64,000 nucleotides of DNA from a virus: IMG/VR virus record IMGVR_UViG_3300050014_000823, positions 78,773-142,772 of that record; one strand, given 5' to 3'. The position numbers were made by a program, and so were the translations under genes. How positions within the stretch are numbered: the first letter of the stretch is position 1; each line of letters begins with the position of its first letter. This document shows, in pieces, positions 1 to 64,000 of the stretch. A model generated the notes under the pieces. That model was not told the DNA's origin. It saw only the letters and a list, made by a program, of their open reading frames with translations, and made no database searches.

Positions 1-233
1 CTCAGCAAGTGCAAACTTATCAATTGGAAAGTGTGTTAGATATACTATCAGCATCCAATTAAGGTCGAAGTTCCACATGAATGTGCACACTGCAAGGGTA
101 TAAAGCAAACAGTGAATTGTTGCTGATAACCACCCAACAAGAGTAGATTTGCTTTTATTTAACGCTAAATATTCGTTTTGAAGAAGATAATCTCCAACCA
201 AATGACCCAATAACATTTGAAACCACATAATTT

Positions 234-965
234 TTATTTTTTAATAAATTTTGTCCACCCATAATAAGATTTTACACCATTACGATGTAGCTTACTCATT
301 CCTTTCATTCTTAAATCATGTTCAACACAAAAATTTGTAAGATTTGTTATGTTTTCATGTACAATTCCTTCTGGACTGATAAAAGAATATGTGTGAGAAT
401 AATCTTTCACCCATCCCTTATAATAATAGATTTCTCCCTTTAATAATAATCCTATTGCACCATTTTCTAATCCATTATCTCTGCAAAATTTTCTGATATT
501 TCTAAAGTCAACAGTTTTATTTTCTGGTGATATTAGTGTATATGTTTTATTTGCTTTCTCACCCCATGTTTTAGACATCTGTTCCCTAACCGTAGCAGGT
601 ATTGTCTTACCCAAATGACTATTTGACATTTGTTTTATTGATGCAACACTAAACTGACGACCACTACAATTACCCGCAGTCCAACATATATTATAGTTTA
701 AGTTTGCAGGATAATTCTTTTTTCTGTCATCAAGGTATTTCTGTTCTTTAGTCAATATAAATTTATTATCCACATTTTCCAAAACAATAAACTCAAAATT
801 ATTTATTCCATGCTTATTATATGCCCTTTGAAGATGTATATTATGATGATTATTTGCTTTCAAATCTTTCTTATGTCTAATCCAACGAGAGTTACCATTA
901 CCAATTGCACTACCAATGTATGTGGCATCATTAATTTTATTTACTATAGAATAAACAACTCCCAT
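234..965 (-). CDS. GIY-YIG homing endonuclease with NUMOD-type C-terminal DNA-binding region
   Basis: N-terminal GVVYSI...TYIGSA...R...H (GIY-YIG), Lys-rich C-terminus; 243 aa. Confidence 0.75.
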   Translation of the reverse strand: MGVVYSIVNKINDATYIGSAIGNGNSRWIRHKKDLKANNHHNIHLQRAYNKHGINNFEFIVLENVDNKFILTKEQKYLDDRKKNYPANLNYNICWTAGNCSGRQFSVASIKQMSNSHLGKTIPATVREQMSKTWGEKANKTYTLISPENKTVDFRNIRKFCRDNGLENGAIGLLLKGEIYYYKGWVKDYSHTYSFISPEGIVHENITNLTNFCVEHDLRMKGMSKLHRNGVKSYYGWTKFIKK

Positions 966-999
966 TTAAATCATTTTGCTATAAATACTCACCAATATA

Positions 1000-1287
1000 C
1001 TATTCATCGTTATTATCGGGTTGACTTGTTAAATGCCAGAAACCACATATGTGACATCTGTAACTTCTTTGTGGGCGCATGTCTTTCTTGCCCATCCTTC
1101 TGTTAATCCTCTTGCCATTAACGTACTTGTGGTGGTTCTTGGCATAGTTGATAACTGCTTGCGCATCTTTAAACGACCTATACTGGATTTTTTCACACTT
1201 TGGTCGCTTAACGATTGCCACGGGAACTTCAACATTGCGTTGAATAATTTCCACGTTTGTGTCGGGAGTCATAGTTTCGGGTAACAT
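1000..1287 (-). CDS. hypothetical small basic protein with possible zinc knuckle (RCHICGFWH)
   Basis: 95-aa ORF packed between neighbouring minus-strand genes. Confidence 0.35.
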   Translation of the reverse strand: MLPETMTPDTNVEIIQRNVEVPVAIVKRPKCEKIQYRSFKDAQAVINYAKNHHKYVNGKRINRRMGKKDMRPQRSYRCHICGFWHLTSQPDNNDE

Positions 1288-1289
1288 AA

Positions 1290-1559
1290 CTAAAGGTCTT
1301 TAGCAATATGTCTGATTTCAAACTGTTCAAATTGTGGTGAACCGCCAACACCAACCGCAAAGCCATCGAAAGGTTTCAACCACTTAATGAAGTCTTCTTC
1401 TGAACCTTCAACAACAGCATTGTCGCCTTCCATCATATGTCCTTCGGAATCATTATCGGCAGGAAACACAACACTAATTTCACCAAAGTTAGCTAATACC
1501 TTAATTGTCTTAGGCATTGCCATTTTTAATTCTGGGGTTAAGAGTATATTATTTGTCAT
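1290..1559 (-). CDS. hypothetical protein
   Basis: 89-aa ORF, tight packing. Confidence 0.4.
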   Translation of the reverse strand: MTNNILLTPELKMAMPKTIKVLANFGEISVVFPADNDSEGHMMEGDNAVVEGSEEDFIKWLKPFDGFAVGVGGSPQFEQFEIRHIAKDL

Positions 1560-1903
1560 ATTACGTGGAGTTCTTTAACAATTATTACTGTAAGCATCAT
1601 TATTGACACAACACCATCAGCAAATAAGTATCTACTGATTTGTTTAGTGAACACACTTCTTTCCATAACATCATCCATTATTTGAAACGCTGTAATGACA
1701 GATACTATAAGCACAGCTAATCCTATGTACCAATATCCGACAAACATCAGTGCCACTAAGAATAACATATAGGCAATTTCAACAATCACCATCCAAAAAT
1801 TCTTATCACGCTTTGTTGCTGCAATCCAATAGGTTGGAAGCATGAACAATTTCAATAATTCGTATGCTATAAAGCAAAATGTTAAATAAGTAATTAGTTT
1901 CAT
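1556..1903 (-). CDS. hypothetical integral membrane protein (3-4 TM)
   Basis: strongly hydrophobic 115-aa ORF. Confidence 0.45.
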   Translation of the reverse strand: MKLITYLTFCFIAYELLKLFMLPTYWIAATKRDKNFWMVIVEIAYMLFLVALMFVGYWYIGLAVLIVSVITAFQIMDDVMERSVFTKQISRYLFADGVVSIMMLTVIIVKELHVI

Positions 1904-1908
1904 GATTA

Positions 1909-2433
1909 TTATTTTTTACCAAATTTCCGAGTAATCCAAGCAATTGCCGTATTGAGCCATTTTACTACAACGTTGGGTTTTTTCTCAATTTTCTTTTCTG
2001 GTTGCATTGCATTCCAAATATTATCAAGTTGTTCCAATGTGAACACGCCCCAAGGTAATGCTTTCCTTGATAATACATCAAGAGTAACCAATGTATTAGG
2101 TTCGAGTTTGTAGTCCAAATAATAGGTGTATATTACTGCATTTCTGGGATTTTCCATATATAGCAGTAACATTATAAGTGCACCAAGCGATATTTTAAGG
2201 GTCGTGCAAACCTCAACTCGTTTGAGAAATACTCGTGATACAAATGAATCGATAATCGGTTCGAAATGCAGGTATAAATCAGAATTCTTATCCAACTTAT
2301 TGATGTCGATATTGAGATTATCATCTTTGCTCATAAGAAATGACATAAGAATTTTTGCATCTTCTTCTGTCAATTCCATGCAAGGTTGATTTACCTTAAA
2401 TGCTTCTATAACTTTATCATCGTAGTTGTTCAT
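1909..2433 (-). CDS. hypothetical protein
   Basis: 174-aa ORF immediately downstream of a conserved promoter motif (2450-2480). Confidence 0.5.
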   Translation of the reverse strand: MNNYDDKVIEAFKVNQPCMELTEEDAKILMSFLMSKDDNLNIDINKLDKNSDLYLHFEPIIDSFVSRVFLKRVEVCTTLKISLGALIMLLLYMENPRNAVIYTYYLDYKLEPNTLVTLDVLSRKALPWGVFTLEQLDNIWNAMQPEKKIEKKPNVVVKWLNTAIAWITRKFGKK

Positions 2434-2449
2434 AGTAGTATGTTTTCGT

Positions 2450-2480
2450 GATTATACGTAAACCAAAGAAAAATGTTACA
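2450..2480 (-). promoter_or_regulatory. conserved phage promoter motif (minus-strand form GATTATACGTAA-N13-ATGTTACA = TGTAACAT...TTTACGTATAATC)
   Basis: one of at least 8 near-identical full-spacing copies placed 5-40 nt upstream of gene starts. Confidence 0.6.
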
Positions 2481-2718
2481 GATTACAGTCTCTTTTTTTC
2501 TTAAAAAATGGTTTAAGGTCTTCTTTGGTAATTTTACCTTGCTCAAGCATAGCTGTAACAAATTGTCTTGATGATACAATATAATTGTTCCTTGCTTGAA
2601 TTACCTTCTGATATTCTGTACAGAAATTTTCCAAACGATTGATTTCCTTCTGATGACTTGAATTAGCTTTATCGAAAGGTGTTTTTAATAGCTTACGCTT
2701 ACTGTTTAGGTATGTCAT
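2476..2718 (-). CDS. hypothetical protein
   Basis: 80-aa ORF. Confidence 0.3.
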   Translation of the reverse strand: MTYLNSKRKLLKTPFDKANSSHQKEINRLENFCTEYQKVIQARNNYIVSSRQFVTAMLEQGKITKEDLKPFFKKKRDCNL

Positions 2719-3421
2719 TCTGTTTGATTTTAAGGTGTTTATAGTTCCGATAGTAATCCCAATATGCTTTCAACCTTACCTTAATGGTAGGTTCATCTTC
2801 GAGTTTATATCTATAATCTATGAAAGGAAGTATTGTAAAAAAGTACGGTAGATTTGTTCTAACCATTTCACGAGCAATCCTGTCAGCAGCTTCTTCACTC
2901 TCATCATTATTAAGTGTTATGGCATAGTGATGACCAATCTCATGAAAGTATGTTGAGTAGAAGGCAAGTAAACCGAACTTCTGTGCTTCTTCATGACAGA
3001 GCAAAATCTTTGGTAGAACAAAGCTATCTTCCTGTACATTTGTTTCTTCACCTGCAAATTTACAGATATCTCTATATGACTTCCTGTACTTTTTCTCTAA
3101 CTCTCGGATTTTTCTTAAAGTATTGTCACAATTCTTCTGATGTTCCGGGTCACGAGTGTAAACATACATGCCAAGTGCTTCCTTCTTTTCCTCTGTGCCT
3201 CCCCTGCCTTTATTAAGTTCTTCGTATGTCTTATAAAATACAGGAAGATTCTGCTCAGTTGTAATTCTGAGCAGAACATCATCTATCATCTTAATAAGTG
3301 CGGGGTGCTGTTCTAATTTAAATCGTAAAAAGCGTACCTGTAGACCAAGCCATGTGACTTGTAGTAATGCAAATCCCATTGCGCAGAGAAATACTCCGAC
3401 AAATATGAATAATCCAACCAT
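2699..3421 (-). CDS. membrane-anchored ImmA/IrrE-like zinc metallopeptidase (HExxH)
   Basis: N-terminal TM helix; FHEIGHHYAITL...ESEEAADRIAREMV fits the HEXXH...E.EA..FA signature of COG2856 peptidases. Confidence 0.5.
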   Translation of the reverse strand: MVGLFIFVGVFLCAMGFALLQVTWLGLQVRFLRFKLEQHPALIKMIDDVLLRITTEQNLPVFYKTYEELNKGRGGTEEKKEALGMYVYTRDPEHQKNCDNTLRKIRELEKKYRKSYRDICKFAGEETNVQEDSFVLPKILLCHEEAQKFGLLAFYSTYFHEIGHHYAITLNNDESEEAADRIAREMVRTNLPYFFTILPFIDYRYKLEDEPTIKVRLKAYWDYYRNYKHLKIKQNDIPKQ

Positions 3422-3969
3422 TACAGTAAGCCATTAGCAACATAATGTTCAACAGTAGCATCAAGCGAAGCAATACGAATTACATCAGTATCAACGCCAA
3501 AATGATATCGAAGTGGAATGCCTTTATCAATGCCAAAATTTGCGACCATTTCATCAACGATAAAAATAGCAATACCCCTTTTTCCATAATTGAGCATGTC
3601 GTTGATAAGTTCATAATTATCAACAACACTGTAACTGTCAACATTAACCCTAATGAGTTTTTCGGGTTTGCCGATTTCAATCACAGGTGCTTTTTTCTGA
3701 AACAATCCCGTACTACCGTTTAGCGGTAGCATAGCATCATACTTGGGATTAATAACATCCTTGTCAACGTCATATGTGAATGTTGGACTGAATACGAAAC
3801 GCACCTTGTTGATTGGTACATTATTATCGTGCAATATTCTCCTGTTAAGTTTAACTAAACTCTTCTGATGGTCGGTCAACACATCAGCACCAAAGGTATG
3901 TTTCTGATAAACAGTTTTACCTTCGAAAACATTAGCTACTTTTCCAAAAATGTATTGCAAGAAGTTCAT
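3421..3969 (-). CDS. hypothetical protein
   Basis: 182-aa ORF, no motif recognised. Confidence 0.4.
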   Translation of the reverse strand: MNFLQYIFGKVANVFEGKTVYQKHTFGADVLTDHQKSLVKLNRRILHDNNVPINKVRFVFSPTFTYDVDKDVINPKYDAMLPLNGSTGLFQKKAPVIEIGKPEKLIRVNVDSYSVVDNYELINDMLNYGKRGIAIFIVDEMVANFGIDKGIPLRYHFGVDTDVIRIASLDATVEHYVANGLL

Positions 3970-3973
3970 TGTC

Positions 3974-4525
3974 TTACTGTATTAAATCGTTAAACCATTC
4001 GTAGTTGTCTTGTGACTTATCTCCCGTTAAATTATCACATCGATAGAACTTCAAATAAAGTTCCAAACTGTCAAGTGCATTTAAATCACTTATAAGTTTT
4101 TCTGCACGTCTTTTTGCTTTGTACCAATCTTCATGTCTTCCACCTGCGGACCAAGCATTGTATGCATCATCATGCAATAAAATAACTTGAAGTACGTTTG
4201 TGTCATGGCAAAATTTTTCTGCAAATTTTTTGGCTATAAAACCATGATGGTTGTCACCTTGTTTCGGGAGATTCTGATTGACTTTGTTCTTGAACGTGTC
4301 GTGTGTTATAGCAATCAGTCTGAGGCTCGTCCTGTCTTCATCGTCTTTAAAAAACTTGTCGATGTTACCGAGGACTTCCTCGATATGATAAATGACTGCT
4401 CCTTCGGGGTGTCCTGGTCTGCTCTTTCCGTAATTTGCTCCAACAATAAATTCTTCGTCTTCACAAATAGCCAGTTCTACTCCACTCTCAGGTTTTATTA
4501 TTTCTTTAATTTCTTGTTTATTCAT
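3974..4525 (-). CDS. hypothetical protein, possible HD-type phosphohydrolase (several H/HD dyads)
   Basis: ITHD, GDNHHG, CHD and LLHDD spacing is HD-domain-like; weak. Confidence 0.3.
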   Translation of the reverse strand: MNKQEIKEIIKPESGVELAICEDEEFIVGANYGKSRPGHPEGAVIYHIEEVLGNIDKFFKDDEDRTSLRLIAITHDTFKNKVNQNLPKQGDNHHGFIAKKFAEKFCHDTNVLQVILLHDDAYNAWSAGGRHEDWYKAKRRAEKLISDLNALDSLELYLKFYRCDNLTGDKSQDNYEWFNDLIQ

Positions 4526-5304
4526 TTTATTATTTTTATTAATAATTCTCGTGTAAGGTAAAATCTATTAGCCAATACAATGTTTAAATCAGGATGGTCT
4601 TTTTTAAAGCATTCAAATTTCTCCATTGACCTTTTATATGTGAAGCCTTTAACTTCAAAAATACAGTCATCAGTAAAAAAATCGGGAGTATATGTACTGC
4701 CATCGCTTAGTTTATATGTTGTTTTTTCATAATCCCAATCAACATGGCATTTATCCAAGTATTGAGCAAATTTTTCTTCCCATTTTGACCTAAAAATAAA
4801 CATTCTTCCTTTAACATCAATAAAAGTAATTGGTTTAACTTTAGGTGGAAGTTTTCCATACTGACCATTTTTATCACCAGATACTTTTTCTCTGATTGTT
4901 TGCTTGGATGCTTCCGTGTGATGCCAATCATGTGGTGGTATTCTGTTTTTATTGTATTCACTAACTCCCGGTTTTTTAATTCCTAAATTACCAATTCTTA
5001 TTTTATTTTTTGTTTCATCACTAACAATTCGTCCTTCACGAGATTTACAATTCTTTTCACGATATTCTTCATCTTGCCAACGTAATACAACTGCTTTACC
5101 AATTTTATCCTTATGTTCTTGGGATAATTTTTTATTTTTGGTTTTTAAAGTCATAGATTCGGACCTGCGTTTTCTTTCACTATCCGATATGCATTGTTTT
5201 TTACCTGTTAAATAAATATTTCTACATTCAATCGAACAACAGTATTTTCCTTGACCGAAATAAGATTCATTACAAACATTACATATTCTATGACTTTTTC
5301 CCAT
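4522..5304 (-). CDS. homing-endonuclease-like protein: N-terminal Cys4 finger, two NUMOD3 motifs, C-terminal PD-(D/E)xK-like nuclease domain
   Basis: CNVCN...CCSIEC; SQEHKDKIGKA and SDETKNKIRIGN (NUMOD3); C-terminal TPDFF...IFEVKG. Confidence 0.5.
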   Translation of the reverse strand: MGKSHRICNVCNESYFGQGKYCCSIECRNIYLTGKKQCISDSERKRRSESMTLKTKNKKLSQEHKDKIGKAVVLRWQDEEYREKNCKSREGRIVSDETKNKIRIGNLGIKKPGVSEYNKNRIPPHDWHHTEASKQTIREKVSGDKNGQYGKLPPKVKPITFIDVKGRMFIFRSKWEEKFAQYLDKCHVDWDYEKTTYKLSDGSTYTPDFFTDDCIFEVKGFTYKRSMEKFECFKKDHPDLNIVLANRFYLTRELLIKIIK

Positions 5305-5306
5305 AA

Positions 5307-5696
5307 CTATAGTGATATTTCAAATCTACTTATCATTTTCAGTATTGTTTCATCGGGAACAGAATGTATATTTTTTGTTGACATTCGATTCTCAACTATA
5401 ATACTAAATACTTTGTAGTTGAAATTTTGTGCTAATTTCATATATGGTTGCAATTCTCTTTCGGTTGTCAAAGTGTTTGCAACAATAATGCGTGATGCTT
5501 GCTTCTTCATGAATCTCCTGCACTTACGCTGGCACCATGAGTGAGCTGCACCAATCTTAGCGGAATTCCACAAATACATACCGTCACGCACAAAATAATC
5601 ATCAGCACAACACACCGCTTTAATGCTAAGTGCCTCTGCCAATGACGATTTTCCACTGCCTGGAACGCCACGAATCAAAAATAATATCTTTTCCAT
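5307..5696 (-). CDS. P-loop kinase resembling the polynucleotide kinase (PNK) kinase domain
   Basis: Walker A GVPGSGKSS near N-terminus, 129 aa, similar to T4 Pnk N-terminal GCPGSGKST. Confidence 0.55.
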   Translation of the reverse strand: MEKILFLIRGVPGSGKSSLAEALSIKAVCCADDYFVRDGMYLWNSAKIGAAHSWCQRKCRRFMKKQASRIIVANTLTTERELQPYMKLAQNFNYKVFSIIVENRMSTKNIHSVPDETILKMISRFEISL

Positions 5697-5734
5697 TGTG
5701 CAATTATACGTAAAATAATTTAAAAGGTTATAAT

Positions 5735-5971
5735 TTATCTCAAAATAAATCTGTCATTGAGTGTTTTTTCCAATGACTCATAAATTTCTGAGTGTTTCTC
5801 CCAAAAAATTACAGCCATAAGTAGTTCTTCCCGAAGTCTACTGGCTTCGGCATCCCAATCTGGTGGTTCTTGCCAATATCCTACAAAGTGAATGACTGTT
5901 GTATTATCACTTCCAATATCATCGGGATTCTCTGGGTCAACGACCATTATACCATGTGTGAATTTTTCCAT
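5735..5971 (-). CDS. hypothetical protein
   Basis: 78-aa ORF. Confidence 0.35.
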   Translation of the reverse strand: MEKFTHGIMVVDPENPDDIGSDNTTVIHFVGYWQEPPDWDAEASRLREELLMAVIFWEKHSEIYESLEKTLNDRFILR

Positions 5972-5972
5972 T

Positions 5973-6449
5973 TTACTTTAATATTTCACGTACTTCCATT
6001 AATGCTTTACCTAAGAGGTTCATACCTCTCCACTGACTTTCATCGAGAACCCTATCGTCTTCCCAATGTAAACCAATTCCCCATATTATATCATAGGGAC
6101 TTGCCTCAACAATTATCTTATCTTCTGTTGATTTAAGTAAGGATTTTAAGTCTTTATTTTGGTCGAACTTGGCATAATTAACATCGACCATAGCATCATA
6201 TCCTGCAGTCAGCCACTCTTTTTGGTCAAAGTTTTTAACTTTACGACCTAATTTCTTTACAACACTTGGGGTAGGGCAGGCAAGTATCATACTTGCAGAT
6301 TGACTGTCGTTGAAATACATTGCTTTTTCCCACATGAATGCCTGTTCACTGTTCTGAAAAATATGCTCTTTGTATTTGAATGTGCATAAGTGCCAATTGG
6401 AGAATTCTGAACCCCAAAAGAATACATGTGTGTCAGTTATTCTTTCCAT
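5973..6449 (-). CDS. NADAR/YbiA-family (DUF1768) N-glycosidase-like protein
   Basis: FFWGSEFSNWH...NSEQAFMWEKA motifs. Confidence 0.7.
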   Translation of the reverse strand: MERITDTHVFFWGSEFSNWHLCTFKYKEHIFQNSEQAFMWEKAMYFNDSQSASMILACPTPSVVKKLGRKVKNFDQKEWLTAGYDAMVDVNYAKFDQNKDLKSLLKSTEDKIIVEASPYDIIWGIGLHWEDDRVLDESQWRGMNLLGKALMEVREILK

Positions 6450-6451
6450 GA

Positions 6452-6913
6452 TTAAAATTTTAGTTTAACTCCAATGCCATTTTCATTCATACTTAATCCT
6501 GCTTTTCCCATGTTACCAATTCCAGACAATTCAAATCCAAATCCAATTAGAGATAATATGCCAGCACCAATATAATAGTTCTTTCTACTACTTGTGAGGT
6601 CATTTATTTCTTGAACACTTCTTGCATCTGTTATTCTTTTTCCATAAGAATCCGAAATTACTAAAGCAAACGCCCCTGAAAATATTTGAAGTCCAACGCC
6701 CGTAAAAATTTGATTTTTTGCTTTTATCAAATAATCCCCCGGTAAAATAGCATTATCGTTTATTGTTGATTTTTGCTTTTCATTAAGATTAGAATTATAA
6801 ATGTTAATGGGTGGTGTTGTATATGGTTTAACCGCCTCATACAAATTTATTTGCTGTCCAAAAGAATTTAATGTTAATAGAAACATTGTTGACATTAAAA
6901 ATAATAATTTTTT
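6452..6913 (-). CDS. secreted protein (signal peptide), possible beta-barrel
   Basis: MKKLLFLMSTMFLLTLNSFGQQ signal peptide; start chosen at internal Met because the promoter motif at 6949-6980 overlaps the longer ORF. Confidence 0.5.
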   Translation of the reverse strand, partial: KKLLFLMSTMFLLTLNSFGQQINLYEAVKPYTTPPINIYNSNLNEKQKSTINDNAILPGDYLIKAKNQIFTGVGLQIFSGAFALVISDSYGKRITDARSVQEINDLTSSRKNYYIGAGILSLIGFGFELSGIGNMGKAGLSMNENGIGVKLKF

Positions 6914-6948
6914 CATAATTTTTAAAATTTTAATTAATGTACTTTTTT

Positions 6949-6980
6949 GATTATACGTAAATAATTTAATAATGTTACAA
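6949..6980 (-). promoter_or_regulatory. conserved phage promoter motif copy
   Basis: GATTATACGTAAATAATTTAATAATGTTACAA. Confidence 0.6.
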
Positions 6981-7034
6981 TTATAGTACATTTTTTCATA
7001 AAATCAAAGTATTTATTGTAAATACGTTGTCAAT

Positions 7035-7190
7035 ATGAAGAACAAAGAAACAAAAAAAATGTATTCGCTGAGAATACGTAAAGAACAAATAGAATATTTA
7101 AAGGAAGTTGCAGATAAGAATTTCACCACCGTGACCCAATATATTCTGGATTTAATAAATGCTGATATGAAAATTGGTAAAAATGTATAA
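7035..7190 (+). CDS. small ribbon-helix-helix (CopG/Arc-like) DNA-binding protein, 51 aa
   Basis: MKNKETKKMYSLRIRKEQIEYLKEVADKNFTTVTQYILDLINADMKIGKNV; stop overlaps the ATG of the downstream GIY-YIG gene (ATGTATAA). Confidence 0.45.
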   Translation: MKNKETKKMYSLRIRKEQIEYLKEVADKNFTTVTQYILDLINADMKIGKNV

Positions 7191-7875
7191 AATCTGTGGC
7201 ATATATAAAATAACATCACCGACAGGTAGAATTTATATTGGGCAATCGAAGGATATTTCTAAAAGAATTGAAACTTATAGAAATGTTCGGTGTGTCAAAC
7301 AAATTAGATTATATCGGTCAATTATTAAACATGGGTGGGATGCTCATATGTTTGAAGTTATTCATGTGTGTGATGAACTAAAACTTAATGATTTGGAAAA
7401 ACATTACATTAAATTTTATGATTGCTTTGATACTCTTAATGGATTAAATTTAACGAGTGGCGGTGATTCGCCCATAGTTTCAACTGAAACGAAAATAAGA
7501 ATTGGTTTAGCAAGTAAAGGAAGAGTACCACACAATAAAGGTAAGTCATTATCTGAAAAAACCAAAGAAAAATTAAGTTTGTCACATATAGGACTAACAC
7601 CACACAATAAGGGTAAAAAAACATCAATTCAAACAAAGTTAGTACAAAGTCAATCCCACATGGGTAATAAAAGTAAATTAGGTAGTTATGAACTATATAA
7701 TCAAGATAATGAATTGATGTATAAGTTCAGTGATAAATTTAAAAATAAAATGAAAGAATTTGGATTACCCACATATTCTTTCATTAGGTCATATCAAAAT
7801 AGCATAAAAATAAACAGAGGAATGTATAAAAATTGGTATGCGATAAAATTATTAGATGTCAATTCTGTTGCATAA
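7183..7875 (+). CDS. GIY-YIG homing endonuclease with NUMOD3 repeats
   Basis: MYKICGIYKITSPTGRIYIGQS...R...YR; TKIRIGLASKG, TKEKLSLSHIG. Confidence 0.85.
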   Translation: MYKICGIYKITSPTGRIYIGQSKDISKRIETYRNVRCVKQIRLYRSIIKHGWDAHMFEVIHVCDELKLNDLEKHYIKFYDCFDTLNGLNLTSGGDSPIVSTETKIRIGLASKGRVPHNKGKSLSEKTKEKLSLSHIGLTPHNKGKKTSIQTKLVQSQSHMGNKSKLGSYELYNQDNELMYKFSDKFKNKMKEFGLPTYSFIRSYQNSIKINRGMYKNWYAIKLLDVNSVA

Positions 7876-9372
7876 GACAGTAGCTGTCATTGAGGGTCTT
7901 GTAATTGCAACATAAAAAATTTGATTTCTTTCCTTTAGCACCCAATTATTTTCAATGTCGTTGAGCATAACATACACATGGGTGTATGTTGAACCCTGAG
8001 ATTTATGTCCAGTAATGGCATAACCGTAGTCTAAGTCTTTCTTAATAATATCTGAATTACCTCTGAGAGTACCATTACGAAACTTATCAATGGTCACCAT
8101 TATGATGCTTTGTCTGCGGAAGTCATAATATTTATTCCAGAGTTTTTTATTTGGTATTGCCATGTCTTTGAAATAATCATGCATTTCAGCATATAGGTGC
8201 AGATTGTCATAATCATTCGAATCAACAATGAACACGTCAACAAATTTGAACTTGTTATGTGCAAGATTTTCCCTCAACTTAACAGTCCAACCTTTGAGTC
8301 CGTAGAAGTTTTCTTCCAAATCGGATTTCTCCATCACACGGTAGTCTGCGCTGTTTTCAATTATATTATAACGCTGACTTTCACTCATTATGCTTCTGTA
8401 TGCCATTAGAACATCATTGACTTCAATAACATCAGGATTGATATTTTTCAGCAGTTCAATACGAATTATATTATTGGCTGCCATGACGGTTTCATTTCTC
8501 CAAGCAATGACCTTTACAAAATCAGTGTCTTTCTGATATTCTTCATTACTGAACTTCTCCAACATCAACTTGCGAAATTCCCTCTTATTGACTGTGAAGT
8601 AAATGCCCTCACCCAAATGATTTATATTGGACTTCCGGGGGAAACCACCATCAAGTCTATCAAGATTATTTCGTAGTGCATCGTATACAAATGCAAGTGG
8701 ATTAGTGTCGTTCTGCCTTTCAATCTTGGTCAGCCAGTGAATTTCAATGTCTTGTTGTGTGAACACCACAGATTCTCTTTCACCTACAGGTGGTATCTGT
8801 GCCGGGTCGCCCATGAACAGTACTTTGGTTCGACTACCAGTTGTCAGTCTCTTAATGAGTTCAAAGAGTTCTTGGTTAATCATTGATGCTTCGTCAATGA
8901 TAACGATATTATAATCACAAATTTTCGGAACTGCAATAGGATTGAAAATAGGTGAGTTTGGATTGAATTCATCCAAGTTCACATCCGGACGTAAACCACA
9001 AAGAGAATGTAGTGTTTGACCGTCTTCCCCGGTGGTATTCATAATGACCTTTTTGGCTTTATGTGTTGGTGCACTAACTACAATTCCCCATGAAGTTTCA
9101 TCTAGTATTTTCTTAATCAATGTTGACTTACCTGTTCCCGCATAACCCGCTAATGTAAAGAACGTCACACCTTCCTTCTTTATCCACAAGCGAATTTTTC
9201 CAACACCATCGTATTGTTCAGTATTGAAGGTGATTAGTTTGCCTGTGGGAAGCAATAGTTGATTGTCATTCTCAGTAATTGCTCTTACCGGTTTACTGCT
9301 GAATAAATCATCAAAGTCCATGTTTTTCGAGAAATCTCTGAATGGACTTTTAAATGGTTGTTTATAAGACAT
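7852..9372 (-). CDS. dda: Dda-like SF1 (RecD-family) DNA helicase
   Basis: Walker A GYAGTGKST, IIDEASM (Walker B), FMGDPAQIPPV, ITGHKSQGSTY motifs. Confidence 0.8.
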   Translation of the reverse strand: MSYKQPFKSPFRDFSKNMDFDDLFSSKPVRAITENDNQLLLPTGKLITFNTEQYDGVGKIRLWIKKEGVTFFTLAGYAGTGKSTLIKKILDETSWGIVVSAPTHKAKKVIMNTTGEDGQTLHSLCGLRPDVNLDEFNPNSPIFNPIAVPKICDYNIVIIDEASMINQELFELIKRLTTGSRTKVLFMGDPAQIPPVGERESVVFTQQDIEIHWLTKIERQNDTNPLAFVYDALRNNLDRLDGGFPRKSNINHLGEGIYFTVNKREFRKLMLEKFSNEEYQKDTDFVKVIAWRNETVMAANNIIRIELLKNINPDVIEVNDVLMAYRSIMSESQRYNIIENSADYRVMEKSDLEENFYGLKGWTVKLRENLAHNKFKFVDVFIVDSNDYDNLHLYAEMHDYFKDMAIPNKKLWNKYYDFRRQSIIMVTIDKFRNGTLRGNSDIIKKDLDYGYAITGHKSQGSTYTHVYVMLNDIENNWVLKERNQIFYVAITRPSMTATVLCNRIDI

Positions 9373-9617
9373 TACTTCCTTTGTTTGAGTGCCTTAATAA
9401 GTGCTTTAAGTGTTCTCAGACTTTTGAATTTAATTTCTTCCACGTCATACAATTCAATAGTATAACCACCTTTGACTTTTTCATCATTTGAATTTGAAAT
9501 CAATATGCCCTTTCCATTAACCTCGAAAGTGTAGTAATGAAATTTATCACCAAAATCGACATCATTTTGTCTTTTGAAACCTAATTTAAGTAGGTCTTTT
9601 GCTTTAATTCTTTTCAT
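9372..9617 (-). CDS. hypothetical protein
   Basis: 81-aa ORF, start overlaps helicase stop. Confidence 0.4.
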   Translation of the reverse strand: MKRIKAKDLLKLGFKRQNDVDFGDKFHYYTFEVNGKGILISNSNDEKVKGGYTIELYDVEEIKFKSLRTLKALIKALKQRK

Positions 9618-10231
9618 TTTATTTCTTCTCTTAATAAGTTACCGAAAAACATTTTGTTGTGAAAAATTACTGCACCCTTAATTGTTTCATCGTGATTGAA
9701 TGCCCATTCGTAATTTGCATATGTCATGTAGAATTCTTCGAGTTTCATCCATTTAACAACGGCAGTTTCTTTACAAGTGAATTTTTCAATATCAGCGGGA
9801 AATTTATCTGGTTCTTTTGAAAAATCAAGTACATTGAGATATATGTGAGAGATATTCTGACGTTTATCTTCTGATGGTTTATCTTTAGTCCTGTAAGGTT
9901 CGCCACTATTATTAAACAACATGTACTTTTCGTATTCCGGAAGATATAATGAAGTTTCTTCATAAACCTCACGTATCATTGCTTCATGACGGGTTTCATT
10001 AAAGTCCAAATAACCACAAGGAATACCATATTTATTTGCTTCATCACGCATAGTATTAGACCTCCGGGTTATAAGAATTTGCATACCTACATTAGTAAAT
10101 GCAAATACTACACCCACAACAGCAGTTGCTCTACAAACAAAAAAATCTTGCTGAATTTTTAATCCACATTCATCTGAATAGTAGTACTTCACATGTGCAT
10201 TCGGCTTATTGTTAAACTTCGGTGCTTCCAT
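9614..10231 (-). CDS. Nudix hydrolase
   Basis: Nudix box GYLDFNETRHEAMIREVYEETS. Confidence 0.75.
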   Translation of the reverse strand: MEAPKFNNKPNAHVKYYYSDECGLKIQQDFFVCRATAVVGVVFAFTNVGMQILITRRSNTMRDEANKYGIPCGYLDFNETRHEAMIREVYEETSLYLPEYEKYMLFNNSGEPYRTKDKPSEDKRQNISHIYLNVLDFSKEPDKFPADIEKFTCKETAVVKWMKLEEFYMTYANYEWAFNHDETIKGAVIFHNKMFFGNLLREEIK

Positions 10232-10307
10232 TTCATATAATTTAATACGACAACAAAAATAGTACTTATTTAATAAAAAACAACTATATTTGTATTTATT
10301 ATTTTAA

Positions 10308-10907
10308 ATGATGAATAAAATTTGTGGCATATATAAAATAACTTCACCTACCAATAAAATTTATATTGGGCAATCTGTTAATATTTACCGGAGAATTAAC
10401 CATTATGTGAATATTATGTGTATTGACCAGCCAAAATTGTATCATTCGTTAGTTAAATATGGATGGAATGCACATATTTTTGAAATCATACATGAATGCG
10501 AAGCATCTGAATTAAATAATTTGGAGAAACATTACATCAAAATTTTTAATAGTTTTAATACTGAACATGGATTAAATTTAACCGATGGTGGTGAGGGTGC
10601 AAATGTTACGCAAGAAACAAGAGAAAAAATACGATTATGTAAGATAGGTGTTAGCCGACCAACGAGTATGAGAAAAAAATTAAGTAATACAAAAAGAGGA
10701 AAACCCCCACATATTAATTGTAGACATAAACCAAAGGAATATGAAATTTATAACCAAAATAGTGAATTAATTGCTAAAGGTAAATTTAATATAAAAAATA
10801 AATTAGCAGAATTACATCTACCTACATATAGTTTTTGTAAAACATATAGAGAAAATACAAAAATACGTAAAGGAAAATATAGGAATTGGTTTGTTGTTAA
10901 ATTATAA
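10308..10907 (+). CDS. GIY-YIG homing endonuclease
   Basis: MMNKICGIYKITSPTNKIYIGQSVNIYRR... Confidence 0.85.
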   Translation: MMNKICGIYKITSPTNKIYIGQSVNIYRRINHYVNIMCIDQPKLYHSLVKYGWNAHIFEIIHECEASELNNLEKHYIKIFNSFNTEHGLNLTDGGEGANVTQETREKIRLCKIGVSRPTSMRKKLSNTKRGKPPHINCRHKPKEYEIYNQNSELIAKGKFNIKNKLAELHLPTYSFCKTYRENTKIRKGKYRNWFVVKL

Positions 10908-11429
10908 CACAACCATTTTTTCTTGTAGTTTAATTATTTTTTCTTTCAGTGTCCAAATTCTCATTGTGCCAAGCCTGGCGATTTTAAAACATTCTTCCGT
11001 TGTCAGTTTCCTTGCATTCTTCCTTCTTGGTGGCTTCCGTACTTCCTTCACGTATATTCTTCCACCATCCCAACTGGGTCTGTGACAGGTCAGTATCCCG
11101 GCTTCCGGTGGTATGAGGTCTTTAACCTTTTCATACAATGCTTCTGGCATTGCGTAATAAAAGTAAGAAATTCTCCCGCCTCTGTCACCATGATTATGTC
11201 CCTTTTTAAAGTCTGCAAGCAAGTCTGACTTACTTATTTTTATTTCAATTTCTGTTGCTATTCCTGCTTTCGTAACCACAAACATATCGCATTCATGCAT
11301 TCCCGGCAATCCCCAACTGATATTCGGTACGATAATGTTTATTCTTATTCCAAAATACTTGGCTAACGCCACTTCAATATCAATCGTTTTTATTGGTTTG
11401 GGTTTCGCAACTGTCTTTCTTACTGCCAC
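10902..11429 (-). CDS. putative PD-(D/E)xK-fold nuclease
   Basis: HECDMFVV...ATEIEIKISKSD resembles D...ExK core; weak. Confidence 0.35.
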   Translation of the reverse strand: MAVRKTVAKPKPIKTIDIEVALAKYFGIRINIIVPNISWGLPGMHECDMFVVTKAGIATEIEIKISKSDLLADFKKGHNHGDRGGRISYFYYAMPEALYEKVKDLIPPEAGILTCHRPSWDGGRIYVKEVRKPPRRKNARKLTTEECFKIARLGTMRIWTLKEKIIKLQEKMVVL

Positions 11430-11443
11430 TTCTCATAATCTTA

Positions 11444-11968
11444 CTATCTTAAGTTATTTTTTCTGTAGTAAGTTATCTTGTATAAGATATTATTCTTACT
11501 ATTTTGCCAGCCATTTTCATGGTAAACGGCAAAGTTAGCAAATAATTTGTCAATCGGAAACCTTTTATTACCTTCCGAGATATTTAAATTCACCCAAGTG
11601 ATAATACACTCATCACAATAATCTATAAGTGAATCATATACCTGTGCTCCACCCGCAACAAAAATTTTATTAAAATCCAAATTTTTATTATCGAGTATAC
11701 TGAAAATCATGTCTAAGTTCCTAAATTGGTAGATACCCGCAAGGTCTTCTATGGGGTGGTGACCATTTAATACTATGTATTCTCTGCCTTCAAATGCTTT
11801 TGGCGGTAGGGTTTTATAGGTATTATACCCAACGAGTAATATGTTGTCCATAGTAGTATTCCTGAAGTGTTTAAAATCTTCAGGAATTCTCCAAGGCATT
11901 TGGTCGCCTATGCCGATAACACCATCCACACTTACGGCAGCGATTATAACTAACTTGCAGTATTTCAT
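11444..11968 (-). CDS. frd: dihydrofolate reductase
   Basis: IAAVSVDGVIG...MPW...EDFKHFRNTT...VGYNTY. Confidence 0.85.
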   Translation of the reverse strand: MKYCKLVIIAAVSVDGVIGIGDQMPWRIPEDFKHFRNTTMDNILLVGYNTYKTLPPKAFEGREYIVLNGHHPIEDLAGIYQFRNLDMIFSILDNKNLDFNKIFVAGGAQVYDSLIDYCDECIITWVNLNISEGNKRFPIDKLFANFAVYHENGWQNSKNNILYKITYYRKNNLR

Positions 11969-12075
11969 TTGAATACAAATATGTGTACCAACAAATATAA
12001 GATTGCAAGCAAAAACAATATCATACCGATTTTTTGTAACTTACTCATCTTAATATTTGTAATTTATTCTTATTT

Positions 12076-12696
12076 TTAAGCCTTCTTCCTATCTTTTATA
12101 AGTTCACGTAAGAAGACGTTTTTAATTCCACCAATAAACCTTACCCATTCTTTGTAATACTCCGGAAACATTTCCTGTTGCTTCTCTGCACTCTGCATTT
12201 TAATCATAATGTAGTTTTGTTCGGGCACATTACCTCTTGCTTCTGGATACATCTTAACATCAAAGATATAGTCCACAAAGTCTGGATAGTCCTTTCTGTT
12301 AAATACACGTTCATCACAGATAAAGCTAAGTGCGGTAAGTGCATGATTTAAATCGGGTTCAATCATGAACGCAAATTCAATGTCATTTTCCTGTAATTGG
12401 TCGCCAATTAAATTCAAGCTGCCTGCAGGAATCATTTCAAAGTCACGCTCATCATTCGTTGTACCACCATTAAGAATAACAAAAGTCTCAAATTTCTCCA
12501 AGAAATCCCAAACAATATGATTTGGGTCATGTCTGCCATACTTCAAACAATGGCGACCAAGCGCATGTCCTGCCTGTATGCCTTGTTGAATTGGACTGAT
12601 GTTGTACGGTACAAAAAAGTACATACGTAATTCAAGTACTTCTACTTCACTGTAATTGCTATTATCTCCCATTATTCCTGTGGTTTTTCGTTCCAT
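12076..12696 (-). CDS. hypothetical protein
   Basis: 206-aa ORF. Confidence 0.45.
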   Translation of the reverse strand: MERKTTGIMGDNSNYSEVEVLELRMYFFVPYNISPIQQGIQAGHALGRHCLKYGRHDPNHIVWDFLEKFETFVILNGGTTNDERDFEMIPAGSLNLIGDQLQENDIEFAFMIEPDLNHALTALSFICDERVFNRKDYPDFVDYIFDVKMYPEARGNVPEQNYIMIKMQSAEKQQEMFPEYYKEWVRFIGGIKNVFLRELIKDRKKA

Positions 12697-13061
12697 TTAT
12701 GTTTAGGAAGCATGTCGGTGATATCTTCCTTTGCTGACATTTTCCTATCGAGTTCATGCCAAGCATCATTTGACATACCATGTTGCCAATCGTGCCAATG
12801 TTCGAACCATTTCCAATAGTTACCATCGGGACGGTTCTTAGCACTTTCCGGGTCAACACCAAACTTACTGAGCTGCTGAACACAATATTCTTGTTGTTCT
12901 CTGAGTTCAGCGAGTTCTATTATCATTTCGGGTGTCATTGGATATCTGCCATGACTTACGTCATGATTAGTTCTCCACAAAATACCGCCAATCATATCAA
13001 TGAAAAAATATGTGGTTACTTCGTCAAATCCTTCGATTTTTGTTTTGTCTTCTGCTTCCAT
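12672..13061 (-). CDS. hypothetical protein (Trp/His-rich)
   Basis: 129-aa ORF. Confidence 0.4.
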   Translation of the reverse strand: MEAEDKTKIEGFDEVTTYFFIDMIGGILWRTNHDVSHGRYPMTPEMIIELAELREQQEYCVQQLSKFGVDPESAKNRPDGNYWKWFEHWHDWQHGMSNDAWHELDRKMSAKEDITDMLPKHKWNEKPQE

Positions 13062-13062
13062 A

Positions 13063-13416
13063 TTATTCTATGTTTTTTATGTATGCATCTTTAACTGCAC
13101 TGTTTATTATTGTGTCAAATAAATCGTTTAATTCTTTATCACGACAAGTTTTATCTCTTATCTTTATTCTCAAAGCGAATCTGTCAGTTAATGTAGAGAC
13201 TGGCACCCATGCAATATGACAATGACTTTCTTTAAAAACATCATTACGATAAAGCACAAGATATTCCTTTTCGTGAAACCATCTTTTCCTCTGTCTGCCA
13301 AACCAAACTGCTTTAAAGGCAAATCCAGGTACTGCTTCGAGCCAAAACTGTCTTTTTTCAATCTTGAATTCTGGATTGAGACCTACGCTTAAAAAATTCC
13401 AAATATGTATTGCCAT
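13063..13416 (-). CDS. hypothetical protein
   Basis: 117-aa ORF. Confidence 0.4.
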   Translation of the reverse strand: MAIHIWNFLSVGLNPEFKIEKRQFWLEAVPGFAFKAVWFGRQRKRWFHEKEYLVLYRNDVFKESHCHIAWVPVSTLTDRFALRIKIRDKTCRDKELNDLFDTIINSAVKDAYIKNIE

Positions 13417-13426
13417 TGTAGATGTT

Positions 13427-13633
13427 TTAACTGATTACAATATCACCTGTCTTAAACAATTCGGTGTTTCTTCGAAGCAGTTCCTCAAATAATGGTTCGC
13501 CTTCGCTTTCTACAGCAAATTTACGTGCTTCATCAAGCGAATAACCGTTGCAGTGCACGAGAATTAATACGTAGTCTGAAAAGGTTTTCAATTTTGCACT
13601 TGCTTCGTAACTTTTTTTCTTTATATTGCTCAT
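13427..13633 (-). CDS. hypothetical protein
   Basis: 68-aa ORF. Confidence 0.3.
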   Translation of the reverse strand: MSNIKKKSYEASAKLKTFSDYVLILVHCNGYSLDEARKFAVESEGEPLFEELLRRNTELFKTGDIVIS

Positions 13634-13667
13634 GTCTGTTTAATTAAATGGTGTTTCAAATGGACTG

Positions 13668-13919
13668 TCAAACGCTCCGTGAGGATGCGGTGGCTTTGGT
13701 GGATGTGGCGGGTGTGGTGGATGATGGGGATGCGACATCATTACAAGACTTATCGTGTTGTCCAACGCTATTCTTGTTATTGTTGGCTTCACGTAGACTT
13801 TTTTCTCGCATTTCTTTTTTATGTTCTTTTTCATGTTTTAATATAAATACCACAAAACCAATACAACCACAAATAACACATATAACAAGTACAAGCAATA
13901 GGTCATCAATGGTTTTCAT
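13668..13919 (-). CDS. small membrane protein with Ser/Thr/Ala-rich tail
   Basis: N-terminal TM; preferred over the overlapping His-Pro-repeat frame 13640-13834. Confidence 0.35.
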   Translation of the reverse strand: MKTIDDLLLVLVICVICGCIGFVVFILKHEKEHKKEMREKSLREANNNKNSVGQHDKSCNDVASPSSTTPATSTKATASSRSV

Positions 13920-13922
13920 TTG

Positions 13923-14150
13923 TCAATAATTATACGGTTCTTCTTCATAAACAGCAACAACAGTTGACCCCCAATATTCAGTGAACTGAACTCTTGAATG
14001 GTCGATAAGTGCTTTAGCACCTACGATAGCTATAAGTACACTGAGGAACGGAATAAAATATTCCCACCAAACGAATTCATGCTTTTTGAAGTAATAGAAA
14101 ATTCCCGTTACAATAAGGGGAATCAGTAATGCTAAATAAACTGTTGGCAT
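13923..14150 (-). CDS. small membrane protein (2 TM)
   Basis: 75 aa; conserved promoter motif at 14176-14207 just upstream. Confidence 0.45.
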   Translation of the reverse strand: MPTVYLALLIPLIVTGIFYYFKKHEFVWWEYFIPFLSVLIAIVGAKALIDHSRVQFTEYWGSTVVAVYEEEPYNY

Positions 14151-14175
14151 AGTCTGAATTTTTAAAGTTATGACT

Positions 14176-14207
14176 GATTATACGAAATTGTCCCGGAAAT
14201 GTTACAA
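14176..14207 (-). promoter_or_regulatory. conserved phage promoter motif copy (TACGAAA variant)
   Basis: GATTATACGAAATTGTCCCGGAAATGTTACAA. Confidence 0.5.
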
Positions 14208-14987
14208 ATCCGGAACAAAAAAATCAAGAAATATTTTATCCTGAGTAAAAGTAGGACATTCACTACTTACCCAAACAGTCCTCTGATAGGCTTTTTGTTG
14301 CAGTTCTGCTTTAACAAAAGGAGTTTCCATTTCACGAACTTCTTTCTTAATAAACCTACCTCTTTTTTGCTGTGGGGTAAAGTCATTCCAGTTGATACCC
14401 TTTTGAAATATCATTTCCTGCTGTACGTTCATGTTCTTGCCGTTGAGTTCTCTGTGGCTGTAAAGTGTCTGAGCAACGCTTGAAATACTGTTGCGAACTG
14501 TGTCCTGTTGTCTCCAGATGAAGTAGTTTTTCACTTCATCGTTTGAAGGAATAGTAAACACCCTTGCATCGAATTCGGCAAGTTTCATATCGGCATAATT
14601 AAATCCAATAGTATGTTTTAATTGTCGAATTGTTCTTAATTGGTTGAACTTAGCGGTAGCTATACTTGCTGCAACACTGACAACCTTCTGCACGTTACCG
14701 TCAAACCAGGCATCAGTACCGATTTCATCGAAGTCGGTCATAAGAATACTGATTTCGTCACTCTGAACAAATGCGAATTTAGCACCCTGTATGTTCTTGC
14801 AGAGATACATTGCAGCTCCATCCATGTCAGTCATAAGACCTTCATCGAAAGGTTTTTTCATACCTCTGGTATAAGTGTGAAATGCTTTACCGTCAATACG
14901 GATAATGCTATATGACCTACGGGGAAGCCAAGTCTTTGCTCGGTCCTCATAATAGGATTTCATGCGATTTCCAAGTTCATCAACCAT
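14202..14987 (-). CDS. Thg1-like protein (tRNA-His guanylyltransferase family, 3'-5' nucleotidyltransferase)
   Basis: IIRIDGKAFHTYTRG...KPFDEGLMTDMDGAAMYL...FAFVQSDEISIL parallels Thg1 motifs (V.RLDGR.FH.F, KPND, SDE). Confidence 0.55.
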   Translation of the reverse strand: MVDELGNRMKSYYEDRAKTWLPRRSYSIIRIDGKAFHTYTRGMKKPFDEGLMTDMDGAAMYLCKNIQGAKFAFVQSDEISILMTDFDEIGTDAWFDGNVQKVVSVAASIATAKFNQLRTIRQLKHTIGFNYADMKLAEFDARVFTIPSNDEVKNYFIWRQQDTVRNSISSVAQTLYSHRELNGKNMNVQQEMIFQKGINWNDFTPQQKRGRFIKKEVREMETPFVKAELQQKAYQRTVWVSSECPTFTQDKIFLDFFVPDL

Positions 14988-14998
14988 TTTTCAAAATA

Positions 14999-15196
14999 TT
15001 AGTTTATTTTACACGGACACCACTCAGGTATTGGAGTTTTGTCATGCCATTCAACAAACCCGGCAATTTGACGCTTCGCTTTTTTACATGTCCATTTAAA
15101 TGGCATTTCAAAGCTATCTGCAGTATATACTCTTTCTGATTCCCAGAAAGGACACTCACTACAGTCTTTAATTTTGATTTTAATTTCAGTTGCCAT
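14999..15196 (-). CDS. small Cys-rich (zinc-ribbon-like) protein
   Basis: CSECPFW...CKKAKR...CPCK. Confidence 0.35.
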   Translation of the reverse strand: MATEIKIKIKDCSECPFWESERVYTADSFEMPFKWTCKKAKRQIAGFVEWHDKTPIPEWCPCKIN

Positions 15197-15518
15197 TGTT
15201 TATCAATTTCAGTTTTTCCTGGAGTTCCTTCTCCATTCTGTCCTTAACTATAAGAGCAAATGTTTCTTTTGAAACACCGTAAAGCGGACACCTTTTAATC
15301 TTCTCGAAGTCGATATTACACATACCTCTTCCGAAGAATTGAGAACTGTAGTCCAAAGGGTCTTCGATTGTTCTACCTGCGCACTTATGCCCATTTATAC
15401 TGCAGAGGCAATAGTTTTCGCAATCACCCGAAAGCATGTATTCGTAGTTTTCTTTCGTTAATGCGGGGCATGTTGTCCCGATTTCCGGTACTTCGATTTT
15501 CTTCTTTCTCTTTGCCAT
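15186..15518 (-). CDS. Cys-rich hypothetical protein
   Basis: 110 aa with about 10 Cys. Confidence 0.4.
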   Translation of the reverse strand: MAKRKKKIEVPEIGTTCPALTKENYEYMLSGDCENYCLCSINGHKCAGRTIEDPLDYSSQFFGRGMCNIDFEKIKRCPLYGVSKETFALIVKDRMEKELQEKLKLINNGN

Positions 15519-16024
15519 TATTCGAATAGATTATATGGTTTATTAACTTTTACTACGCCTACTTTAATATAGTTTTTAATATCAAGTATCTTAGCAACAT
15601 CTTTTAACTTACAAACAAATACCCGGTCTTGGTCAAAATCAACTTCTTTAAGTTGATTATCTGCACCGTGATAATTTATTTTTATTCTCGTTAACTTGGG
15701 AACAACAAATACAATATATCTTCCCGCAAGCGAACCTAACTTGTAATATCCTTCGAACCGTTCAATACTAACAGTCAAGTATTCGAGTGTTTTAAAAATA
15801 TCTTCCATGTTAGAAGGTATTAATATTACATTTGCACCACCATGATTAGTGTCTTGAAAAATTGTTGCAGAAGTCTGATTGATTTTCGTACACAATGTTT
15901 GATTCCAATCAGTCTGATGCATACTTTCAGGATACTTACTGTCTTTATATCCTTCATAATCCCATGAAACTAAGGGTATGTGAGTCGATAAAAAGTTTTG
16001 TAGTTTACTCATTTTACTCTTCAT
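15518..16024 (-). CDS. hypothetical protein
   Basis: 168-aa ORF. Confidence 0.4.
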   Translation of the reverse strand: MKSKMSKLQNFLSTHIPLVSWDYEGYKDSKYPESMHQTDWNQTLCTKINQTSATIFQDTNHGGANVILIPSNMEDIFKTLEYLTVSIERFEGYYKLGSLAGRYIVFVVPKLTRIKINYHGADNQLKEVDFDQDRVFVCKLKDVAKILDIKNYIKVGVVKVNKPYNLFE

Positions 16025-17057
16025 TTTTAATCAAGAATTTGTTTGAAATTGCTTTAAAGCTAAGTCTGCCTTGATTTTTAAGTTCGTATCGTACAAATAC
16101 AACACCCTCACGTTCTGTCTGAGGATTAAGAGCACTTTTACCTTCTGCGTATGCGAGTATTTCATCAACACTGGCAGGAAGTATGTAATTCCTGTCAAGT
16201 ATAGGAACTGTCTCAATTTTAAGCGTATTGCACAGTTCAATCATTTCTTCGTATGGTAAAAATTCATACCTGTCAATGTCGAACATACGGAAAAACCTTA
16301 CGGTCTGACCTTTGAGTTTATATTTGTTCTTCTGAATACCCTCACCAATGATTTCACCCTGCAGACCTAAGTTCCTGCCAAGTACACCAAGTTTTTCCTC
16401 AAGAAAGTTCTGACGAGCAAATTTCCAAAATGAATTACTTGGACTTTCGTAGTATTCCCAATTCCTACCGCAAACACCGAACATACCGTCTTTCCAGAAG
16501 AAACTTCCACTGCTACCATCGAGTTTTTCGGTAGTAACAAATGACTGACCTGCATATTCAACAGGTATATGTGGAAGTATCTGAATACGGTCTTCATCGG
16601 TAATCATCATGAATGAAGGAAAACCACCTTTAGCATCACCCGCAAGTTCTGCAGGGATAGGTGCTTCGTATTTTTCAACACCAAGTTCCTCGCTGACATC
16701 AAAACCAACAGGACTGTCAGCTAAGTCATGTAAGGTAATTCTTGACCTTTCAAGTTCTTCGATATGCCATTTAGTATTAGCATTGAGTATATCCAACGGA
16801 AAACAAATGCCCTGGCTTACTTGCCCTCTCAAGCGTACTGTTCTGATTCTGTAGTTGTTGTGCTTTAAGAATTCAAATTCCTCACGTTTTGGAACGAGAC
16901 TATCTATTTCCAGATAGACCACTAATTCACCTACATGAAACTGATTTTTCTTAACTACGACTTTCCAGCCAAGAATTTGTGCAACCTCGATTGCTTGTGC
17001 ATCTGGAATAGGACTAAGATTTAAAATCCTCTGAATTGTTGCTAATTTTCGTGCCAT
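16014..17057 (-). CDS. ATP-dependent RNA ligase (Rnl family) with N-terminal extension
   Basis: nucleotidyltransferase motif I TEKLDGSS (KxDG), C-terminal FKAISNKFL lysine motif; 347 aa. Confidence 0.65.
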   Translation of the reverse strand: MARKLATIQRILNLSPIPDAQAIEVAQILGWKVVVKKNQFHVGELVVYLEIDSLVPKREEFEFLKHNNYRIRTVRLRGQVSQGICFPLDILNANTKWHIEELERSRITLHDLADSPVGFDVSEELGVEKYEAPIPAELAGDAKGGFPSFMMITDEDRIQILPHIPVEYAGQSFVTTEKLDGSSGSFFWKDGMFGVCGRNWEYYESPSNSFWKFARQNFLEEKLGVLGRNLGLQGEIIGEGIQKNKYKLKGQTVRFFRMFDIDRYEFLPYEEMIELCNTLKIETVPILDRNYILPASVDEILAYAEGKSALNPQTEREGVVFVRYELKNQGRLSFKAISNKFLIKNEE

Positions 17058-17058
17058 T

Positions 17059-17409
17059 TTATTCTGCTATATAAATGTATGAATCTCTTTCATATTCAAA
17101 TTTACCACTTTCTTTTGTCGCATCTACTTGATAATCTTTCACCCGGCTATTATCGGGTTTAACAGGACATTTAACTGCATAATGTATTTGACATCCTGCA
17201 ATTATTATTTCTCTCTCATTACCGCCAATTCTTGCAAACCAATTACTGCTGTTTCTATTGGTTATGACACCCAAGAATTTGTCATCCATTATCACAACTT
17301 CTCCCCACGCACTACGATACTGTTTGCCATCGGGAGCAATGAACCAATGGTCTGTCGTGATTAAATATTTTCCTGTCATATTCATGGTAATCTCAATATA
17401 AATAAACAA
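17059..17409 (-). CDS. hypothetical protein
   Basis: 116-aa ORF. Confidence 0.4.
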   Translation of the reverse strand: MFIYIEITMNMTGKYLITTDHWFIAPDGKQYRSAWGEVVIMDDKFLGVITNRNSSNWFARIGGNEREIIIAGCQIHYAVKCPVKPDNSRVKDYQVDATKESGKFEYERDSYIYIAE

Positions 17410-17573
17410 TCCGATTTATGTATGCCACCATAGCAATCACAGTGTTCGCACTTCTTACCCAACGATTGCTTTGCATCTTCTATCGCTATTGCCAATGCAA
17501 CCCAAGCATCTTCACTGATAGTAACTACTTTCTTCTCTTTTTCCATAATAATAAAATTAAAAAACCAGTTCAT
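17382..17573 (-). CDS. hypothetical small protein
   Basis: 63 aa. Confidence 0.3.
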   Translation of the reverse strand: MNWFFNFIIMEKEKKVVTISEDAWVALAIAIEDAKQSLGKKCEHCDCYGGIHKSDCLFILRLP

Positions 17574-17691
17574 TTATCCACTGGCAAGTTAGGTTTAGTT
17601 GCCAACTTTCCTTTGTGACGGTGCTTCCTTTATCTGGTATACCAGACCACAAAATTGAGCATGTTATCCGTCATTTCAACACGCAGCTATC

Positions 17692-18588
17692 GTGTTAGTA
17701 ATCGAGCGCAAGATAATAATTCGAAAATTAATATCCAAGTATTTATATAAAAATTTTCATATGAAACCAAATTTTAGTGAATCTGAATATCAAAACGCCA
17801 AATCAGAAGAATTATTATCTTGTTTATGTTATTCTTGTAATAACTCATTTAAAACATTTAAAAAAAATATAACCAGAGAATTAAATCACAATATGGAAAT
17901 AAATAAATTTTGTTCAAAAAAATGTCAAGGAGTATATTATACTAACAAAAACACTATCAAAACAAAATGTAAATGTTGTAATTCCGAAATGACTATACCA
18001 TTATCTCAATATAAAAATTCTGAATCGGGAAATAATTTTTGTTCACGTAGTTGTAACGCAACATATAATAGTCCACAAAGAATTTATAATAGTAGAATCA
18101 AAACTAACTGCAAAAATTGTAATAAAGAAATTAATGTAATATTTTCAGTTCATAAAAAATCAAAATCTGGAAATCATTTTTGTTCACAGTCTTGTGCTGG
18201 TACGTATAATAATACGCATAAAACTAAGGGTAATCGTAGGTCTAAACTTGAAAAATATCTTGAAGAACAATTAATTTTATTATATCCAGATTTGGAGATA
18301 TTATTTAATGATAAAAATATTATTAATTCTGAATTAGATATTTATATTTCCGAATTTAAAGTTGCTTTTGAACTTAACGGTATTTTTCATTATGAACCAA
18401 TATATGGTCAGAAAACATTAGGAAATATTCAAAATAATGATAATCGTAAATTTCAAGCATGTTTAGAAAAAAGTATTGAATTATGCATCATAGATACTTC
18501 TCAGCAAAAATATTTTAAAGAAGAATCATCCCAAAAATATTTGAACATTATTAAAATAATTATTGATAGTAAATTCAAAAAATTTTGA
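17692..18588 (+). CDS. Zn-finger-repeat protein with C-terminal Vsr/DUF559-like (PD-(D/E)xK) endonuclease domain; homing-endonuclease-like
   Basis: repeated FCS(K/R/Q)(K/S)C...YN modules; C-terminal ELDIYISEFKVAFELNGIFHYE resembles the (V/I)AIE.DG..H core of DUF559. Confidence 0.45.
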   Translation: MLVIERKIIIRKLISKYLYKNFHMKPNFSESEYQNAKSEELLSCLCYSCNNSFKTFKKNITRELNHNMEINKFCSKKCQGVYYTNKNTIKTKCKCCNSEMTIPLSQYKNSESGNNFCSRSCNATYNSPQRIYNSRIKTNCKNCNKEINVIFSVHKKSKSGNHFCSQSCAGTYNNTHKTKGNRRSKLEKYLEEQLILLYPDLEILFNDKNIINSELDIYISEFKVAFELNGIFHYEPIYGQKTLGNIQNNDNRKFQACLEKSIELCIIDTSQQKYFKEESSQKYLNIIKIIIDSKFKKF

Positions 18589-18692
18589 GCGCAGTGAGGG
18601 ATTCGAACCCCCCTGTCCAGTAAATTGGTGCACCATTTCTTCTGTCAACCACATCTTCCCGATGTGTGCCTTCCCCATTAGACTTACTGCGC
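18588..18692 (-). tRNA. tRNA-like gene, 105 nt, canonical T-arm and 7-bp acceptor stem; manual fold suggests type-II-like with anticodon loop CGGGAAG (GGA, Ser?) but the variable region is over-long
   Basis: reverse complement GCGCAGT-AA-GTC-TAATGGGGAA-GGC-A-CACAT-CGGGAAG-ATGTG-[37 nt]-GGGGG-TTCGAAT-CCCTC-ACTGCGC-T; sits in a 400-nt ORF-free gap. Confidence 0.5.
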
Positions 18693-18990
18693 ATAAAAAA
18701 ATCTTTCTGACCGTTCCAAGTACGGAATAGCTTTTCAGTCCGTTTGTCCATTTGAACGAATTCATTTGGGGTCTGTGTGGGTCTCCGGATGCGCATTGTG
18801 AAGAGGCGTGAGTCCCTACTGCTACCTTTCAGTAAACACCGTCCTCTTGGAAGGACATACAAGGCGACCACAGGTTCAACTGTCAGGAATTTCAAGTGTT
18901 TACGGGGACGAATCCCCCTCCCGTGCTTAAACAACCTTGCTGTTTACCTACAGCAGAAAGAAGTATTTTCAAAGAACATCGTACAAATGT
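18693..18990 (-). ncRNA. candidate structured small RNA(s) in tRNA region (unknown class)
   Basis: No credible ORF on either strand. GC-rich hairpins and a long-range helix GTAAACAC...GTGTTTAC are present. The region ends in a terminator-like hairpin plus T-run that abuts the tRNA 5' end. This resembles the stable RNAs found in T4 tRNA regions. Confidence 0.4.
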
Positions 18991-18995
18991 AGTAA

Positions 18996-19346
18996 TTATT
19001 CTAACAAGTTCGATATATATTTAATAGTTTCTTCACATTTTGGTATTTCTTTTTCAATCAACTTCTTCAACTTGCCTTTCAAGTCTTCTTTTTCTTCCTT
19101 GAAGTAGAGTTTGAGAAGCGACAGGAGATTATACGAAGGTGTGAGTTTGTTGCGAATATCTGCACCAACAGTACTTGAATCTCGTATTTCATACATTTCG
19201 AATTCTACAAGTTCAAGGTCATCCAAATCAAATTGGTCCGGAAGTGCTTCATACTTTGCATAGTATTCTCTCAAACCTTCCATAGTAGCAGTCAATGGCT
19301 GTGTGTGAGGTAGGTTACAAGTATACATTATCATGGTATTAGCCAT
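18996..19346 (-). CDS. hypothetical acidic protein
   Basis: start moved to internal Met to avoid a 70-nt overlap with the upstream HicB-like gene. Confidence 0.4.
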   Translation of the reverse strand: MANTMIMYTCNLPHTQPLTATMEGLREYYAKYEALPDQFDLDDLELVEFEMYEIRDSSTVGADIRNKLTPSYNLLSLLKLYFKEEKEDLKGKLKKLIEKEIPKCEETIKYISNLLE

Positions 19347-19380
19347 AATATCAATGATGACGAACTCTTTAGGTTCTCTT

Positions 19381-19590
19381 TTAGTTTGTAGTGCCTTGAA
19401 TTTCATATGGTTGAGTATTTTTGAAAATATAAACATCGTAAATTGCATCACGTAAATGATTCAGTGCTTTTTCCTCAGTTTCACCCTCTGCAATTATTTC
19501 CGGGAATTCTTTGAAAAAGGCAGTAAACCCACCAATTTTTGGGTCTTCCACAAATATGGGAGTTAATGGTATGGTTACAAGTGCTATCAT
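19381..19590 (-). CDS. HicB-like (UPF0150) antitoxin-fold protein
   Basis: GGFTAFFKEFPEIIAEGETEEKALNHLRDAI closely matches the HicB N-terminal signature. Confidence 0.6.
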   Translation of the reverse strand: MIALVTIPLTPIFVEDPKIGGFTAFFKEFPEIIAEGETEEKALNHLRDAIYDVYIFKNTQPYEIQGTTN

Positions 19591-19931
19591 TGTTTGAATG
19601 TTATGGTTGTTCTTGTTGTTTTTAAACCTAATTCAACTGCATGCTTTTTTATTGTGCCGTAAAACGAACTCCAAATAATCTGAACCACATACGCAAATGC
19701 ATTGTCGCTCTTTGTGGGGTCGTAATGTATGCAATGTTTACAAGCTGCAACATATGCCTCTGATTCACAGAGAATTTTTATGTTATCGCTTATGCATTTA
19801 TACCTTGTCTTTGGCGTTTCAAGCCAAACAACTTCCATAAGAAGTCTTTTTAAATCGAGAGTCAGTACATCGGTTGCCCGATAGTTAATTATCTCCATCC
19901 GTAATGCGGTGTTTAGTTTATCTGATGTCAT
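19587..19931 (-). CDS. hypothetical protein
   Basis: 114 aa. Confidence 0.4.
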   Translation of the reverse strand: MTSDKLNTALRMEIINYRATDVLTLDLKRLLMEVVWLETPKTRYKCISDNIKILCESEAYVAACKHCIHYDPTKSDNAFAYVVQIIWSSFYGTIKKHAVELGLKTTRTTITFKQ

Positions 19932-20106
19932 GTATTCCTGAGTTTTTTATTATTGGATTTTCTTTGAATTCTTTTATCCTGTCACCCAAACAAATGAGTT
20001 GAGCCATCATGAAATCACCATCAACGTTTTCATCCAAAAGACTGATGATTTTCTTACAAGTCTGTGATAGATTGTCAATGTTTTCTTTGGTAAAAGTCTT
20101 TTCCAT
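19918..20106 (-). CDS. hypothetical small protein
   Basis: 62 aa. Confidence 0.3.
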   Translation of the reverse strand: MEKTFTKENIDNLSQTCKKIISLLDENVDGDFMMAQLICLGDRIKEFKENPIIKNSGIHDIR

Positions 20107-20107
20107 G

Positions 20108-20404
20108 TTATTTTATTATTTCTTTTTTAATTCTGAAACTCTGTCCTGCAACTTTCGCATTGGCTTTCATTTCATCACGTAATTTATGCCCGATTCTCTC
20201 ACAAGCAATCAGTGCATCAACACAATGCGACAAATCTTCTTTATACTCTCTGTCACTGACAACCACATTACCTTCCCAAACGTTCCTGCCAGGTTGATTG
20301 AAACCTTCAATCATTCGTAGTTCGACAGTAACAATCAAGTCCTTCAACTCTTTGTCAACGGTATAGTCGAGTTTGTATATTCCCTTTAGAACCATTATTC
20401 GCAA
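20108..20404 (-). CDS. hypothetical protein
   Basis: 98 aa. Confidence 0.4.
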   Translation of the reverse strand: MRIMVLKGIYKLDYTVDKELKDLIVTVELRMIEGFNQPGRNVWEGNVVVSDREYKEDLSHCVDALIACERIGHKLRDEMKANAKVAGQSFRIKKEIIK

Positions 20405-20598
20405 TTATAACCATTTAACTTATCACACATGTCCTTGGCAGTTTTTTCACCTTCAAGTTCTTCCGTGATAGTCCACCAAAAGAACACACCTTTCTTCTGA
20501 ACAACATAACGAAGTTCTGAACTATTCCAAGTATCACGTACTTTTGCATGCACCCTGTACTTTAAATGTCTTTTTTCTTCCATATTAGATATTGTCAA
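20395..20598 (-). CDS. hypothetical small protein
   Basis: 67 aa. Confidence 0.3.
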   Translation of the reverse strand: MTISNMEEKRHLKYRVHAKVRDTWNSSELRYVVQKKGVFFWWTITEELEGEKTAKDMCDKLNGYNCE

Positions 20599-20773
20599 TT
20601 TTTACCGTAATAAATTCTTTACCGTCTTCGTACTTACCTGCACTGATAGCATAAAGCATAGTGCCGGGAGTCTTAATGAGTTTCACAATATGGTCCTTGT
20701 CGGTAAAGACAGTACCTTTATAATATGTCTCTTGATAGATGACATTGGTTGCGGGGTCTTTTTTCTTTGCCAT
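20585..20773 (-). CDS. hypothetical small protein
   Basis: 62 aa. Confidence 0.3.
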   Translation of the reverse strand: MAKKKDPATNVIYQETYYKGTVFTDKDHIVKLIKTPGTMLYAISAGKYEDGKEFITVKIDNI

Positions 20774-20775
20774 GA

Positions 20776-22152
20776 TTATAGTGATGAAGATTCGTTAATT
20801 TCAATACACTCAGCCAAAGTATTGGCTATAGTTTTATCGTCTCTGAAATGCTTGTAAACAGGGTGTAGTGTGGAATAGTTTCCCTTACTGTCCTGTGAAA
20901 GACCACTGCATTTGATTTCAACAATCTTACCCATTAACACGCCTTGGTTGGCTGTAATATAGTCCATTTCGTCTTCGTCAATTCCCTGTGGTTTAGTCTT
21001 TAACAGACCATCCTCAGATTCAACATTGAGACTTGATATCAGATGCTCATTTTTAGTTCCTACTGTGCCATAGTTGAAACCGACAACACGTAAGTCCAAG
21101 TTCATTTCTTTCTTAACCTTAATCTGGTATGAAGGTTTGGTATCTGCCCATACACCGTCCATGCTCTTGACAACAGTTCCTTCACCATTGCGTTTGAGAA
21201 TTTCTTCGAAGTGTGCCATAACCTCTTCTAAGGTACTGACTTCTCTTGTCTCAACGACAGATACTGTCTTGAATCCCTGTACAGTGGCGTTCAAATCAGC
21301 AAGTCTTTCTTTGTATTTTCTCTTACAGGTACGGGTGAAGTATTCGTCAACGGTCAAGATATCCCATGCAGTAACACGAATTAAGTCCAATGCTTCCCTG
21401 TATGGCAGGTGTTTGGTTTCGAGTTTTACTATGTCTTTTCTTGGGTCTTCACCTGCAGCTCTTTTAGTAGCGATGCTTATCAGTGATGAAACAATTCCGT
21501 TACTTTCATATCGTGGAAGACCTTCCATTGTTAACTCAGCATTAATAACACAATCTTTCAACTGTGATAATTCTGAGAGGAAGTACGGTCCTTCTAAAAT
21601 TGTTGGTTCACCTTGACGAGATTCCATCATAACTTCACCGCCTTGAATAACGATGTTGACGAATCTGCCGTCCATTTTTTCCTGGCTGTAGCACTTGCCT
21701 TTAGCCAATAATTTAGTAATAAGTTCCTTTGAATAAGGTTTACAACCCATGTAACCTGTCTTCTCAATTAAGTCCGGAATGACTTTGTTAATATTACGAG
21801 TACCAATATTCATCTTACAGTCTTTTTCAATGACTCTTTCGATAATATATCTGTCGTCAGGAAGCAGGTTTTCGAGAATTTTCTGTAAATGTTGAATGGC
21901 AGCATTACCACTGATTTCTCTTGCACTCAAAGGTGACAAGGCATCCAATGCCATATCAAGGGTAGTAACATAAAACGGTGTACCGTGATTATATTCGGGA
22001 ATCTGTTTGATGTAGAACTTAACTCGTTTAGAGTTAGCCATGTATAGCACACGTACAAGAAGTTCCATATCTTTGTATTTTGAGAGGATGTTCATCTTCT
22101 CGTTGGTGCTCGATTCACGGGCAATTTCGTCAAAAATCTGTTTGATTGTCAT
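20776..22152 (-). CDS. ATP-dependent DNA ligase
   Basis: adenylation motif I QEKMDGRF (KxDG), 458 aa, T4 gp30-like size. Confidence 0.75.
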   Translation of the reverse strand: MTIKQIFDEIARESSTNEKMNILSKYKDMELLVRVLYMANSKRVKFYIKQIPEYNHGTPFYVTTLDMALDALSPLSAREISGNAAIQHLQKILENLLPDDRYIIERVIEKDCKMNIGTRNINKVIPDLIEKTGYMGCKPYSKELITKLLAKGKCYSQEKMDGRFVNIVIQGGEVMMESRQGEPTILEGPYFLSELSQLKDCVINAELTMEGLPRYESNGIVSSLISIATKRAAGEDPRKDIVKLETKHLPYREALDLIRVTAWDILTVDEYFTRTCKRKYKERLADLNATVQGFKTVSVVETREVSTLEEVMAHFEEILKRNGEGTVVKSMDGVWADTKPSYQIKVKKEMNLDLRVVGFNYGTVGTKNEHLISSLNVESEDGLLKTKPQGIDEDEMDYITANQGVLMGKIVEIKCSGLSQDSKGNYSTLHPVYKHFRDDKTIANTLAECIEINESSSL

Positions 22153-22203
22153 AATAGTTTCTTTAAGTATATTGTATTATACGTAATTAATTCAAAAAGG
22201 TTT

Positions 22204-22458
22204 CTAATATTCCCATTTTTTTCCGAGAATTTTTCTCGTAATTCCATTACCTGTGCTTCTCAGTAGAATCCAGATAACTAAAAGCGGGAAGAATACTGCT
22301 GACAATACTCTCTCGTATTCATTGCTGATGTTGATTCCTTCTACTTGGTCAAGTAAGTTGCCAAGCACGATACCTATAAGCAGGTATACGATAATGCCTA
22401 AAATAATTAATGTCGTAATCATAGTTAAAAATTTATAAATAAGTATTCTCTGAACCAT
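22204..22458 (-). CDS. small membrane protein
   Basis: 2 TM, 84 aa. Confidence 0.4.
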   Translation of the reverse strand: MVQRILIYKFLTMITTLIILGIIVYLLIGIVLGNLLDQVEGINISNEYERVLSAVFFPLLVIWILLRSTGNGITRKILGKKWEY

Positions 22459-23213
22459 CTGTGAAACATCTTCGGAAGTATCCGCAAGTCTGCAAAACCA
22501 TAAAGTCCGCAGGAGAAGAAATCATGTGCCTCTATAATAAAGGTATCGCCTAAATGGTCCACAAATTTATCAGTATCTTTAATCCCGATATCAAGTGTAT
22601 AGGCGATTGGCGCATTTTCGTCTTTCTCATATTTGGCAATCATTTCCATGAGTATTGGCATATACGGGAATAGTGTGAAGTCACCAGCATAATTCTGTAA
22701 ACCAACGAGTTTTCCCTCATATACGAATGCACGCCATTCACTGTCAATATCAATTGTTTCGGAAATCTGATAATTGCCTTCTGGGACATCAATATCGTCA
22801 TCAACAATCTGACAAAATCCTTTAATTTGGTCGTTGGATTTTACGAATTTTTTCCCGACAATTTCTTTTTCTGTGCCATTAAATACAAAGCGTTTTGTGT
22901 ATTTAAAGTCGAGTAATTCTTCCGGGATATTAATGGGTTCAACAGGGTAGCCATAAAAGTGGTTAATGAACTCTGAGACAAACTCTACCGAACCAATTGG
23001 CACATAGCCTTTATGAAATTTTTTGAACTCTAATTTTGTGAACTTGCCAGAGTAAAACTCTGTATTAATGAACTTATATTTAATTTCTTTGTTGTTGTGA
23101 AACCAATTGCAATATTCAATGGCTTCAAGTAGCGTAAATGCGAAGTCATGTTTGACCTCTTTAAAACATTTTTGTATTAAGAATTTCATATTTGTATAAA
23201 TTTTATCACACAA
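22425..23213 (-). CDS. putative ATP-grasp fold enzyme
   Basis: SEWRAFVYEGKLVGLQNY...TLDIG...FIIEAHDFFSCGLYG resembles the ATP-grasp C-terminal half; low. Confidence 0.35.
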   Translation of the reverse strand: MCDKIYTNMKFLIQKCFKEVKHDFAFTLLEAIEYCNWFHNNKEIKYKFINTEFYSGKFTKLEFKKFHKGYVPIGSVEFVSEFINHFYGYPVEPINIPEELLDFKYTKRFVFNGTEKEIVGKKFVKSNDQIKGFCQIVDDDIDVPEGNYQISETIDIDSEWRAFVYEGKLVGLQNYAGDFTLFPYMPILMEMIAKYEKDENAPIAYTLDIGIKDTDKFVDHLGDTFIIEAHDFFSCGLYGFADLRILPKMFHRWFREYLFINF

Positions 23214-23228
23214 ATGTAATGATAAATT

Positions 23229-24359
23229 TTAATTATGCAAGAATCCTTTGTCCGATTCGCTAACTTTAACATTAAATATTCCCAACCAATTAGCTAATTG
23301 TGTAGGATAGAGGCTTTGCAACACTCCTTGTTTCGTTACAGGTATGATACTTTCTTGAACTTGGTCCAGACAAGTGAAAACAATTGTTTTCTTAGAGTCG
23401 GGATTATGATACTTATCACACTTTAATGCATATTTAAGCAGGTCGTAATCCAATACAGACTTTCTGAAAATTCCTTGATATCCTGTGTCAACATTTGTCT
23501 CTTTTGGATTTGGAGTAATATAGCTGATATCCATACCCTCATTGGTCATTGGACCATTACCGTGACGTGTCTGATAGGCACGAGTAACATAATAGGTTTC
23601 AATAGCTTTATCGGTCAGACCGTTGTTACGAATGAATTCCATTGCATTTCTGGAAGTACAGTAGCTTCTCGTGACGTTTGGGAAGAAGCCGTATTGCATA
23701 TCAAGCAAAATGCCCTGTCCACCTTCAAAGATTAAGTCACAACCAAATTTGTCGAGTTGTTTGAAACTTTCAACAATATCGTATTTTTCAACAAATTGTG
23801 TACAGGCATCAACAAAATTATCGTAGTACTGTTGTGCTTTTGAGTTTAATGGAGTCGTATATTTATAATAATTCATGATGGCTTTGAGTTTAGCATCACG
23901 AATTACAGGAAATAACAAATCCCGGACATACAGATGATAATGGTCTTCGTTTCTCTGAATGGTATTGCCAAAACCTACACCAACAGTACCGTGACCATTG
24001 GATAAATCGTGGTTGATGTTCTGTATTATATCAAATGGAGTAGTAACCATTGCATTGGCATTGTAATAGACTTTAGGCACAATACCATAATCGACAAGTG
24101 CCCGACCTTCCTTAATAACAGCAACAGGATTTACGGTGCAATATTCAGTCCAATAAGTCGGTACACCTTTAAGGCTACCACTACCAAAGTTTGAAAATGC
24201 ATGAAGTAGGTCACCTTCTCGGACAGTATGTCCAACTTGATGTCCACCATTGAATCTTACAACTAATGAACCCGAAGGTTGATTCTTGCAAAGCGAATTA
24301 ACAGTTGCACCTTTACCTTCATCACCATATCCAAGACCGACTACCACCATGATTTTCAT
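23229..24359 (-). CDS. adenylosuccinate synthetase (PurA) homologue, phage PurZ-like
   Basis: VVGLGYGDEGKG (P-loop), VVRFNGGHQVGHTV, FEGGQGILLDMQYG, YVTRAYQTRHGNGP; 376 aa, shorter than bacterial PurA. Confidence 0.75.
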   Translation of the reverse strand: MKIMVVVGLGYGDEGKGATVNSLCKNQPSGSLVVRFNGGHQVGHTVREGDLLHAFSNFGSGSLKGVPTYWTEYCTVNPVAVIKEGRALVDYGIVPKVYYNANAMVTTPFDIIQNINHDLSNGHGTVGVGFGNTIQRNEDHYHLYVRDLLFPVIRDAKLKAIMNYYKYTTPLNSKAQQYYDNFVDACTQFVEKYDIVESFKQLDKFGCDLIFEGGQGILLDMQYGFFPNVTRSYCTSRNAMEFIRNNGLTDKAIETYYVTRAYQTRHGNGPMTNEGMDISYITPNPKETNVDTGYQGIFRKSVLDYDLLKYALKCDKYHNPDSKKTIVFTCLDQVQESIIPVTKQGVLQSLYPTQLANWLGIFNVKVSESDKGFLHN

Positions 24360-24363
24360 ATTC

Positions 24364-25107
24364 TTATGTTTTTAATTTATATTTCCAAATATATTTACCG
24401 GATGTTTTTATTCTTCCTTTTAAACAAGCACAAATGCTGCTTTTATTAATGTTTAATTTTTTTGATGCTTCAATAATGCCATTCCAATTACGTATAAATT
24501 TTTCATTTAAGTCATATTGTGAAATTTTCACTAATATTTGTTTTCTTTGTTTTTCAATTTCTTTTTTTGTTTTCTTTCTTCCTAATTGCGATTTATTGTG
24601 TCCACTAATAAATCTTTTTGAAGATGTAATCATACAAATGAAAGATTTTTGACAACCACAAACACAAATTCTTTCTTCACGTGGAATATATCGTGGACTA
24701 TCTTTGCCTGATTTATGATGACAAATGGGACAATCACAATCTACTTTATGTCCTCTTTCTTCTGTTGTTTGACCAATATGTGCCAATGACATATTCAATT
24801 TTGATTTATCCGTATGTTTCACACCTAAAGGACTACCTGCAATTTTTGCAAAATTAAATGTTGGAGATAAATTGTCAATCCAATACTGTTCTCTTGTAAT
24901 TAAATTTTCTTTTTTATCTACAACCTCAATAATTTCAAAAATAAATGCATCTTCACCATATTTATTCCAAGAATTTTGAATAAATTGATTTTTATGTTTA
25001 TTTTTTCTCAAAGAACTAATATGACCCCATTTTCGATTTTTAAAATTAACTGCTGAACCAATATAGAAGTCATTTGTTATTAAATTGGTTATTTTATAAA
25101 TTACCAT
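24364..25107 (-). CDS. GIY-YIG homing endonuclease with Cys-rich zinc-finger linker
   Basis: MVIYKITNLITNDFYIGSAVNFKNRKWGH; CDCPICHH...CVCGCQ. Confidence 0.8.
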   Translation of the reverse strand: MVIYKITNLITNDFYIGSAVNFKNRKWGHISSLRKNKHKNQFIQNSWNKYGEDAFIFEIIEVVDKKENLITREQYWIDNLSPTFNFAKIAGSPLGVKHTDKSKLNMSLAHIGQTTEERGHKVDCDCPICHHKSGKDSPRYIPREERICVCGCQKSFICMITSSKRFISGHNKSQLGRKKTKKEIEKQRKQILVKISQYDLNEKFIRNWNGIIEASKKLNINKSSICACLKGRIKTSGKYIWKYKLKT

Positions 25108-25176
25108 AATACATATATTTCATATAAATACTACGGAAATCAAAACCTAACACAATTTAAATATTTTCATATAAAC

Positions 25177-25464
25177 TTATTTCCTCACCATAAAGCCATC
25201 AGAATATTTTTCCGAAATTACAGTTATTAACATTTGAACATCCCTACCACAACATTTTCCACTTTTTAAAGTATTAATAAAATGTTCTACGCCATTTGCA
25301 TCTACAACTGCTATAATGTTTTCATCTGAATTAGCATAATCTTCTAAATCACTTGATATTGTTGAATCTTCAAATGCTCCATTATCTGCACATGAAAACA
25401 TAGTTTGTGAACCAAAATATTCTTGTAGTTTGGTATCTTTTAATTTACATAAATAATAACCCAT
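25177..25464 (-). CDS. hypothetical protein
   Basis: 95 aa. Confidence 0.4.
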   Translation of the reverse strand: MGYYLCKLKDTKLQEYFGSQTMFSCADNGAFEDSTISSDLEDYANSDENIIAVVDANGVEHFINTLKSGKCCGRDVQMLITVISEKYSDGFMVRK

Positions 25465-25467
25465 ATA

Positions 25468-25692
25468 TTATTCTTTTTTAAGTTCAACCATGATTTTACC
25501 CGCACGTAATGGGCACTCAGGATGTAAGTAGGGTTTACTGTGGTAAACAAGATTTTCTGCTTTCTGGTCAAAGTACAGACCATCTTTAACAGCATTGCAG
25601 TTTGAGGTTAACATTTCATCCTGTAACTCGTAGAAAGGACATTCTCTTCCACAAAACTCTACCTTTATAATTTCATTGATAAGTTTGGACAT
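25468..25692 (-). CDS. small Cys-rich protein
   Basis: start placed at internal Met because promoter motif 25707-25738 overlaps the longer ORF. Confidence 0.4.
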   Translation of the reverse strand: MSKLINEIIKVEFCGRECPFYELQDEMLTSNCNAVKDGLYFDQKAENLVYHSKPYLHPECPLRAGKIMVELKKE

Positions 25693-25706
25693 ACAATAAT
25701 TTTCTC

Positions 25707-25738
25707 GATTATACGTAAATAAAAATAAAATGTTACAA
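25707..25738 (-). promoter_or_regulatory. conserved phage promoter motif copy
   Basis: GATTATACGTAAATAAAAATAAAATGTTACAA. Confidence 0.6.
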
Positions 25739-25773
25739 AAAAAGGGACATATTTTCACATGTCCCTTTTTTTT
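25737..25773. terminator. bidirectional rho-independent terminator
   Basis: AAAAAAAGGGACATattttcacATGTCCCTTTTTTTT. Confidence 0.6.
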
Positions 25774-25785
25774 GATTAAGCCGGA

Positions 25786-26703
25786 TTAAAGTTTAATTAT
25801 ACCTTCGTCACCTGCTGCAACGATTGTTGTCGTTACTTTTGCAAGTGCGTTAGTTACCATACCTGCGGTATGTGCATCAAACTTACTCGTAACTGTTTTG
25901 ATATCAACACCATGCTGTACAGCGATTAATGTTGCAATAGTTGCGCAAATTGCGTGGTAATCGTTCAGCACGATAAGCCTTTCGCCAACCATATCATTCC
26001 AGTAATTCAGAATCCTTGGGTCGTCACGATAAGAACCTTCGTTTACGTGAATGTGGTAAACGTTATAGAGTCTCTGTGCTTCTTCAAGAACCTGTTTGTC
26101 GGTAATCTCTTCATCCTGGTTGTAACCCAAAATGACTTTGAGTCTGTCTGAACTTACACAATCCCAACTTTTTTCGTCACCGATGGTGAAAAGAAAGCCT
26201 TTCTGATTACGTTTTTCGAAGCAGTCGATTGAGGTATGACGACCTGCAACAAGCCAAGCAAGAAGATATGATTCCCTGTCCTGTGCACCGCCACCACGTT
26301 GAAGTGCGATACCTGTCAGCCATTTATCAAGTTCCTCTGTTCCAGATTCGAATTGACCAACCTGAATCGGAGTATCAATGCAATGATGGTCATTGATTGT
26401 GCCGAAAAGAACCTGTGGATGCTGTACACCATTGTCAATGATAGTGTTCATGAGGGTCGGAAGTTCGTTTTTAACAACGTCTTCGGGTATTCTACCCATA
26501 CTTCCGGTATCATCAAGAAATACCATAATTGCGAGAGATTCGGGATGAATATCACTGTCACGTGATTCCCTTACTGTAAGATTTACTGGAAGCATGTCGG
26601 TATTTGCAGTTTTACTGAAAATATCGTCAGCATCCTTACTTGCATAACCCTTACTTGAAGACAAGTTGGTGTATGCGTCATCTGACCATTTACTGTAACC
26701 CAT
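25786..26703 (-). CDS. von Willebrand factor A (vWA) domain protein
   Basis: MIDAS-like VFLDDTGSMG; start set at second Met (Met19) to abut the small upstream ORF. Confidence 0.55.
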   Translation of the reverse strand: MGYSKWSDDAYTNLSSSKGYASKDADDIFSKTANTDMLPVNLTVRESRDSDIHPESLAIMVFLDDTGSMGRIPEDVVKNELPTLMNTIIDNGVQHPQVLFGTINDHHCIDTPIQVGQFESGTEELDKWLTGIALQRGGGAQDRESYLLAWLVAGRHTSIDCFEKRNQKGFLFTIGDEKSWDCVSSDRLKVILGYNQDEEITDKQVLEEAQRLYNVYHIHVNEGSYRDDPRILNYWNDMVGERLIVLNDYHAICATIATLIAVQHGVDIKTVTSKFDAHTAGMVTNALAKVTTTIVAAGDEGIIKL

Positions 26704-26707
26704 GTGT

Positions 26708-26836
26708 TTACTCTGTTTTAGAGGTTTCCACGTTATCAGTCGTAACTTCTGTTGCAACTTCTGTTGCTACCTCTGTTTTGACTTCTGTTTCTGCTGTTTT
26801 TGCTACTTCAGGTGCAGAATCCTGTGCTTCAGCCAT
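26708..26836 (-). CDS. small acidic TEVA-repeat protein (42 aa)
   Basis: MAEAQDSAPEVAKTAETEVKTEVATEVATEVTTDNVETSKTE encoded across a 12-bp tandem repeat; 4-nt gap to vWA start. Confidence 0.3.
   Translation of the reverse strand: MAEAQDSAPEVAKTAETEVKTEVATEVATEVTTDNVETSKTE
26745..26812. repeat. 12-bp tandem repeat (aacttctgttgc-like), 5-6 copies
   Basis: visible direct repetition; underlies the TEVA repeat. Confidence 0.6.
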
Positions 26837-26953
26837 TTCTTCGAATGACCCAAGATTTGAGAACTTGTCTAATCCCATGTTTGATAAAAATTAATTGTTA
26901 GTACTAAAAATAATTATTTCAAAAAACAAATGTATATATTAAATTTTAATTTC

Positions 26954-27841
26954 CTACAAATCCAGTGGATAAAAATTCTTCTTGAAGTTATTTGCAAGTA
27001 AATCCCGATACTGTTTATAGTCATCTTTGCCATTCTGATGCTTCGTCAGAAGAAATGTTAAAACTGCTTGATTTACTTCCTTATCCATTTTCAATTTCGT
27101 TCCTGCTGCTGATTTATCACCTAACAAATATAGTGCAATTTTCTTACAGAGTTCCAAATCAATGTCCTCAGTAGCAATCTTTTTCACAAAAAGGTCGGTA
27201 GGATACCACATTTTATACTTGGCACTGATGGTTTCGGCTTTCTTGCCTAACTTGGTCATATGATAGAAACTAATCACTATAATACCATGAGTCTCAGGCA
27301 CTACGAAGACTGTTGTTGGGTTTAATCCCATATGAGTATAGCCAACTTGACCAAACCACAATGAAATTTCGAACATCCTGGAAAACAGCCAATTAACGTG
27401 ATGTTGTGGTAATTTCTGTCCTGTTAAGGGCACTGCACGGTCTTTCAGATTTATTACGAGTTTGTCTTTTTCTAAGACCATACTTTCTGGCAGGTATCTT
27501 TTGAAATTGTCTGACGCTTTGTCATGAAGTGCCATTAAAGTATTGTAATTATTGACTGATTTAGTCAGCAGCTTACGATTGGCATCAGTCACGACATACT
27601 CAATGCGCTTTTCGAATACCTTGAATGGTCCGGTTTCATCAACATAAGGAGTACCATTTTCGATGACATCCTTATAGTGATTCATAATTGCCATTGCGTT
27701 GCTTGCGCCACTAAGACTACAAGCATCTGGGTGAATTAATTTACTGTAACGCAAATAATCCTTTTTCCAATCATCGGTAGAAAAAATGTCTGAGGGTTTC
27801 TTTGACTTAATTAGTTTGTCAACGAGTTCAACGTCTGTCAT
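26954..27841 (-). CDS. J-domain (HPD) protein with C-terminal kinase-like/unknown domain
   Basis: KKDYLRYSKLIHPDA (J-domain HPD motif); C-terminal GYTHMGLNPTTVFV...THGIIVISF loosely resembles kinase catalytic/activation loops but lacks the catalytic Asp. Confidence 0.45.
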   Translation of the reverse strand: MTDVELVDKLIKSKKPSDIFSTDDWKKDYLRYSKLIHPDACSLSGASNAMAIMNHYKDVIENGTPYVDETGPFKVFEKRIEYVVTDANRKLLTKSVNNYNTLMALHDKASDNFKRYLPESMVLEKDKLVINLKDRAVPLTGQKLPQHHVNWLFSRMFEISLWFGQVGYTHMGLNPTTVFVVPETHGIIVISFYHMTKLGKKAETISAKYKMWYPTDLFVKKIATEDIDLELCKKIALYLLGDKSAAGTKLKMDKEVNQAVLTFLLTKHQNGKDDYKQYRDLLANNFKKNFYPLDL

Positions 27842-28437
27842 TATGTTCGCTTTATTGAGTAGTTAAAAAATCTTTCTATTCTATATACTATATTGGGTGT
27901 TAGTCCACTATATGCATCACACTGAAAAAAGTTATATTGTTGCCAGAGCAACATATCCGAGTCATCGTCAATGATTGCATAACGGCTGAATTCGTGGCTG
28001 TGTACACCAAACCATTTTTGACAATTATCATCCAGCCATTTGTATATTTCAACACCACGTATTCTTTCATTGCAATATCCGGTTTTATCTATTATTGTAA
28101 ATGTACCGCCACAATAATTGAATATTTCCTGTAATTCTTCCGGAGTCCAACCACTTCTCATTGATGCTGAGAGGACTACAGCACTGTTGGTTCTTTCACA
28201 AAGTCCATTAAGCATGTCCATACGCATCGGACACATTTCACCTTTATAGTAATCCCACTTAGAAATTTCCTTTGTCTTAAGCATCTTCCGGAGATATTTC
28301 TTCACTGTCTTATAGAAAGGTATACCACTATATTGTGTCAAGTGTTTATACCTTTCAGTATAAAATAACTGACAATTCAAAACACCATCAACGTCCAAAA
28401 ACACCAAATTTTGAAATTTATTAAGTTCTGGTTCCAT
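27841..28437 (-). CDS. HAD-superfamily phosphatase (PNK 3'-phosphatase-like / HAD_SAK-like)
   Basis: motif I VFLDVDGVLN; 198 aa. Confidence 0.55.
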   Translation of the reverse strand: MEPELNKFQNLVFLDVDGVLNCQLFYTERYKHLTQYSGIPFYKTVKKYLRKMLKTKEISKWDYYKGEMCPMRMDMLNGLCERTNSAVVLSASMRSGWTPEELQEIFNYCGGTFTIIDKTGYCNERIRGVEIYKWLDDNCQKWFGVHSHEFSRYAIIDDDSDMLLWQQYNFFQCDAYSGLTPNIVYRIERFFNYSIKRT

Positions 28438-29230
28438 TTTTATATATATTATATTTACGCATTAAATAATATTTAAAATTATTGTCACCATAAATGTAAT
28501 TTAAAAATTTATCTGCACCTTTATATAGATACATTTTCCACACATTTGGCTTATTCTTAGAGACTTTGGTTCTTGACAATTCATTAATACCCATATCGGT
28601 CAATAAAATACCAATAAAGTCTAACACTTCTTTGGTTGAAATGAGACTTATTCGCAACTTTCCTTGATTTCGAAAACCAACTGACCCGTCACCATCAAAT
28701 AATCCCGCAATAAAATAAGAATAATATTCTTCATCAATCTTAGGAAATTCCAATGCATTGGTTTTATTTGATGTTATGCCCAAATTAATTAAATGTTCTA
28801 CAAACAACTCATTACCAATTTGAATTGAATATCCGGTATATGTTTTATTGGTTCGCTTATCGAAATTAGTTCTTATGCTAATAGCATGTTCTGCACCAAT
28901 AGCTTTCTTAAAATTTTCAATAACAATTAAATCTTTTGATATTAATGAAACTTTATTATTACTTTTCTTAATATTGCCATCCGCACAAATAAATCCAAGC
29001 CAATATGCTTTATCCGGAGAATTGATTTCCTTGAAATAGTCTATACTAAGTGCAAGATGACTCATATTCAATCTACTCTTTTTTTGTTTGGAGATACCGT
29101 TTCTCATTAAAATTAATCGAATTCCTGGTTGAGTTCTTCCGTACTTCAATGCAATTGATTTTTGTGACATTGTTTTGGATAATTCAATAATTTCCATTTC
29201 CAATGCTTTAGTTGCAGGTCTTGTTGTCAT
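28421..29230 (-). CDS. double-motif LAGLIDADG homing endonuclease
   Basis: AYWLGFICADGNI and SYFIAGLFDGDGSV. Confidence 0.8.
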   Translation of the reverse strand: MTTRPATKALEMEIIELSKTMSQKSIALKYGRTQPGIRLILMRNGISKQKKSRLNMSHLALSIDYFKEINSPDKAYWLGFICADGNIKKSNNKVSLISKDLIVIENFKKAIGAEHAISIRTNFDKRTNKTYTGYSIQIGNELFVEHLINLGITSNKTNALEFPKIDEEYYSYFIAGLFDGDGSVGFRNQGKLRISLISTKEVLDFIGILLTDMGINELSRTKVSKNKPNVWKMYLYKGADKFLNYIYGDNNFKYYLMRKYNIYKNGTRT

Positions 29231-29271
29231 AATAATCTTTTCATATAAATACGTTCCTACATCTAAAAAGA

Positions 29272-29541
29272 TTATATCAGTTCTAATTCTTCGTCAATTT
29301 CTAACTGCTGTTCTTCGAAGGTCTCAACTTTGCAGCTTTCACCGCAATAACTTTCGAATGTCAGTTGCAGTAATGCACGGAATTCATCGAGTTCAACTTG
29401 GTTATCAAAATAGAAATCTCCATCGAGTTTCCATTCACTGTCTTGAATCCCCACGGACATGTCGCCCGGAAGTTTAATGTAAAACCCAGTGATTTTCTGA
29501 ATCTTAGATGCGTTCTCTGCAATTTTATTGAACTTTTCCAT
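29272..29541 (-). CDS. hypothetical acidic protein
   Basis: start at MEKFNKIA downstream of promoter motif 29556-29587. Confidence 0.45.
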   Translation of the reverse strand: MEKFNKIAENASKIQKITGFYIKLPGDMSVGIQDSEWKLDGDFYFDNQVELDEFRALLQLTFESYCGESCKVETFEEQQLEIDEELELI

Positions 29542-29555
29542 GATTAAATTTTTCT

Positions 29556-29587
29556 GATTATACGTAAGCGATTGGATAATGTTACAA
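29556..29587 (-). promoter_or_regulatory. conserved phage promoter motif copy
   Basis: GATTATACGTAAGCGATTGGATAATGTTACAA. Confidence 0.6.
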
Positions 29588-29693
29588 AAATACACAAATA
29601 AATTTATAATACAATAATAATTTGCTAATGTCAAAAATTTTACTACATTTGTCCTATGAAGTTTACCTGTATATAATAATATGGTATATAAAC

Positions 29694-29760
29694 ACGATAA
29701 AAGAGAAATATGCAGTTAAAATACGATAAAATGATTTTATGTACAAAATAAACGATAAAA
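29694..29760. repeat. three direct repeats (A)ACGATAAAA spaced exactly 29 bp in a divergent intergenic region
   Basis: copies at 29694-29702, 29723-29731, 29752-29760. Confidence 0.55.
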
Positions 29761-29761
29761 A

Positions 29762-29792
29762 TTGTAACCTTTTATTTTTAAATTCGTATAAT
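29762..29792 (+). promoter_or_regulatory. conserved phage promoter motif copy (plus orientation)
   Basis: TTGTAACCTTTTATTTTTAAATTCGTATAAT, 10 nt before ATG 29803. Confidence 0.55.
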
Positions 29793-29802
29793 GGTGTGAA
29801 GT

Positions 29803-30012
29803 ATGGAAGAAATTAGAAAACATATCGAAGAAAATCTCAACGATGCCAAAAGAGAGTATGATAATATCTACTATCATTATGAGCAAGCCAAGGAAGCCAT
29901 GCAACGTGCTAAAACGGAAATGGAATCCCTACAAGAATCATGTGTGAAGGTGAGAAATAAAATGGTATATTTTGAAAAATTATTAAATGAACTAAATGAT
30001 AATGAAATATGA
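29803..30012 (+). CDS. hypothetical coiled-coil protein
   Basis: 69 aa. Confidence 0.4.
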   Translation: MEEIRKHIEENLNDAKREYDNIYYHYEQAKEAMQRAKTEMESLQESCVKVRNKMVYFEKLLNELNDNEI

Positions 30013-30200
30013 ACGAAGTAGTAAAAATTAACGAAGGAGCATGGGTATTGATAGGTTTTGTTGCATTCATTGCAGTTATATTCATATTATTATACATGAA
30101 TGCTAATGGTGCATTTAAGAATAAAAACACTAAAAGTGCATCAGATGGATTTGCTAAAGAATTTAAAAAAAGACCAGATGAAAAACATCACACGACTTAA
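30009..30200 (+). CDS. small membrane protein
   Basis: 63 aa, 1 TM. Confidence 0.4.
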   Translation: MNEVVKINEGAWVLIGFVAFIAVIFILLYMNANGAFKNKNTKSASDGFAKEFKKRPDEKHHTT

Positions 30201-30878
30201 TTGAAGATACTCAGTATTTATATTAAATTTTCAACCATGTACATATATAAAATAACCAATAATATTAACCAAAAAATTTACATCGGGAAACACGCATCCA
30301 AAAGAAAGTGTTATTGGGGTTCAGGTAAATTAATAAAATTGGCAATTAAAAAACATGGAATAGAAAATTTTACCAAAGAAATTATTGAAACTTGTGACAA
30401 TGAAGAGCAATTATCAATTCGTGAAATTTTTTGGATAGAATATTATGGCTCAAGAAACAGATTAATTGGGTATAATATTACAGAGGGTGGTGACGGTAAT
30501 AAAGCAATATGTAATGGATTTTGGCGTGATAAAAAATTGAGTGATGAACATAGAAAAAACATATCTAAGCATCATGCAGATGTCACCGGAGATAAAAATC
30601 CAATGTTTGGAAAGACACAAGCTAATTCGGTAAAAGAGAATTTAAAGAAGATAAAAACCGGTTTAAATTATTCAAACGAAACTAAATTAAAACATTCAAA
30701 AAGAACAAAAGGTAGTAATAATCCAAATTCCAAGTTAAATGATGTAATTGTATTAAATATAAGAAAAGAATATAGTGATGGAATAAGCACAAATGACCTT
30801 GCAAAAAAATATGGTGTAAATAAACCGTGTATATGGAAAATAGTACACAATTATACTTGGAAACATTTAAAACAATAA
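30201..30878 (+). CDS. GIY-YIG homing endonuclease with NUMOD3 motifs and C-terminal HTH
   Basis: MYIYKITNNINQKIYIGKH...R; SDEHRKNISKHH. Confidence 0.8.
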   Translation: MKILSIYIKFSTMYIYKITNNINQKIYIGKHASKRKCYWGSGKLIKLAIKKHGIENFTKEIIETCDNEEQLSIREIFWIEYYGSRNRLIGYNITEGGDGNKAICNGFWRDKKLSDEHRKNISKHHADVTGDKNPMFGKTQANSVKENLKKIKTGLNYSNETKLKHSKRTKGSNNPNSKLNDVIVLNIRKEYSDGISTNDLAKKYGVNKPCIWKIVHNYTWKHLKQ

Positions 30879-30880
30879 AT

Positions 30881-31450
30881 ATGAATACAACATTTAAAAA
30901 TTTAAGAGAAATTGCACGTAAACAATACAATGATTCTAATTGTAGTTATGGTGATGGTGAATATATGATTCATATTGATATGGTGAGCGATTTTCTTTTT
31001 AATCACATTGCAGTATTTAAAACACTTAATGATGCCGAAAACACATTAAATGCATCGCTTTTTCACGATAGCATGGAAGATGCCAAACAAACCTATAACG
31101 ATATTTGTATGGTTGCAGGTAAAGACGTTGCCGACATTACATTAGGTGTAACCGATGTACCTGCCGAAAACCGTCTGATGAAGCATTTGCTAACAATGGG
31201 TAAAACTGTTCGTGACTATCGTGCAATCATACTGAAAATGGCTGATATGTATTCAAATGCCAAGTACAGTAAGCAAAGTGGCAGTACTATGTATGTAAAG
31301 TATGTTGCAGAGTACCGCTATCGTAAGCCAATATTTGAAATGGCATTAAGTTGGTACAAGAACGACCTTAACCAAGAAGTACTTGCTGTCATTTGGAAAG
31401 AACTTGACGAAATTCACACACCAGATAATTTTGTTCTTAAAACGATATAG
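30881..31450 (+). CDS. HD-domain phosphohydrolase
   Basis: MIHIDM...LFHDSMED...D spacing typical of HD domains; start at Met19 to avoid overlap. Confidence 0.5.
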   Translation: MNTTFKNLREIARKQYNDSNCSYGDGEYMIHIDMVSDFLFNHIAVFKTLNDAENTLNASLFHDSMEDAKQTYNDICMVAGKDVADITLGVTDVPAENRLMKHLLTMGKTVRDYRAIILKMADMYSNAKYSKQSGSTMYVKYVAEYRYRKPIFEMALSWYKNDLNQEVLAVIWKELDEIHTPDNFVLKTI

Positions 31451-31498
31451 GGTATGCCGAAAACCTCATAGAGTAGGCACAATTAATACACATTAAAC

Positions 31499-32518
31499 AT
31501 GTTGTTATTTAAAATTTTAGCTTGGCTCATATTAATTTATGGGATTGTTGCACTCATCCTGCGCACAGTAAAGGTTGTTAATGAAGTCCCGGATGGTGAC
31601 AAAGACAGCTACGGCAGACAGAAAACCAAAAAAGTCAGTGAAAGCATCAAATTGCCATTCGCAATTCCTTCACTTATTTTAGGTTTAATTACTGCTGTTA
31701 CTCTTGCACTTGTTACAATCGTTGGCGCACAGGAAGTTGGCGTTATTACTACCCCGCAGGGAGTCGTAGAACAGCCGTTACACACTGGTTGGCATATGGT
31801 GATGCCTTGGAATAAAGTTCATTTTATGGACAAAACCGTATGGGTATATACTTGTGCACAAGCCATTAAAGAAGGCGCAAAGCCTAATGCAGACGCAATC
31901 TGGGCACCGACTAAGGACGGTATTAAGATGGGTTTTGACGTATCAGTTTCATGGAGAATTGTCGGTAATGAAGCACCGTGGATTTATCAGAACGTAACTG
32001 AGAATGATGGTGGTAATTCAGGTAGATATATTTGGCTCGAAGAAAACGTAATCAGACCCAAATTAAAATCCGCTATGGCATTAACAGTATCTAACTACAC
32101 CCCTATCGAAGCCTACAGTACCAAAAGACAGGACATTCAGAACGATATTCTTAATCGTATGATTGCCGAATGTAAGCAGTACAAGTTGCAGATTGACAAC
32201 GTTGACGTAAGAGAGGTTTACTACAACCCCGAATACGAAACATCAATCAACAACAAGAAACTTGCAGAACAGGAAGCATTACGTCTTGTGGAAGTTACCA
32301 AACAGCGTGAGGAACTTAAGAAACAGGAAGCCATCAACAAGGATATCGCTATCTTGAAGGCAGAAGGTGAAGCTAAGTCATTACAGATTAAAGGTAACTC
32401 AATCTCTAACAACCCGAAGATTATCCAGCTTGAGTGGGTAAACAAATGGGATGGAAAATTACCTATCTACATGATGGGTGATGCGCAGAGTGTCATGATG
32501 AACATGAATAATAAATAG
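31499..32518 (+). CDS. SPFH/band-7 (stomatin/prohibitin-like) membrane protein
   Basis: N-terminal TM, SPFH core, C-terminal coiled coil AEQEALRLVEVTKQREELKKQEA. Confidence 0.7.
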   Translation: MLLFKILAWLILIYGIVALILRTVKVVNEVPDGDKDSYGRQKTKKVSESIKLPFAIPSLILGLITAVTLALVTIVGAQEVGVITTPQGVVEQPLHTGWHMVMPWNKVHFMDKTVWVYTCAQAIKEGAKPNADAIWAPTKDGIKMGFDVSVSWRIVGNEAPWIYQNVTENDGGNSGRYIWLEENVIRPKLKSAMALTVSNYTPIEAYSTKRQDIQNDILNRMIAECKQYKLQIDNVDVREVYYNPEYETSINNKKLAEQEALRLVEVTKQREELKKQEAINKDIAILKAEGEAKSLQIKGNSISNNPKIIQLEWVNKWDGKLPIYMMGDAQSVMMNMNNK

Positions 32519-32532
32519 AGTTTCCCGGCATA

Positions 32533-32567
32533 AGAAAGAGGATGATGAAAATCACCCTCTTTTTTTA
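32533..32567 (+). terminator. rho-independent terminator
   Basis: AGAGGatgatgaaaatcacCCTCT + T7. Confidence 0.55.
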
Positions 32568-32570
32568 TGT

Positions 32571-32615
32571 AAAAATGAGTGAGAATAACGCATTGCTACA
32601 TTATGAACTCACTCA
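32571..32615 (-). terminator. rho-independent terminator for the convergent minus-strand gene
   Basis: GAGTGAG...CTCACTC stem followed by T-run on minus strand. Confidence 0.45.
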
Positions 32616-32641
32616 CCCTCTGAAAACAAAAAAAAATTGTT

Positions 32642-32827
32642 TTAGATGTGTGCACCGCCTAAATAGGCAAAAACCCCAAACACCTTAAGTAGCCAAAGGA
32701 TAACAGCAATTACTGCAACAATGTTGAATATTTGCTTGATTTTTCCATCCATAGGAATGTAGTTGTTGACTGCCCACATGAGAAGTCCAACACAAATTAA
32801 TACGATTAAAACTGTAAGTACTGGCAT
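32642..32827 (-). CDS. small membrane protein (2 TM)
   Basis: 61 aa. Confidence 0.4.
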   Translation of the reverse strand: MPVLTVLIVLICVGLLMWAVNNYIPMDGKIKQIFNIVAVIAVILWLLKVFGVFAYLGGAHI

Positions 32828-32831
32828 GTTT

Positions 32832-33143
32832 TTAATTTTTTATTTTTTTAAAGTTATTTTTGTTGTAGTTCTTCCACCACGAACAATTCCTACTATTACT
32901 GCAACGCATGCAATAACAAGAAGAGCGTGAATTAACCGTTACAATAGAGTCTTTTGGAAATGTTCCATTACCAATGGTTGTCCCACCAAGAACTGGATTT
33001 GACGATAATGCTACCGTATATTCCACCTTTGGTGTAGGGCATATTCCAACGAGTTCGTTGAAATTGTCTTTTTTACATGTGACAAGCATAATCAGTGCAA
33101 TGAATGACATTGCAATGAATGCCAATAATTTTTTTGTTTTCAT
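32832..33143 (-). CDS. putative lipoprotein
   Basis: MKTKKLLAFIAMSFIALIMLVTC lipobox-like signal; upstream part of longer ORF judged non-coding. Confidence 0.45.
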   Translation of the reverse strand: MKTKKLLAFIAMSFIALIMLVTCKKDNFNELVGICPTPKVEYTVALSSNPVLGGTTIGNGTFPKDSIVTVNSRSSCYCMRCSNSRNCSWWKNYNKNNFKKIKN

Positions 33144-33357
33144 TTTTGTGTGTATTAAACTACAATTATTTGTATATTGTGTTGCAGTTGACAGAGATAG
33201 AGAAATTGAGCAGGGTATGGATACAACATATACTATAAATAGAAAATCGACCAAGATAAAAGTTACATAATTCCGATATAATGTTACATGATTCACACAT
33301 TTGAAAATTGTTTGCATATTTCAAATTTATAATTACCTTTACGCAAAATAATTAAAA

Positions 33358-33921
33358 ATGGAAACCGCAGATACAAAAAGATTAGGTCACGTAATGGTAG
33401 ACCTTGAAACAATGGGAAACAAAAGTAATTCTGTTATTTGCTCACTCGGTGCTGTCGAATTTGACATCAACACAGGTGAACTTGGCAGAGAATTCTACAC
33501 AAGAGTCGATATGCAATCCTGCCTTGACAGAGGCTTAATTGTCAATGCTGATACTATTGAATGGTGGCTCATGCAGAGCGAAAGTGCACGTAAGAAAGTT
33601 ACAGAAGGTATTGGTAAGAATCTTGCACAGGCACTCTATGAATTCAAACTTTATCTCGAACAACTCGGTGCGAACACTGTTCAACTTTGGGGGAATGGTG
33701 TACGTTTTGACATGGGTATTCTCGAAGATGCTTACAGAGCATGCAACTTAAAAGAACCCTGGAATTTCAGATGCGAAAGAGACGTGAGAACACTTGTTTC
33801 TTTTGCTCCAGAAGTAAAAGACCACTTTCCAAAATTCGGTACTGAGCACAATCCAATTGACGACTGCAAGTATCAAATCGGCTATTGCACAGCGATTTGG
33901 CAAAACTTAAAAGGAATTTAA
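33358..33921 (+). CDS. DEDDh 3'-5' exonuclease (DnaQ-like; T4 DexA-like)
   Basis: Exo I VMVDLETMG, Exo III HNPIDDCKYQ. Confidence 0.7.
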   Translation: METADTKRLGHVMVDLETMGNKSNSVICSLGAVEFDINTGELGREFYTRVDMQSCLDRGLIVNADTIEWWLMQSESARKKVTEGIGKNLAQALYEFKLYLEQLGANTVQLWGNGVRFDMGILEDAYRACNLKEPWNFRCERDVRTLVSFAPEVKDHFPKFGTEHNPIDDCKYQIGYCTAIWQNLKGI

Positions 33922-33926
33922 TAATT

Positions 33927-33952
33927 AAGCAGGAAAATTTTCCTGCTTTTTT
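33927..33952 (+). terminator. rho-independent terminator
   Basis: AAGCAGGAAAATTTTCCTGCTTTTTT. Confidence 0.65.
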
Positions 33953-33982
33953 GTAACATTTTCATTTCCTTTACGTATAATC
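33951..33982 (+). promoter_or_regulatory. conserved phage promoter motif copy
   Basis: TTGTAACATTTTCATTTCCTTTACGTATAATC; ATG only 6 nt after the -10, so near-leaderless. Confidence 0.6.
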
Positions 33983-33986
33983 ACGC

Positions 33987-34781
33987 ATGGCAAAGAGAAA
34001 ACCTATAGACCCCGAAGTACGCAAAAAAGAAATGCTTGAAACAGAGTGTAGAGAAATGCGTGAAATGATTGTTGTTGGTATCTTACCACTCAACCCTACG
34101 AGATTTTTCGCTGTTGGCGAAAGAGTACAGTGGGGAGCATTGGAAGAAACCTACATCAGACAAATCTTTGAAGGTGGCGTATATTATCTCATTGAAAGTA
34201 TAAATGTTAAACGTTACAGAGACCAACCCGGTGAAAATGAAATTCGTTACATGGGATGGATTGACCTTTACAAATACAATCAACGTCAACCCACAAATTT
34301 TGCCAAACCCGAAGAACATCGTATAAATTATCTCAACTCAGGAATATCTTCATTACTTAATATGGTGTATCATTCGGGAGTTGATTTTAATGTTGACTAT
34401 CAACGTGACCATGTATGGACTCTCGATGACAAGATTGCTTTAATTGACAGTATATTTGGCAATGTTGATATTGGCAAGTTTACGTTTGTTCAGCGTGATT
34501 TCCGTGTTGAGGGTAAAATTTATGAGATTCTTGACGGTAAGCAAAGACTCTCAACCATTGCAGAATTTGTCGAAGGCAGATTTTTATATCATGGTTATAC
34601 GTTTGCAGAATTAAGTGGTTATGATAAGCACAGGTTCGAAGCACACCCAATTTCTTGGGGATATTTGGAAAGACCAACTAAACGTGCTATATTTGAAACC
34701 TTTATTAAACTCAACACCTGCGGAAGACCGATGAAGAACGAAGATATTGACAAAGTAAAAAAATTATTGGATGAACTCTAA
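33987..34781 (+). CDS. DUF262 (ParB/Srx-fold, GmrSD N-terminal-like) protein without DUF1524 nuclease domain
   Basis: DYQRDHVW...LIDSIFGN..IG...LDGKQRLSTI matches DUF262 (QR..VW and DGQQR) motifs. Confidence 0.55.
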   Translation: MAKRKPIDPEVRKKEMLETECREMREMIVVGILPLNPTRFFAVGERVQWGALEETYIRQIFEGGVYYLIESINVKRYRDQPGENEIRYMGWIDLYKYNQRQPTNFAKPEEHRINYLNSGISSLLNMVYHSGVDFNVDYQRDHVWTLDDKIALIDSIFGNVDIGKFTFVQRDFRVEGKIYEILDGKQRLSTIAEFVEGRFLYHGYTFAELSGYDKHRFEAHPISWGYLERPTKRAIFETFIKLNTCGRPMKNEDIDKVKKLLDEL

Positions 34782-35253
34782 ACCCACATTCTTCCTTGAT
34801 ATGGATGGCGTTATGGTTACAGAAAGACAACTTTTTGACCAAATGCATCCCGAATTTCATTTGAGTTATTTCGACCCAGAATGTGTTCAGATATTAAATG
34901 AGATATTGTCAAACTTTACCGACTTCGACTTGATTTTATCCAGCGATTATCGGTATAATTACGAATTTGACATCATTAATAAAGCCTTTAAAGAATACGG
35001 AGTCAATGGCTTACTTTCCGATATTACCCCCAATCTATGGGGAGTAAGATATAAAAGCTATCAACAACTTGAAGAATGCCGTGCAGAAGAAATTCTTGCT
35101 TATGTCAAAGAGCATGAACTTACAAATTGGGTCGCAATTGATGACCTAAACCTTTCCCCTTGGATTCCCGATAACTTTGCCAGATGTACCGATTATACTC
35201 TGGGCATCAAGCAGAGTGGAGTTAAAGATAAAATTCTCAAAATCTTAATTTAA
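34771..35253 (+). CDS. HAD-superfamily phosphatase (second copy)
   Basis: motif I FFLDMDGVMV. Confidence 0.55.
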   Translation: MNSKPTFFLDMDGVMVTERQLFDQMHPEFHLSYFDPECVQILNEILSNFTDFDLILSSDYRYNYEFDIINKAFKEYGVNGLLSDITPNLWGVRYKSYQQLEECRAEEILAYVKEHELTNWVAIDDLNLSPWIPDNFARCTDYTLGIKQSGVKDKILKILI

Positions 35254-35257
35254 AACA

Positions 35258-35824
35258 ATGAAAAACGAAAAATTGGAACTTTTGTTGAACAAGATGGTCA
35301 CTTATGAAAAAAGTGAAAAACTTGTGTCTTTGGTGTTTTCTTATAAGGGTTTCCTTTATAAGAACGGCACAGATTCTTACTACATTAAGGTAGTTGAAAC
35401 CGAAGTCGGACCTACACAGCCTGGTCAGATAATCTATTTGAGCAAGGGTGATGAAGACCTCATTACTTTCGCTGCAAAGCCTAAACTTATGCGAGTAAGT
35501 TTAAAATCATGGCACTACAGACTCATGCAGTTCGTTCTCCGTGATAATACTCCAACACCACGAACCATGCAGAATGGTTGTCCGTATTTCTGGCTGTTGG
35601 TACTCTCAATGCTTGCATTACCTTTCGTACTGATTGGCAAAGGAATAAAAGGAATTTTCCTTGGTGTTATTGGCATTATCAGATGGTGTCTTAAATCGTT
35701 GGTTAACGGTTGGCTCCAGAGTATTGACGATGTTATGGCATACGAACTTTACTGGAGAGGTAATTACAGTAGCAATTATGGTGTAGCAATGCCGAAAACC
35801 GCTAAGTTATACTTCAAGGGTTAA
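35258..35824 (+). CDS. membrane protein (C-terminal TMs)
   Basis: 188 aa. Confidence 0.45.
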   Translation: MKNEKLELLLNKMVTYEKSEKLVSLVFSYKGFLYKNGTDSYYIKVVETEVGPTQPGQIIYLSKGDEDLITFAAKPKLMRVSLKSWHYRLMQFVLRDNTPTPRTMQNGCPYFWLLVLSMLALPFVLIGKGIKGIFLGVIGIIRWCLKSLVNGWLQSIDDVMAYELYWRGNYSSNYGVAMPKTAKLYFKG

Positions 35825-35916
35825 TCAACTGCTACGATAATATTTCACAAAATTATACAAAAATTAATAATAATTAACAAAATTTTTCGTACTTTTACAA
35901 AAAATATACTATTTAT

Positions 35917-36132
35917 ATGAAAAAGATTATTAAAATTATGGAAAATTTGAAAAACCAATCGTTGAAAGTTGTCCGTGTTGATAAACACGAATTCGAACTT
36001 GATAATGGTGATGTGTATCCAATACCTTTCGAATTGGATGTTGATGAAGATATCAGCGTTGAAGAATTTCAGAAGATTCTGGACTCTTCAAAAGAACTGA
36101 TGCTAAAGATACTTGAACAGTCAAATGAATAA
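35917..36132 (+). CDS. small acidic protein
   Basis: 71 aa. Confidence 0.35.
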   Translation: MKKIIKIMENLKNQSLKVVRVDKHEFELDNGDVYPIPFELDVDEDISVEEFQKILDSSKELMLKILEQSNE

Positions 36133-36715
36133 GTTATTATCCATACAACAAGTATCTATGACTCTTGGTGTCACCAAGAAAACATTACGGATATGGGATA
36201 ACGAAGGTAAACTCATATCAGTTAAAACCGTTGGTGGACACCGTAAATACCGTGAAGAAGACATTAATAACTACATGGGTGAACATAGTGTTGAACCAGT
36301 GATAACAGGTGTTGCCACATATAGTCGTGTCAGTTCACATGAACAGAAAACTAAAGGAGATTTGGACAGACAGTCTCAGAGGATTTCTGAGTACTGTGCA
36401 AAGAAGAAATACAGCGTGGAACACATTATTAAGGATGTTGGGTCTGGACTTTCGGACACCCGTGTTGGTTTTGTTAAACTCGTGGATTTGGTTATTAAGA
36501 AAAAAATCAGTAAAATTGTAATCGAAAACAAAGACAGGTTAACCAGATTCCAATTCAATCTGATAAAGACATTCTTTAACAGTTATGATGTTGAACTGGA
36601 ATGTGTGGATAACAACAATATATCCAATGAGGAAGAGTTTGTGAACGACATAATGATGCTCATGGCTTCCTTCTCAGGAAAACTCTACGGGAAAATAATA
36701 GTAACTAAAATATAG
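36113..36715 (+). CDS. tnpA: IS607-family TnpA (MerR-HTH + serine recombinase)
   Basis: N-terminal HTH LSIQQVSMTLGVTKKTLRIWD; catalytic ATYSRVSSHEQ. Confidence 0.75.
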   Translation: MNSQMNKLLSIQQVSMTLGVTKKTLRIWDNEGKLISVKTVGGHRKYREEDINNYMGEHSVEPVITGVATYSRVSSHEQKTKGDLDRQSQRISEYCAKKKYSVEHIIKDVGSGLSDTRVGFVKLVDLVIKKKISKIVIENKDRLTRFQFNLIKTFFNSYDVELECVDNNNISNEEEFVNDIMMLMASFSGKLYGKIIVTKI

Positions 36716-36761
36716 AACAATATTATACAAATATAAACTTTGGTATAGTTTTTGTAGTGTT

Positions 36762-37367
36762 ATGTATATGATTGGAATAAAAGAAGCAGCAGAATTACTT
36801 GGAATTACTCCCAAAACATTAAGATTATGGGAGAAAAACGGTAAAATAACGAGTCATAGGACTGAAGGTCAACATAGAAGATATGTAGTTTCAGAACTTA
36901 TCGGTAGTCGTGGAGACAAACTATTAACAATTGCTTATGCCAGAGTATCAAGTTATGACCAGAAAGATGATTTAAAACGACAAGAATTGGTATTGGAAAG
37001 TTATTGTGCGAGTAAAGGATTTGAATTTGAATTAATTTCTGATTTAGGTTCTGGAATGAACTACAAGAAAAAAGGACTTATCAGATTAATAAAACTGATT
37101 TGCAGTAATCAAATTGATAGATTGGTAATCACACATAAAGACAGATTATTGAGATTTGGAAGTGAGTTAATTTTTATGCTTTGCGAAATCTTTGCTGTTG
37201 AAGTTTGTATAATTAATAGGAGTGAAGATAGCACCTTTGAAGAAGATTTAGCCAACGATGTTTTGGAAATTATAACTGTCTTCAGTGCAAGATTATATGG
37301 AAGTCGAAGCCATAAAAATAAACAGATAATACAACAATTAAAACAGGTAGCCAAAGATTTGAAATGA
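36762..37367 (+). CDS. tnpA: IS607-family TnpA (second, divergent copy)
   Basis: IKEAAELLGITPKTLRLWE; AYARVSSYDQ; overlaps the downstream tnpB by 4 nt. Confidence 0.8.
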   Translation: MYMIGIKEAAELLGITPKTLRLWEKNGKITSHRTEGQHRRYVVSELIGSRGDKLLTIAYARVSSYDQKDDLKRQELVLESYCASKGFEFELISDLGSGMNYKKKGLIRLIKLICSNQIDRLVITHKDRLLRFGSELIFMLCEIFAVEVCIINRSEDSTFEEDLANDVLEIITVFSARLYGSRSHKNKQIIQQLKQVAKDLK

Positions 37368-38539
37368 AGTCAATTAAGGTAAGATTAGAACTAAACAATA
37401 AGCAGACTACACTTGCCAATAAACACGCAGGAGTGGCAAGATATGCTTATAATTGGGGAAAATCTGTCTGTGATTTGGCAATACAAAATAAGGAGCACAG
37501 ACCAACAGCAATTGATTTACATAAGAAATTTGTTAAAGAAGAAAAAACTATTAAGTCTTGGTTGTATGAAGTATCCAAGTGCAGCCCACAACAAGGTTTA
37601 AGAAATTTGGATGAAGCATACAAAAGAACATTCAAAGTTAAAAGTAGTCATTTTCCTAAGTTCAAAAAGAAAGGACAACACGATAGTTTTTATCTGGAAG
37701 GTGCTATCAAAACTAATAGTAATAAAATTAAAGTACCTAAGTTTGGTTGGTTAAGATGTTCAGAAACATTACCAGAATGTGAAGTCAAAAATGTTGTTAT
37801 AAGTAAAACTGCTAATCAATGGTTTATTGCTTTTAAAATACCATTTGAACCACAGATTACTAATAAGGTGAATGGTGTTGTCGGTGTTGATTTAGGTATT
37901 AAAACACTTGCAGTATTGTCAGATGGTAAAGTATTTGAAGCAGTTAAACCATATAAACGAAACAAACGGAAATTAAAAATACTACAAAGAAGATTAAGTA
38001 AGAAACAGAAAGGTAGCCAAAATAGAAAAAAAGCCTGTGTGAAGATAGCAAAACTACATTACAGGATAGCAAACATTAGAAAAGATACCACACATAAATT
38101 AACAACATATTTAAGTAAAAACCACACTGAATGTGTTATTGAAGACCTTTGTGTTCGTGGAATGAGTAAAAATCACAAATTAGCATCAGCCATATTGGAT
38201 GGTGGATTTTCAGAGTTCAGAAGACAATTAGAATATAAGTGTCAATGGTATGGTTCAACACTAACAATAGTTGATAGATTTTATCCAAGTTCAAAGACTT
38301 GTAGTGGATGTGGTAATGTTAAAAAAGAACTAAAATTATCTGAAAGAGAATATGTTTGTGAGAATTGCGGATTGGTGATAGATAGAGACCTAAATGCTGC
38401 AATTAATTTAAGAAATAAGTCGGTGAGTTACACCGAATCAGCCTGTGGAGTGCCTAAACAACTTGATACTTTTGTATCTGGTGGCGCAATGAATCAGGAA
38501 GTAAATTGCAATGTTCAACATTGTGTAAGTTTTACGTAA
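37364..38539 (+). CDS. tnpB: TnpB (IS605/IS607 OrfB; RuvC-like RNA-guided nuclease family)
   Basis: RuvC-I GVDLGIKTLAV, RuvC-II VIEDL, zinc finger CSGCG...CENCG, RuvC-III RDLNAAINL. Confidence 0.85.
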   Translation: MKSIKVRLELNNKQTTLANKHAGVARYAYNWGKSVCDLAIQNKEHRPTAIDLHKKFVKEEKTIKSWLYEVSKCSPQQGLRNLDEAYKRTFKVKSSHFPKFKKKGQHDSFYLEGAIKTNSNKIKVPKFGWLRCSETLPECEVKNVVISKTANQWFIAFKIPFEPQITNKVNGVVGVDLGIKTLAVLSDGKVFEAVKPYKRNKRKLKILQRRLSKKQKGSQNRKKACVKIAKLHYRIANIRKDTTHKLTTYLSKNHTECVIEDLCVRGMSKNHKLASAILDGGFSEFRRQLEYKCQWYGSTLTIVDRFYPSSKTCSGCGNVKKELKLSEREYVCENCGLVIDRDLNAAINLRNKSVSYTESACGVPKQLDTFVSGGAMNQEVNCNVQHCVSFT

Positions 38540-38615
38540 CGGTTAAAGGAGTTGATTTAACCGAACCTCAAATTTTTGAATTATTCGAAAAAGAATTATT
38601 ATAAATTAGTTAATT

Positions 38616-38978
38616 ATGGAAAGACAAATTAAATTTAGAGCATGGGACGAAGGTAATAAAATCATGCACAACAACTTTCAATTCATTCGTTCAGGAGAAG
38701 AAGGTAATGATTGGATAGTATTCACATCCGATAAACAAACTCTTAAAGATAAACAGCATCCATTAGAAAATCCTTATTTTCAACAACAATTGAAAATAAT
38801 GGAATGGTCTGGAATCGAAAACATCTTCGAAGGAGATATTGTCACATTAGGCGAAATTGATGGAGAGGGTGTAGTTAAATACAATGAAGACAGATTTTAT
38901 GTTGATTATGGAACTACGCATACAAGAGTGAGTAAAAATCATAAAGTATTAGGAAATATTTACGAAAAAACTGAATAA
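38616..38978 (+). CDS. hypothetical protein
   Basis: 120 aa. Confidence 0.4.
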   Translation: MERQIKFRAWDEGNKIMHNNFQFIRSGEEGNDWIVFTSDKQTLKDKQHPLENPYFQQQLKIMEWSGIENIFEGDIVTLGEIDGEGVVKYNEDRFYVDYGTTHTRVSKNHKVLGNIYEKTE

Positions 38979-38979
38979 A

Positions 38980-39201
38980 ATGAGTGGAGAAGTAGAATTC
39001 GGAAGATGTGATATTTGTAAAGAGGATAAACCTCTTGAAAGGACATACTATCATTATGACATTAAATGTGAATGTCATTCACCCCGTCATTTTGAATTGG
39101 TCAGGCATTGTAAAGATTGTGTTCCAGTAGAACCTCTTGAAACAACCTTAACTATTAAAATAGAGACATTAAGAATATTATTACACTTGCCGAAACATTA
39201 A
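38980..39201 (+). CDS. small Cys-rich protein
   Basis: CDICK...CECH...CKDC. Confidence 0.35.
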   Translation: MSGEVEFGRCDICKEDKPLERTYYHYDIKCECHSPRHFELVRHCKDCVPVEPLETTLTIKIETLRILLHLPKH

Positions 39202-39205
39202 TAAT

Positions 39206-39412
39206 ATGAAATCACAATATAAAATAATTAAAAAATTTAAACCCACAAAAATAAACGGGATTGATTTTTATTCTGATGTACAGGTGTGGAAAATGATTGA
39301 TATGGCATACGAACAAATTCGAAACAAAGAAGAAATATCAGAACCAATGGAATCAGGCGCAGAGTTTTATTGCCCTGATTGTGGTAAAAGTGTTTACAGT
39401 TGTGGATGTTAA
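39206..39412 (+). CDS. small protein with C-terminal CxxC...CGC
   Basis: 68 aa. Confidence 0.35.
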   Translation: MKSQYKIIKKFKPTKINGIDFYSDVQVWKMIDMAYEQIRNKEEISEPMESGAEFYCPDCGKSVYSCGC

Positions 39413-39421
39413 TTTATAAAT

Positions 39422-40555
39422 ATGAAACTAATCCGTTCAACCAAATGTAGTCTGAAATTCGCAACAGCGAAGAAGCAGAATGAACTATCGGTCATCTTGA
39501 GTGAATACTCGAAGGTTGTTAATATCTTCATTGACTATTTCTGGTTGAATGCTGATAAAGCAACTAAAGGTGAACTTCTTAAACCAGTTGTTGATATTCC
39601 CGAAACATGGTTATCAGCACGACTGAGAAAAGTAGCAGCCAGAGAAGCAATCGACATGATTAATGCCAGTAAGCAAAGGTGGAAAGAAAAAGCAGTGAAG
39701 CCAGTTCATAAAGGTAACAGAATGTATGTTAGTTGCACCATTGCTGATTTGGTATCCACAAAGAACAACGGATATAAAACCGAAGACAGTTTGAGGTTTG
39801 ATGCTTGGTTACACATAGCAAGTGTTGGTAACAAAATGATAATGGACTTACCGATTAAATATCACAAACATTTCAACAAATATAATAACATCGGTAAGAG
39901 ATTGAATTCATATATCATCACCAAGAATTATGTCCAGTTCAGTTTTGAGATAATCACCGAGACAAAAAAGGAAGGTAAACATTGCATCGGTATCGACACT
40001 GGAATAAACGCACTGGCAAGTCTTAACAACGGCAATCAGTATGGTCTGGACATCAAAGGTTGTATCGAGAGAGTTAAAAGATGTAAGCAGAAGTCCAAAG
40101 GTTATTATGTTGCTAAAAGAGCGTTGAAACAAAGAATTGATGAAACAGCGAAAGAGATATTAGTAAAAGAAAATCCAGATTTAATTGTTGTTGAACAACT
40201 AAAAAAGATGGGATATAAAAGTAAAGCCAAACGCTTGTTGGCTAAAAATATCAGGCGTTCTATCGGAACTTGGAATTGGAAGTATTGGCTCAAAAGGTTA
40301 GAAGCACAATGCGAGATTAACCGTGTTAGTTTTCGCAGTGTAGCACCTTATTACACCAGTACAACCTGTCCAGTATGTGGTCATTCTGATAGGGGAAATC
40401 GACTCGGTGAAGTGTTCTTGTGTCTATCATGTGGTCACAAAGACAATGCAGATATAAATGCGGGTAAGAACATTTTGAATCGGTTTCTCACGGGACAATA
40501 CGGTGCTCGTTACAAGGAAATAAAGGATGTGCAAGTTTGTGCAGATTTATTTTAA
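39422..40555 (+). CDS. tnpB: TnpB-like protein, second copy with no adjacent tnpA
   Basis: GIDTGINALASL, VVEQL, CPVCGH...CLSCGH, NADINAGKNI. Confidence 0.8.
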   Translation: MKLIRSTKCSLKFATAKKQNELSVILSEYSKVVNIFIDYFWLNADKATKGELLKPVVDIPETWLSARLRKVAAREAIDMINASKQRWKEKAVKPVHKGNRMYVSCTIADLVSTKNNGYKTEDSLRFDAWLHIASVGNKMIMDLPIKYHKHFNKYNNIGKRLNSYIITKNYVQFSFEIITETKKEGKHCIGIDTGINALASLNNGNQYGLDIKGCIERVKRCKQKSKGYYVAKRALKQRIDETAKEILVKENPDLIVVEQLKKMGYKSKAKRLLAKNIRRSIGTWNWKYWLKRLEAQCEINRVSFRSVAPYYTSTTCPVCGHSDRGNRLGEVFLCLSCGHKDNADINAGKNILNRFLTGQYGARYKEIKDVQVCADLF

Positions 40556-40669
40556 CGGTAATGCAGAAGCATTGCTACAAATGCAGAAAATGGGATTAAA
40601 AATCGATTTTAATTAAAAAATTATAAAATTTTATAATTGTTTACAGTATTTATTGTAAACAATCGTAAA

Positions 40670-40891
40670 ATGGCAAAATATATTAAAGAAACAGCAAGAA
40701 TTGACGTTAAGTTCATTGACGCAGCGACAGAAGAAACTATCCTTGAAGTACCAGACAGAAACTGGATGAATGTGGGTGAGATATTGAGTGCTCGTCACGG
40801 AGATATGATACTTCAAGCAAAACTTAAAGGTAAACGATTACCAAAAAAAGTATTGATTTTGGTACTATCTGAATTGGTTCTGGAAGAATAA
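40670..40891 (+). CDS. hypothetical protein
   Basis: start after 9-bp inverted repeat TTGTTTACA...TGTAAACAA (40638-40664). Confidence 0.4.
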   Translation: MAKYIKETARIDVKFIDAATEETILEVPDRNWMNVGEILSARHGDMILQAKLKGKRLPKKVLILVLSELVLEE

Positions 40892-40910
40892 CGTGTTTTT
40901 TAAGTGTTTT

Positions 40911-40945
40911 AAATGCGCATAGAAGTGATTTTATGCGCATTTTTT
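40911..40945 (+). terminator. rho-independent terminator (two ATGCGCAT palindromes + T5)
   Basis: AAATGCGCATagaagtgattttATGCGCATTTTTT. Confidence 0.6.
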
Positions 40946-40975
40946 GTAACATTTTTCATCGGTTTACGTATAATC
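40944..40975 (+). promoter_or_regulatory. conserved phage promoter motif copy
   Basis: TTGTAACATTTTTCATCGGTTTACGTATAATC. Confidence 0.6.
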
Positions 40976-40999
40976 AGTCATAACTTTAAAATTAATACG

Positions 41000-41983
41000 A
41001 TGAAAAAGATTTTAACAATTATGATTTTTTCGATGCTTTCAGTACTTGCATCAGCACAAATAAAATTGTGGTTCAATAAGATAAGCGAGACTGAAATCAA
41101 TCCCGACTACAATGGTGGTATTAACACTATGGAAGGTTATGTAAGACCATTCATTGATACTTGTGGTATTACCGAATACAATAAAGTTATCGGATTACTT
41201 GGTTCTGGCGAAATCGATAAATATATGCAATATCTTAATGATTTGGGTGAAAGACGATTTGTCAGAGAAGCCAATGAAATTAAAAGTATGTTATGGAACA
41301 TAAATAAAAGCAAACTGTACTTTATCAGCAACGATAAACTGTATGTTGTTACATATGACGTTACCGACCACAAGAGTTTATACTTGTTTCGCAGGGATGA
41401 CGATGGTTGGAAGCCAGCTTCGGATTTAATCGCTGTAGATGATTATCAGTTTAAAGAATATATGAAAAGGTTCGAATCTCGTACAACTCGTTGGAATGCT
41501 ACAGATACTCTATATACTCTTGAAAACCAATTCTATGGTGAAGTCCGTAAGATTTCCAATGGTTCGGTATTCGTTACGTTCAGTACTGAGATATGGTATC
41601 CGAAAGAAAGCAATACATATAACAGCATCGCAATATTTGTTCCCGATACAATCACCAAGGAAACTTATCACGTGTCGTTATTTGAACCTGAAAATAAGGC
41701 AGGTAAGGCAGTGAAAAACGTTACTTCATACTATTGTACTTGGTCGAAAGACTTCAAACCAATATGGCACAAAACAATTGGTACTGTTAAATATCCGATA
41801 TTGTATGGAACACGTAATACTGATTATATGGAGTTTACCGATGGTAATACATTTAAGATTACATATTGGGATGGTAGTAGGGAAAATCCACGTATGACAG
41901 GAACAATAAATTTCAAAATTGTGGATTACAGTGCTTTTATTGATGCGGTAGGTACTACAATTGTTTTAAACAAACTGAAATGA
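41000..41983 (+). CDS. secreted protein (signal peptide)
   Basis: MKKILTIMIFSMLSVLASAQ; start at internal Met downstream of promoter. Confidence 0.5.
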   Translation: MKKILTIMIFSMLSVLASAQIKLWFNKISETEINPDYNGGINTMEGYVRPFIDTCGITEYNKVIGLLGSGEIDKYMQYLNDLGERRFVREANEIKSMLWNINKSKLYFISNDKLYVVTYDVTDHKSLYLFRRDDDGWKPASDLIAVDDYQFKEYMKRFESRTTRWNATDTLYTLENQFYGEVRKISNGSVFVTFSTEIWYPKESNTYNSIAIFVPDTITKETYHVSLFEPENKAGKAVKNVTSYYCTWSKDFKPIWHKTIGTVKYPILYGTRNTDYMEFTDGNTFKITYWDGSRENPRMTGTINFKIVDYSAFIDAVGTTIVLNKLK

Positions 41984-42420
41984 TGAAAGCCGTACCGTTC
42001 ATATACACTATGGGTACTGAGAAGTTTCATCAGTTTCTCTCTGTAGAGTTTAAAGTAGATATGTTGTACCCTGTGTTTGGTGAGAAGTCTTGTGATAGAC
42101 TCTTCGATGGTTGGCGTGGAAAGGATATGGGTAGCTACTATAAATTCACAAACGAACAGGAGATTGTTCTGGAGTTTTACCCCAATCACTATGACATTTG
42201 TAAGAAAGACGGTAGAACTGTTATTAAACATAAACTGACGTTTTTACCAAAAAACATCAACGATTTTATAAATGACATGCATCGATATGGGGTAGAACTT
42301 CAATGGAGCCAGTGGGTGGATGAACACTTTGAACCCAAGGATTTCCTGCATAAAGACGACATAAAACCGTACTATGTTGACCTCTTGCATAAACTTGATA
42401 AAGACTTTGAATTACAATAA
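41980..42420 (+). CDS. hypothetical protein
   Basis: 146 aa. Confidence 0.45.
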   Translation: MMKAVPFIYTMGTEKFHQFLSVEFKVDMLYPVFGEKSCDRLFDGWRGKDMGSYYKFTNEQEIVLEFYPNHYDICKKDGRTVIKHKLTFLPKNINDFINDMHRYGVELQWSQWVDEHFEPKDFLHKDDIKPYYVDLLHKLDKDFELQ

Positions 42421-42462
42421 CACTTGATTTTTAAATAAATTATACTTAGATTTGCATCTACT

Positions 42463-43236
42463 ATGGACAGAAAAAGTTGGGAAATATGGGATGTCTTGAA
42501 TAACATTACATTTAAGACACAGGGATACAGGAAGAACTTTGACCTCATTACTGAGAACGAAAACATCATCAGTGAATACGTTGGGAATATTCTCATGGCA
42601 AGATTAAGTGAAAATAAACCCGCATTGATTATTGGCGAATACACATTTTCAGTTTGGGACATATCCATGTCGAAGATACTGAAAATTGACTTGAATAAGC
42701 TACTTGATGCACACCACATGGTCAATGCATACGTAGAGTTGATTAAGATGATAAGAGCAAAGGAAATCAACATTAACGAGTATGATAAGATTGTTCTTAT
42801 ACACAGTTTAGTTGTTCATCCGGAGTTCAGGAAAATGGGAATAACCGAAGAGTTCATTGAAATGATTTACCGGGATTATCACTTCGATAAAACGGCAATC
42901 ATCGCAATAGTTCAACCATTCCAAAACAACGTTAACGATTTAGACTATTACATGATGCAGAAGACAGTATTGGTCCGCAACGATTATGGTGCACCAAATA
43001 GGTCTAACGTATTGCAAGCTGCAGAGTATTATTCTCTACAGAAGTTCATCGACAAAACCGATACTGAAATGAACGAATACAAGCTATTTGCAGTGGCAAA
43101 TAGATGTGGATTCAACAGGATTAATAGTTCACATTTGTTTTTACTCACCCCGGACACAATACTTGAGAGAATTAAGAAGAAAAAGGAAATAAATAAACAT
43201 ATAGACGAATCATGGGAAAAGGAAGAAATAAAATAA
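42463..43236 (+). CDS. putative GNAT-family acetyltransferase
   Basis: LVVHPEFRKMGITEEFIE resembles GNAT motif A; low. Confidence 0.35.
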   Translation: MDRKSWEIWDVLNNITFKTQGYRKNFDLITENENIISEYVGNILMARLSENKPALIIGEYTFSVWDISMSKILKIDLNKLLDAHHMVNAYVELIKMIRAKEININEYDKIVLIHSLVVHPEFRKMGITEEFIEMIYRDYHFDKTAIIAIVQPFQNNVNDLDYYMMQKTVLVRNDYGAPNRSNVLQAAEYYSLQKFIDKTDTEMNEYKLFAVANRCGFNRINSSHLFLLTPDTILERIKKKKEINKHIDESWEKEEIK

Positions 43237-43460
43237 AAGATTTGGATAGATTTCACTATCACGAAGCACTCGATAGAGCATATATCATTGGTAATATGAT
43301 AAATGAGCATCTAACAGAGCATCCTGTCATCATGAAACACAAGAAATTACGAAAATTAATTAAGGTGGCTGAACAAAATGTAATGGATGTTTATCAGATG
43401 ATTGGTGGTTTGGATATGAAATTATTTCCAAACGACTCGGAACAACGTGGTAAGCAATAA
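43212..43460 (+). CDS. hypothetical protein
   Basis: 82 aa. Confidence 0.35.
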   Translation: MGKGRNKIKDLDRFHYHEALDRAYIIGNMINEHLTEHPVIMKHKKLRKLIKVAEQNVMDVYQMIGGLDMKLFPNDSEQRGKQ

Positions 43461-43503
43461 GTTGTAGTTTACTTGGTGGCGAAGTATTTATATGAGATAA
43501 ATA

Positions 43504-43689
43504 ATGGACAGTAATTTAAAAATATCAACGGTTTCTCGACAAAAAATCCCTTCAAGAAAGGTAGATATTGTTCAAAATTTGGCTTTGCAAGACTTCGCAA
43601 CACCCAGGAAAACTCACATTTCTGGGCATTTTCATTTAATAACCCCAATAAATATTGAAAATCAGGCTCCTAAGTCACTGATTTTCTGA
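43504..43689 (+). CDS. hypothetical small protein
   Basis: 61 aa. Confidence 0.25.
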   Translation: MDSNLKISTVSRQKIPSRKVDIVQNLALQDFATPRKTHISGHFHLITPINIENQAPKSLIF

Positions 43690-43716
43690 TTAATAACTTT
43701 ACTAAATTTTACGACT

Positions 43717-44397
43717 ATGAAGAAATTATTGTTATTTTTGTTTTTAATGTTTTCGTCCTTTGGATTTACAAGTCTTCCTGTTACCAATGCAGAAAATGGC
43801 GACAAGGACGAAATGAGCGAATATTTAACGAAACAAATTGAGGATTTAAAAACTCAAATGTATTTACAAAGTTTAATACAATACATTGAACTTGAATCAG
43901 AGGTAATAATTCCAAAATATCTTGACACTAAGTATGTGGAATTTATTTATAACACTGCAAATCAGAATGGTGTGCCAGTTAGGACTGCATTCAGATTAGT
44001 TTTTAAGGAATCGTCTTTTAGAGATACCGTTACTTCACCAATGGGTGCAGGTGGTCTTATGCAACTAATGCCGGACACTCGCAAATTATATAGAGAGATT
44101 CTTCGTACAGATACTCTTAAATTTGATAAAAATCAAGAGGATATTTATATAGGTATATATATGGTAAAAGACTTATATAATTATTGGGTTGGCAGAGGTA
44201 ATTCTGTTGGCTATTCTTGGAAGTTGTCATTAGCTTCATATAATGCAGGTAAGGGCACTGTAATCTACTATAAAGGAATTCCACCAATAGGTGAGACCAC
44301 TGATTTCATTGCATTTATACTCAAGGCACATTCGAATCCAAGTTTCTATGCAAGCTATTTGAAAAAATACGGTAACGACATAAAAAATCACGCATGA
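43717..44397 (+). CDS. secreted soluble lytic transglycosylase (SLT domain)
   Basis: signal peptide; ESSFRD...GAGGLMQLMP...SLASYNAG. Confidence 0.7.
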   Translation: MKKLLLFLFLMFSSFGFTSLPVTNAENGDKDEMSEYLTKQIEDLKTQMYLQSLIQYIELESEVIIPKYLDTKYVEFIYNTANQNGVPVRTAFRLVFKESSFRDTVTSPMGAGGLMQLMPDTRKLYREILRTDTLKFDKNQEDIYIGIYMVKDLYNYWVGRGNSVGYSWKLSLASYNAGKGTVIYYKGIPPIGETTDFIAFILKAHSNPSFYASYLKKYGNDIKNHA

Positions 44398-44708
44398 TAA
44401 CACACATTAAAGAAGTTCACACAGAGCAGTACTCTAATGGCAGTAGAACATTGGGAGTACTACTCAATTACGAAGTCACTAATAGTAATGAACATAATGA
44501 CTTTAAAGAAAGTTTTGTATATATGTTCAGAGAAACAGAAGACGGTGGTATGTATGTCTTTTTTAACACAATGTTCGATATGTGGAGTTTTATGCTTTAC
44601 AGTGAAGACAAGATGAAAAGAGCATACATGTCAGAAGCCGACTATGATAAACTTTTCGATGCTCCGCACATAGACGGTAAGTTTACGAATAAATTAGTTT
44701 GGGTTTAA
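44394..44708 (+). CDS. hypothetical protein
   Basis: 104 aa. Confidence 0.4.
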   Translation: MITHIKEVHTEQYSNGSRTLGVLLNYEVTNSNEHNDFKESFVYMFRETEDGGMYVFFNTMFDMWSFMLYSEDKMKRAYMSEADYDKLFDAPHIDGKFTNKLVWV

Positions 44709-44711
44709 CAT

Positions 44712-44750
44712 AAAAACCCCGTCAAATTAGTGTTTTGACGGGGTTTTTAG
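44712..44750. terminator. bidirectional rho-independent terminator
   Basis: AAAACCCCGTCAAAttagtgTTTTGACGGGGTTTTT between convergent genes. Confidence 0.75.
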
Positions 44751-44784
44751 CTTATATCTGTGCAATTGCATATGTGTAGACCTT

Positions 44785-45720
44785 TTACCAATTGGTTGGC
44801 TCAAAAACTATCCTACGGTCTTCATCAAAAGCGGTTTCATATCCTTCGGTCCACCAAGCAGTCATTTCTTCCTTATTAAACACCATACAATTTGCACTTA
44901 GTTTTCTTGGTAGCCAATAAACAGTTACTTTAGTGCCTTCGTCATTTAGTCTTTGTATCTTCTGTAGAAAGTATTCAAATTCAATGTCATATCGCATTGC
45001 ATTAACGCTTGTAGTAAAATTTTCCAATATGTTGCGTATTTCATAACCCTCATATTTTTCTACAGTATTTGTACGGTGTAATATAACATCAATTTCCTTG
45101 TATCCTTTACCCATAATTTGGTCCAAACCAACTAAGTCGGTTAAACCACCATCAGACCATAAACCAACATGAAATTTCCCCGAACAGTCTTTCCAAGATT
45201 TTTGTACAAGTGTTGTGAAGAATGGAAAGTTAGCTGAACACCACATCCAGTCTTTAAAATCCTCATAATTTTCTGTTTGTGAACTGAAGTAATGAATCTT
45301 CGATGGTTGTTGTGCGTAGTTCTGTGTTCCTACAAGAATTTCTTTGTTTTGTTGTTTTAGTAAATCAAAAAATTCCTGGGGAAAAAATTTGTCTATTGTT
45401 TTTCTCATGGAATTAGATGTACATATGGTTTTCTCACCCATTATGAACGAAATTAGTATTGGTAACTTCCTTAATTTACCCTCTCGTGATAATGGCGCAG
45501 GCTTATACCAATAATTATCAAACACACTGTTATTAGTCACTGTTGTATAACCTTCTTTGAGTAAATCCCATTCTTTTAAAATTGTCAATGGTGCTAAGAG
45601 ACTGCCAGTTGAGACACCCACAATAGTATCGTAATCGCCATTAATTCTTGCAAGCGTACCACCACCGTAAGCACCCCATGAACCGCCACCCGAAATAACT
45701 GCAGCTTTTTTGTTATTCAT
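44785..45720 (-). CDS. patatin-like phospholipase
   Basis: GGGSWGAYGGG oxyanion motif, GVSTGS (GxSxG), downstream DGG. Confidence 0.6.
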   Translation of the reverse strand: MNNKKAAVISGGGSWGAYGGGTLARINGDYDTIVGVSTGSLLAPLTILKEWDLLKEGYTTVTNNSVFDNYWYKPAPLSREGKLRKLPILISFIMGEKTICTSNSMRKTIDKFFPQEFFDLLKQQNKEILVGTQNYAQQPSKIHYFSSQTENYEDFKDWMWCSANFPFFTTLVQKSWKDCSGKFHVGLWSDGGLTDLVGLDQIMGKGYKEIDVILHRTNTVEKYEGYEIRNILENFTTSVNAMRYDIEFEYFLQKIQRLNDEGTKVTVYWLPRKLSANCMVFNKEEMTAWWTEGYETAFDEDRRIVFEPTNW

Positions 45721-45745
45721 GAGTTTAGTTTTTTATAAATACAAA

Positions 45746-46306
45746 TTATTGTTTGATTTTTTGCCAGATGCGCAAATGTCTTGTTTCATCCGCAAATATC
45801 TTTAAAAATCTATCATCCTTTTCACTTTCAAATTTCCAACCACATACAATTACATATGCATCAAGTTTCATATTGTCTTCAACTTTTGTTTTTAACACTT
45901 TCTGAAGTTCTTCCCGGCAAAATGGCGCATAATAATAAATTATGTCATAATCATAGTAATTATTAAAATCCCGAATATCTACATTATAAAAATTAAGTGT
46001 TGAATATATTTGTTTTGCAATACCGTACAGGACTGGATTTAATTCAATACCTTCTGCAACAAGTCCCATTTGTTCTGCAACACCACACACATTACCAACA
46101 CCACAACCAATATCTAAGAATTTTTTACCAATAAAATTTTCTTTTTTTATACGTTCACAAATTATACCAAGTGTATGAGTAATATACTCAATTGGTGTGG
46201 GACAATAATCACAACCAACGTCTTTAAGGCATGCATCAAAAGCATCAGACGAAATTCTTGTAAAATATTCGTTTATTTTATTCAATATGTAATCGTTCAT
46301 ATCCAT
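45746..46306 (-). CDS. SAM-dependent methyltransferase (class I)
   Basis: motif I FLDIGCGVGNV. Confidence 0.55.
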   Translation of the reverse strand: MDMNDYILNKINEYFTRISSDAFDACLKDVGCDYCPTPIEYITHTLGIICERIKKENFIGKKFLDIGCGVGNVCGVAEQMGLVAEGIELNPVLYGIAKQIYSTLNFYNVDIRDFNNYYDYDIIYYYAPFCREELQKVLKTKVEDNMKLDAYVIVCGWKFESEKDDRFLKIFADETRHLRIWQKIKQ

Positions 46307-46317
46307 TTTATTATATT

Positions 46318-47217
46318 TTATGCGGGTGGACTACCACCATAACTTGCTTGGTCGTATGGCGTACCACGACAGAAACTTCCATTTACTGGAGTAACACTTA
46401 ATATCTGAATTTCTGCAATTGAACTTCCACCAAAGGTAGGAATACTTGATGCAAGTGTACAAACCATCCAACAAGAAGCACCATTAATACTTGTAATACA
46501 CCAAGTACCGCTGCAAGTTTTAGTAAGGTTTGAAAGTGAACACACGCAATATTGAAAAGCACCATTATATACTGATACCATTGAACTTGTTGCTTTACCC
46601 ACATTATTACTTAAATACCATTGTAAACAAACATTATAACACTCACTACTGATTGGATTTCCTTGAATACAAGCAAGTGCGCAACAACCACCAACACCAG
46701 TATCACATGTATATATGTTCTGAAAACAAACTGGCTTATATGAAGGTGCTGCCGTAGTAGTTGTGGTTGCTGCTATTTGACAAAGACAAATATATTTAAC
46801 ATCAGCACTACAAGCATTTGGTTGTAAACTGACATTTTCGGCTCTTGCACCACCAGTATTTGCATAAACACATATTTGTGGATTAACACCTGACGGTGAC
46901 AATGTTGGAAGTGTTAAAATAGTACTCCAATATCCACCACCACTTTGATATGCATTGGCAGCTGGACCACATGCAGTAGCACATACAATTCCACCTGCAG
47001 CAGGTATGTTAACTATTGTTGTTGGTGTAACTTGAAAATTATTATATCCATACCAACAACTTGTCATATTTATTGAACCGCCTTTACCTGCGGAAGCACC
47101 TAAAGCAAGTAATGATTTAGGTCCGCTTGTATTAATACACGATGCCAAAGAAATACTACTACAGCCACCTTGCGGTGCAGATAACATTCCCATAGTACCA
47201 CTACCACACATTGACAT
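46318..47217 (-). CDS. Cys/Gly/Ser/Thr-rich structural (fibre-like) protein
   Basis: 299 aa, about 30 Cys, low complexity; adjacent to tail fibre gene. Confidence 0.4.
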   Translation of the reverse strand: MSMCGSGTMGMLSAPQGGCSSISLASCINTSGPKSLLALGASAGKGGSINMTSCWYGYNNFQVTPTTIVNIPAAGGIVCATACGPAANAYQSGGGYWSTILTLPTLSPSGVNPQICVYANTGGARAENVSLQPNACSADVKYICLCQIAATTTTTAAPSYKPVCFQNIYTCDTGVGGCCALACIQGNPISSECYNVCLQWYLSNNVGKATSSMVSVYNGAFQYCVCSLSNLTKTCSGTWCITSINGASCWMVCTLASSIPTFGGSSIAEIQILSVTPVNGSFCRGTPYDQASYGGSPPA

Positions 47218-47219
47218 AA

Positions 47220-48563
47220 TTATTCCTTATTTTTATAACAATCTAATTCCATACAAAGGCAATTGACCTTTTTATCTAACTCTTTAATTGCTTCTATAAG
47301 TACTGCAGTTATTTTATCATAGGTTATTCCTAATCTACCATCAGTAATTCCATGTAAAATATCCTTATCGTCTGGAACACCAATTGTTACTACCTCTGGG
47401 AGTACCATCTGAGTATCTTGTGCAACCAAACCAATACGATTTGTATGTGTTTCATCGTTACATTCTTCATAGTTAACACCACGTAATTGTAATACTGTTG
47501 ACAATGCATTACATATTGGCGTGATGCATGTTTTAGTTCTACAGTCTGATGTTGCAATATAGTCAATTGCACATACACATGCTAAACCACCATCAGCAAT
47601 ACCATTAGACATTCTATATGATGTAATTGCACCCGAAGAACCTCTATATGCCAAATATAACACACCACCTGCAAAACCACAACCTAATGTTACTTCATTA
47701 CCTGAAACTATATTTACTGCATTGGCACAACATGCACATGTTGCATAACCTGCTGCACCTGCACTATAACCACTTAAACAACTTGCAACTGCAACACTTT
47801 GTGTACTAATATTTGCACTTGTTATAATATCGTAAAAAGCATTCCAAGTAGTATCAATACCTTTTCTAATTCTAAGCCAAGGTGTTCCACCGCCATTTAC
47901 TGCTGTTCCACCAAAAACTAATTGATATGAAGCATCACCAGTACTTGCAGTATTGCCATCATAAGGTGTAATTGTCATTAAACCCGCATAATTACCACCA
48001 GTTCCAACACTACCAGAACTAACGAAATTCATGTGCATTGAACGTCCATTACTATTTGGACTATAATCGTTTGCACTTCTTGTACTATTATCGCAAATGC
48101 ACATAAATTGGGTATTTGCGGCAATTGCACTTACACCCAAGAAACAAGCAGGAGTACAGCCACAAAGGGCACTTGAATTACTTGCAGTTGCAGTTGCACC
48201 CAAGAAGCAGTTTGGTGTACAAGCACAAAGAGCCAAAGCATTACCTGCAGTTGTCGCACAAGTTGCTGTGGCTGTTGCACCTAAGAAACAAGCAGGGGTA
48301 CAACCACAAAGTCCTAAAGAGTTACTTGCTGTTGCAGTTGCCCCTAAGAAACAACTTGGAACACAACCACAAAGAGCCAAAGCATTGCCAGCAGTAGTTG
48401 CACAAACAGCAGTAGCACCAGTAGCAAGATATTTATTTGCCAAACAACTACCGTTTTCAATAACCTTTACAGATGTTAAACATGATACTCCACATACAGT
48501 AGTTCCTGAAAGTAGTGTAGCAGATACAGTATTTATTTTAATCGAACTTAAAAAATCTAACAT
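47220..48563 (-). CDS. tail fibre protein with C-terminal S74 intramolecular chaperone (autoproteolytic) domain and Cys-rich 21-aa repeats
   Basis: C-terminal NRIGLVAQDTQMVLPEVV...DGRLGITYDKITAVLIEAIKELD; four ALCGCxPxCFLGATATA repeats. Confidence 0.7.
   Translation of the reverse strand: MLDFLSSIKINTVSATLLSGTTVCGVSCLTSVKVIENGSCLANKYLATGATAVCATTAGNALALCGCVPSCFLGATATASNSLGLCGCTPACFLGATATATCATTAGNALALCACTPNCFLGATATASNSSALCGCTPACFLGVSAIAANTQFMCICDNSTRSANDYSPNSNGRSMHMNFVSSGSVGTGGNYAGLMTITPYDGNTASTGDASYQLVFGGTAVNGGGTPWLRIRKGIDTTWNAFYDIITSANISTQSVAVASCLSGYSAGAAGYATCACCANAVNIVSGNEVTLGCGFAGGVLYLAYRGSSGAITSYRMSNGIADGGLACVCAIDYIATSDCRTKTCITPICNALSTVLQLRGVNYEECNDETHTNRIGLVAQDTQMVLPEVVTIGVPDDKDILHGITDGRLGITYDKITAVLIEAIKELDKKVNCLCMELDCYKNKE
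48128..48413. repeat. about 63-bp coding tandem repeats (4-5 copies) inside tail fibre gene
   Basis: repeated gcaccnaagaaacaag...ccacaaag units. Confidence 0.65.
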
Positions 48564-48586
48564 AGTATTCGTTTACCTATAAATAC

Positions 48587-48621
48587 CAAAAAAAATAAAG
48601 TAAGTCGCTCGGACTTACTTT
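48587..48621 (-). terminator. rho-independent terminator
   Basis: AAAGTAAGTCgctcgGACTTACTTT with T8 on minus strand. Confidence 0.6.
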
Positions 48622-48655
48622 ATTTAATACAATTAAAATAAATGAAAACAAAAAA

Positions 48656-49435
48656 CTACATCTGCCTTAGTTCGTTCATTAGCTGTATGACAAGATTTGT
48701 TTGATTTGCGGATTGCAAAGATACTGATTCAAGTGCTTCTTCGGGATTATTAGTAACAGTTTCCCAATAGTGCTTACTGACTTCTGGAAGTGCAAGTAAT
48801 TCAACAGATTTTTTAAATCCAAGATAGTCTGCTATTAACATCAAAGGAGTATAGTCACTACCATTGAGTTTCCACACGTTAACCGTGTCGATAACCTTAG
48901 ATTCCCAAGGTTTGGCAGCCAAACATCTTTTCAAAATGAAAGGAAGTTGTTTATTCTCGAACTTATCTTTGTGTTTAATATATCGCTTGATTAATAAAGG
49001 AATATCATAACTGAGTATATTGTGTCCGCAGAAGGTCGGATAATATTGTGGATTTGATTTCGCACCCTCTGACGATAATTGGTGTAGGACATCCATGAAA
49101 GTTGCAAGTACCATAAATTCGTCTTCGTTTGCAATTTTCTTAAAGAATCTCTGTAACTTACCGTTCTCAGAATATAGACTTGCATAGGTAATTGCAACTA
49201 TTCTTGAGAACTCCGGATAGAAAATTGCCCGGTCTTGATAAACCTTCTCAGCCAAGTCCATATCTCTTTTATCAGTATCAAACTTATTCTCTGATAGATA
49301 TCCCCAACGCTCATATAGTGCGGGGTTCTTATCTTTAAGGTCATCAAGTGTGGGGTGTTCTAAAACGGCTTTAATGTTGAAAAACAGCATATCGTAGATG
49401 CTTGCTCTGTTAAAAACTTCTTCGAAAAGTTCCAT
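48656..49435 (-). CDS. hypothetical protein
   Basis: 259 aa; CGHNILSYD faintly exonuclease-like, unsupported. Confidence 0.4.
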   Translation of the reverse strand: MELFEEVFNRASIYDMLFFNIKAVLEHPTLDDLKDKNPALYERWGYLSENKFDTDKRDMDLAEKVYQDRAIFYPEFSRIVAITYASLYSENGKLQRFFKKIANEDEFMVLATFMDVLHQLSSEGAKSNPQYYPTFCGHNILSYDIPLLIKRYIKHKDKFENKQLPFILKRCLAAKPWESKVIDTVNVWKLNGSDYTPLMLIADYLGFKKSVELLALPEVSKHYWETVTNNPEEALESVSLQSANQTNLVIQLMNELRQM

Positions 49436-49500
49436 AGTTAATAATGAATTAGATATTTATATGCAAATATAGTGTATTTATGTGAAAAAGCAAGGATATT

Positions 49501-49959
49501 ATGGAAATAAAAATGCATGAACACAACTTTCGTAGAATGTTTTTTGATATTCTCAGAGATACCAATACTGCAAAGTACAGTATGACTAAGTTTGCAGCTT
49601 TAGTTGGCTTCATATTATTGACTGCAACAATCATTGTTGGTTTAGTTATAATGTGTCAAAAGGGAGAAATTGACCACGTATTCATTGTCGAATTAATCGG
49701 TTTTGTATTAACATTATTAGGTTTCAAAAATAGTTTTGGGTTTAAAGGTAATGGACAGACAATTACCACTAACGGTAATAATGATAATAACAGTGCAATT
49801 ACCAATGAAGACACTAAAGGTAGAATGGGTGATGGTCAACATGACGAAGACACTAAAGGTAGAATGGGTGATGGTCAACATGACGAAGACAGTATGGTGT
49901 GTACAACTGTAAATCCTAAAGAACAAGCGGATTTTGTAAACGACACTCTTAAAGGTTAA
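49501..49959 (+). CDS. membrane protein with duplicated DTKGRMGDGQHDE repeat
   Basis: 2 TM; exact 39-nt tandem duplication 49807-49884. Confidence 0.45.
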   Translation: MEIKMHEHNFRRMFFDILRDTNTAKYSMTKFAALVGFILLTATIIVGLVIMCQKGEIDHVFIVELIGFVLTLLGFKNSFGFKGNGQTITTNGNNDNNSAITNEDTKGRMGDGQHDEDTKGRMGDGQHDEDSMVCTTVNPKEQADFVNDTLKG

Positions 49960-50290
49960 AGATAAAATGAACTGCTTTACGTAATGGACGTTTACTGCGA
50001 ATTTCATCGTAGATGTCCTTTACGTCTTCAAGTGAATAACTTGTGAGTTGACTTTTAATGTGGATTTTTGAATGTCTGAGGATGTATCTGATATACTTCT
50101 TTTTTTCTTTTTCTTTCCTCGTTTTTTTCGCCTCTACTTCGGCAAGTAGGTCCTCACCGATTTCCATGAAATCATTAGCAGATTTGTTTTTGTTTCTTTT
50201 GGTGTTATCTTCCATGAAGATAGTAAACGACTTAATATCTACACCCTCATCGTCAGAATCAATGGATAATATCTTCTTATCGACTTCCAT
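49949..50290 (-). CDS. hypothetical Lys-rich protein
   Basis: 113 aa. Confidence 0.4.
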   Translation of the reverse strand: MEVDKKILSIDSDDEGVDIKSFTIFMEDNTKRNKNKSANDFMEIGEDLLAEVEAKKTRKEKEKKKYIRYILRHSKIHIKSQLTSYSLEDVKDIYDEIRSKRPLRKAVHFIFNL

Positions 50291-50296
50291 AAGAAA

Positions 50297-50812
50297 TTAT
50301 TCCGGCAAATCCTCTAATTTTGAGCCATACATGTCTCTATTGCTTGTATCACCACTGACAACTGGAACTTTTGGAGTTCTTTTCCTTCTCTCTTTCTTTG
50401 TTGCAGCCAAGCCATTAACAAAATTATCGTTGAGTTTTCTAAACGAATTTTCTTTCAGTTCATCCAACTCCTTGAAAAATTCTCTTGCTTTTGTTTCAAG
50501 ACCGCTTTTCATATCTTCCATCTGTTGCTTGAATTCCAATTCCTTTTCGGCAATTCTCTGATTGGTGTTGATAATTATTTCAACAAAAAGCACCAAGTCG
50601 TCTGCAACAACATTCTGATTTTTCGGAGAGATTTTAAGCAACTTACCAAGGTCGTTCTCACTAAGTACTTCAATTGAAATTTCTTCGTTCTCATCGAACA
50701 CCCAATTTTTAGGTATTGCAATCTCCATTTCGTACCAACCCTCTTGTGGATTTCTGTAAAGCGACTTCATATAACCTGTAATAGGTGCTAATATTGATTC
50801 TATTTCTTTCAT
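50297..50812 (-). CDS. hypothetical protein
   Basis: 171 aa. Confidence 0.45.
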   Translation of the reverse strand: MKEIESILAPITGYMKSLYRNPQEGWYEMEIAIPKNWVFDENEEISIEVLSENDLGKLLKISPKNQNVVADDLVLFVEIIINTNQRIAEKELEFKQQMEDMKSGLETKAREFFKELDELKENSFRKLNDNFVNGLAATKKERRKRTPKVPVVSGDTSNRDMYGSKLEDLPE

Positions 50813-50815
50813 CTG

Positions 50816-51010
50816 CTATATTAAATATGATAAAAATACCGACAAAGATATCCATAGCATTATCTTCTCAAAAGAAGTGAGAACAAAATGCGTGTCTTTG
50901 TTTAATTTAAACCTTCCATACATTTTTATGACTAAATCACCTACGATGTATGCCATAAAAATGCTGGAAGATATAAATAGAAACTGATATAATTCAGTTA
51001 GTACTGTCAT
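50816..51010 (-). CDS. small membrane protein
   Basis: 64 aa. Confidence 0.35.
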   Translation of the reverse strand: MTVLTELYQFLFISSSIFMAYIVGDLVIKMYGRFKLNKDTHFVLTSFEKIMLWISLSVFLSYLI

Positions 51011-51013
51011 TTC

Positions 51014-51301
51014 TTATTCTCCGTGAGTTTGTCCCGGATGTACCTGTCCCTGTGGAGCGTTAACTACCGGACCTGTAGGTGCTGTAGTAGGAGCTGCTGC
51101 AGGTGCTGGTTCCTGGAAATACTGTTCAGCAAGACCAAGACTTGCATTAATTAATGCGATTTCATTGAGTTTTTGCTGCATATCACTGATTTTGAAAAGA
51201 TAATTGCAGTTAGGGTCTTGTGCGAGACGCACTAATTCGATTTCAGCGTAATACTTGTCGGTCCTCAGTTTATTTAAGAGGTCGAGTTTTAAATTTGCCA
51301 T
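51014..51301 (-). CDS. hypothetical protein with Pro/Ala-rich C-terminus
   Basis: start at MANLKLDL. Confidence 0.4.
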   Translation of the reverse strand: MANLKLDLLNKLRTDKYYAEIELVRLAQDPNCNYLFKISDMQQKLNEIALINASLGLAEQYFQEPAPAAAPTTAPTGPVVNAPQGQVHPGQTHGE

Positions 51302-51376
51302 TTTTGATTCTGGTTTAAATAATATTATTTTTATGCACGTAAAAGTACATAAAGTAAATACTATATGCAAGGATTT

Positions 51377-51799
51377 TTATACGATTTCCAAGATATTTTT
51401 CTCTTGATTTACAGAAGTATCGAAGATATTATACAATTCTATCATGGTATTCATAACATTTTTGTTCTTGTTGGGTGTAATATCGAAAATGTTTCGCCAA
51501 AACTTTTCATAATAATCAAGTGTGATATTCTGATTTTCTCTCTTAAAATATTGGTGGTAGAAAAAGTCGTAGAAATACGCTCTCAGTGGCTCATTAACAC
51601 TAAAGTCAAGACCTTCCCTTTTAAATTCATCGCAAACCTTATTAAAACACCACCTAAAATAATTATGTATGTCTGAATCTTGAGATAAAACTTCTGAGCC
51701 AAGATAATAAGCATAAATATAATTAAGCAGGTTGATAGTAAAGTCTTTGTAAATTTCAACCCTGTCTTTGATTATAATATATTTTTGTGTTGCTGACAT
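51377..51799 (-). CDS. hypothetical protein
   Basis: 140 aa. Confidence 0.45.
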   Translation of the reverse strand: MSATQKYIIIKDRVEIYKDFTINLLNYIYAYYLGSEVLSQDSDIHNYFRWCFNKVCDEFKREGLDFSVNEPLRAYFYDFFYHQYFKRENQNITLDYYEKFWRNIFDITPNKNKNVMNTMIELYNIFDTSVNQEKNILEIV

Positions 51800-51800
51800 A

Positions 51801-52523
51801 TTAAAATGTATCGAAATAATCTTTATGCATTATGTTTAAATCAATGTCACCAATATAGCCATTGACTTGCCCCTTCTCAGTAAACTGCCAGATTTTCCAT
51901 TCGGTCCAACCATTTGGAACTACAGGTAAGCTACCTTCGGGATTATTCAAGTAAGCTGCAATCCATAGTGGATATGTGCCGAAAATCGGACTTGAATTAG
52001 TATCTAAGAAACTCTTATATGAATAAATTAAAACATCAACATTATGTTCTTTCAGTTTTTCTATGAAAGTCTTGATAAACCTATTCATGTGGTCAACTTT
52101 GTTATCCCAGATAACCGTAGACGAATATGCTTCAACGTCAAATGCTAACGGAAATTCAACTTTTGGCAGGTAGGCAATATGACCTAAGACATTCTGTGCT
52201 TCTTCATTGGCATCGTCTTCAGGAACACCGACATTTCCTGGTCGTGCAAAGTGATAGTAGCCGACCTTAACACCGTTCTTCTGTGCTGAAAGAACTCTTG
52301 CCTTTAAATTATAAAGATTGTCTTCATGTCCGGTTGTACCTTCTGTGACTTTTACAAAAGCAAACTCAATTCCAGCAGCTTTGGCAAGACCCCAATTAAT
52401 GTCTGTTTGGTATTTAGAACAGTCTAAACCCAACACACAGTTTAAGTTCTGCAGTCTTTGTTGTGATATCGTTGCTACCATAATACTTTTTCTAATAAAT
52501 ACTATCTTATTCGGATAACGCAA
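51801..52523 (-). CDS. GH25 muramidase (endolysin candidate)
   Basis: GLDCSKYQ...INW...GIEFAFVKVTEG...GYYHF...DIDLN. Confidence 0.65.
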   Translation of the reverse strand: MRYPNKIVFIRKSIMVATISQQRLQNLNCVLGLDCSKYQTDINWGLAKAAGIEFAFVKVTEGTTGHEDNLYNLKARVLSAQKNGVKVGYYHFARPGNVGVPEDDANEEAQNVLGHIAYLPKVEFPLAFDVEAYSSTVIWDNKVDHMNRFIKTFIEKLKEHNVDVLIYSYKSFLDTNSSPIFGTYPLWIAAYLNNPEGSLPVVPNGWTEWKIWQFTEKGQVNGYIGDIDLNIMHKDYFDTF

Positions 52524-52556
52524 TAAAAAAAGGGACAGTGTATTAACATTGTCCCT
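52524..52556 (-). terminator. rho-independent terminator
   Basis: AGGGACAgtgtattaacatTGTCCCT with T7 on minus strand. Confidence 0.6.
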
Positions 52557-52580
52557 TCTAATAAATTCTTCTAATATCTT

Positions 52581-52952
52581 CTAATAATATACTGACACTA
52601 AAGCATCATACTCGTCTCGTGTAATGCCAAGTTCTTTTCTGATTTGTCTGATTCTCCAATTGTTTAAAAATACTGCTGAGAATAAGTACAGCACTAATAC
52701 TGCCAATAGTATTGAGTATGGAATAACGAATAAACCAACAATTTTGTTAGATAAATTCAGTATTGCTGCAATCATTCCAAGGAGAAATAATCCACCGAGA
52801 ACACCCACAACTGTCTTTTTAACACCAAAATCTTTCATTTCGGTTTCCTTTGAGAAGTACTTGTATGCGAACCTAATCCAGCCATTTGGCAGATGATTGT
52901 CGTATGCCAAGTCGAATTGTTCTTTAGATATTCTATCGGTTATGTTTGTCAT
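52581..52952 (-). CDS. two-TM membrane protein, holin candidate
   Basis: 123 aa, immediately upstream of lysozyme gene. Confidence 0.4.
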   Translation of the reverse strand: MTNITDRISKEQFDLAYDNHLPNGWIRFAYKYFSKETEMKDFGVKKTVVGVLGGLFLLGMIAAILNLSNKIVGLFVIPYSILLAVLVLYLFSAVFLNNWRIRQIRKELGITRDEYDALVSVYY

Positions 52953-55720
52953 TATAGTATTTTACTCTGTTTAACAAATGTAGCGGTATTATAGCCAACA
53001 AGATGTTTCATCTTGTTCATCTGCTCGTTAACCACTGGTTTAGCAACTTCTTTAGACTCGTTGATGCTCTTAGCTGGTGTTTTAAACACGAATACTTCAA
53101 CACCGTTTGTATAGAATTTCTTACCTTCCATTGCTTTAACAACGTTTTCGTTCACACTAACCTTTTGAGTATATGTGTTACCGAGACCATCAAAACTCAA
53201 ATCGCAAAGGAATTCAGCAGGTTTATCTGTTTTAAGTTCCCATACTTCGTTTAAGTTGAAGTCAATGATTTTTCTCTTGCCGAGATAATCACGATATTTA
53301 GCTGTTACCATACCTTCTTTAAGACCTTCACGTTCATTCCAACCAGATTGTTCTTTGTTGAATTGTACCTTGTCAGATGTAGTATCTTCCACTGGCTGTG
53401 GGTCTTTATTGTACATCGGTGCTTTAGCACGGAAAGCAAGTTTATCTTGTCTCTGTTTGTAAAGTTTGTCACCCATGTCAGCCTTCATACGGTCTTCGAA
53501 ACGTTTTCCAACTTCGTTATCATAAACAAAGTCGCCAAGTCCAAGACGATAAAGATTTACTTCATCCTGTTCTTCCTTGCTGAGATTACGCTTTGGAATT
53601 TCGTCACCTGCATCATTGGCACTGTCACCAACGTTTTTAAGTGCTTCCCCGGATTTTGCATCAGTTGCTTTGATTTCACCCTTCTCAAGTTTTTCACCCA
53701 ACTCATATGGATTCTTACCTACTTCAGTCTGTTGGTCTTTCCATTGAAGTTCTTTTTCAACGTCAATAACTTCTTTAGTTCCACTGTGTTGTAGGTCTTT
53801 CTTGAAATTTTTCTCATTGTCGTTACCTAAACGGTCTTTGAGTATTAATGCTGACGGTCTTCTATCTTCTGTCATTTTCTTTAATTTATCTTGGTGAATT
53901 GAAAATGCTTTCAACTCGTTATTTAGTTCTTCCAATAGGTTGAATGATTCACTCATGCTACCACCACCAGATGACCTTGCACCCATGTCCATATTGCCGC
54001 TTTGCGTACCAATTGGCTGTGGTTTATTTGCCATAGTGTCAGGACTGTCACCAATCATAGTCTGTGATTCTTCTTTGAGTTTAGGTTTAACCTTCTCTGG
54101 TAAACCTTTATGCTTAGTAGACGCAAAATCTTCTGCATCTTTTGGCTTCATTGACTTTGCTGTATCAGCAACATCACCACCAACTTTATCGGGACTAAGT
54201 TCGCCTTTTTGTACGGCATGAACCATACCCATGAATTTTTGCTGTTTCTTAGAAACGGCTTTTTCGTCTATGTTTTTATTCTCTTCCATTGAATTTAAGT
54301 TAGCTTTGTCAGGGTCACCTGTTTTTATTGTATTCATTTCAGTACCAGCATCTTTATTGTTCCAATGTTTTACTGTATCGCTTGTGAATGCTGATGTGTC
54401 GTTAATGATTGTGTTATCTTCTTTACCCCTATTTTCTTTTATTTTACCTGAAATTCCATCTGTAGGTAAATTAGGATTTTCGGGATGAGGGAAATATGAA
54501 TGTTCTTTTGTCATGTCATTGTTTAAAATTTTAACGTCATCGTCTCTCATTTTATCAACGTCTTGACCAATATACAGAGAAGTATTGTTGTCAATACCTG
54601 CTTTTAATTTTTCACGTTTAGGTGATTGAGGTACTTCACTAACGCCCAATCCTTTATTACTGCTTGTATGATTCTTATTATAGTCATCACTCAATTTTTC
54701 TTGATAGGACAAATCAGCCTCATTAAGACTGTTGAAGAAATCTTCGAAACCTTCTGTTTCGATAAGATAATTCTTATTTTCCTGTATAATTGTACCACCT
54801 TTTATCATTGGTGTTGTTTTTACTTTAGCCTTGCCTTTGGTTTTCATTAGGTCACCACTACCCCACATTGCAGGTCCAACATATGCACCTGATGATGCAC
54901 TGCCTGTTGTTTCACTAAGAATCTTACCGTCTCTGTCAATTATGTCAGCATTTCCGTGGTCGGAGATAAACCAAATGTTTGGATAAAAATTGTTTGCTTC
55001 TTGCCAATCAACAACTGCTTTCATAGCATCTTCCCATTCAACAAATTTGTTAATGTATTTTCCACCACAACTTACAGAATATATGTTGCCGTTTGAACTT
55101 ATAACACAATCATCCTCTTCAGGTTGAGTTGGTTGTTGTTCTTCAGGTTCTTCGAATTCTACCTCATCTACCTTTTTAGCATAGCCTAAAGGTGCTGTAT
55201 ATTGACCAGAGCCACTGAATGCTCCACCACCACCTGCACCACCAGTGCCTGTGGTTTCATCCACGCCAATCTCTTGAATTGGTTTTGGTTTTTTGGGTTC
55301 GAGATTTCTTGTTTGCATATCTTCTCCTGCATGTTTTAATTGATTTATACCACTTTTGTCCCTACGTTTTTTCTCTTTCGGAACTGCTTGTTTGTATTTC
55401 TGTAGATACTTTGGACTATTAAGAACATAATCATTAAAAAGCATATTCATAATAGTTTCATTGTAATGATAACCATATTTTTCCTCACCGTTCTCAGACA
55501 TTTCCTCATAAATGGCTGCAAGTTTAGGGTCACCGAAAACCAACGCTTCCATCTTAGCAAGACTGAAAATCTTTTTCTTTAAAGACTGTTCTGCTTCGCC
55601 CAACATGCCGTCAATCTCATTTAAATTAGCAACACCCTTTGTATCAAATGTTCTCTGATAACCCTTAGATAAGTCGTTAACGGGTTTACTTAATGTCGGT
55701 TTAATATTTGTTTCTGCCAT
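52952..55720 (-). CDS. large low-complexity virion/internal protein
   Basis: 922 aa, Gly-rich GTGGAGGGGAFSGSG, highly charged. Confidence 0.5.
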   Translation of the reverse strand: MAETNIKPTLSKPVNDLSKGYQRTFDTKGVANLNEIDGMLGEAEQSLKKKIFSLAKMEALVFGDPKLAAIYEEMSENGEEKYGYHYNETIMNMLFNDYVLNSPKYLQKYKQAVPKEKKRRDKSGINQLKHAGEDMQTRNLEPKKPKPIQEIGVDETTGTGGAGGGGAFSGSGQYTAPLGYAKKVDEVEFEEPEEQQPTQPEEDDCVISSNGNIYSVSCGGKYINKFVEWEDAMKAVVDWQEANNFYPNIWFISDHGNADIIDRDGKILSETTGSASSGAYVGPAMWGSGDLMKTKGKAKVKTTPMIKGGTIIQENKNYLIETEGFEDFFNSLNEADLSYQEKLSDDYNKNHTSSNKGLGVSEVPQSPKREKLKAGIDNNTSLYIGQDVDKMRDDDVKILNNDMTKEHSYFPHPENPNLPTDGISGKIKENRGKEDNTIINDTSAFTSDTVKHWNNKDAGTEMNTIKTGDPDKANLNSMEENKNIDEKAVSKKQQKFMGMVHAVQKGELSPDKVGGDVADTAKSMKPKDAEDFASTKHKGLPEKVKPKLKEESQTMIGDSPDTMANKPQPIGTQSGNMDMGARSSGGGSMSESFNLLEELNNELKAFSIHQDKLKKMTEDRRPSALILKDRLGNDNEKNFKKDLQHSGTKEVIDVEKELQWKDQQTEVGKNPYELGEKLEKGEIKATDAKSGEALKNVGDSANDAGDEIPKRNLSKEEQDEVNLYRLGLGDFVYDNEVGKRFEDRMKADMGDKLYKQRQDKLAFRAKAPMYNKDPQPVEDTTSDKVQFNKEQSGWNEREGLKEGMVTAKYRDYLGKRKIIDFNLNEVWELKTDKPAEFLCDLSFDGLGNTYTQKVSVNENVVKAMEGKKFYTNGVEVFVFKTPAKSINESKEVAKPVVNEQMNKMKHLVGYNTATFVKQSKIL

Positions 55721-55721
55721 C

Positions 55722-55928
55722 TTATTTAATGTCTGATTTCCAAAAATCTCTTTTCTGCCACAATACCTTATAAACGGCTTCCATTGAGTTCTTTATCGTC
55801 TGAATAAGTTCGTCTCTCGTAGCACTATTATTGCTATGAAGAACTTTTTTCATTTCTTTATCGAGCATGTCACCAACGAATTTCTTAATCTCGTCATTAA
55901 CAATTGCTTTAACCTCAGTCTTATCCAT
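55722..55928 (-). CDS. hypothetical small protein
   Basis: 68 aa. Confidence 0.35.
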   Translation of the reverse strand: MDKTEVKAIVNDEIKKFVGDMLDKEMKKVLHSNNSATRDELIQTIKNSMEAVYKVLWQKRDFWKSDIK

Positions 55929-56038
55929 TTTATAATTACCAGTTGTTTATAAATACTTGACTAATACAAAAAGAACGCACATTACAATAATGTGCGTTCC
56001 ATAGAAATATTAATGTGTCCTCCACTTCAGGGAGTATA

Positions 56039-56860
56039 TTATTTCAACAAATAATGCCCTGCAACAACACCACCAACACCAACAATAATTATCGTGCCGT
56101 TTTTCTTTACCCAAGTCCAGGTTTTTTGCCATCCCGTTGGCTGAACTATGTCCTTATTTATACCGGGAATTGCGTAACTATCGATATTGGCAATTTGAAA
56201 ATATTTATTTGAATTTGAGACGCTGAAAGAAATTGGACTACCCTTTGTTTTATCGAACTGAAAACTAACAAATGTCGTATTTGGCAGATATAAGTCCTTG
56301 ATGAACAACGATGGCTGTACGTTCTTAAATGCAGGGATTACGCTACGAACTTCAAGATGATATTTAAGGTCGGGATTCTTAACTTCTGCAAATGTTATCT
56401 TTTTATTAACTGTATCAACATCAACAGTACCACCATGTAACAATGAATCGATTTTTACGTTTGCGTTAATAAGTGCTGCGGCAATTACATCACTTTTCTT
56501 GTTAATTTCTTTCACTCTGTCAATCAACTCTTTTTGTGTTTCGGTGAGTTGACCGTACATCTTTTGAAGATTTTTAATGGTTTCTTGTATTGTAAGTTTT
56601 TCTGCAGTCCATTCACCTTCTTTGTTTTTATAGATTTTCATCGTATCTAACAAAGCGTTTTTAAGGTTAACCTCAGTATTATACTTATTCTTTAGATTTT
56701 TAATACTCAGACGTTGAAAATATACCACTGCGCCTAAACCTAATATAATTGCAGCAATTATCACTATAAGTAAGTGATTTTTTGTCAGCAACCAACTTTT
56801 GAATTGTACTAATTTTGCGTTCATATCAACTATTTTCAATAAATAGTTTAATATCAACAA
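56039..56860 (-). CDS. membrane-anchored coiled-coil protein
   Basis: N-terminal TM. Confidence 0.45.
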   Translation of the reverse strand: MLILNYLLKIVDMNAKLVQFKSWLLTKNHLLIVIIAAIILGLGAVVYFQRLSIKNLKNKYNTEVNLKNALLDTMKIYKNKEGEWTAEKLTIQETIKNLQKMYGQLTETQKELIDRVKEINKKSDVIAAALINANVKIDSLLHGGTVDVDTVNKKITFAEVKNPDLKYHLEVRSVIPAFKNVQPSLFIKDLYLPNTTFVSFQFDKTKGSPISFSVSNSNKYFQIANIDSYAIPGINKDIVQPTGWQKTWTWVKKNGTIIIVGVGGVVAGHYLLK

Positions 56861-56896
56861 ATAATACGATTTTTAATAAAATTTTATAATTCTAAC

Positions 56897-57475
56897 TTAT
56901 TCTGCAGCCATTTTCATTTCTGGGGAAGCAGTATTTAATATGTTGTTTCTCCAATATTTGTAGAAAATATCGAAGTACGACTCAATTTTTTCGATAATCA
57001 AATCGTTGTCAGGATTGTCTGCGGTGAAATCTGGGAGATAATTAAACTCGATTCCCGTAGTCTTTTCATCCGGAGTTACTTTATAAACAAATTGTATTAC
57101 TCCGTCAATCGTACCACCCCAAAAGATTAAATTGTCATATACCTTCAAGTCAGTAAACTTGATGTCAACATTCATGTCATTGAAATAGTTACGAAACTTT
57201 TCTTCTTCCTGTGTTTGGTCGTAAACTGTTTCTTTATTATTGCTTGGAGTCGTGTTTTCCTGACCTACGGGAACATTATCTTGCGGAGTATTTGTTGGTA
57301 CAGCATCCTCATTCAACTTAACGGGATTGCGTGTAATTTTAAGCATATCACGTACCGATAGTTCATGCTTCGTTGTTTCTTGATTTGCGTTAGGACTATA
57401 TTTACCTTCACGTAATCTTTTCATTAAGACACGCATTTGGTTTGGAGCAGATTTATCGTTGATGCTATTTTTCAT
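56897..57475 (-). CDS. hypothetical protein
   Basis: 192 aa. Confidence 0.45.
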   Translation of the reverse strand: MKNSINDKSAPNQMRVLMKRLREGKYSPNANQETTKHELSVRDMLKITRNPVKLNEDAVPTNTPQDNVPVGQENTTPSNNKETVYDQTQEEEKFRNYFNDMNVDIKFTDLKVYDNLIFWGGTIDGVIQFVYKVTPDEKTTGIEFNYLPDFTADNPDNDLIIEKIESYFDIFYKYWRNNILNTASPEMKMAAE

Positions 57476-57496
57476 ACTATTTTTTACTATAAATAC

Positions 57497-58111
57497 TTAA
57501 ACGAATTCATTGTGCAACATTTCGTTGAATTTTTGTATGTCGAATAGCGGATTAATGTCACTACTGTCTTCTATGTAGTTACTTCTAAAGACTATACCTT
57601 TATATCTTACAATATCCCTGTTGAAGTGATGAAAGTCTATTGCTACCTTTGGAATATTAAATTCTTCACACAATTTTCTGCAAAGCAATACAGTATTTTC
57701 AACCTGTTCATCGTTGATTTTCTCCCAAAATTTATAGCCAAGCCATTGCTTTTCTACAACATTCTCGGTTTCACAAATCTCATTTATCCAATTGATATAC
57801 TTGTCATCGGGAGTGACAAAGAGTGTTCCCATGTTCTCAAGAACAACAGAAACAGACTTTTTATCTGCTTCTTTAATACCAAGAAAATCTGAATGAAACC
57901 GTGGGTCATAATGCTCATAAATTTCTCCTGTCCGGGAAACAGTATAAGTATTCCACTTCATAGTTTTATGATAGTCCTTATTCTGTAACCTCAATATATG
58001 GTTACTACCCTTTCTTAAACTTGTGGCTAAAACTATCTGAGTCTTAGCAATTTCCGTTTTATATCTTTGGTCTTCTGTGATTGCATATGTACTACTGTCG
58101 ATGTGCATCAT
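57497..58111 (-). CDS. possible N-acetylmuramoyl-L-alanine amidase (Amidase_2/PGRP-like)
   Basis: loose alignment to T7-lysozyme-type core (YT.SRTGEI...H...SVSVVLENMG); low. Confidence 0.3.
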   Translation of the reverse strand: MMHIDSSTYAITEDQRYKTEIAKTQIVLATSLRKGSNHILRLQNKDYHKTMKWNTYTVSRTGEIYEHYDPRFHSDFLGIKEADKKSVSVVLENMGTLFVTPDDKYINWINEICETENVVEKQWLGYKFWEKINDEQVENTVLLCRKLCEEFNIPKVAIDFHHFNRDIVRYKGIVFRSNYIEDSSDINPLFDIQKFNEMLHNEFV

Positions 58112-58556
58112 AATTCATGTATATAACCTCTACCCCGCCTTCGGCTAAAATTTGTAATGCCCGTTTAAAGCCTTCACCAAATTTGATGTTATTTAAGTCT
58201 GGTTCTTTATCACAAAATATTCTTTTAATACCTGCTTGAACGATAAATCCTGCACACGTATCACAAGGAAACCAGTTGACATATAAATCGCAATTCAATG
58301 TGCTTTTTCCTTGTCGGGCTGCATTAATGATTGCATTTGCTTCGCTGTGGATAAACCAATGGTACTTTTCGGGTCTTTCGTGTCTTTCATTTATATCATC
58401 GTCAACCCCACGTGGCATTCCATTAAAACCAGTTGTAACAATTTCCCTGTCTTTAACAATAACACACCCAACTTTACTTGAACGGTCTTTGCTCCATTGT
58501 GCCACTTCCAAATCAGCAATTTTCATAAACCTTAAATCCCATTTATTATTTTCCAT
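58092..58556 (-). CDS. cd: dCMP deaminase
   Basis: HSEANAI zinc motif and PCDTCAG. Confidence 0.85.
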   Translation of the reverse strand: MENNKWDLRFMKIADLEVAQWSKDRSSKVGCVIVKDREIVTTGFNGMPRGVDDDINERHERPEKYHWFIHSEANAIINAARQGKSTLNCDLYVNWFPCDTCAGFIVQAGIKRIFCDKEPDLNNIKFGEGFKRALQILAEGGVEVIYMNYDAHRQ

Positions 58557-58558
58557 AA

Positions 58559-59458
58559 TTATTTACAATAAAATTCATTTAACCAATTATTTTTACGTGC
58601 ATTATAATATGCACCACCATATGTTTTAGCAAATTCAGTTTTTGTTCTACATTGTTGAGCAACATCAGCACACCGTTCTTTTGTCCAATAAATGGTATTA
58701 TATGGTAATTTCTCCATATGTTTACAAATTTTATCAACCCATCCATTTTTTACCGAAGTACTGTATGCACTACTTGATTTTGTTTTAAATTCTTTTTTTG
58801 TGTTATATTTCAACGCTTCTTTTTCACACTTATCAAACGTCCAATAAATTTTACGTTTAAATTTTTCCATGTGAGAACAAATATCATCCAACCATCCATT
58901 CATTTGTGCTGAATTATATGCAGACCCAGAGTTAATTCTAAAATCGTTTCTTGTATTATATTTTAATGCTACCGTCCCACATTTTTCTTTAGTCCAAATT
59001 AAATTATTTCCACCAATAGTACCAGTTTTTGCCACATTAAGTAATATCCAATTATTGTTTTTATATTTTTCAAGAAAAATACCCTCTAATTTACTTGCTT
59101 CATTAATTTCAATATAATCTGTTAGTTGAATAAAATTGGGTATTAAACCCGTTTTGGAAATATGTTTAGTGACTGCATCATCCGGGTTATTTTTTCTCCA
59201 AATTAATCTTTTTTTAATATTACCTGTCAATCCAACATAAACATAATTATCTGAAAATTCGTGAGAATATATGCATCTATGACACTTATCGCCCAATTTA
59301 ATCATATGTGAACATATTTCATCAATAAAACCATTTCTCCTTGCACTAATATATGCAGACGGAAAATCGAGTTTAAATTCACTTCTTGTTGTATATTTAA
59401 GTGCCACAGTCATACAATTTTCTTTATTCCAATAATTTCTTCCTTTTCTTTTTTTCAT
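58559..59458 (-). CDS. GIY-YIG-like nuclease embedded in four 38-aa WTKEKC...ALKYNTR.EF...NGW.DEICSHM repeats
   Basis: CIYSHEF...YVYVGLTGN...R core; repeats before and after. Confidence 0.45.
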   Translation of the reverse strand: MKKRKGRNYWNKENCMTVALKYTTRSEFKLDFPSAYISARRNGFIDEICSHMIKLGDKCHRCIYSHEFSDNYVYVGLTGNIKKRLIWRKNNPDDAVTKHISKTGLIPNFIQLTDYIEINEASKLEGIFLEKYKNNNWILLNVAKTGTIGGNNLIWTKEKCGTVALKYNTRNDFRINSGSAYNSAQMNGWLDDICSHMEKFKRKIYWTFDKCEKEALKYNTKKEFKTKSSSAYSTSVKNGWVDKICKHMEKLPYNTIYWTKERCADVAQQCRTKTEFAKTYGGAYYNARKNNWLNEFYCK

Positions 59459-59515
59459 AGTATCTATTTTATGAATAAATACTATGTTTTTTGAATTATC
59501 CTACTTTTATGAAAA

Positions 59516-59740
59516 TTATCTTAGAATAAAAAGACGATTTTTAGTCAATTTTTTTGCCTTTTCAATCAGTTCATCCAAATTATCCATGTCATCGTCATTA
59601 TGTGAAATGTCATCGACATCCATTTTTGCCAAAGCATTCACAATTTTAAGTGAATCCTTGAGAATCTGTGCTGTTTGCCTATCATCAGATTTTTTCTGAC
59701 GAGCATATTCTTCCCAATTTTCTAATTCTTTGTCTGCCAT
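59516..59740 (-). CDS. small acidic protein
   Basis: 74 aa. Confidence 0.35.
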   Translation of the reverse strand: MADKELENWEEYARQKKSDDRQTAQILKDSLKIVNALAKMDVDDISHNDDDMDNLDELIEKAKKLTKNRLFILR

Positions 59741-60892
59741 TTATCTTATGTTTTCGAGTACTCTGTAAGCATCATCAAAATGCTCAATTATATTTTCCGC
59801 TTCGGGATATGTGCTTGCTATCATTCTACGTTTACCAACGGTTGTAAAAATCCCCAAATTGTCCATATCCTTTAAAAAATCGTCAACAAACTTATTGGAG
59901 TTCTGTATGTTAGCCTTTTCACTGACAATCTCTTTCAGTTGCTGACCTGGCATAACTTGCTCACCGGGAATAAGTTTACCGTCCTTATACACAAACGCAA
60001 GTAATGCTTTATACCTGTCTTTCTTCTGATAGATTTTCTCGAATTTTTGCTGATTGATAACAAACAAATTGTACTCATACCATTCTCGGAAATATACACC
60101 GCCAATAATTATTACTTCTGCAAAGATAGCGATAATAATAAATAAAACAATGTTTTTTGAATCTTCACTGGCATTATCTGCAATTGTTGTGTTAAGACCA
60201 GATTTTAATTCTGTTACTCTCACAGTTAATTGTGCATCGATTTTATTTACTTCTGCTTGGTTGTTTTCAATAATTCCAGCATTCTTATCGATGCTCGACT
60301 GATAATCCCTTCGTATTGAAACCCAACCCATTGGTGTTTGTGCAAGACTGTTACGTAAGTCGTTGTTGACAGTACGAAGTGCTTGATTGTCTACTTCATA
60401 GGTGTGTTTCTTTCTTTCATATTGAACTGCAAGACTGTCTTTCTGTAAGTCTACTTGAGTAGTAGCAATTGTATTTTGCTTGACGCTTGTACTTGCAAGG
60501 TTCTTTGAGCCAACGAGTGACAGGTAGAAACTCAGTAGTACAATTGCAACAGATACACCGAACCAAGCTGCAATAGGTCCAGTGATTTTTTTACTATTAG
60601 CAACATAATCACTACTGAAATTTCTGAACAAATATCTTTTGATTATCTCGAAGATTGTCAAGAAAGTAACTGAAAATACAAGTGCTAATGCTGTGCCTAA
60701 AAAGCCAGTGACTAAGTTAATGTTAATTGCCTTAAGCAGTGCAGGGTAAAGTAGGAAGTACGAGAAGAAAATTGACCCCAAGTTTCCCACGAATGAGAAA
60801 CCATAGAGCCACTTATCTAAGATTTTGTTATTGCCTTCAAAGTCTTTGACATTTATCTTGTTTCGTAGTTTGTCATAATCTTTTAAATCCAT
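59741..60892 (-). CDS. multi-TM coiled-coil membrane protein
   Basis: 383 aa. Confidence 0.5.
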   Translation of the reverse strand: MDLKDYDKLRNKINVKDFEGNNKILDKWLYGFSFVGNLGSIFFSYFLLYPALLKAININLVTGFLGTALALVFSVTFLTIFEIIKRYLFRNFSSDYVANSKKITGPIAAWFGVSVAIVLLSFYLSLVGSKNLASTSVKQNTIATTQVDLQKDSLAVQYERKKHTYEVDNQALRTVNNDLRNSLAQTPMGWVSIRRDYQSSIDKNAGIIENNQAEVNKIDAQLTVRVTELKSGLNTTIADNASEDSKNIVLFIIIAIFAEVIIIGGVYFREWYEYNLFVINQQKFEKIYQKKDRYKALLAFVYKDGKLIPGEQVMPGQQLKEIVSEKANIQNSNKFVDDFLKDMDNLGIFTTVGKRRMIASTYPEAENIIEHFDDAYRVLENIR

Positions 60893-60919
60893 AATTATAC
60901 TTTACCCATAAATAGTCGT

Positions 60920-63900
60920 TTATTCCAAAACTAATGAGGAAATACCGTCTTCATCCACAGTCACATTAATAAGGTAATCTGGGTTGATTTCTTCCTTATG
61001 TTCGATGACTAAAGTTTTCTTCATGTGGTTTTTAATAACATGAAGTATCTCAATGAATTCTTCAACGCTTTCGTCACTTAATTTACCCATAACTTCGTCA
61101 AGTAAGAACATCATTGGTTTTGCCTTGATGTTAATTTGATTCAGAGCGAACTTTAACACCACGCTTGAGAATGTTCTTTCCTTACCACTTGCTGAGATAC
61201 AATCAATGACTGCGCCAGGTCTGCTGTTGTAGACTAATTTAGGTCTGAGGTCGTCTTCATCGAGCCATACCTTAAACTGTGCTACCGACAATATGTTTTC
61301 CAAGGTCAGATTAATCTTAGGCAGAATATAATTAACAAGCATTTGCTTTGGAATACCGTCACGGTGCACGCACTTCTTATATAGTGCCATAACAGAGTCT
61401 TGATATTCCTGTATTTTAAACTCGACAATCAGTAATTCGTTGTTTTTAATTCTGATTTGTCTGTCAGCAATTGCTGTTTTTTTCAGATACAAATCTTCTG
61501 TAAGTTCACGCTCATCGTTTTCAAGTAAACGAATCTTATCCTTTGCAGCGACAATACCCTTTTCAATCTTCTGATTTTCTTCGATTTGTAATATGTTATT
61601 GTCGTAATTGTCAATTTTCTGTTGCAGGATTGAAATTTTAAGTTCTTCGTTCTGAATCTTCACGGGAATCTGGTCGAGTTCTACTTGAAGTTCTTTACGC
61701 CTGTTGACATCATTCATTTCGTTGGTGAGCGTACCGATTTCTTTCAGCGTACTTTCCATTTCAAGAGCATCGTTTTCAATAATTGTCTTAACTCCAGTAA
61801 TTTCCTTATTTTTAGCATCAATTACATCTTGATTATTTTTAATGTCAACACTAAGCCATTTTTTAATGTCATCGGCAAGAGGAAACATTAATGCCTCAAC
61901 TGCTTTAATCTTTTCAGTGATATGGTCTTGATGCTCTGCAGTTAATAGCTGTCCACAAGTAGGACAGATTTTACTATCTTTGAGTTCTTGAATATCTTTC
62001 TTATATTGTGCACCTTGTTGTTTATGTCTTAAAACATAGCCATTAAATATCTCAATCTGATGCTCTGCAGCCATGATGGTTTGTTCATGACCCTTGATTA
62101 CCATCCTATTAGTATACTCATTAGTTTTATGTGCATCCTTTTTCCAAGTAAGTTGTTGTAACCTTTCAGCATCATATGTTTCCCGCAAAGCTGCGATACT
62201 TGTTTCAAGAATGCCTTTACGTTGATTGTGTTGCTTGATAGTCTCGTTATGTATACCAATAGTCTTCTTGACACTATCTACGCTTAAATTAGCTATTTCG
62301 GGGTCTATTTTAAACAATTTCTTCGTCAATGTCTCGACATAGGTTCTACCTGTTTGAATTTTTCCTTGAACTTCAGGGATTTTAATTGTTTCGTAATCCA
62401 GTACTTCGGCATCAAGCAATCTAATATCTTCCAAGTATTGTTGATTTTGCGATGTGGTTGCTTCGACATTACATGTGACTCTATTTCTCTCATTTGCTTT
62501 TTTCTGATATACCTTCAAACCTTCGAGTTTCTTGTCGAAAATGTCTAAGCCAGTGTCGAAGAGTAGTGAGTCAATAAAAACTGCCATATCATTTGATAAT
62601 ATGCGGTTTAACGTATCAGAGGTAGTCATGACAATACGCATAAAGTTATCATAAGTGCCTAAGATGATGTCTAAGTTCTTTTGGGTTTTTATTCTGCGGT
62701 CATCATCGAGTTTTTCCAATACTGTATTATCATCCATTTCTTCATCAGGATTTGACAGCAAATAATAACTCAATGTGGTTGGAGCACCTTTAATCTCACC
62801 AGATTTGTTTTTTTCAATTGTGGTTTTTTTCTTGATACCATAATATTCACCATTGGCTTCGATTACAATATAACCCTCGCAAAAGGTCGCACCGTTTCTG
62901 TTGTTGACAAAACGTGAATCACCAAATTGTTTACGACTTTCTGTTTCCAATGACTTACCGAACAATATGTAGGTGATAAGTTTCATGATAGTTGTTTTCC
63001 CGGCAGTGTTTATACCTGTAATCTGAAACAAACCATCCATGTCACGCCAATCAACGTCAATGTTAGCATATGATGCGAAATTCCTACCACCGAACTTAAT
63101 CACGTTCCACTCAAGGTTGCTTACCTCATCAAGGGTAATGCTTGCAGTAATCTCTTCATCCAATGCAATTATATCTGCAACAAGTTGTGGGTCAGTACCG
63201 ATTTTTTCCAAGTATTCTTTGAATATTTCGTGCTGAACAGCCTCATCGCTGATGTTTTCAATGGTAACGTTTTCATTGACATCCATTTTATCGGCTTCAA
63301 TGAATTCGTTTTTGTGCGAGATAATAACGTTTTTATGTTGTGACTTTAAAAATTCAACTAATTTTCTCTCATTATCTTTTGTCCTTGACTGCGGAAGCGT
63401 ACCCCAGACAAATCTGACTCTCATGTGCTTCGTAGGATTTGGTATGTCTAATTCCAAGTCATCAAAGTCAGTAAACGGAGTGATTTTGACGTTTTTAAAT
63501 GAATAATTATTCTTAATTGGGAACTCTTCAGCACTCATAGAATCCAAATGCCACAACAGATATCCGTGGAAATTGTCGTCACCCTCACTTACGTCCTGTG
63601 CAATTAATGACCCGCAATATGCTTTGGTATGTAATGCATCGAGATACTGCATCCTATGTATGTCACCAAACATAGATAGGTCGCCTTTGAACTCTGAAAG
63701 TTTGTAATATGACTTACTTTTCATTTCAAACCCAGTGGTTGACTTACAGCCACTTATCGGGTCATGGAATAGGTCAATTGCAATTTGACCATCAGTTCTT
63801 CCACTGAGAAATTCTTTACCTGCCTTGGTTTTCCAAGGATTGTTTTTCTGGTCACCATGATGCCAAACCGCCCAAACTACATTATCGTCTTGATATAACG

Positions 63901-64000
63901 TTGTTTTATCGTAGTATTCGACATTGGGATTGTTCAATGTCTTGACGATTGCACGTATACTATCAACTCGCTTGAGATTTTTCTTCCTGCAGTCGTGATT
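60920..64000 (-). CDS. SbcC/Rad50-like ATPase preceded in-frame by an SbcD/Mre11-like phosphoesterase region; 5' end lies beyond the window
   Basis: Walker A GINTAGKTT, Zn-hook CPTCGQ, C-terminal LLDEVMGKL. Upstream in frame: FGDIHR, HGYLLWH, and NHDC in the first codons of the window. The listed 'M' at 63937 is a TTG and the frame stays open to the edge. Confidence 0.6.
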   Translation of the reverse strand, partial: NHDCRKKNLKRVDSIRAIVKTLNNPNVEYYDKTTLYQDDNVVWAVWHHGDQKNNPWKTKAGKEFLSGRTDGQIAIDLFHDPISGCKSTTGFEMKSKSYYKLSEFKGDLSMFGDIHRMQYLDALHTKAYCGSLIAQDVSEGDDNFHGYLLWHLDSMSAEEFPIKNNYSFKNVKITPFTDFDDLELDIPNPTKHMRVRFVWGTLPQSRTKDNERKLVEFLKSQHKNVIISHKNEFIEADKMDVNENVTIENISDEAVQHEIFKEYLEKIGTDPQLVADIIALDEEITASITLDEVSNLEWNVIKFGGRNFASYANIDVDWRDMDGLFQITGINTAGKTTIMKLITYILFGKSLETESRKQFGDSRFVNNRNGATFCEGYIVIEANGEYYGIKKKTTIEKNKSGEIKGAPTTLSYYLLSNPDEEMDDNTVLEKLDDDRRIKTQKNLDIILGTYDNFMRIVMTTSDTLNRILSNDMAVFIDSLLFDTGLDIFDKKLEGLKVYQKKANERNRVTCNVEATTSQNQQYLEDIRLLDAEVLDYETIKIPEVQGKIQTGRTYVETLTKKLFKIDPEIANLSVDSVKKTIGIHNETIKQHNQRKGILETSIAALRETYDAERLQQLTWKKDAHKTNEYTNRMVIKGHEQTIMAAEHQIEIFNGYVLRHKQQGAQYKKDIQELKDSKICPTCGQLLTAEHQDHITEKIKAVEALMFPLADDIKKWLSVDIKNNQDVIDAKNKEITGVKTIIENDALEMESTLKEIGTLTNEMNDVNRRKELQVELDQIPVKIQNEELKISILQQKIDNYDNNILQIEENQKIEKGIVAAKDKIRLLENDERELTEDLYLKKTAIADRQIRIKNNELLIVEFKIQEYQDSVMALYKKCVHRDGIPKQMLVNYILPKINLTLENILSVAQFKVWLDEDDLRPKLVYNSRPGAVIDCISASGKERTFSSVVLKFALNQINIKAKPMMFLLDEVMGKLSDESVEEFIEILHVIKNHMKKTLVIEHKEEINPDYLINVTVDEDGISSLVLE

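Follow-up and report, generated by a model that had tools for sequence, protein, structure and literature searches.

We found that a densely packed block of minus-strand genes in a large (~299 kb), uncultivated phage, the host of which is probably a member of the Bacteroidota, is headed by a conserved, unclassified cluster of predicted structured RNAs around a non-decoding tRNA look-alike. In our reading, to which we give a probability of about 0.55, the proteins encoded in the 64-kb window (the whole stretch of DNA analysed) form a dispersed RNA repair kit, most likely for tRNA, and the locus upstream of the block consists of non-decoding structured RNAs. The RNA cluster is the part that merits follow-up; the enzyme kit is ordinary. 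The features are listed in Table 1. L-numbers (L001, L080, L140 and so on) denote the homologue-bearing loci used for comparison.

Table 1. Positions of the protein and RNA features in the window.
Feature	Position	Strand	Basis
Standalone P-loop kinase (AAA_33, polynucleotide-kinase-like)	5307..5696	-	PF13671 6e-9; phrog_2071 5e-36; phrog_505 polynucleotide kinase 2e-6
PTH2-like (peptidyl-tRNA hydrolase 2 fold) protein, C-terminal helical extension	12076..12696	-	phrog_3668 'hydrolase' 2e-19
Thg1-like protein (TLP, bacterial type), 3'-5' templated nucleotidyltransferase	14202..14987	-	261 aa; PF04446, phrog_4717, BtTLP 4kgk
65-aa Cys-rich protein	14999..15196	-	phrog_29585 1.5e-15
110-aa Cys-rich protein	15186..15518	-	ORF call
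168-aa protein	15518..16024	-	ORF call; homologues in L006, L125
Rnl5-family nick-sealing RNA ligase (NgrRnl/DraRnl type)	16014..17057	-	347 aa; N-terminal OB + nucleotidyltransferase domain
116-aa protein	17059..17409	-	phrog_22562 1e-35
63-aa Cys-rich protein	17382..17573	-	ORF call; first gene past the RNA locus
3' structured RNA domain	17583..17704	-	12 homologous sequences
Homing-endonuclease cassette, 883 nt	17705..18587	+	inserted in RNA locus; ORF ATG 17761 to 18588
Type-1 tRNA-like RNA, 105 nt	18588..18692	-	Rfam tRNA + 8 homologues
5' structured RNA domain, 263 nt	18699..18961	-	14 homologues; covariation
Standalone HAD phosphatase, 'Swiss Army Knife' RNA-repair type (HAD_SAK_2)	27841..28437	-	PF18143 1.1e-16
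Rv2179c-like 3'-5' exoribonuclease	33358..33921	+	PF16473 1e-52
Second HAD_SAK_2 phosphatase	34771..35253	+	PF18143 1.3e-19

A predicted three-module RNA locus

As judged from sequence comparison, this is a conserved, unclassified three-module non-coding RNA locus in which a tRNA-like module stands between a 5' and a 3' domain. Its homologues were found in about 15 metagenomic loci, and compensatory changes occurred in all three modules. The evidence for structure is entirely comparative; the single-sequence fold of the region was no better than that of shuffles (z = -0.48). When the locus was searched against Rfam 15, the sole match was a weak one to the tRNA-like module, and DUF805b RNA was the only match at gathering threshold in the whole window.

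The structured RNA proposed in the initial annotation corresponds to the 5' domain and is supported by covariation. This domain, for which no match was found in Rfam, is closed by helix P0 (UCUUUCUG/CAGAAAGA) and has the core helices P1, P2, P3 and PL, with peripheral inserts that vary. Among the 14 homologues there are 12 versions of the P2 stem and 11 of the P3 stem, and the pair counts, with up to 99.5% paired, were reached by none of 500 shuffles. RNAalifold independently recovered P0-P4 and PL.

The adjacent tRNA-like gene, also suggested earlier, was recovered as a module that is not a decoding tRNA. It scored 29.9 bits against the Rfam tRNA model (gathering 29), only when a 451-nt stretch was searched, and was not called by ARAGORN. 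The acceptor, D and T arms are present; a hairpin with a GGGAA loop (GNRA-type) takes the place of the anticodon arm, and the variable arm is replaced by a long arm whose loop carries the GGUGCACC palindrome. All helices pair in the 8 homologues, with double changes at 16 of the 20 pairs, which was equalled by none of 500 shuffles, and RNAalifold found 16 of 23 pairs to be compensatory. The H1 loops of the 8 type-1 copies are 4-8 nt long and have no conserved U33. Although their stems vary, both the GNRA-type loop and the GUGCAC palindrome have been retained, and the palindrome is present in both of two differing tRNA-like classes. The module could offer a stable scaffold as well as sites for processing by RNase P and RNase Z, and two RNA copies might pair through its palindromic loop, which suggests oligomerisation of the RNA.

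Besides inner hairpins, the 3' domain contains a hairpin Ha (ACACG/CGUGU) and a long-range helix Hb (GACGG/CCGUC). RNAalifold detected both Ha and Hb, and 6 of their 10 pairs show compensatory changes. The domain ends with a conserved GGAAAGUU..ACUAAACCUAA motif that may be the promoter of the next gene.

In the window the locus is split by a homing-endonuclease cassette that had been overlooked in the initial annotation. Its ORF encodes Zn-finger repeats and a nuclease-like C-terminus (phrog_559 HNH endonuclease, 3e-11; phrog_3339 homing endonuclease), and 7-nt TGCGCTC repeats border the cassette at 17704-17710 and 18587-18593. In the relatives L001, L118, L134 and L136 the tRNA-like 3' end is joined directly to CGAWU.CUAAC. 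The 5' domain is missing from L001 and L035, and the type-1 module is foremost in L125. Because the modules are separable and the locus is split by the cassette, it may comprise several RNAs that are independent of each other and not a single unit; the most likely reading is a group of structured RNAs encoded by the phage.

The gene block downstream of the RNA locus

The genes for the 63-aa and 116-aa proteins, the ligase, the 168-aa, 110-aa and 65-aa proteins and the TLP lie on one strand, and in the ORF list their stops and starts overlap or abut. This packing is operon-like, as is that of the 168-aa ORF itself, since it overlaps the ligase stop and the next start, and the arrangement recurs on an independent contig (L140). 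The three small ORFs noted earlier between the TLP and ligase genes are all conserved in relatives, and the 65-aa and 110-aa products are Cys-rich. In this lineage the 65-aa ORF is regularly found immediately upstream of the TLP gene, and homologues adjoin Thg1 in L121, L125 and L126. Homologues of the 110-aa protein, which had no match in family searches, adjoin Thg1 in L006 (73%) and L122 (59%), and the Pfam matches of the 168-aa protein were all sub-threshold. The DNA of the 116-aa gene region is ~70% identical to Flavobacterium phage FCL-2 genes, and in L118 and L125, too, a homologue of the 63-aa protein is encoded after the RNA locus. The block had been described as lying beside a tRNA region, a description that has to be withdrawn: ARAGORN detected no decoding tRNA genes in the whole 64-kb window. 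Among the ~70 ORFs scanned, no further tRNA enzymes (CCA-adding enzyme, RtcB, TROVE) were found, which counts against a tRNA repair kit.

The TLP matched Thg1 (PF04446) as expected, at 1e-26 and 93.8 bits (cutoff 29.2), as well as phrog_4717 (5e-82) and the Bacillus thuringiensis TLP (BtTLP 4kgk, 2.6e-57). Its D32, D77 and E78 align with D30, D75 and E76 of BtTLP, so that all three catalytic carboxylates are kept. With ~55% identity over 218 residues to BtTLP, it falls in the bacterial TLP clade, the members of which repair 5'-truncated tRNAs in vitro in a templated manner (PMC3061083, PMC3701042). Unlike BtTLP, it is phage-encoded and has an unaligned C-terminal tail of ~40 residues.

The ligase belongs to the Rnl5 family (PF21189, 1.8e-32; PF09414, 5.8e-22; PHA02142 OB domain plus RNA_ligase). 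It passes the TIGR02306 equivalog cutoff (177 versus 151 bits), can be aligned over its full length with NgrRnl 5cot (1e-68, residues 2-346) and carries the motif lysine Lys178 in KLDGSS. Since both profile predictions hold and the carboxylates and the KxDG lysine are present, the Thg1 and RNA ligase identities proposed in the initial annotation stand. As in the Rnl5 enzymes of Naegleria gruberi and Deinococcus radiodurans (PMC4408790, PMC5397189), the alignment is full-length, an N-terminal OB domain and the motif I KLDG lysine are present, and a C-terminal appendage is absent; unlike them, the ligase is phage-encoded, and in other phages it is linked to kinase, HAD and cREC genes.

Putative end-healing enzymes elsewhere in the window

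The kinase-only P-loop protein and the two HAD phosphatases, which had been suggested to represent split polynucleotide kinase functions, proved to be AAA_33 and HAD_SAK_2 members, respectively, and the former is a candidate 5'-OH kinase. Comparison with other loci lends support to the split. In 23 of 80 loci a homologue of the AAA_33 kinase is encoded no more than 8 kb from the ligase, often immediately upstream of it, and homologues of the 27841-28437 HAD cluster with Rnl5 in L075, L080 and L081. L080 unites in a single cluster an Rnl1, a metallophosphoesterase, an AAA_33 kinase, Rnl5, an Rv2179c-like exoRNase, two HAD_SAK_2 and cREC; the Rv2179c-family member, a weaker one, sits between Rnl5 and the HADs, and the exoribonuclease of the window is a possible end-trimming component. 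Because kinase and HAD homologues cluster with Rnl5 in other phages, the synteny supports a split end-healing and sealing kit. It does not extend to the adjacency of Thg1 and Rnl, which was seen at 1 of 30 Thg1 loci and 6 of 80 Rnl loci, in close relatives only, within one phage lineage. This adjacency is lineage-specific and thus no demonstration that Thg1 and Rnl function together.

TLP genes co-occur more frequently with the PTH2-like gene than with Rnl; both are present in L001, L004, L006, L007, L009-L012, L026 and L035-39. The AF2 model of the PTH2-like protein (pLDDT 79) retrieved PTH2-family or PTH2-like folds as its top 11 Foldseek matches in the PDB (probability 0.99-1.0, TM ~0.6). 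One of them, 1xty, bears the name peptidyl-tRNA hydrolase, and we take the others to be PTH2-family or PTH2-like folds.

From the biochemistry of these families we infer the kit's substrates, the order of its steps and any link to host defence. The kinase would phosphorylate 5'-OH ends, one or both SAK-type phosphatases would remove 3'-phosphates, and the exonuclease may trim ends. Rnl5 would then seal the 3'-OH/5'-PO4 break where a duplex holds the ends, as in a tRNA stem, the TLP would rebuild 5'-truncated acceptor stems by templated 3'-5' addition, and the PTH2-like hydrolase could release peptidyl groups from broken tRNAs.

It is also conceivable, though unlikely, that these genes are neighbours by descent only, Rnl5 sealing nicks at ribonucleotide 3' ends during phage genome replication or repair and the TLP, kinase and HAD having unrelated roles. 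What Rnl5 does physiologically is uncharted (PMC5397189). The enzymes seal nicks with a 3'-OH RNA strand (PMC4408790, PMC7261155); they require a nicked duplex, and the loss of DraRnl renders Deinococcus radiation-sensitive (PMC4408790, PMC5397189). Such a nicked-duplex preference is hard to square with a broken anticodon loop. Genes for a helicase, an ATP-dependent DNA ligase and an SbcC-like protein are also present in the window, over 30 kb of which the kit components are scattered, and the restriction of Thg1-Rnl adjacency to close relatives points the same way. However, kinase, Rnl5, HAD_SAK_2 and cREC recur tightly clustered elsewhere, sometimes together with a T4 Rnl1-type ligase, and the HAD_SAK_2 and cREC families were defined by RNA-repair contexts (PMC7824862); both points speak against this alternative.

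Comparison with known RNA repair kits

The initial annotation had suggested that the set may be a variant tRNA-repair or counter-defence toolkit. Such a kit has already been described for large phages, and the protein part is therefore not novel: Thg1, polynucleotide kinase and RNA ligase were predicted to act in RNA repair in 2010 (Anantharaman, Iyer & Aravind 2010, PMC2904730), and standalone SAK-HAD, kinases, ligases, Thg1 and PTH2 are part of the jumbo-phage set (Iyer et al. 2021, PMC7824862). These kits, predicted to reverse host attacks on tRNA, share with the window an ATP-dependent RNA ligase, a polynucleotide-kinase-like P-loop kinase, standalone SAK-type HAD, Thg1, PTH2 and NADAR (PMC2904730, PMC7824862). 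In contrast to them, the ligase of the window is Rnl5 and not Rnl1, Rnl2 or RtcB, the components are spread over 30 kb with no nearby tRNA genes, and a non-decoding tRNA-like locus heads the block. The proposed scheme also resembles T4 Pnkp and Rnl1, in which the 5'-OH/3'-phosphate ends left by the anticodon nuclease PrrC are healed and then sealed by an ATP-dependent ligase, whereas in the window the kinase (AAA_33 alone) and phosphatase (SAK-HAD) are separate and of other families, and the ligase is a nick-sealing Rnl5 enzyme. We know of no host nuclease that would match the kit of the window as PrrC does that of T4.

Relationship between the RNA locus and the enzymes

We consider it improbable that RNAs and enzymes form one system in which the TLP and Rnl5 mature or maintain the phage's tRNA-like RNAs, which might for instance serve to decoy host nucleases that target tRNA. 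In the window, as in L003/L119, L120, L121, L122, L125, L126, L128, L130 and L001/L114, the RNA locus does share its strand with Thg1 and precedes it by 1.5-3 kb, and the flanking protein o151 is only 37-53% identical among these loci. Non-canonical long tRNA-like genes also occur within a few kb of Rnl5 in L033, L046, L062, L085 and L093, which are of other lineages (raw occurrences), and there is a precedent in the Ro/TROVE protein, which is encoded with a tRNA-like partner RNA (PMC7824862). However, the linked loci are all members of a single syntenic lineage, L124 carries the RNA locus and no Thg1 match in the 10.6 kb examined, and no such RNA was seen at 26 of 30 Thg1 loci and at most Rnl loci. 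Moreover, the tRNA-like acceptor stems are 98% paired, which gives no hint of a need for 5' editing or repair. That the tRNA-like gene and its flanks are functionless relics of a tRNA island disrupted by homing endonucleases is hardly credible: the cassette lies exactly at the 3' end of the gene, the window has at least 7 homing-endonuclease-type genes, the anticodon loop is abnormal and ARAGORN rejects the gene, but every helix is maintained by compensatory changes across 8 to 14 diverged homologues, the GNRA-type loop and palindrome outlast stem change, and the cassette lies between modules, interrupting none.

Among known RNAs, GOLLD and ROOL are likewise phage-encoded, multi-domain, covariation-rich and tRNA-associated; the linker that joins the 5' and 3' domains of GOLLD can harbour a tRNA, and both RNAs assemble via contacts between RNA copies (PMC12286853, PMC12990946). 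Their Rfam models did not match the window RNA, the domains of which are smaller (~260, 105 and 120 nt) and separable, and the embedded element of which is a non-decoding tRNA mimic. YrlA, the bacterial Y RNA of rsr-yrlA-rtcBA operons, is similarly a tRNA mimic beside RNA-repair enzyme genes, whereas the window RNA has no Rfam match to it and the window yielded neither a Ro/TROVE nor an RtcB gene. The tRNA-like acceptor of YrlA is a closed hairpin; in the window, the acceptor stem is made by the two ends of the module.

The TLP and ligase genes probably belong to a described RNA-repair kit

Both protein families expected by the initial annotation were recovered by profile searches. In the Thg1-like protein (TLP), PF04446 (Thg1) covered residues 7-147 over the entire profile with 93.8 bits, against a curated cutoff of 29.2. 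The best solved relative of TLP was the Bacillus thuringiensis Thg1-like protein (BtTLP; 4kgk, 2.6e-57), whereas the matches to eukaryotic and archaeal Thg1 structures were far weaker (1e-13 to 1e-8). TLP residues D32 (in RIDG) and D77-E78 (in SDEIS) align with D30, D75 and E76 of BtTLP, which, like D29, D76 and E77 of the human enzyme, are metal-binding/catalytic carboxylates (PMC3701042). The Thg1 C-terminal domain PF14413 scored 17.1 bits, under its cutoff of 26.3, and the BtTLP alignment reaches residue 220. Because BtTLP is the best match, the Thg1 structures score far lower and the carboxylates are aligned, we classify the protein by sequence as a bacterial-type TLP and not as the eukaryotic tRNA-His G-1 enzyme. 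The bacterial TLP clade repairs 5'-truncated tRNAs in vitro (PMC3061083).

The ligase of 347 residues consists of PF21189 (residues 5-88) and PF09414 (residues 172-337) with no C-terminal appendage. It aligns end to end with the Naegleria RNA ligase NgrRnl (5cot, 1e-68; residues 4-338 of 340), and the equivalog model of the DRB0094 type, TIGR02306, gave 177.4 bits over the full length against a cutoff of 151.15. K178 in KLDGSS lies opposite the motif I (KxDG) lysine of NgrRnl, Lys170, also in KLDGSS, the role of which has been described (PMC4408790). These matches identify the predicted product as an Rnl5 ligase. Rnl5 enzymes, described as uncharted in their physiology, seal duplex nicks with an RNA 3'-OH strand (PMC4408790, PMC5397189).

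Coordinates of the features discussed, as window positions
Feature	Position	Strand	Assignment or match
AAA_33 kinase	5307-5696		129 aa, single domain; weaker match to PHROG polynucleotide kinase family
NADAR gene	5973-6449	-	
NUDIX gene	9614-10231	-	
HD-domain gene	3974-4525	-	
PTH2-like protein	12076-12696		phrog_3668; fold of AF2 model
TLP	14202-14987	-	Thg1 PF04446 1e-26; phrog_4717 5e-82
RNA ligase	16014-17057	-	PHA02142 OB domain and RNA_ligase domain
RNA locus, 3' domain	17583-17704	-	
Endonuclease cassette	17705-18587		
tRNA-like module	18588-18692	-	type 1
RNA locus, 5' domain	18699-18961	-	
HAD_SAK_2	27841-28437		PF18143
HAD_SAK_2	34771-35253		PF18143
Rv2179c-like 3'-5' exoribonuclease	33358-33921		
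DUF805b RNA	31447-31479	+	39.6 bits
SPFH/Band 7 gene	31499-32518		
Homing-endonuclease-type gene	234-965	-	
Homing-endonuclease-type gene	4522-5304	-	
Homing-endonuclease-type gene	7174-7875	+	
Homing-endonuclease-type gene	17761-18588	+	within the RNA locus
Homing-endonuclease-type gene	24364-25107	-	
Homing-endonuclease-type gene	28421-29230	-	
Homing-endonuclease-type gene	30201-30878	+	
IS607-like element	36113-38539	+	
TnpB-like gene	39422-40555	+	

TLP and the ligase lie in a block of abutting or overlapping genes on one strand, in the order s63, s116, Rnl, s168, s110, s65, Thg1 (small ORFs named by length in aa), and this order is repeated on an independent contig. The small proteins gave no informative family match in profile searches and were found again beside Thg1 in relatives.

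Other candidate repair genes lie further away. With scores of 61.8 and 71.4 bits, both HAD proteins exceed the PF18143 (SAK-type HAD phosphatase) cutoff of 27.5. A Pnkp fusion of the T4 type is not present, as the kinase is a single domain and the SAK-family HADs are encoded separately, at distances of 22 and 29 kb. The kinase gene adjoins the NADAR gene and is also surrounded by NUDIX and HD-domain genes, families that the literature ties to NAD/ADP-ribose-centred conflict and RNA repair. The product of 12076-12696 had no Pfam, NCBIfam or PDB sequence match, and its only family match was phrog_3668 ('hydrolase'). The top 11 Foldseek PDB matches of its AF2 model (pLDDT 79) were PTH2-family or PTH2-like folds, with a probability of 0.99-1.0, a target TM of about 0.6 and an E-value of 7e-4. 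The matches include 2zv3, 1q7s, 1wn2, 1rlk, 1xty and 2gax; 1xty is named a peptidyl-tRNA hydrolase, and the others we take to be PTH2-family or PTH2-like. Thus, the modelled protein is predicted to have a PTH2 fold.

To the initial annotation the PNK functions looked split, within what might be a variant tRNA-repair or counter-defence toolkit. We compared the neighbourhoods of Thg1 in 30 viral loci and of Rnl5 in 80. The AAA_33 kinase occurred near Rnl5 in 23 of the 80 loci, frequently directly upstream, and the HAD pair in three. In one of these loci (L080) the order is Rnl1-type ligase, metallophosphoesterase, AAA_33 kinase, 99-aa ORF, Rnl5, Rv2179c-like exonuclease, two HAD_SAK_2 genes and cREC; kinase, Rnl5, HAD and cREC offer a natural setting for Rnl5 ligases. 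These neighbourhoods support the grouping of kinase, phosphatases and ligase into one healing-and-sealing set, but not a general partnership of Thg1 with Rnl: an Rnl5-type ligase was near Thg1 only in L006 (1/30), and Thg1 was near Rnl5 in 6/80 loci, five of them near-identical. A PTH2-like gene was near Thg1 in nine of the 30 loci (L001, L004, L006, L007, L009-L012 and L026). Thg1, polynucleotide kinase and RNA ligase have already been proposed to act in RNA repair (PMC2904730), and the kit of jumbo phages includes standalone SAK-HAD proteins, kinases, ATP-dependent ligases and, sporadically, Thg1 and PTH2 (PMC7824862). The protein finding is real and ordinary: the window adds to the known examples of a phage RNA-repair kit, one in which Rnl5 would do the sealing. 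The enzymes are one more example of a known picture, and the RNA locus beside them is the more useful lead.

A tRNA mimic with a GNRA-like arm and a self-complementary loop

The window holds no tRNA region of the kind that the initial annotation placed beside the block: ARAGORN found no tRNA or tmRNA genes in the 64 kb, and the only Rfam match at the gathering threshold was a DUF805b RNA. With intron and relaxed-score options ARAGORN gave only low-score, mutually inconsistent calls. A scan of the window for a T arm with a matching acceptor stem returned a single candidate, 18589-18692. The tRNA model RF00005 scored 29.9 bits (gathering 29) on 18588-18692 solely in a 451-nt search, and this match was absent from the whole-window and 6-kb searches.

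The module has a 7-bp acceptor stem (GCGCAGU/ACUGCGC), a 4-bp D stem and a 5-bp T stem (GGGGG-UUCGAAU-CCCUC), and all three arms covary in eight homologues. The anticodon position is occupied by CACAUC-GGGAA-GAUGUG, to be read as a 6-bp stem closing GGGAA or as a CGGGAAG loop in which position 33 is G, and the variable position by a 36-nt arm with AUGGUGCACCA in its loop. Seven homologues (L118, L134, L001, L135, L122, L125 and L035) keep the five helices with changed stem sequences. Among the eight type-1 copies the first-hairpin loops are GGAA, GGGAA, CGGAAG, CCGAAAGA, UGAGAA or ACAAAU, that is, 4-8 nt and GNRA-like, and U33 is not conserved in them; the type-1 module does not show the 5-bp anticodon stem with a 7-nt loop, U33 and an anticodon that a tRNA has. 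The second loop contains GUGCAC in every copy, usually as GGUGCACC, and the same palindrome occurs as CUUGGUGCACCAAG in another tRNA-like class (AGUCAGG.../...CCUGACU-A; L113, L115 and L116). A full-text literature search for GGUGCACC found nothing relevant.

The single-sequence fold of 18585-19000 was no better than that of shuffles (z = -0.48), and RNA structure was therefore judged only by comparison. Since full-module MAFFT alignments were poor in variable parts, pairs were counted in helix-only constructs, where 98% of the type-1 cells were paired, a percentage biased by the hand-picking of helices, and in 16/20 pairs both partners had changed. Not one shuffle out of 500 attained any of these measures, and slid partners paired at 36-52%. 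On a plain MAFFT alignment RNAalifold found the acceptor, D, first-hairpin and T helices, with 16/23 pairs compensatory. We conclude that the RNA is a tRNA mimic and not a decoder.

It is conceivable that the tRNA-like modules are charged without decoding. G1-C72, C2-G71, G3-C70 and discriminator U73 are kept in 7/8 type-1 modules and presumably correspond to the bacterial tRNA-Gly acceptor identity set. The alternative type-2 modules (GAUUGGR.../...CCAAUC-A, with a class-II-like D arm and inner inserts of about 60-170 nt) carry A73 and a D arm that we take to be tRNA-Leu-like. A tmRNA can be dismissed: the acceptor has G3-C70 and not the G3-U70 of the tmRNA identity rule, and ARAGORN called none either in the window or when run on the RNA loci of 22 relatives, though elsewhere it did find phage-encoded tmRNAs, in L062 (16146-16536(-)) and L115 (2483-2885(-)). 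Some 350 nt upstream of the latter is a tRNA-like gene of the AGUCAGG class that carries the palindrome. A group I intron at 18700-18990 was rejected, as there are no exon halves, the two strands of the acceptor are contained in 105 nt, inspection by eye showed no R/S-like elements and no Rfam model matched. Coding by the 119-aa ORF 18575-18934(-) was likewise rejected, because substitutions in relatives are compensatory and RNA-like.

Unusual tRNA-like genes were also seen at other loci. On a 224-kb viral contig (L031:4520-4925(+)) a tRNA(CAU)-like gene, missed by ARAGORN and by Rfam at gathering, has its anticodon loop interrupted by about 390 nt in which R/S-like elements of group I introns occur, and an Rnl5 homologue lies 3 kb away. 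At L093:9308-9697(+), directly after an Rnl5 gene, three tandem tRNA-like genes (0/3 called by ARAGORN) each have an additional, conserved arm, about 55 nt long, that separates the D arm from what looks like a normal anticodon arm (e.g., UCC). At L002:4803-5956(+), 2 kb upstream of Thg1, four long tRNA-like genes of 97-125 nt lie in tandem, and their D arms resemble that of tRNA-Leu.

Flanking domains and modularity of the RNA locus

The junction pattern TTCCGTN{5,6}AACGGNNAGAAAGATTT retrieved three viral and 16 metagenomic stretches, about 13 of them distinct, with L132 an unrelated chance match. The 5' domain, 190-263 nt long, precedes the tRNA-like gene. Its closing helix UCUUUCUG/CAGAAAGA is uninformative because both strands were part of the search anchors. 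The other helices occur in 7 (P1), 12 (P2) and 11 (P3) stem versions, together with a terminal hairpin; in the hand-picked constructs 99.5% of cells were paired and 0/500 shuffles matched this, the P1 double-change count being inflated by three rows offset by one base. RNAalifold unaided recovered P0-P4 and the last hairpin (14/35 pairs compensatory). In the window an apparent second, diverged copy of the terminal hairpin is present at 18704-18760(-), with UUCGUUCAAAUGGACAAACGGACUGAAAAG before UUCCGUACUUGGAACGGUCAGAAAG.

In the 3' domain, which is about 120 nt long and lies downstream of the tRNA-like gene, RNAalifold found one hairpin (ACACG/CGUGU) and one long-range helix; 6/10 pairs were compensatory. 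Its end, GGAAAGUU..AAACCUAAnUUUG, varies little and may be a promoter. In a sigma-70 promoter scan sites were no more frequent than in shuffles.

Neither flanking domain matched an Rfam 15 family in the window and eight relatives, the composite RNA had no match in GenBank phages, and when reference genomes were scanned with a 20-mer, the outcome was three chance matches, all inside coding genes. The RNA finding is real and its flanking domains have no Rfam family; parts of the locus may already be listed with the 8,495 unnamed candidates from IMG/VR (PMC10690425). GOLLD and ROOL were rejected, with no Rfam model match at E <= 10 in the window or E <= 1 in eight relatives lacking the endonuclease insert, and a YrlA reading failed as no model matched.

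Module content differs among loci. The 5' domain is missing from L001 and L035, where the type-1 module and 3' domain are kept, L125 has the order type-1, 5' domain, type-2, 3' domain, L122 carries type-1 and type-2 in tandem, and in most remaining loci type-2 replaces type-1. Because modules vary in presence and order, the locus may encode several separate RNAs in a row, set apart by tRNA-like units, and not one molecule.

Relation of the RNA to the enzymes

In the window and nine relatives the RNA locus is flanked on one side by the o151 gene and on the other by the block ending in Thg1, with o151 identities of only 37-53%; a LemA-like gene, identified by eye, sometimes follows o151. All loci with this linkage form one syntenic lineage. 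The RNA is absent from other Thg1 lineages, and L124 has the RNA with no Thg1 match in the 10.6 kb fetched. A need for TLP in 5' editing of the tRNA-like genes was rejected: the acceptor stems are 98% paired and thus give no sign of it. A functional link between the RNA locus and the enzymes is possible.

The fullest reading, to which we give a probability of roughly 15%, is that the 5' domain, tRNA-like module and 3' domain form a new ornate phage RNA class with a tRNA mimic. Tertiary docking and self-association, as in ROOL/GOLLD assemblies, would be brought about by its GNRA-capped arm and its GGUGCACC kissing loop, and it would act with the TLP/Rnl5 block, e.g., by sensing host defences that target tRNA or by offering them a decoy that can be repaired. 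GOLLD and ROOL assemble as homo-oligomers; in the present locus the conserved GGUGCACC palindrome in a loop may point to such an assembly. The RNA locus is a conserved, covarying three-module family in which the anticodon arm is swapped for a GNRA hairpin and the variable arm bears a self-complementary loop. Should this RNA self-associate or be processed by RNase P/RNase Z, the few large phage RNAs known from the vicinity of tRNAs (GOLLD, ROOL) would gain a further member and a compact system in which to test them.

Genome setting and mobile elements

At 34% G+C the window resembles phage DNA, and between 1 and 30 kb the minus strand carries most of the genes. Exactly the same PTH2-like product is recorded on a 299-kb contig, which fits a jumbo phage. 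One gene (17059-17409) with about 70% DNA identity to Flavobacterium phage genes, together with TAnnTTTG-type motifs upstream of genes in relatives, makes a Bacteroidota host likely. The DUF805b RNA lies directly upstream of the SPFH/Band 7 gene.

In relatives the 3' end of the tRNA-like module joins CGAWU.CUAAC directly, and in the window 883 nt intervene, with TGCGCTC repeats at the bounds. The plus-strand ORF inside has Zn-finger repeats and matches PHROG HNH and homing-endonuclease families. At least six other homing-endonuclease-type genes and two TnpB-type genes are present in the window. The density of homing-endonuclease-type genes is thereby high: there are four GIY-YIG genes, a LAGLIDADG gene, an endonuclease-I/NUMOD3 gene and the Zn-finger one in the RNA locus, and two of those on the plus strand sit within minus-strand runs. 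Among the relatives, an Rnl homologue (L006:4379-6096) and a DNA ligase homologue (L004:2861-5349) were each matched in two pieces, about 0.55 and 1.1 kb apart, which suggests inserted mobile elements or introns. The IS607-like element contains two MerR-resolvase (serine recombinase) genes followed by TnpB (OrfB_IS605 and Cas12f1-like TNB), and the second TnpB-like gene lies 900 nt beyond it.

What the first reader, a model, noticed from the sequence alone, without database searches (positions are those of the whole stretch)
18588..18990. Aberrantly long tRNA-like gene plus about 290-nt ORF-free structured RNA region
The minus strand carries a perfect tRNA 3' half (T-arm GGGGG-TTCGAAT-CCCTC, 7-bp acceptor GCGCAGT/ACTGCGC), but the matching 5' acceptor strand is 104 nt upstream, leaving about 30 extra nt. 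By hand I can fold a D-arm (GTC/GGC with GG in the loop) and an anticodon stem-loop CACAT-CGGGAAG-ATGTG (anticodon GGA, Ser), which leaves a 37-nt variable region. It could be a type-II tRNA with an unusual extra arm, an interrupted tRNA, or a tRNA-like element. The adjacent 290 nt have no ORF, contain GC-rich hairpins (GGGGGATTCGTCCCC) and an 8-bp long-range helix (GTAAACAC...GTGTTTAC), and end in a hairpin plus U-run right at the tRNA 5' end. This pattern matches the stable 'band' RNAs co-transcribed with tRNAs in T4-like phages; the class is unknown.
Basis: seen in the sequence. Interest (0 to 1): 0.6.

Follow-up and report, generated by a model that had tools for sequence, protein, structure and literature searches.

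The report
Jumbo-phage structured RNA plus anticodon-less tRNA mimic
This stretch of an uncultivated giant-phage genome encodes two conserved non-coding RNAs, a new ~260-nt structured RNA and a ~105-nt tRNA look-alike with no anticodon loop, which sit beside tRNA-repair genes and whose function is unknown.

Summary
Window 18588-18692 (-) folds as a cloverleaf with an extra arm. The ~270 nt upstream form a discrete structured RNA ("module A", 18701-18962). I found 17 orthologs of the tRNA-like element and 12 of module A in related jumbo-phage contigs. Covariation supports both folds: 94% of cells pair, against 32-50% in slid controls, with 16-18 pairs changed on both sides.

The element is not a Ser(GGA) tRNA or an interrupted tRNA. 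All 12 members folded have a 4-5 nt loop (often GNRA) on a stem of variable length at the anticodon position, not a 7-nt loop. ARAGORN with introns allowed, or after any single deletion, gives a different "anticodon" in most orthologs. The extra arm carries a near-invariant GGUGCAC(C) palindrome.

Rfam 15 has no family for module A. The two RNAs are modules of an RNA operon that in relatives continues into a third structured module and a terminator. In this window an HNH-type homing-endonuclease gene (17761-18588, +) has inserted at the tRNA-like 3' end and split the operon. An RNA ligase and a Thg1-like gene lie just downstream.

Likely mechanism (inferred): a co-transcribed precursor is cut at the tRNA-like element by RNase P and 3' processing enzymes. 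This would release stable RNAs that act as tRNA mimics or structural RNAs.

The parts
18963..18977 (-). Conserved motif GTTCTTTGAAAATAC immediately 5' of module A. Its role is unknown; it could be a promoter, a processing site or a spacer.
   Evidence: Nearly invariant in 12 orthologs (A2). In L098/L091 the same motif precedes a different RNA module, and in L105/L108/L115 it lies between the tRNA-like element and module A. It occurs only once in the window.
18701..18962 (-). Module A: a ~260-nt structured RNA. Closing helix P1 is UUCUUUCUG (18954-18962) with CAGAAAGAU (18701-18709). P2 is GUAAACA (18941-18947) with UGUUUAC (18832-18838). A hairpin GUCCU-UCCAAG-AGGAC lies at 18841-18856. P3 is 18821-18825 with 18727-18731. 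P4 is 18806-18816 with 18779-18794, capped by the conserved loop CUCUUCACAAU. P5 is 18770-18775 with 18736-18741. The 3' hairpin is CCG...CGG (18711-18725), and its loop CUUGGA (18715-18720) is complementary to the UCCAAG loop.
   Evidence: 12 distinct orthologs. RNAalifold gives 44 pairs, 12 with changes on both sides. An explicit 51-pair model gives 94.4% of cells paired against 32-42% in slid controls, 18 pairs with changes on both sides, and 0 of 500 shuffles reaching the observed values. No Rfam match. No conserved ORF.
18693..18700 (-). U-run plus AU linker (UUUUUUAU) joining module A to the tRNA-like 5' end. U at position -1 before G+1 is nearly invariant.
   Evidence: Alignments A2 and A3. 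The linker is only 2-5 nt beyond the U-rich run in all orthologs, which leaves no room for a separate promoter.
18588..18692 (-). Type-1 tRNA-like RNA (104 nt plus discriminator U at 18588). Acceptor is 18686-18692 with 18589-18595. D-arm is 18680-18683 with 18668-18671. Hairpin H1 is CACAUC-GGGAA-GAUGUG (18650-18666), with no anticodon loop. Extra arm H2 is ~18614-18647, with the palindrome UGGUGCACCA at 18626-18635. T-arm is 18596-18612. No CCA is encoded.
   Evidence: 12-sequence alignment and RNAalifold cloverleaf. 93.8% of cells paired against 35-50% in slid controls, 16 of 27 pairs with changes on both sides, 0 of 500 shuffles. The covariance model finds 17 family members at 68-108 bits and one copy in the window.
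17713..18587 (.). AT-rich insertion (~875 bp, about 22% GC) that separates the tRNA-like 3' end from the rest of the RNA operon.
   Evidence: In orthologs the tRNA-like 3' end is followed directly by module D. In the window the collinear sequence resumes at 17712.
17761..18588 (+). Free-standing HNH-type homing-endonuclease-like gene (275 aa, Cys-rich) on the opposite strand. Its stop codon overlaps the tRNA-like discriminator base.
   Evidence: PHROG 559 'HNH endonuclease' E 1.2e-11, PHROG 3339 'homing endonuclease' E 2.6e-4. Weak zf-FCS match. The start at M24 of the mechanical ORF follows.
17705..17712 (-). Remnant second copy of a type-1 3' acceptor strand plus discriminator (CUUGCGCU), left on the far side of the insertion.
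   Evidence: Identical to the 3' end of the L088/L089 type-1 genes and followed by the same CGAUUACUAAC.
17559..17704 (-). Module D: the conserved tail RNA of the operon (CGAUUACUAACACGAUAGCUGCGUG ...). It ends in the terminator-like hairpin CCAGU...ACUGG (17565-17584) plus a T-run (17559-17564).
   Evidence: Pattern match, sequence, alignment with 7-9 orthologs. RNAalifold gives 16 pairs, 6 with changes on both sides, including the long-range GACG/CGUC helix.

Best explanation
Shown: the locus is part of a conserved non-coding RNA operon of an uncultivated jumbo-phage lineage. The window's own contig appears to be ~299 kb, and relatives are 100-370 kb. The operon holds (i) module A, a ~260-nt multi-helix RNA closed by pairing of its two ends, and (ii) a ~105-nt type-1 tRNA-like RNA. 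The type-1 RNA keeps the tRNA top half: a 7-bp acceptor, a 5-bp T-arm with UUCRA loop, and a D-arm with GG. In all 12 members aligned it also keeps U at position 73 and G1-C72/C2-G71/G3-C70. In place of the anticodon arm it has a short-looped hairpin, often GNRA-capped, and it carries an extra arm with a near-invariant GGUGCAC(C) palindrome. It therefore cannot decode. Ancestrally the operon continued into a third structured module (D) and a terminator. In this genome an HNH homing-endonuclease gene inserted at the tRNA-like 3' end. Inferred: the modules are co-transcribed, because only 2-5 nt beyond the U-rich run separate module A from G+1 of the tRNA-like element, and U(-1) is conserved. 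The L-shaped tRNA-like element would then be recognised by host RNase P at its 5' end and by RNase Z or exonucleases plus the CCA-adding enzyme at its 3' end. That would give module A a defined U-rich 3' end and release a stable tRNA mimic. Most speculative: the mimic, and possibly module A, act in the tRNA-centred conflict with the host, for example as a decoy or cofactor for enzymes that recognise the tRNA body. This rests on the conserved synteny with an RNA ligase and a Thg1-like gene. The palindromic loops (GGUGCACC in the mimic, AUGCGCAU in module A) could mediate homodimerisation.
For: Conservation and covariation of both RNAs. No 7-nt anticodon loop in any of the 12 members folded. No consistent anticodon under any intron or deletion model in 17 orthologs. 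Modular arrangement: the tRNA-like element lies downstream of module A in most loci, upstream in L105/L108/L115, and without module A in L005. A long tRNA-like gene directly follows module A in nearly all loci examined. Linker length and conserved AU|G. Module D and its terminator close the unit. The gene-free gap at the same syntenic position occurs in all nine loci fetched through the neighbouring protein. RNA ligase and Thg1-like genes lie within 4.5 kb. The T4 precedent is a single precursor for tRNAs plus stable RNAs, with a homing endonuclease cutting at tRNA-gene 3' ends.
Against: There are no expression or processing data, so transcription, RNase P cleavage, CCA addition and stability are all inferred. 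The closing helix P1 and the palindromes are invariant, so covariation says nothing about them. The UCCAAG/CUUGGA loop-loop pairing is compatible with the data (90% of cells paired) but has almost no covariation of its own. Synteny with repair genes may simply reflect conserved gene order in this phage lineage. The conserved motif in front of module A could be an internal promoter, which would weaken the single-precursor model. Whole-region folding energy is not better than shuffles (z = -0.07).
Confidence: 0.6

Rival explanations
1. It is a functional decoding tRNA. Either it is a type-II tRNA-Ser(GGA) with an over-long variable arm, or it is a tRNA interrupted by a short intron (as reported for Lak and other huge phages) that splicing turns into a normal tRNA. 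The neighbouring RNA ligase might take part in that splicing.
For: The Rfam tRNA model passes its gathering score locally: 29.9 bits in the window and 32.9 in L089 and L098. ARAGORN calls Ser(GGA) for the window, L098 and L125 once the extra arm is deleted. Huge-phage tRNA genes with 'enigmatic introns' are documented. In the same clusters, L098 4890-5001 looks like tRNA-Leu(UAA) with a 43-nt insert. An RNA ligase gene is adjacent.
Against: None of the 12 members folded has a 7-nt loop or a U33 at the anticodon position. The loops are 4-5 nt on stems of 5-10 bp. With introns allowed, ARAGORN assigns about 13 different anticodons across the 17 orthologs, covering Ser, Phe, Thr, Asp, Leu, Cys and Stop, at varying sites. 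Brute-force deletion gives no common anticodon. The supposed insert contains the most conserved sequence of the whole RNA, GGUGCAC(C), which is not expected of an excised intron. ARAGORN with default settings of 17.
Confidence: 0.04
2. It is a decaying tRNA pseudogene or leftover homing-endonuclease target. The upstream GC-rich stretch is a remnant of a lost gene or of foreign DNA brought in with the endonuclease cassette.
For: A homing-endonuclease gene abuts the 3' end, and a duplicated 3' fragment lies on the other side. L005 has a 191-aa ORF where the window has module A. The window's P5 loop carries a lineage-specific 22-nt insertion.
Against: Both RNAs are conserved, with compensatory changes, across lineages whose neighbouring protein is only about 47-73% identical. 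Module A has no similarity to the L005 ORF. The tRNA-like gene is intact on the 5' side of the insertion, with a perfectly paired acceptor stem. Orthologs without any endonuclease gene carry the same RNAs.
Confidence: 0.03
3. Module A is a cis-acting leader, such as a riboswitch or a T-box-like sensor. Formation of its closing helix directly before the U-run would terminate transcription and so control expression of the downstream tRNA-like RNA and module D. On this reading it is not a stable trans-acting RNA.
For: The closing helix is followed immediately by a conserved run of 5-7 U. There are mutually exclusive pairings around the 3' hairpin: UUCC/GGAA or CCG/CGG locally, against CUUGGA with the distal UCCAAG loop. 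The UGGA in CUUGGA is complementary to U73 plus CCA of a matured type-1 RNA (read from the sequence).
Against: The terminator scan finds no terminator at that position. P1 is A-U rich and closes a ~240-nt multi-branched domain, which is atypical for an intrinsic terminator. In L105/L108/L115 the type-1 RNA lies upstream of module A, so module A is not consistently its leader. Four bases of complementarity are expected by chance. No known riboswitch or T-box model matches.
Confidence: 0.12
4. The type-1 RNA is a chargeable, non-ribosomal aminoacyl carrier. It would be aminoacylated through acceptor-stem identity elements and would donate the amino acid to a phage or host transferase.
For: In all 12 members aligned it has G1-C72, C2-G71, G3-C70 and U73. 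From my own knowledge, these coincide with the acceptor-stem identity set of E. coli tRNA-Gly. An intact L-shape would allow CCA addition. An ATP-grasp (R2K) gene is conserved a few kb upstream.
Against: Bacterial GlyRS also needs C35/C36, which are absent. No CCA is encoded; the trailer is CGA or CAA. No aminoacyl-tRNA transferase or aaRS gene was seen among the ORFs I scanned. This reading rests on resemblance alone.
Confidence: 0.06

Closest known systems
Phage T4 tRNA gene cluster with species I/II (band D/C) stable RNAs and the SegB homing endonuclease
   Same: In T4 a phage RNA operon transcribes tRNA-shaped genes and other small stable RNAs of unknown function as one precursor. A free-standing homing-endonuclease gene sits inside that cluster and cuts at the 3' ends of tRNA genes (PMC2330249). 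Here the HNH-like gene is inserted exactly at the 3' end of the tRNA-like gene.
   Different: No sequence similarity to T4 or to any GenBank phage. The tRNA-shaped member here is not a decoding tRNA. The endonuclease is HNH-like rather than GIY-YIG and lies on the opposite strand. Module A is about twice the size I recall for the T4 species RNAs, and its covariation-supported fold was not compared with theirs.
Over-long 'tRNAs with enigmatic introns' of Lak and other huge phages (Devoto et al., bioRxiv 10.1101/356790)
   Same: These are also over-long tRNA-shaped genes in very large phage genomes. Bacterial tRNA finders miss them or leave them unclassified, and the same genomes encode an RNA ligase. 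Related clusters here do contain candidates of that kind, for example L098 4890-5001, a tRNA-Leu(UAA)-like gene with a 43-nt insert.
   Different: For the type-1 element, no removable insert restores an anticodon loop, and the 'insert' is its most conserved part. It is a mimic, not an interrupted tRNA.
Non-decoding tRNA mimics used as processing handles or protein ligands: MALAT1/mascRNA, MHV68 vtRNAs, the tRNA-like domain of bacterial Y RNA YrlA (encoded with Rsr and the RtcB RNA ligase), and the tmRNA tRNA-like domain (from my own knowledge)
   Same: Like these, the type-1 RNA has an acceptor/T-arm/D-loop 'top half' without decoding capacity. Like mascRNA and the vtRNAs, it lies directly 3' of another structured RNA. 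Like YrlA, it is linked to RNA-repair genes.
   Different: No Rfam model of these families matches. Unlike YrlA and tmRNA, it has a free, complete 7-bp acceptor stem and a true D-arm. The GNRA-capped hairpin plus the palindrome-bearing extra arm has no counterpart that I know of.
Large phage- or prophage-associated structured RNAs often found next to tRNA genes (GOLLD, ROOL), reported to self-assemble into multimers (from my own knowledge)
   Same: Module A is also a phage-borne, highly structured RNA of unknown function next to tRNA-type genes. It has conserved loop sequences, including palindromes, that could mediate RNA-RNA contacts.
   Different: Module A is much smaller, ~260 nt against ~580-800 nt. 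The Rfam models for GOLLD and ROOL give no hit. Multimerisation is purely conjectural here.

Membership tests
Canonical tRNA (Rfam RF00005) | Cloverleaf with 7-bp acceptor stem, D-arm with G18 G19, and a 5-bp T-arm with T-loop UUCRANY | tested here: met
   RNAalifold and pair counts on 12 orthologs give acceptor 95%, D-arm 96% and T-arm 100% of cells paired, with compensatory changes. GG and UUCRA are conserved.
Canonical tRNA (Rfam RF00005) | 5-bp anticodon stem with a 7-nt loop, U33, an anticodon at 34-36 and a purine at 37 | tested here: not met
   All 12 members folded have 4-5 nt loops (GGAA, GGGA, GAAA, GGGAA, CGAGU, CGUGU, ACAA) on 5-10 bp stems, and no U33.
Canonical tRNA (Rfam RF00005) | Length of about 70-95 nt and detection by tRNA finders or the family gathering score | tested here: inconclusive
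   Length is 99-115 nt. ARAGORN with default settings of 17. The Rfam tRNA model scores 29.9-32.9 bits against a gathering score of 29, only in local searches, through the top half and with a 34-42 nt insertion.
Class II (long-variable-arm) tRNA: Ser, Leu, Tyr, Sec | Variable-arm hairpin of about 13-22 nt combined with a normal anticodon arm and isotype identity elements | tested here: not met
   The extra arm is about 30-45 nt with a conserved GGUGCAC(C) apex. The anticodon arm is absent. The discriminator is U, not the G73 (Ser) or A73 (Leu, Tyr) that I recall for bacteria.
Intron-containing tRNA (group I, or short protein-spliced inserts as in huge phages) | Removal of one contiguous insert restores a canonical tRNA with the same anticodon in orthologs | tested here: not met
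   ARAGORN -i assigns about 13 different anticodons at different sites across 17 orthologs. An exhaustive single-deletion scan gives no shared anticodon. No group I intron hit in Rfam.
tmRNA | tRNA-like domain formed by the 5' and 3' ends around a tag reading frame and pseudoknots, with G3-U70 | tested here: not met
   ARAGORN finds no tmRNA. The acceptor strands are 104 nt apart with a true D-arm. The 3:70 pair is G-C in all members aligned. Rfam gives only a 17-nt T-arm fragment hit elsewhere, in L098.
T4 species I/II stable RNAs | Sequence or structure homology to T4 rnaC/rnaD | tested here: not met
   blastn 'distant' of window 18400-19200 against 50,697 GenBank phage records, a collection I assume includes T4 and its relatives, found no match. 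Only the operon organisation is analogous. A structural comparison was not possible with these tools.
Any curated RNA family (Rfam 15) for module A | A covariance-model match at or near the gathering score | tested here: not met
   Nothing at gathering thresholds in the window. At E <= 10 on the region there are only chance-level fragments, for example abiF at 19 bits against a gathering score of 37. Nothing in the ortholog L089.
Intrinsic terminator at the module A 3' end | Short GC-rich hairpin immediately followed by a T-run | tested here: not met
   The consensus scan reports no terminator at 18693-18725. The U-run follows a long-range A-U-rich closing helix.
Free-standing homing endonuclease in a tRNA cluster (SegB-like situation) | Endonuclease-family ORF that is present or absent among otherwise collinear relatives and is inserted at a tRNA(-like) gene 3' end | tested here: met
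   PHROG HNH/homing-endonuclease hits. The ORF is absent from L088, L089, L095 and L109, where the type-1 RNA is followed directly by module D or by another tRNA-like gene. A duplicated 3' acceptor remnant flanks the insertion. Endonuclease activity and target site were not testable.

The most novel reading that the evidence does not exclude
Module A and the anticodon-less tRNA mimic are the RNA parts of a previously unknown phage counter-defence or RNA-assembly system. One version: the mimic is matured by host tRNA enzymes and titrates or triggers a host factor that recognises the tRNA body, such as a tRNA-targeting nuclease or nucleotidyltransferase toxin, while the adjacent RNA ligase and Thg1-like enzymes repair real tRNAs. 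Another version: the palindromic loops (GGUGCACC, AUGCGCAU) drive formation of a homo- or hetero-oligomeric RNA particle, as reported for ROOL and GOLLD.
Probability: 0.15. Interest if true: 0.85.

Novelty: new variant of a known kind. Interest (0 to 1): 0.62.

Why it matters
Phage tRNA genes are now read mainly as codon-usage aids or as replacements for tRNAs destroyed by host defences. A conserved phage RNA that keeps the tRNA body and has no anticodon loop cannot serve either role. It therefore points to a use of tRNA shape that does not involve decoding, such as processing, decoy or scaffold functions. Module A adds a well-supported structured RNA class with no curated family and strongly conserved loops. 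The same clusters hold further over-long tRNA-like genes and structured modules, so this lineage is a compact system for studying the unexplained 'long tRNAs' of huge phages. On the practical side, standard annotation (ARAGORN, Rfam at gathering thresholds on whole contigs) leaves this whole RNA operon blank.

Tried and rejected
1. Nucleotide searches of GenBank phages (megablast of 20 kb, blastn of 800 nt) and a tblastn of the neighbouring protein found nothing.

2. An exact T-arm plus acceptor pattern in IMG/VR found only unrelated tRNAs: L001, a tRNA with a group-I-like intron, and L002, a tRNA-Val.

3. A back-translated search with the 151-aa neighbour in IMG/VR failed. The protein database search plus contig look-ups succeeded instead.

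4. The idea that the window's 290 nt is a decayed copy of the 191-aa ORF at that position in L005 was rejected. tblastn finds nothing.

5. The idea that the conserved motif before module A is a general phage promoter was not supported. It occurs once in the window and lies inside the RNA array in some relatives.

6. Restriction-site avoidance as the explanation for GTGCAC conservation was rejected. The site is not depleted: 12 observed, 9.5 expected.

7. A second pair of ATGCGCAT copies at 40913/40933 is an ordinary terminator hairpin.

8. RNase P RNA, SRP RNA, 6S, group I intron, T-box, Y RNA, GOLLD, ROOL and the small ribozymes were considered for module A. None has Rfam support, and I saw no P4-type conserved core by eye.

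None was a family member, so absence from bacteria is only provisional.

10. I did not predict the structure of the neighbouring 136-aa protein. It is acidic and has no family hit.
Full report
**1. What is at the coordinates**

On the minus strand, window 18692-18588 reads GCGCAGU-AA-GUCU...AGGC-A-CACAUC-GGGAA-GAUGUG-[~36 nt]-GGGGG-UUCGAAU-CCCUC-ACUGCGC-U. ARAGORN reports no tRNA or tmRNA anywhere in the 64-kb window. Rfam at gathering thresholds on the whole window reports only an unrelated DUF805b motif.

Searched alone, the region matches the Rfam tRNA model end to end at 29.9 bits (gathering score 29), with a ~34-nt insertion at the variable region. The minimum-free-energy fold is a cloverleaf plus an imperfect extra hairpin, with z = -3.15 against shuffles.

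The ~300 nt upstream are a sharp GC island. GC is 44-52% from 18600 to 18950, against 22-28% on either side in a genome of ~35% GC. Taken as one sequence, the 421 nt do not fold better than shuffles (z = -0.07).

**2. The genome**

The window is phage-like and has no nucleotide or protein match for this locus in GenBank phages. The flanking ORFs on the same strand are:

- an RNA ligase (PF21189 + PF09414; 16014-17057);
- a Thg1-like protein (14202-14987);
- an ATP-dependent DNA ligase, an R2K ATP-grasp protein and an adenylosuccinate synthetase;
- several homing-endonuclease-type genes.

The 136-aa protein encoded just upstream of the locus has about 200 homologs on metagenomic contigs of up to 372 kb. 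An identical copy lies on a 299-kb JGI contig. This is therefore an uncultivated jumbo-phage lineage.

**3. Orthologs**

I fetched loci through the RNA ligase, through homologs of the 136-aa protein and through degenerate DNA patterns. All nine loci fetched through the 136-aa protein have a gene-free gap of 330-735 nt at the same syntenic position, between that gene and the RNA ligase.

Profile searches recover both parts of the finding in these and other loci:

- 12 distinct sequences of the upstream RNA ("module A"), plus partial variants that share only its 5' domain;
- 17 distinct sequences of the tRNA-like element ("type 1").

A covariance model of type 1 separates these 17 (68-108 bits) from every other tRNA or long tRNA-like gene held (45 bits or less). 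It finds exactly one copy in the window. After profile filtering, none of 120 pattern matches in bacterial and archaeal genomes is a member.

**4. Module A is a real structured RNA**

The alignment shows invariant blocks separated by a hypervariable insert. The blocks are GUCUUUCUGCUG, GUAGCAGUAG, CACGCCUCU, ACAAUGCGCAU, CACAGACCC and GCGGACUGAAAAGCUAUUCCG...UUGGAACGGnCAGAAAGAUUU. The first block (UCUUUCUG) and the last (CAGAAAGA) are exact complements, which defines a closing helix and hence a discrete ~260-nt RNA (window 18962-18701).

RNAalifold predicts 44 pairs, 12 of them with changes on both sides. The predicted helices include:

- an 8-bp helix (P4) in which seven of the eight pairs show changes on both sides, in up to 6 of the 12 sequences.

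I then tested an explicit 51-pair model. It adds a variable-stem hairpin with the conserved loop UCCAAG, and a CCG/CGG hairpin whose loop CUUGGA can pair with that loop.

| Measure | Model | Slid-register controls | Shuffles reaching the observed value (of 500) |
|---|---|---|---|
| Cells forming a standard pair | 94.4% | 32-42% | 0 |
| Pairs with changes on both sides | 18 | 3-6 | 0 |

The loop-loop pairing itself is only compatible with the data: 90% of its cells pair, with little covariation.

No reading frame is conserved, and 91 of 102 alignment gap runs are not multiples of three. The RNA core is 71-96% identical to the window. The internal insert is 28-51% identical in all but the closest relative (84% in L088), and the adjacent protein is about 47-73% identical. 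Rfam 15 has no match for module A in the window or in a divergent ortholog.

**5. The tRNA-like element is a conserved tRNA mimic, not a tRNA**

RNAalifold on 12 orthologs returns an acceptor stem, D-arm, a hairpin at the anticodon-arm position (H1), an extra arm (H2) and a T-arm. Sixteen of the 27 pairs show changes on both sides. Pair counting gives 93.8% of cells paired, against 35-50% in slid registers and with 0 of 500 shuffles reaching the observed values. The T-arm pairs in 100% of cells.

Conserved tRNA features in the 12 members aligned:

- G1-C72, C2-G71 and G3-C70;
- discriminator U in 12 of 12;
- U8 in most members;
- GG in the D-loop and UUCRA in the T-loop;
- a nearly invariant U at position -1.

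No CCA is encoded; the trailer is CGA or CAA.

H1 never has a 7-nt loop. It is GGAA, GGGA, GAAA, ACAA or GGGAA on a 5-6 bp stem, or CGAGU/CGUGU on an extended 8-10 bp stem.

H2 has a covarying basal stem: GAUGU/ACAUC, GAUAG/CUAUC, GUAUA/UAUAC, GUUG/CAAC and CAG/CUG. Its apex is GGUGCAC(C) in nearly all members (AGUGCAC in two, L005 and L124), and the palindrome extends to UGGUGCACCA in several. GTGCAC is not otherwise unusual in the genome.

ARAGORN with default settings of 17 members. With introns allowed it of 17, or 17 of 17 at a relaxed threshold, but the calls are mutually inconsistent: about 13 different anticodons covering Ser, Phe, Thr, Asp, Leu, Cys and 'Stop', with introns at varying sites and of varying length. 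An exhaustive scan of every single deletion gives no shared anticodon. 'Ser(GGA)' appears only for the window, L098 and L125, where the loop happens to read C-GGGAA-G. The readings 'type-II tRNA-Ser' and 'interrupted tRNA' are therefore rejected for this element.

**6. The two RNAs are modules of a larger RNA operon**

In most loci module A is followed by type 1 after a linker of only 2-5 nt beyond the U-rich run, always ...AU|G. In other loci it is followed by a different long tRNA-like gene ('type 2', beginning GAUUGGAUGGCGAAAUUGG). In L105, L108 and L115 type 1 precedes module A. L005-L009 have type 1 without module A.

In the orthologs L089, L095 and L109, type 1 is followed directly by a third conserved element, module D. 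In L088 a type-2 gene intervenes. Module D begins CGAUUACUAACACGAUGGCUACGUG. It has its own covarying helices and ends in a hairpin plus T-run.

Relatives such as L098 and L091 carry still more modules:

- a ~160-nt tRNA-like gene;
- a ~100-nt element after the same GUUCUUUGAAAAUA motif;
- in L098, a tRNA-Leu(UAA)-like gene with a 43-nt insert, which scores 45.6 bits as tRNA in Rfam.

**7. What happened in this window**

The opposite-strand ORF that ends at 18588 matches phage HNH/homing-endonuclease families (PHROG 559, E 1.2e-11). It lies in an AT-rich (about 22% GC) segment of ~875 bp. On the far side of that segment the minus strand resumes with CUUGCGCU-CGAUUACUAACACGAUAGCUGCGUG... (17712 downwards). 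That is a remnant of a type-1 3' end followed by module D and its terminator, collinear with the uninterrupted orthologs.

So a free-standing homing-endonuclease gene has inserted at the 3' end of the tRNA-like gene. The sequence just 3' of the intact copy (UCAAAAUUUUUUGAAUUUAC) resembles the UCAAAGUUCUUUGAAAAUAC that follows type 1 in L098 in about 16 of 20 positions, by my own reading. This hints at co-conversion from a donor with a different module order.

The situation mirrors T4 SegB. SegB lies within the T4 tRNA cluster, recognises the T-psi-C motif and cuts at the 3' ends of tRNA genes. The T4 cluster is transcribed as one ~1.75-kb precursor of eight tRNAs plus species I and II RNAs (PMC2330249).

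**8. How it most likely works**

Shown: two (with module D, three) conserved, covariation-supported RNAs, one of which is a tRNA-shaped molecule that cannot decode.

Inferred with moderate confidence: the modules are co-transcribed. The tRNA-like element, with its 12-bp acceptor/T stack, D/T elbow, U(-1) and G(+1), is a substrate for RNase P and for 3' end maturation. That would release module A with a stem plus U-rich 3' end, and release the mimic as a stable RNA. Known parallels are T4 and, from my own knowledge, MALAT1/mascRNA and the MHV68 vtRNAs.

Speculative: the released RNAs act through tRNA mimicry or RNA-RNA assembly. This rests on the conserved proximity of RNA ligase and Thg1-like genes, on the GNRA cap, and on the palindromic loops GGUGCACC and AUGCGCAU. 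From my own knowledge, these have the same form as retroviral kissing-loop dimerisation sites.

The rivals are a riboswitch-like leader, an aminoacyl carrier, a decoding tRNA and a pseudogene. They are weighed in their own section. The last two are effectively excluded.

**9. Comparison and novelty**

In organisation this is a T4-like 'tRNA plus stable RNA' operon with a SegB-like invader. In content it differs. There is no detectable homology to T4, the tRNA-shaped gene is an anticodon-less mimic, and module A matches no curated family.

'Enigmatic' long tRNAs in huge phages are on record. A large computational catalogue of phage structured-RNA candidates also exists (PMC10690425). The searches and passages I read did not describe this mimic or module A, but I cannot exclude that they appear unannotated in such catalogues.

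I therefore rate the finding a new variant of a known kind. Interest is moderate to high (0.62). The structures are solid and unusual, but the function is unproven.

Noticed in passing
window 17559-17704 (-): A third conserved RNA module (module D, starting CGAUUACUAACACG) with covarying helices and a terminator. It lies outside the finding's coordinates but belongs to the same ancestral operon. No Rfam match in the orthologs L089 and L098; the window copy itself was scanned only at gathering threshold.
   Followed up: partly
window 17761-18588 (+), with flanks 17705-17712 and 18588-18595: An HNH-type homing-endonuclease-like gene inserted at the 3' end of the tRNA-like gene. A duplicated 8-nt remnant of the 3' acceptor end lies on the far side. 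This is analogous to T4 SegB in the T4 tRNA cluster.
   Followed up: yes
L098 4890-5001; L088 5827-5933; L108 596-734; L106 1314-1452; L105 (149-nt gene just downstream of module A): 'Type-2' long tRNA-like genes of 107-149 nt with a tRNA-Leu-like D-arm. The L098 copy aligns to Rfam tRNA at 45.6 bits, with a 43-nt insert right after a UAA anticodon. These are candidate short-intron tRNAs like those reported in Lak phages.
   Followed up: partly
L098 4509-4670; L091 ~5447-5610: 'Type-3' tRNA-like genes of ~160 nt. They have a normal acceptor, D-arm and T-arm and a ~90-nt insert that contains a stretch resembling the type-1 D-arm/H1 junction (GGUGAGGCACA).
   Followed up: no
L098 4783-4890; L091 ~5613-5760: A further ~100-nt conserved element ('module C', AGCACUUCUUAGC...GAAAAGAAGA...). 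It follows the same GUUCUUUGAAAAUA motif that precedes module A and ends in a U-run.
   Followed up: no
L063 9308-9429, 9439-9563, 9571-9697; also L003 11842-11966, L016 4575-4687, L032 1281-1378, L055 5093-5231: Other phages that encode the PHA02142-type RNA ligase carry over-long tRNA-shaped genes. ARAGORN called nothing in L003 and L016; the other loci were not run through ARAGORN. They include three tandem 122-127 nt genes, each with a ~50-nt insert sharing motifs (AAAACAU..CUUG..CUUGCU..GAGCYGA..GAGRUUAUC).
   Followed up: no
L001 4498-4903: A tRNA gene in a 225-kb viral contig interrupted by a ~330-nt insert that looks like a group I intron. It shares only the T-arm and acceptor with the window element.
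   Followed up: no
window 31447-31479 (+): An Rfam DUF805b RNA motif (39.6 bits, gathering score 35.6) lies 20 nt upstream of an SPFH/Band_7 gene (31499-32518).
   Followed up: no
window 37364-38539 and 39422-40555 (+): Two TnpB/Cas12f-like (OrfB_IS605) genes lie close together in a phage genome. Their guide (omega/re) RNAs were not looked for.
   Followed up: no
window 14202-14987 (-), 16014-17057 (-), 24364-25107 (-), 28421-29230 (-): A Thg1-like gene and an RNA ligase lie directly downstream of the RNA operon. GIY-YIG and LAGLIDADG endonuclease genes are nearby, so the region is dense in mobile nucleases and tRNA-repair functions.
   Followed up: partly
L096 4535-4804; L112 3041-3184; L126 1299-1415: Variants of module A that keep only its 5' domain (P1 5' strand, P2, UCCAAG hairpin) joined to a different 3' part. 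This suggests domain shuffling within the RNA family.
   Followed up: no

Follow-up and report, generated by a model that had tools for sequence, protein, structure and literature searches.

Two IS607-family transposons, one nested within the other and each equipped with a TnpA and a TnpB, occupy part of a jumbo-phage genome in the window (the whole stretch of 64,000 nucleotides that was analysed), and this reading as a whole, including the guided homing proposed below, is probably correct. The phage origin of the window is shown by genes for a ligase, a Dda helicase, a tail fibre and SbcC, and, together with the domain calls, these agree with the initial annotation in placing IS607-family tnpA/tnpB units within a phage genome (Table 1). 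Indeed, all ORFs listed in that annotation are present (36113-36715, 36762-37367, 37364-38539 and 39422-40555), and both TnpAs combine a MerR-HTH and a Resolvase domain (Pfam) and pass the NCBIfam IS607-transposase equivalog (transpos_IS607, cutoff 110 bits) with 175 bits for TnpA-1 and 199 bits for TnpA-2; they share 35% identity. Systems of this kind, an IS607 element with a TnpB and an omega RNA, are already known; what is new in the outer element is a family so far confined to phages, with additional genes and a predicted guide-RNA scaffold without an Rfam counterpart.

Table 1. Features of the nested transposons and of their insertion site
Feature	Position	Strand	Description	Basis
Truncated host-phage gene	35258..35824	+	~180 first codons left of ~450-490	tblastn against homologues
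Outer IS607-family transposon	35820..40558	+	4739 bp including nested IS	L001 alignment; conserved ends in 45 loci
Left end of outer element	35820..35916	+	GTTAATCAACTGCTA...; start GG/GTTAAYYAACTGYTA	Conserved in 19 distinct insertions
orf71	35917..36132	+	Small acidic 71-aa protein at element head; overlaps tnpA-1 start	
tnpA-1	36125..36715 (ORF 36113-36715)	+	Serine transposase of outer element	Pfam MerR, Resolvase
Inner IS607 element	36691..38542	+	1852 bp; in 3' end of tnpA-1	Absent from L001
tnpA-2	36762..37367	+	Inner IS607 serine transposase	Pfam MerR-HTH, Resolvase
tnpB-1	37364..38539	+	Canonical TnpB RNA-guided nuclease, 391 aa	Pfam HTH_OrfB, OrfB_IS605, TNB
RAGATH-18-like core of inner reRNA/omega RNA	38442..38500	+	Inside tnpB-1 ORF; scaffold would extend to 38542	
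Predicted TnpB-1 guide/target	38543..38562	+	TTAAAGGAGTTGATTTAACC; outer-element DNA, part of the initially annotated hairpin	
60-aa cargo ORF, C-terminal remnant	38543..38604	+	Intact in L001 (gene 9001-9183)	
Outer-element cargo	38616..39412	+	YopX ORF and two zinc-ribbon-like ORFs	
YopX-domain protein	38616-38978	+	120 aa	Pfam YopX 1.9e-9
Two CxxC zinc-ribbon-like ORFs	38980-39201, 39206-39412	+		
tnpB-2	39422..40555	+	Divergent TnpB/Cas12f-like RNA-guided nuclease (predicted), 377 aa	TNB domain
Predicted omega-RNA scaffold of TnpB-2	40376..40558	+	183 nt; ends AACGG	
Predicted TnpB-2 guide segment	40559..40578	+	TAATGCAGAAGCATTGCTAC; host-phage flank	

Outer element

The ends of the outer element were defined by comparison with 45 IMG/VR loci, among which conservation begins at GG/GTTAAT and ceases at AACGG/. 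At the right end it halts exactly after AACGG(T) at every locus, before 36 distinct right flanks, and blastn between pairs of loci finds similarity restricted to the span from left end to right end, cargo included. In the window, the core GG lies at 35818-35819 (left junction) and at 40557-40558 (right terminus). In a related contig, L001, the outer element stands uninterrupted amid flanking DNA unrelated to that of the window, and the alignment of this contig with the window is confined to 35818-36693 (99.5% identity) and 38541-40559 (99.95%). Two contigs (L012 and L042) hold two copies each, and a deletion derivative in L042 retains exactly the final 370 nt. Within the left end, ACAAAA(A)T is repeated four times in direct orientation (at 35847, 35857, 35877 and 35897). 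The outer element fits published IS607 biology in that it ends in GG, targets GG and has sub-terminal repeats in direct orientation, the last being typical of IS607 ends (PMC6188088).

The gene order is left end, orf71, tnpA-1, a variable cargo slot, tnpB-2 and right end (...AACGG), and most of the 45 loci have the arrangement orf71-TnpA1-(40 bp to 2.9 kb)-TnpB2. None of 135 orf71 homologues has a Pfam domain; an AF2 model of the protein (pLDDT 88) predicts an alpha-beta3-alpha fold, for which no PDB match was found at E<=0.001. The description of the cargo as three tiny Cys-rich ORFs holds for two of them, which are CxxC-rich, but not for the first, the YopX-domain protein. The YopX and zinc-ribbon cargo also occurs in L001 and in part in L008; in other copies the slot holds different genes, among them those for ResIII/DEAD helicases of 720-878 aa, or is empty.

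The outer element interrupts a host-phage gene whose homologues encode 449-491 aa (31 IMG/VR loci). The window matches residues 1-~180 only, ending at 35809-35830, and the stop codon (TAA, 35822-35824) comes from the left end of the element; the C-terminal part of the gene was not found in the window by tblastn. Since the gene is cut short and the rest is missing, a deletion or rearrangement accompanied or came after the outer insertion. For the inner element, L001 is a relative that lacks the IS; a search for an empty site of the outer element in the window phage found none.

Inner element

The inner element, an IS607 of the ordinary kind, comprises tnpA-2, tnpB-1 and a predicted guide RNA of RAGATH-18 type. 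Its relatives (L078-L081) share 80-93% identity and the right end ...TAACGG/ with it and have other flanks; the left end is defined by L078-L080, as L081 matches the tnpB part and the right end only. The insertion was not a clean GG insertion: 191 bp of L001 that stand in its place are missing from the window, and the tip of its left end is unlike that of the relatives. Identity between the window TnpA-1 gene and its L001 orthologue (214 aa) stops at 36693, and the native C-terminal 20 residues are exchanged for 7 residues encoded by the inner IS. Given the loss of 191 bp, the clipped TnpA-1 C-terminus and the truncated cargo ORF, the outer copy in the window may be crippled.

The genes tnpA-2 and tnpB-1, initially annotated as translationally coupled, share an ATGA overlap. 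TnpB-1 reaches 291 bits against NCBIfam guided_TnpB (cutoff 100) and 192 bits against ISDra2 TnpB, whose residues D191/E278/D361 align with D176/E260/D342. The RAGATH-18-like core scores 32.3 bits (E 0.0026) against Rfam RF03064, under the gathering score of 44.9; L080 and L081 have a RAGATH-18 match at the homologous position, and IS607 TnpBs guided by RAGATH-18 RNAs have been described (PMC11061315).

TnpB-2 and the predicted guide RNAs

The RuvC residues are intact in both TnpBs (D176/E260/D342 in TnpB-1, D192/E258/D344 in TnpB-2), in line with the initial annotation, and the zinc finger is also kept. In TnpB-2, the triad and C316/C319/C334/C337 (two CxxC pairs) are essentially invariant among 218 family members. 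Its AF2 model (pLDDT 93) predicts the full TnpB/Cas12f fold, and the top Foldseek matches are AsCas12f (E 3.6e-15, TM 0.61), ISFba1 TnpB and Fanzor2. The TnpB-2 profile gives up to 102 bits to Cas12f vs 52 bits to ISDra2 TnpB, and the protein falls about 3 bits short of the guided_TnpB cutoff of NCBIfam.

In the predicted TnpB-2 scaffold, a multi-helix domain spans 40376-40514 and is followed by a terminal stem-loop at ~40517-40553. RNAalifold on 32 loci yields 45 pairs, with 96% of cells paired vs 39-47% when partners are slid, and compensatory changes at 19 pairs, in an alignment whose covariation falls in a coding region and whose terminal-hairpin part is imperfect; the observed values were reached by 0 of 500 shuffles. 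The terminal stem-loop folds independently in most of the 32 homologues with differing stem sequences, the MFE fold of the window matches the consensus, and synonymous-codon identity climbs from ~0.5 to 0.69-0.74 over the scaffold.

Omega RNAs had been suggested at the 3' ends of both tnpB genes. A conserved structured RNA does accompany each gene, but the predicted scaffolds occupy the final ~100-180 nt of the ORFs, up to the ...AACGG element terminus, and not the downstream flanks; the covariance search gave a sub-threshold RAGATH-18 match for TnpB-1 but no Rfam family for TnpB-2. The small motifs reported in the flanks are present, namely the hairpin CGGTTAAA..TTTAACCG at 38540-38563, the direct repeat AATGCAGAA at 40560 and 40582, and the inverted repeat TTGTTTACA/TGTAAACAA at 40639/40655. 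From 38543 onward, however, the proposed flank from 38540 is outer-element DNA that L001, which lacks the inner IS, contains as well, and from 40559 onward the flank 40556-40640 is host-phage DNA, different at every locus; both are guide or target sequence at most, not scaffold. The segments directly following the scaffolds would act as guides, in the case of TnpB-2 by analogy with TnpB systems; in L001, whose outer element is uninterrupted, the sequence of the TnpB-1 segment occurs unchanged directly after ...CATGGG. A putative TAM of the outer-element system is suggested by 19 left flanks, which have no C at -1 or -2, whereas the right end reads AAC/GG.

Proposed mechanism and alternative explanations

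TnpA-catalysed serine recombination at GG dinucleotides would move the outer element, and TnpB-2 would bind an omega RNA composed of the scaffold overlapping the end of its own ORF and a guide from the adjoining phage DNA. The complex would cut genomes in which the site is unoccupied, whether these have lost the element by excision or belong to a co-infecting relative, and repair of the cut by recombination would then reinsert a copy of the element (homing). The inner element landed in the 3' end of tnpA-1 and removed the 191 bp, and its predicted guide matches outer elements that are uninterrupted. The data show where the elements end, that the parts of the outer one move together, that one element is nested in the other, that the catalytic residues are intact and that the RNA structure is conserved; RNA binding, the TAM, cleavage and homing are predicted. 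A homing or anti-competitor role would be consistent with both the data and published ideas (PMC13565253).

The initial annotation had read the region as one IS607 (tnpA-2/tnpB-1) with a leftover second tnpA and a separately arrived orphan tnpB. Within the window, tnpA-1 does adjoin tnpA-2, with tnpB-2 2.7 kb off behind three unrelated ORFs; this architecture is nevertheless scarcely credible, as tnpA-1 and tnpB-2 travel together with common ends in L001 and more than 20 other loci and are only 40-60 bp apart in compact copies. TnpB-2 is accordingly no orphan: it and TnpA-1 are co-mobile as the two ends of a single element, and two nested elements replace the earlier scheme. A domesticated TnpB-2, acting outside any transposon either as a regulator or as a weapon for defence or against competitors, with a conserved 3' RNA setting a fixed target, is very unlikely. 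The strong purifying selection on TnpB-2 would suit such a role, as would the occurrence of close relatives of the outer family on phage-like contigs only (45 IMG/VR loci; 5 MAG contigs among 185,579 species genomes), and phage nucleases reportedly can mediate interference competition (PMC11620839). However, the sequence after the scaffold is insertion flank that differs at each locus, tnpB-2 sits between IS607-type ends in linkage with tnpA, and a search for a CRISPR array found none; furthermore, the catalytic triad is intact, so TnpB-2 is not TldR-like. Neither guides shared among loci and aimed at host or competitor genes nor a constant syntenic location lacking the element ends was seen, which also argues against domestication. 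The phage itself may still gain by cutting element-free competitors.

It is also very unlikely that the structured 3' end of tnpB-2 serves as another cis element (right-end TnpA binding, mRNA stability or translational control) and not as a guide scaffold. TnpA-binding sites are required at the right end and overlap the same ~100 nt, the single-sequence fold z-score is only -2.0, and no known omega-RNA family was matched; against this, the long-range helices with compensatory pairs point to RNA pairing and not to protein-DNA sites, the location from ORF 3' end to element terminus and the size of ~180 nt fit experimental TnpB omega/reRNAs (PMC11061315; PMC13565253), and the L042 derivative keeps exactly the last 370 nt.

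Comparison with known systems

In the preferred reading of two nested elements with guided TnpBs, both TnpAs resemble those of the IS607 family (H. pylori IS607, IS1535) in their N-terminal MerR-HTH and serine-recombinase domain. Shared features also include a tnpB downstream on the same strand, absence of terminal inverted repeats, GG at both termini and insertion sites, direct sub-terminal repeats at the left end and many insertion sites. Unlike that family, the outer element includes orf71 as a third conserved gene and has close relatives seen on phage-like contigs only; unlike usual two-gene IS607 elements, it has a tnpA-tnpB cargo slot of 0 to 2.9 kb, large helicases included, and copies of 2.1 kb to >4.7 kb.

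TnpB-1 matches ISFba1 TnpB (PDB 8IAZ; Ren et al. 2024, PMC11061315) at E 2e-50. Like ISFba1, the inner element terminates in GG, with a RAGATH-18-like core ahead of its right end. It differs in its sub-threshold RAGATH-18 match (32 vs 44.9 bits), in a core within the tnpB-1 ORF, whereas the ISFba1 reRNA starts 13 nt downstream of tnpB, and in a 3' spacer to the end of ~42 nt vs ~64 nt (PMC11061315). The published RAGATH-18 TnpB TAMs AGGAG and GAGGG (PMC11061315) are not evident at the L001 target (ATGGG). TnpB-2 is distant from the ISFba1 group (28 bits to 8IAZ), and its RNA is different.

ISDra2 TnpB (IS200/IS605) shares the RuvC D-E-D triad, the zinc-finger TNB domain, the overall fold, and a scaffold that overlaps the tnpB 3' end and ends at the transposon right end, with the guide from the flank; by contrast, a serine recombinase here takes the place of the Y1 HUH enzyme as partner transposase, GG replaces a TTGAT-type target, and the TnpB-2 profile reaches only 52 bits, as given above. 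In both sequence and fold, TnpB-2 is matched best by the miniature CRISPR effectors Cas12f (AsCas12f, OsCas12f, CnCas12f1) and by CasPhi/Cas12j of huge phages, with E 7e-11 for the C-terminal RuvC/zinc-finger region of CasPhi-2. Unlike these, tnpB-2 lies inside a transposon with a tnpA, no CRISPR array, cas genes or tracrRNA evidence accompany it, its guide region is the insertion flank, and its product is far smaller than CasPhi.

Homing endonucleases, free-standing or intron-borne, of T4-like and jumbo phages are likewise selfish phage nuclease genes able to spread to co-infecting relatives; here, unlike in those, target recognition would be RNA-guided, and the element encodes a transposase and has discrete ends. 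GIY-YIG and LAGLIDADG-like genes are also present in the window.

Architecture of the two nested elements

The initial annotation read this region as one IS607 element accompanied by a surplus TnpA and an orphan TnpB. The finding is real and every ORF was found at the claimed position, but the parts had been mis-assembled: the region is made up of two IS607-type units, one nested in the other; their ends are defined, insertions occur at multiple sites, the nucleases are intact and RNA structures are conserved to the termini. Indeed, both TnpAs are 200-aa proteins in which a MerR-type HTH precedes a serine-recombinase catalytic domain (Pfam MerR and Resolvase), as had been proposed; they share 35% identity, and both pass the NCBIfam equivalog transpos_IS607 (175 bits for TnpA-1 and 199 bits for TnpA-2, cutoff 110). 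The coupling of tnpA-2 and tnpB-1 is visible as an ATGA overlap of the two ORFs. The phage setting is equally clear, as the window encodes an ATP-dependent ligase, a Dda-like helicase, an RNA ligase, a tail-fibre protein and an SbcC-like protein; related contigs measure 300-420 kb, and the host genome is therefore that of a jumbo phage.

Coordinates of the nested elements and of neighbouring features (window positions)
Feature	Position	Strand	Remarks
PurZ-like ORF	23229-24359	-	phrog_1211 at 1e-47; NCBIfam purA and PurZ far below cutoffs
GIY-YIG gene	24364-25107	-	'group I intron endonuclease' family, TIGR01453, 119.6 bits
LAGLIDADG_3 (weak) ORF	28421-29230	-	gene table of L103
NUMOD3 (faint) ORF	~30237-30878	+	gene table of L103
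DUF805b RNA motif	31447-31479	+	Rfam, 39.6 bits, above gathering score 35.6
Band_7/'lipoprotein' ORF	31499-32518		
42-nt direct repeat, copy 1	33947-33988		
GmrSD_N/DUF262 protein	33987-34781	+	gene table of L103
Outer element	~35820-40558		
orf71	35917-36132	+	71 aa, overlaps tnpA-1 start
tnpA-1	36125-36715		outer element
Inner element	~36691-38542		inserted in tnpA-1 3' end
tnpA-2	36762-37367		inner element
tnpB-1	37364-38539		inner element, 391 aa
RAGATH-18 match	38442-38500		within tnpB-1
tnpB-2	39422-40555		outer element, 377 aa
Predicted TnpB-2 omega-RNA scaffold	40376-40558		~183 nt
9-bp inverted repeat	40639-40663		outside the transposon
Start codon of next host gene	40672		ATG
42-nt direct repeat, copy 2	40940-40981		

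The exact TnpB-2 protein also occurs on a 34-kb contig (L001), which shares only two blocks with the window by blastn (35818-36693 at 99.5% and 38541-40559 at 99.95%), the rest being unrelated. Its gene order is orf71, TnpA-1 (214 aa), a 60-aa ORF, YopX, orf73, orf68 and TnpB-2, and tnpA-2 and tnpB-1 are absent. The outer element is therefore a discrete unit present in two genomic backgrounds, and the inner element entered it later. TnpB-2 and TnpA-1, taken for an orphan and a leftover, both belong to the outer element, which moves as a unit in L001 and in the IMG/VR loci. Most of the 45 IMG/VR loci retrieved display the order orf71-TnpA1-gap-TnpB2, the gap measuring between 40 bp and 2.9 kb.

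Junctions were read in the window, in L001 and in about 19-36 independent insertions. At the left end, conservation always starts at GG followed by GTTAAYYAACTGYTA (the window junction being ...GG/GTTAAT...); at the right end, it always stops at AACGG, usually followed by T, beyond which the 36 distinct flanks are unrelated. The tnpB-2 stop codon lies 0-30 nt upstream of the right end, varying by copy, and this end is therefore a feature of the nucleic acid and not of the coding sequence. Among loci with the same large cargo (L003, L007 and L038), pairwise blastn homology is limited to the span from left end to right end; between loci in general it stays inside the element ends and the flanks are unrelated, as in an element mobile as a unit.

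According to published work, IS607 elements typically end in GG on both sides, insert at (G)GG, lack inverted repeats and carry direct sub-terminal repeats (PMC6188088). The outer element has GG at both termini, is inserted at GG and lacks terminal inverted repeats; its left end carries four direct copies of ACAAAA(A)T, with a weak counterpart at the right end (TTACAAGGAAAT), which are putative sub-terminal sites. However, whereas the usual compact form is composed of tnpA and tnpB only, it additionally has the conserved orf71 and cargo that varies between copies and reaches 2.9 kb. Compact 2.1-kb copies such as L025 have nothing in the slot between tnpA and tnpB but still carry orf71; elsewhere the slot contains one to five ORFs, including ResIII/DEAD-box helicases of 720-878 aa (L003:3198-5504; L007:3362-5998; L012:3143-5305; L038). 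The orf71 gene is conserved across the outer-element family; it belongs to no Pfam or PHROG family, and no PDB fold resembles its confidently modelled alpha-beta3-alpha structure at E<=0.001. It may encode a regulator or an accessory factor, but this is a guess. Of the outer element, a deletion derivative (L042:4968-6369) retains orf71, tnpA and no more of tnpB than its last 370 nt, which comprise the predicted RNA scaffold and the right end; it shares a 97.9-kb phage contig with a full copy (L012).

The inner element has relatives in four other viral contigs (80-93% identity), with different flanks and the same terminus ...TAACGG. The IS-free relative called for in the initial annotation is supplied, for this element, by L001. 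Compared with L001, 191 bp are missing from the window at the insertion point, TnpA-1 lacks its basic C-terminal 20 residues and the 60-aa cargo ORF lacks its N-terminus; the tip of the left end also differs from that of the relatives. Either the IS itself made an adjacent deletion, or the deletion came after the inner insertion. The left flanks (TAAGG, AATGG, TACGG or CATGG) match neither of the published TAMs, AGGAG and GAGGG. The inner element is a further, routine member of a known IS607 TnpB type.

Insertion site and adjacent rearrangements

A conserved phage gene of about 460 codons is interrupted by the outer element after the first 180 or so, and the remainder of this gene is absent from the window, though upstream synteny and the downstream orf146 are kept. 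As to a target-site duplication, the flanks of the element here (CTTCAA-GG / T-AATGCA) have nothing in common beyond GG, and the host gene shows an associated deletion. Loci L004 and L006 share with L005 the same element and right flank at 99.97% identity and differ from it in their left flanks, a pattern suggesting, as does the truncated host gene of the window, that deletion or rearrangement took place next to the element. Rearrangements adjoining the outer element seem common.

An exact 20-mer scan of IMG/VR returned no empty site for the outer element, searches with the downstream genes yielded no record, and a look-up of the upstream gene returned only the same phage (L103, JGI 3300050015). 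This 92-kb contig ends immediately after tnpB-1, an assembly break at a repeated IS. Megablast of positions 33000-44000 gave no match in INPHARED, and a promoter and terminator scan gave matches no more numerous than in shuffled sequence.

TnpB nucleases

The three Pfam domains of TnpB are all present in TnpB-1, whose match to ISFba1 TnpB (PDB 8IAZ) has an E value of 2e-50. Its RuvC domain is intact, as had been claimed, with D176/E260/D342 opposite the catalytic D191/E278/D361 of ISDra2 TnpB (192 bits). In TnpB-2, Pfam finds only the TNB zinc-finger domain; the claim of an intact RuvC is upheld here too by an alignment with TnpB-1 through all three RuvC motifs, and residues D192, E258, D344, C316, C319, C334 and C337 are invariant or nearly so among 218 sequences. 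The AlphaFold (AF2) model of TnpB-2 (pLDDT 93) gives whole-length Foldseek matches to AsCas12f, ISFba1 TnpB, mimivirus Fanzor2 and CnCas12f1, the first three at probability 1.00 and TM 0.5-0.6. Its family profile scores Cas12f (up to 102 bits) above ISFba1 TnpB (67 bits) and ISDra2 TnpB (52 bits). The NCBIfam model guided_TnpB is narrowly missed (96.7 bits, cutoff 100), and annotation pipelines may therefore leave TnpB-2 unnamed.

Two other identities were considered for these proteins. A nuclease-dead TnpB-like repressor (TldR) was rejected because the catalytic triads of both TnpB-1 and TnpB-2 are intact. The likeness of TnpB-2 to Cas12f could suggest membership of a type V CRISPR-Cas system (Cas12f/CasPhi); however, no CRISPR array is present in the 64-kb window and the transposon end directly follows the gene.

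The TnpB-2 subfamily comprises 151 clusters at 50% identity (E<=1e-30). A tblastn search of cultured phages gave distant matches only (<=32% identity), and a scan of 185,579 species, with one genome each, gave only five matches. Four are close and lie on MAG contigs, one of which duplicates an IMG/VR viral contig; the fifth is distant (31% identity) and comes from an Ectobacillus isolate genome. Close relatives of TnpB-2 therefore look phage-restricted, within the reach of that search, and the range of the outer family is apparently phage-only, so far looking confined to large phages. The contigs behind the "genome" matches of TnpB-2 and orf71 are short (L098, L099, L101 and the 8.6-kb L100, assigned to Candidatus Vampirococcus lugosii) and probably represent phage DNA that was mis-binned; L098 corresponds in name-length (33155 bp) to the L025 contig in IMG/VR.

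Predicted guide RNA scaffolds

Candidate omega-RNA scaffolds had been placed in the 3' flanks of the tnpB genes, at a hairpin (38540-38563) and at repeats (40560-40663). Both candidates were rejected as flank DNA: from 38543 onwards the sequence is outer-element coding DNA, present in L001 without the IS, and from 40559 onwards it is host DNA, different in every locus. The expectation of a conserved structured RNA at these ends was right in that conserved structure runs to the right end of the element, and wrong as to location, since the predicted scaffold overlaps the 3' end of the ORF rather than the flank.

For TnpB-1, the Rfam family RAGATH-18 matches within the ORF with 32.3 bits (E 0.0026), below its gathering score of 44.9, and the match recurs at the homologous site in two related loci (L080 and L081). 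RAGATH-18-derived reRNAs have been shown experimentally to be guides of IS607 TnpBs of ~390 aa (PMC11061315).

For TnpB-2, the last 220 nt up to AACGG were aligned from 32 loci. RNAalifold predicted 45 pairs, 19 of them with compensatory changes. By direct count, 96% of cells are paired, versus 39-47% when partners are slid by 1-3 columns, and 94 cells carry double changes, versus 4-25 in the slid controls; none of 500 shuffles attains any observed measure. Some substitutions keep the pair yet alter the amino acid (e.g. ACGGG...CTCGT to ACAGG...TCTGT, Arg to Cys). A terminal stem-loop 3' of the multi-helix domain folds alone in most of the 32 homologues, the stems differing considerably in sequence, and usually ends about 5 nt before the terminus; the minimum free energy fold of the window's own sequence reproduces both parts. 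Moreover, identical residues share the same codon at a fraction of about 0.5 across most of tnpB-2, and this fraction climbs to 0.69-0.74 in the last 75 codons. On the basis of covariation, folding and codon conservation up to the terminus, the omega-RNA scaffold of TnpB-2 is therefore placed at the right end, with the guide from 40559 onwards. This prediction is well supported by sequence comparison and corresponds to a class not in Rfam, of which no family matches; a match to STnc280 (E 0.12, 27 versus 80 bits) was treated as chance.

Proposed mechanism and significance

By analogy with established TnpB and IS607 biology (PMC11061315; PMC13565253), TnpA would move each element through a GG crossover, and each TnpB would bind its own scaffold and use the adjoining ~16-20 nt as guide. 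The TnpB-RNA complex could then cut the unoccupied site, and recombination would restore or spread the element. Uninterrupted outer elements such as L001 contain an exact match to the predicted guide of TnpB-1 (TTAAAGGAGTTGATTTAACC), which fits such cutting. In 19 independent left flanks, the two bases before GG are never C, whereas the right end is invariably AAC/GG; a G/A-rich TAM for TnpB-2 could therefore spare the occupied site, a weak statistical hint.

Homing between co-infecting phages is plausible. A bolder and rather doubtful reading makes the outer element a phage-restricted IS607-like lineage acting as an RNA-guided gene drive among co-infecting jumbo phages. TnpB-2 and its omega RNA would cut element-free alleles in competitors, and repair would copy in the element with its exchangeable cargo (helicases, YopX, small zinc-finger proteins, orf71), so that it would be a homing device and a weapon of interference competition at once. 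Given that TnpB-2 resembles Cas12f-type effectors more than classical TnpB, the lineage could, under this same reading, also represent a path, carried by phages, from transposon TnpB to miniature type V effectors.

IS607 elements have already been annotated in Microcystis, Nodularia, Staphylococcus Twort-like and Thermus phages, RAGATH-18-guided IS607 TnpB is already published, and array-less Cas12f/TnpB-like genes in huge phages have been noted before (PMC11748809). The region illustrates cleanly how RNA-guided transposons can be nested in a jumbo phage and does not amount to a new principle. In the outer family, IS607 ends and transposase occur together with a conserved gene besides tnpA and tnpB, exchangeable cargo, an undescribed scaffold and a TnpB resembling Cas12f. 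If TnpB-guided homing does run between co-infecting phages, it would account for the spread of these elements and their cargo in lytic genomes and offer a natural test case for 'non-restorative transposon homing'. TnpB-2, at 377 aa a compact Cas12f-like nuclease with a predicted scaffold of ~183 nt, is also of interest as a possible editing tool. As for annotation, Cas12f/TnpB-like genes of huge phages that lack arrays may belong to transposons, and contigs are interrupted at such element repeats.

Other features of the region

Other selfish or defence-type genes lie near the transposons, namely the LAGLIDADG_3, NUMOD3 and GmrSD_N/DUF262 ORFs, listed in the gene table of the identical contig L103. 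A divergent adenylosuccinate-synthase/PurZ-like ORF, adjoined by a GIY-YIG gene, may hint at modified-purine (2-aminoadenine) DNA metabolism. The DUF805b motif is directly 5' of the Band_7 ORF. The two copies of the 42-nt direct repeat (TTTTTTGTAACATTTT...TTTACGTATAATCA) are 81% identical, each just upstream of a gene start, and are probably a phage promoter motif. Finally, the 9-bp inverted repeat (TTGTTTACA/TGTAAACAA) precedes the ATG of the next host gene by 9 nt and may form a hairpin that regulates this phage gene.
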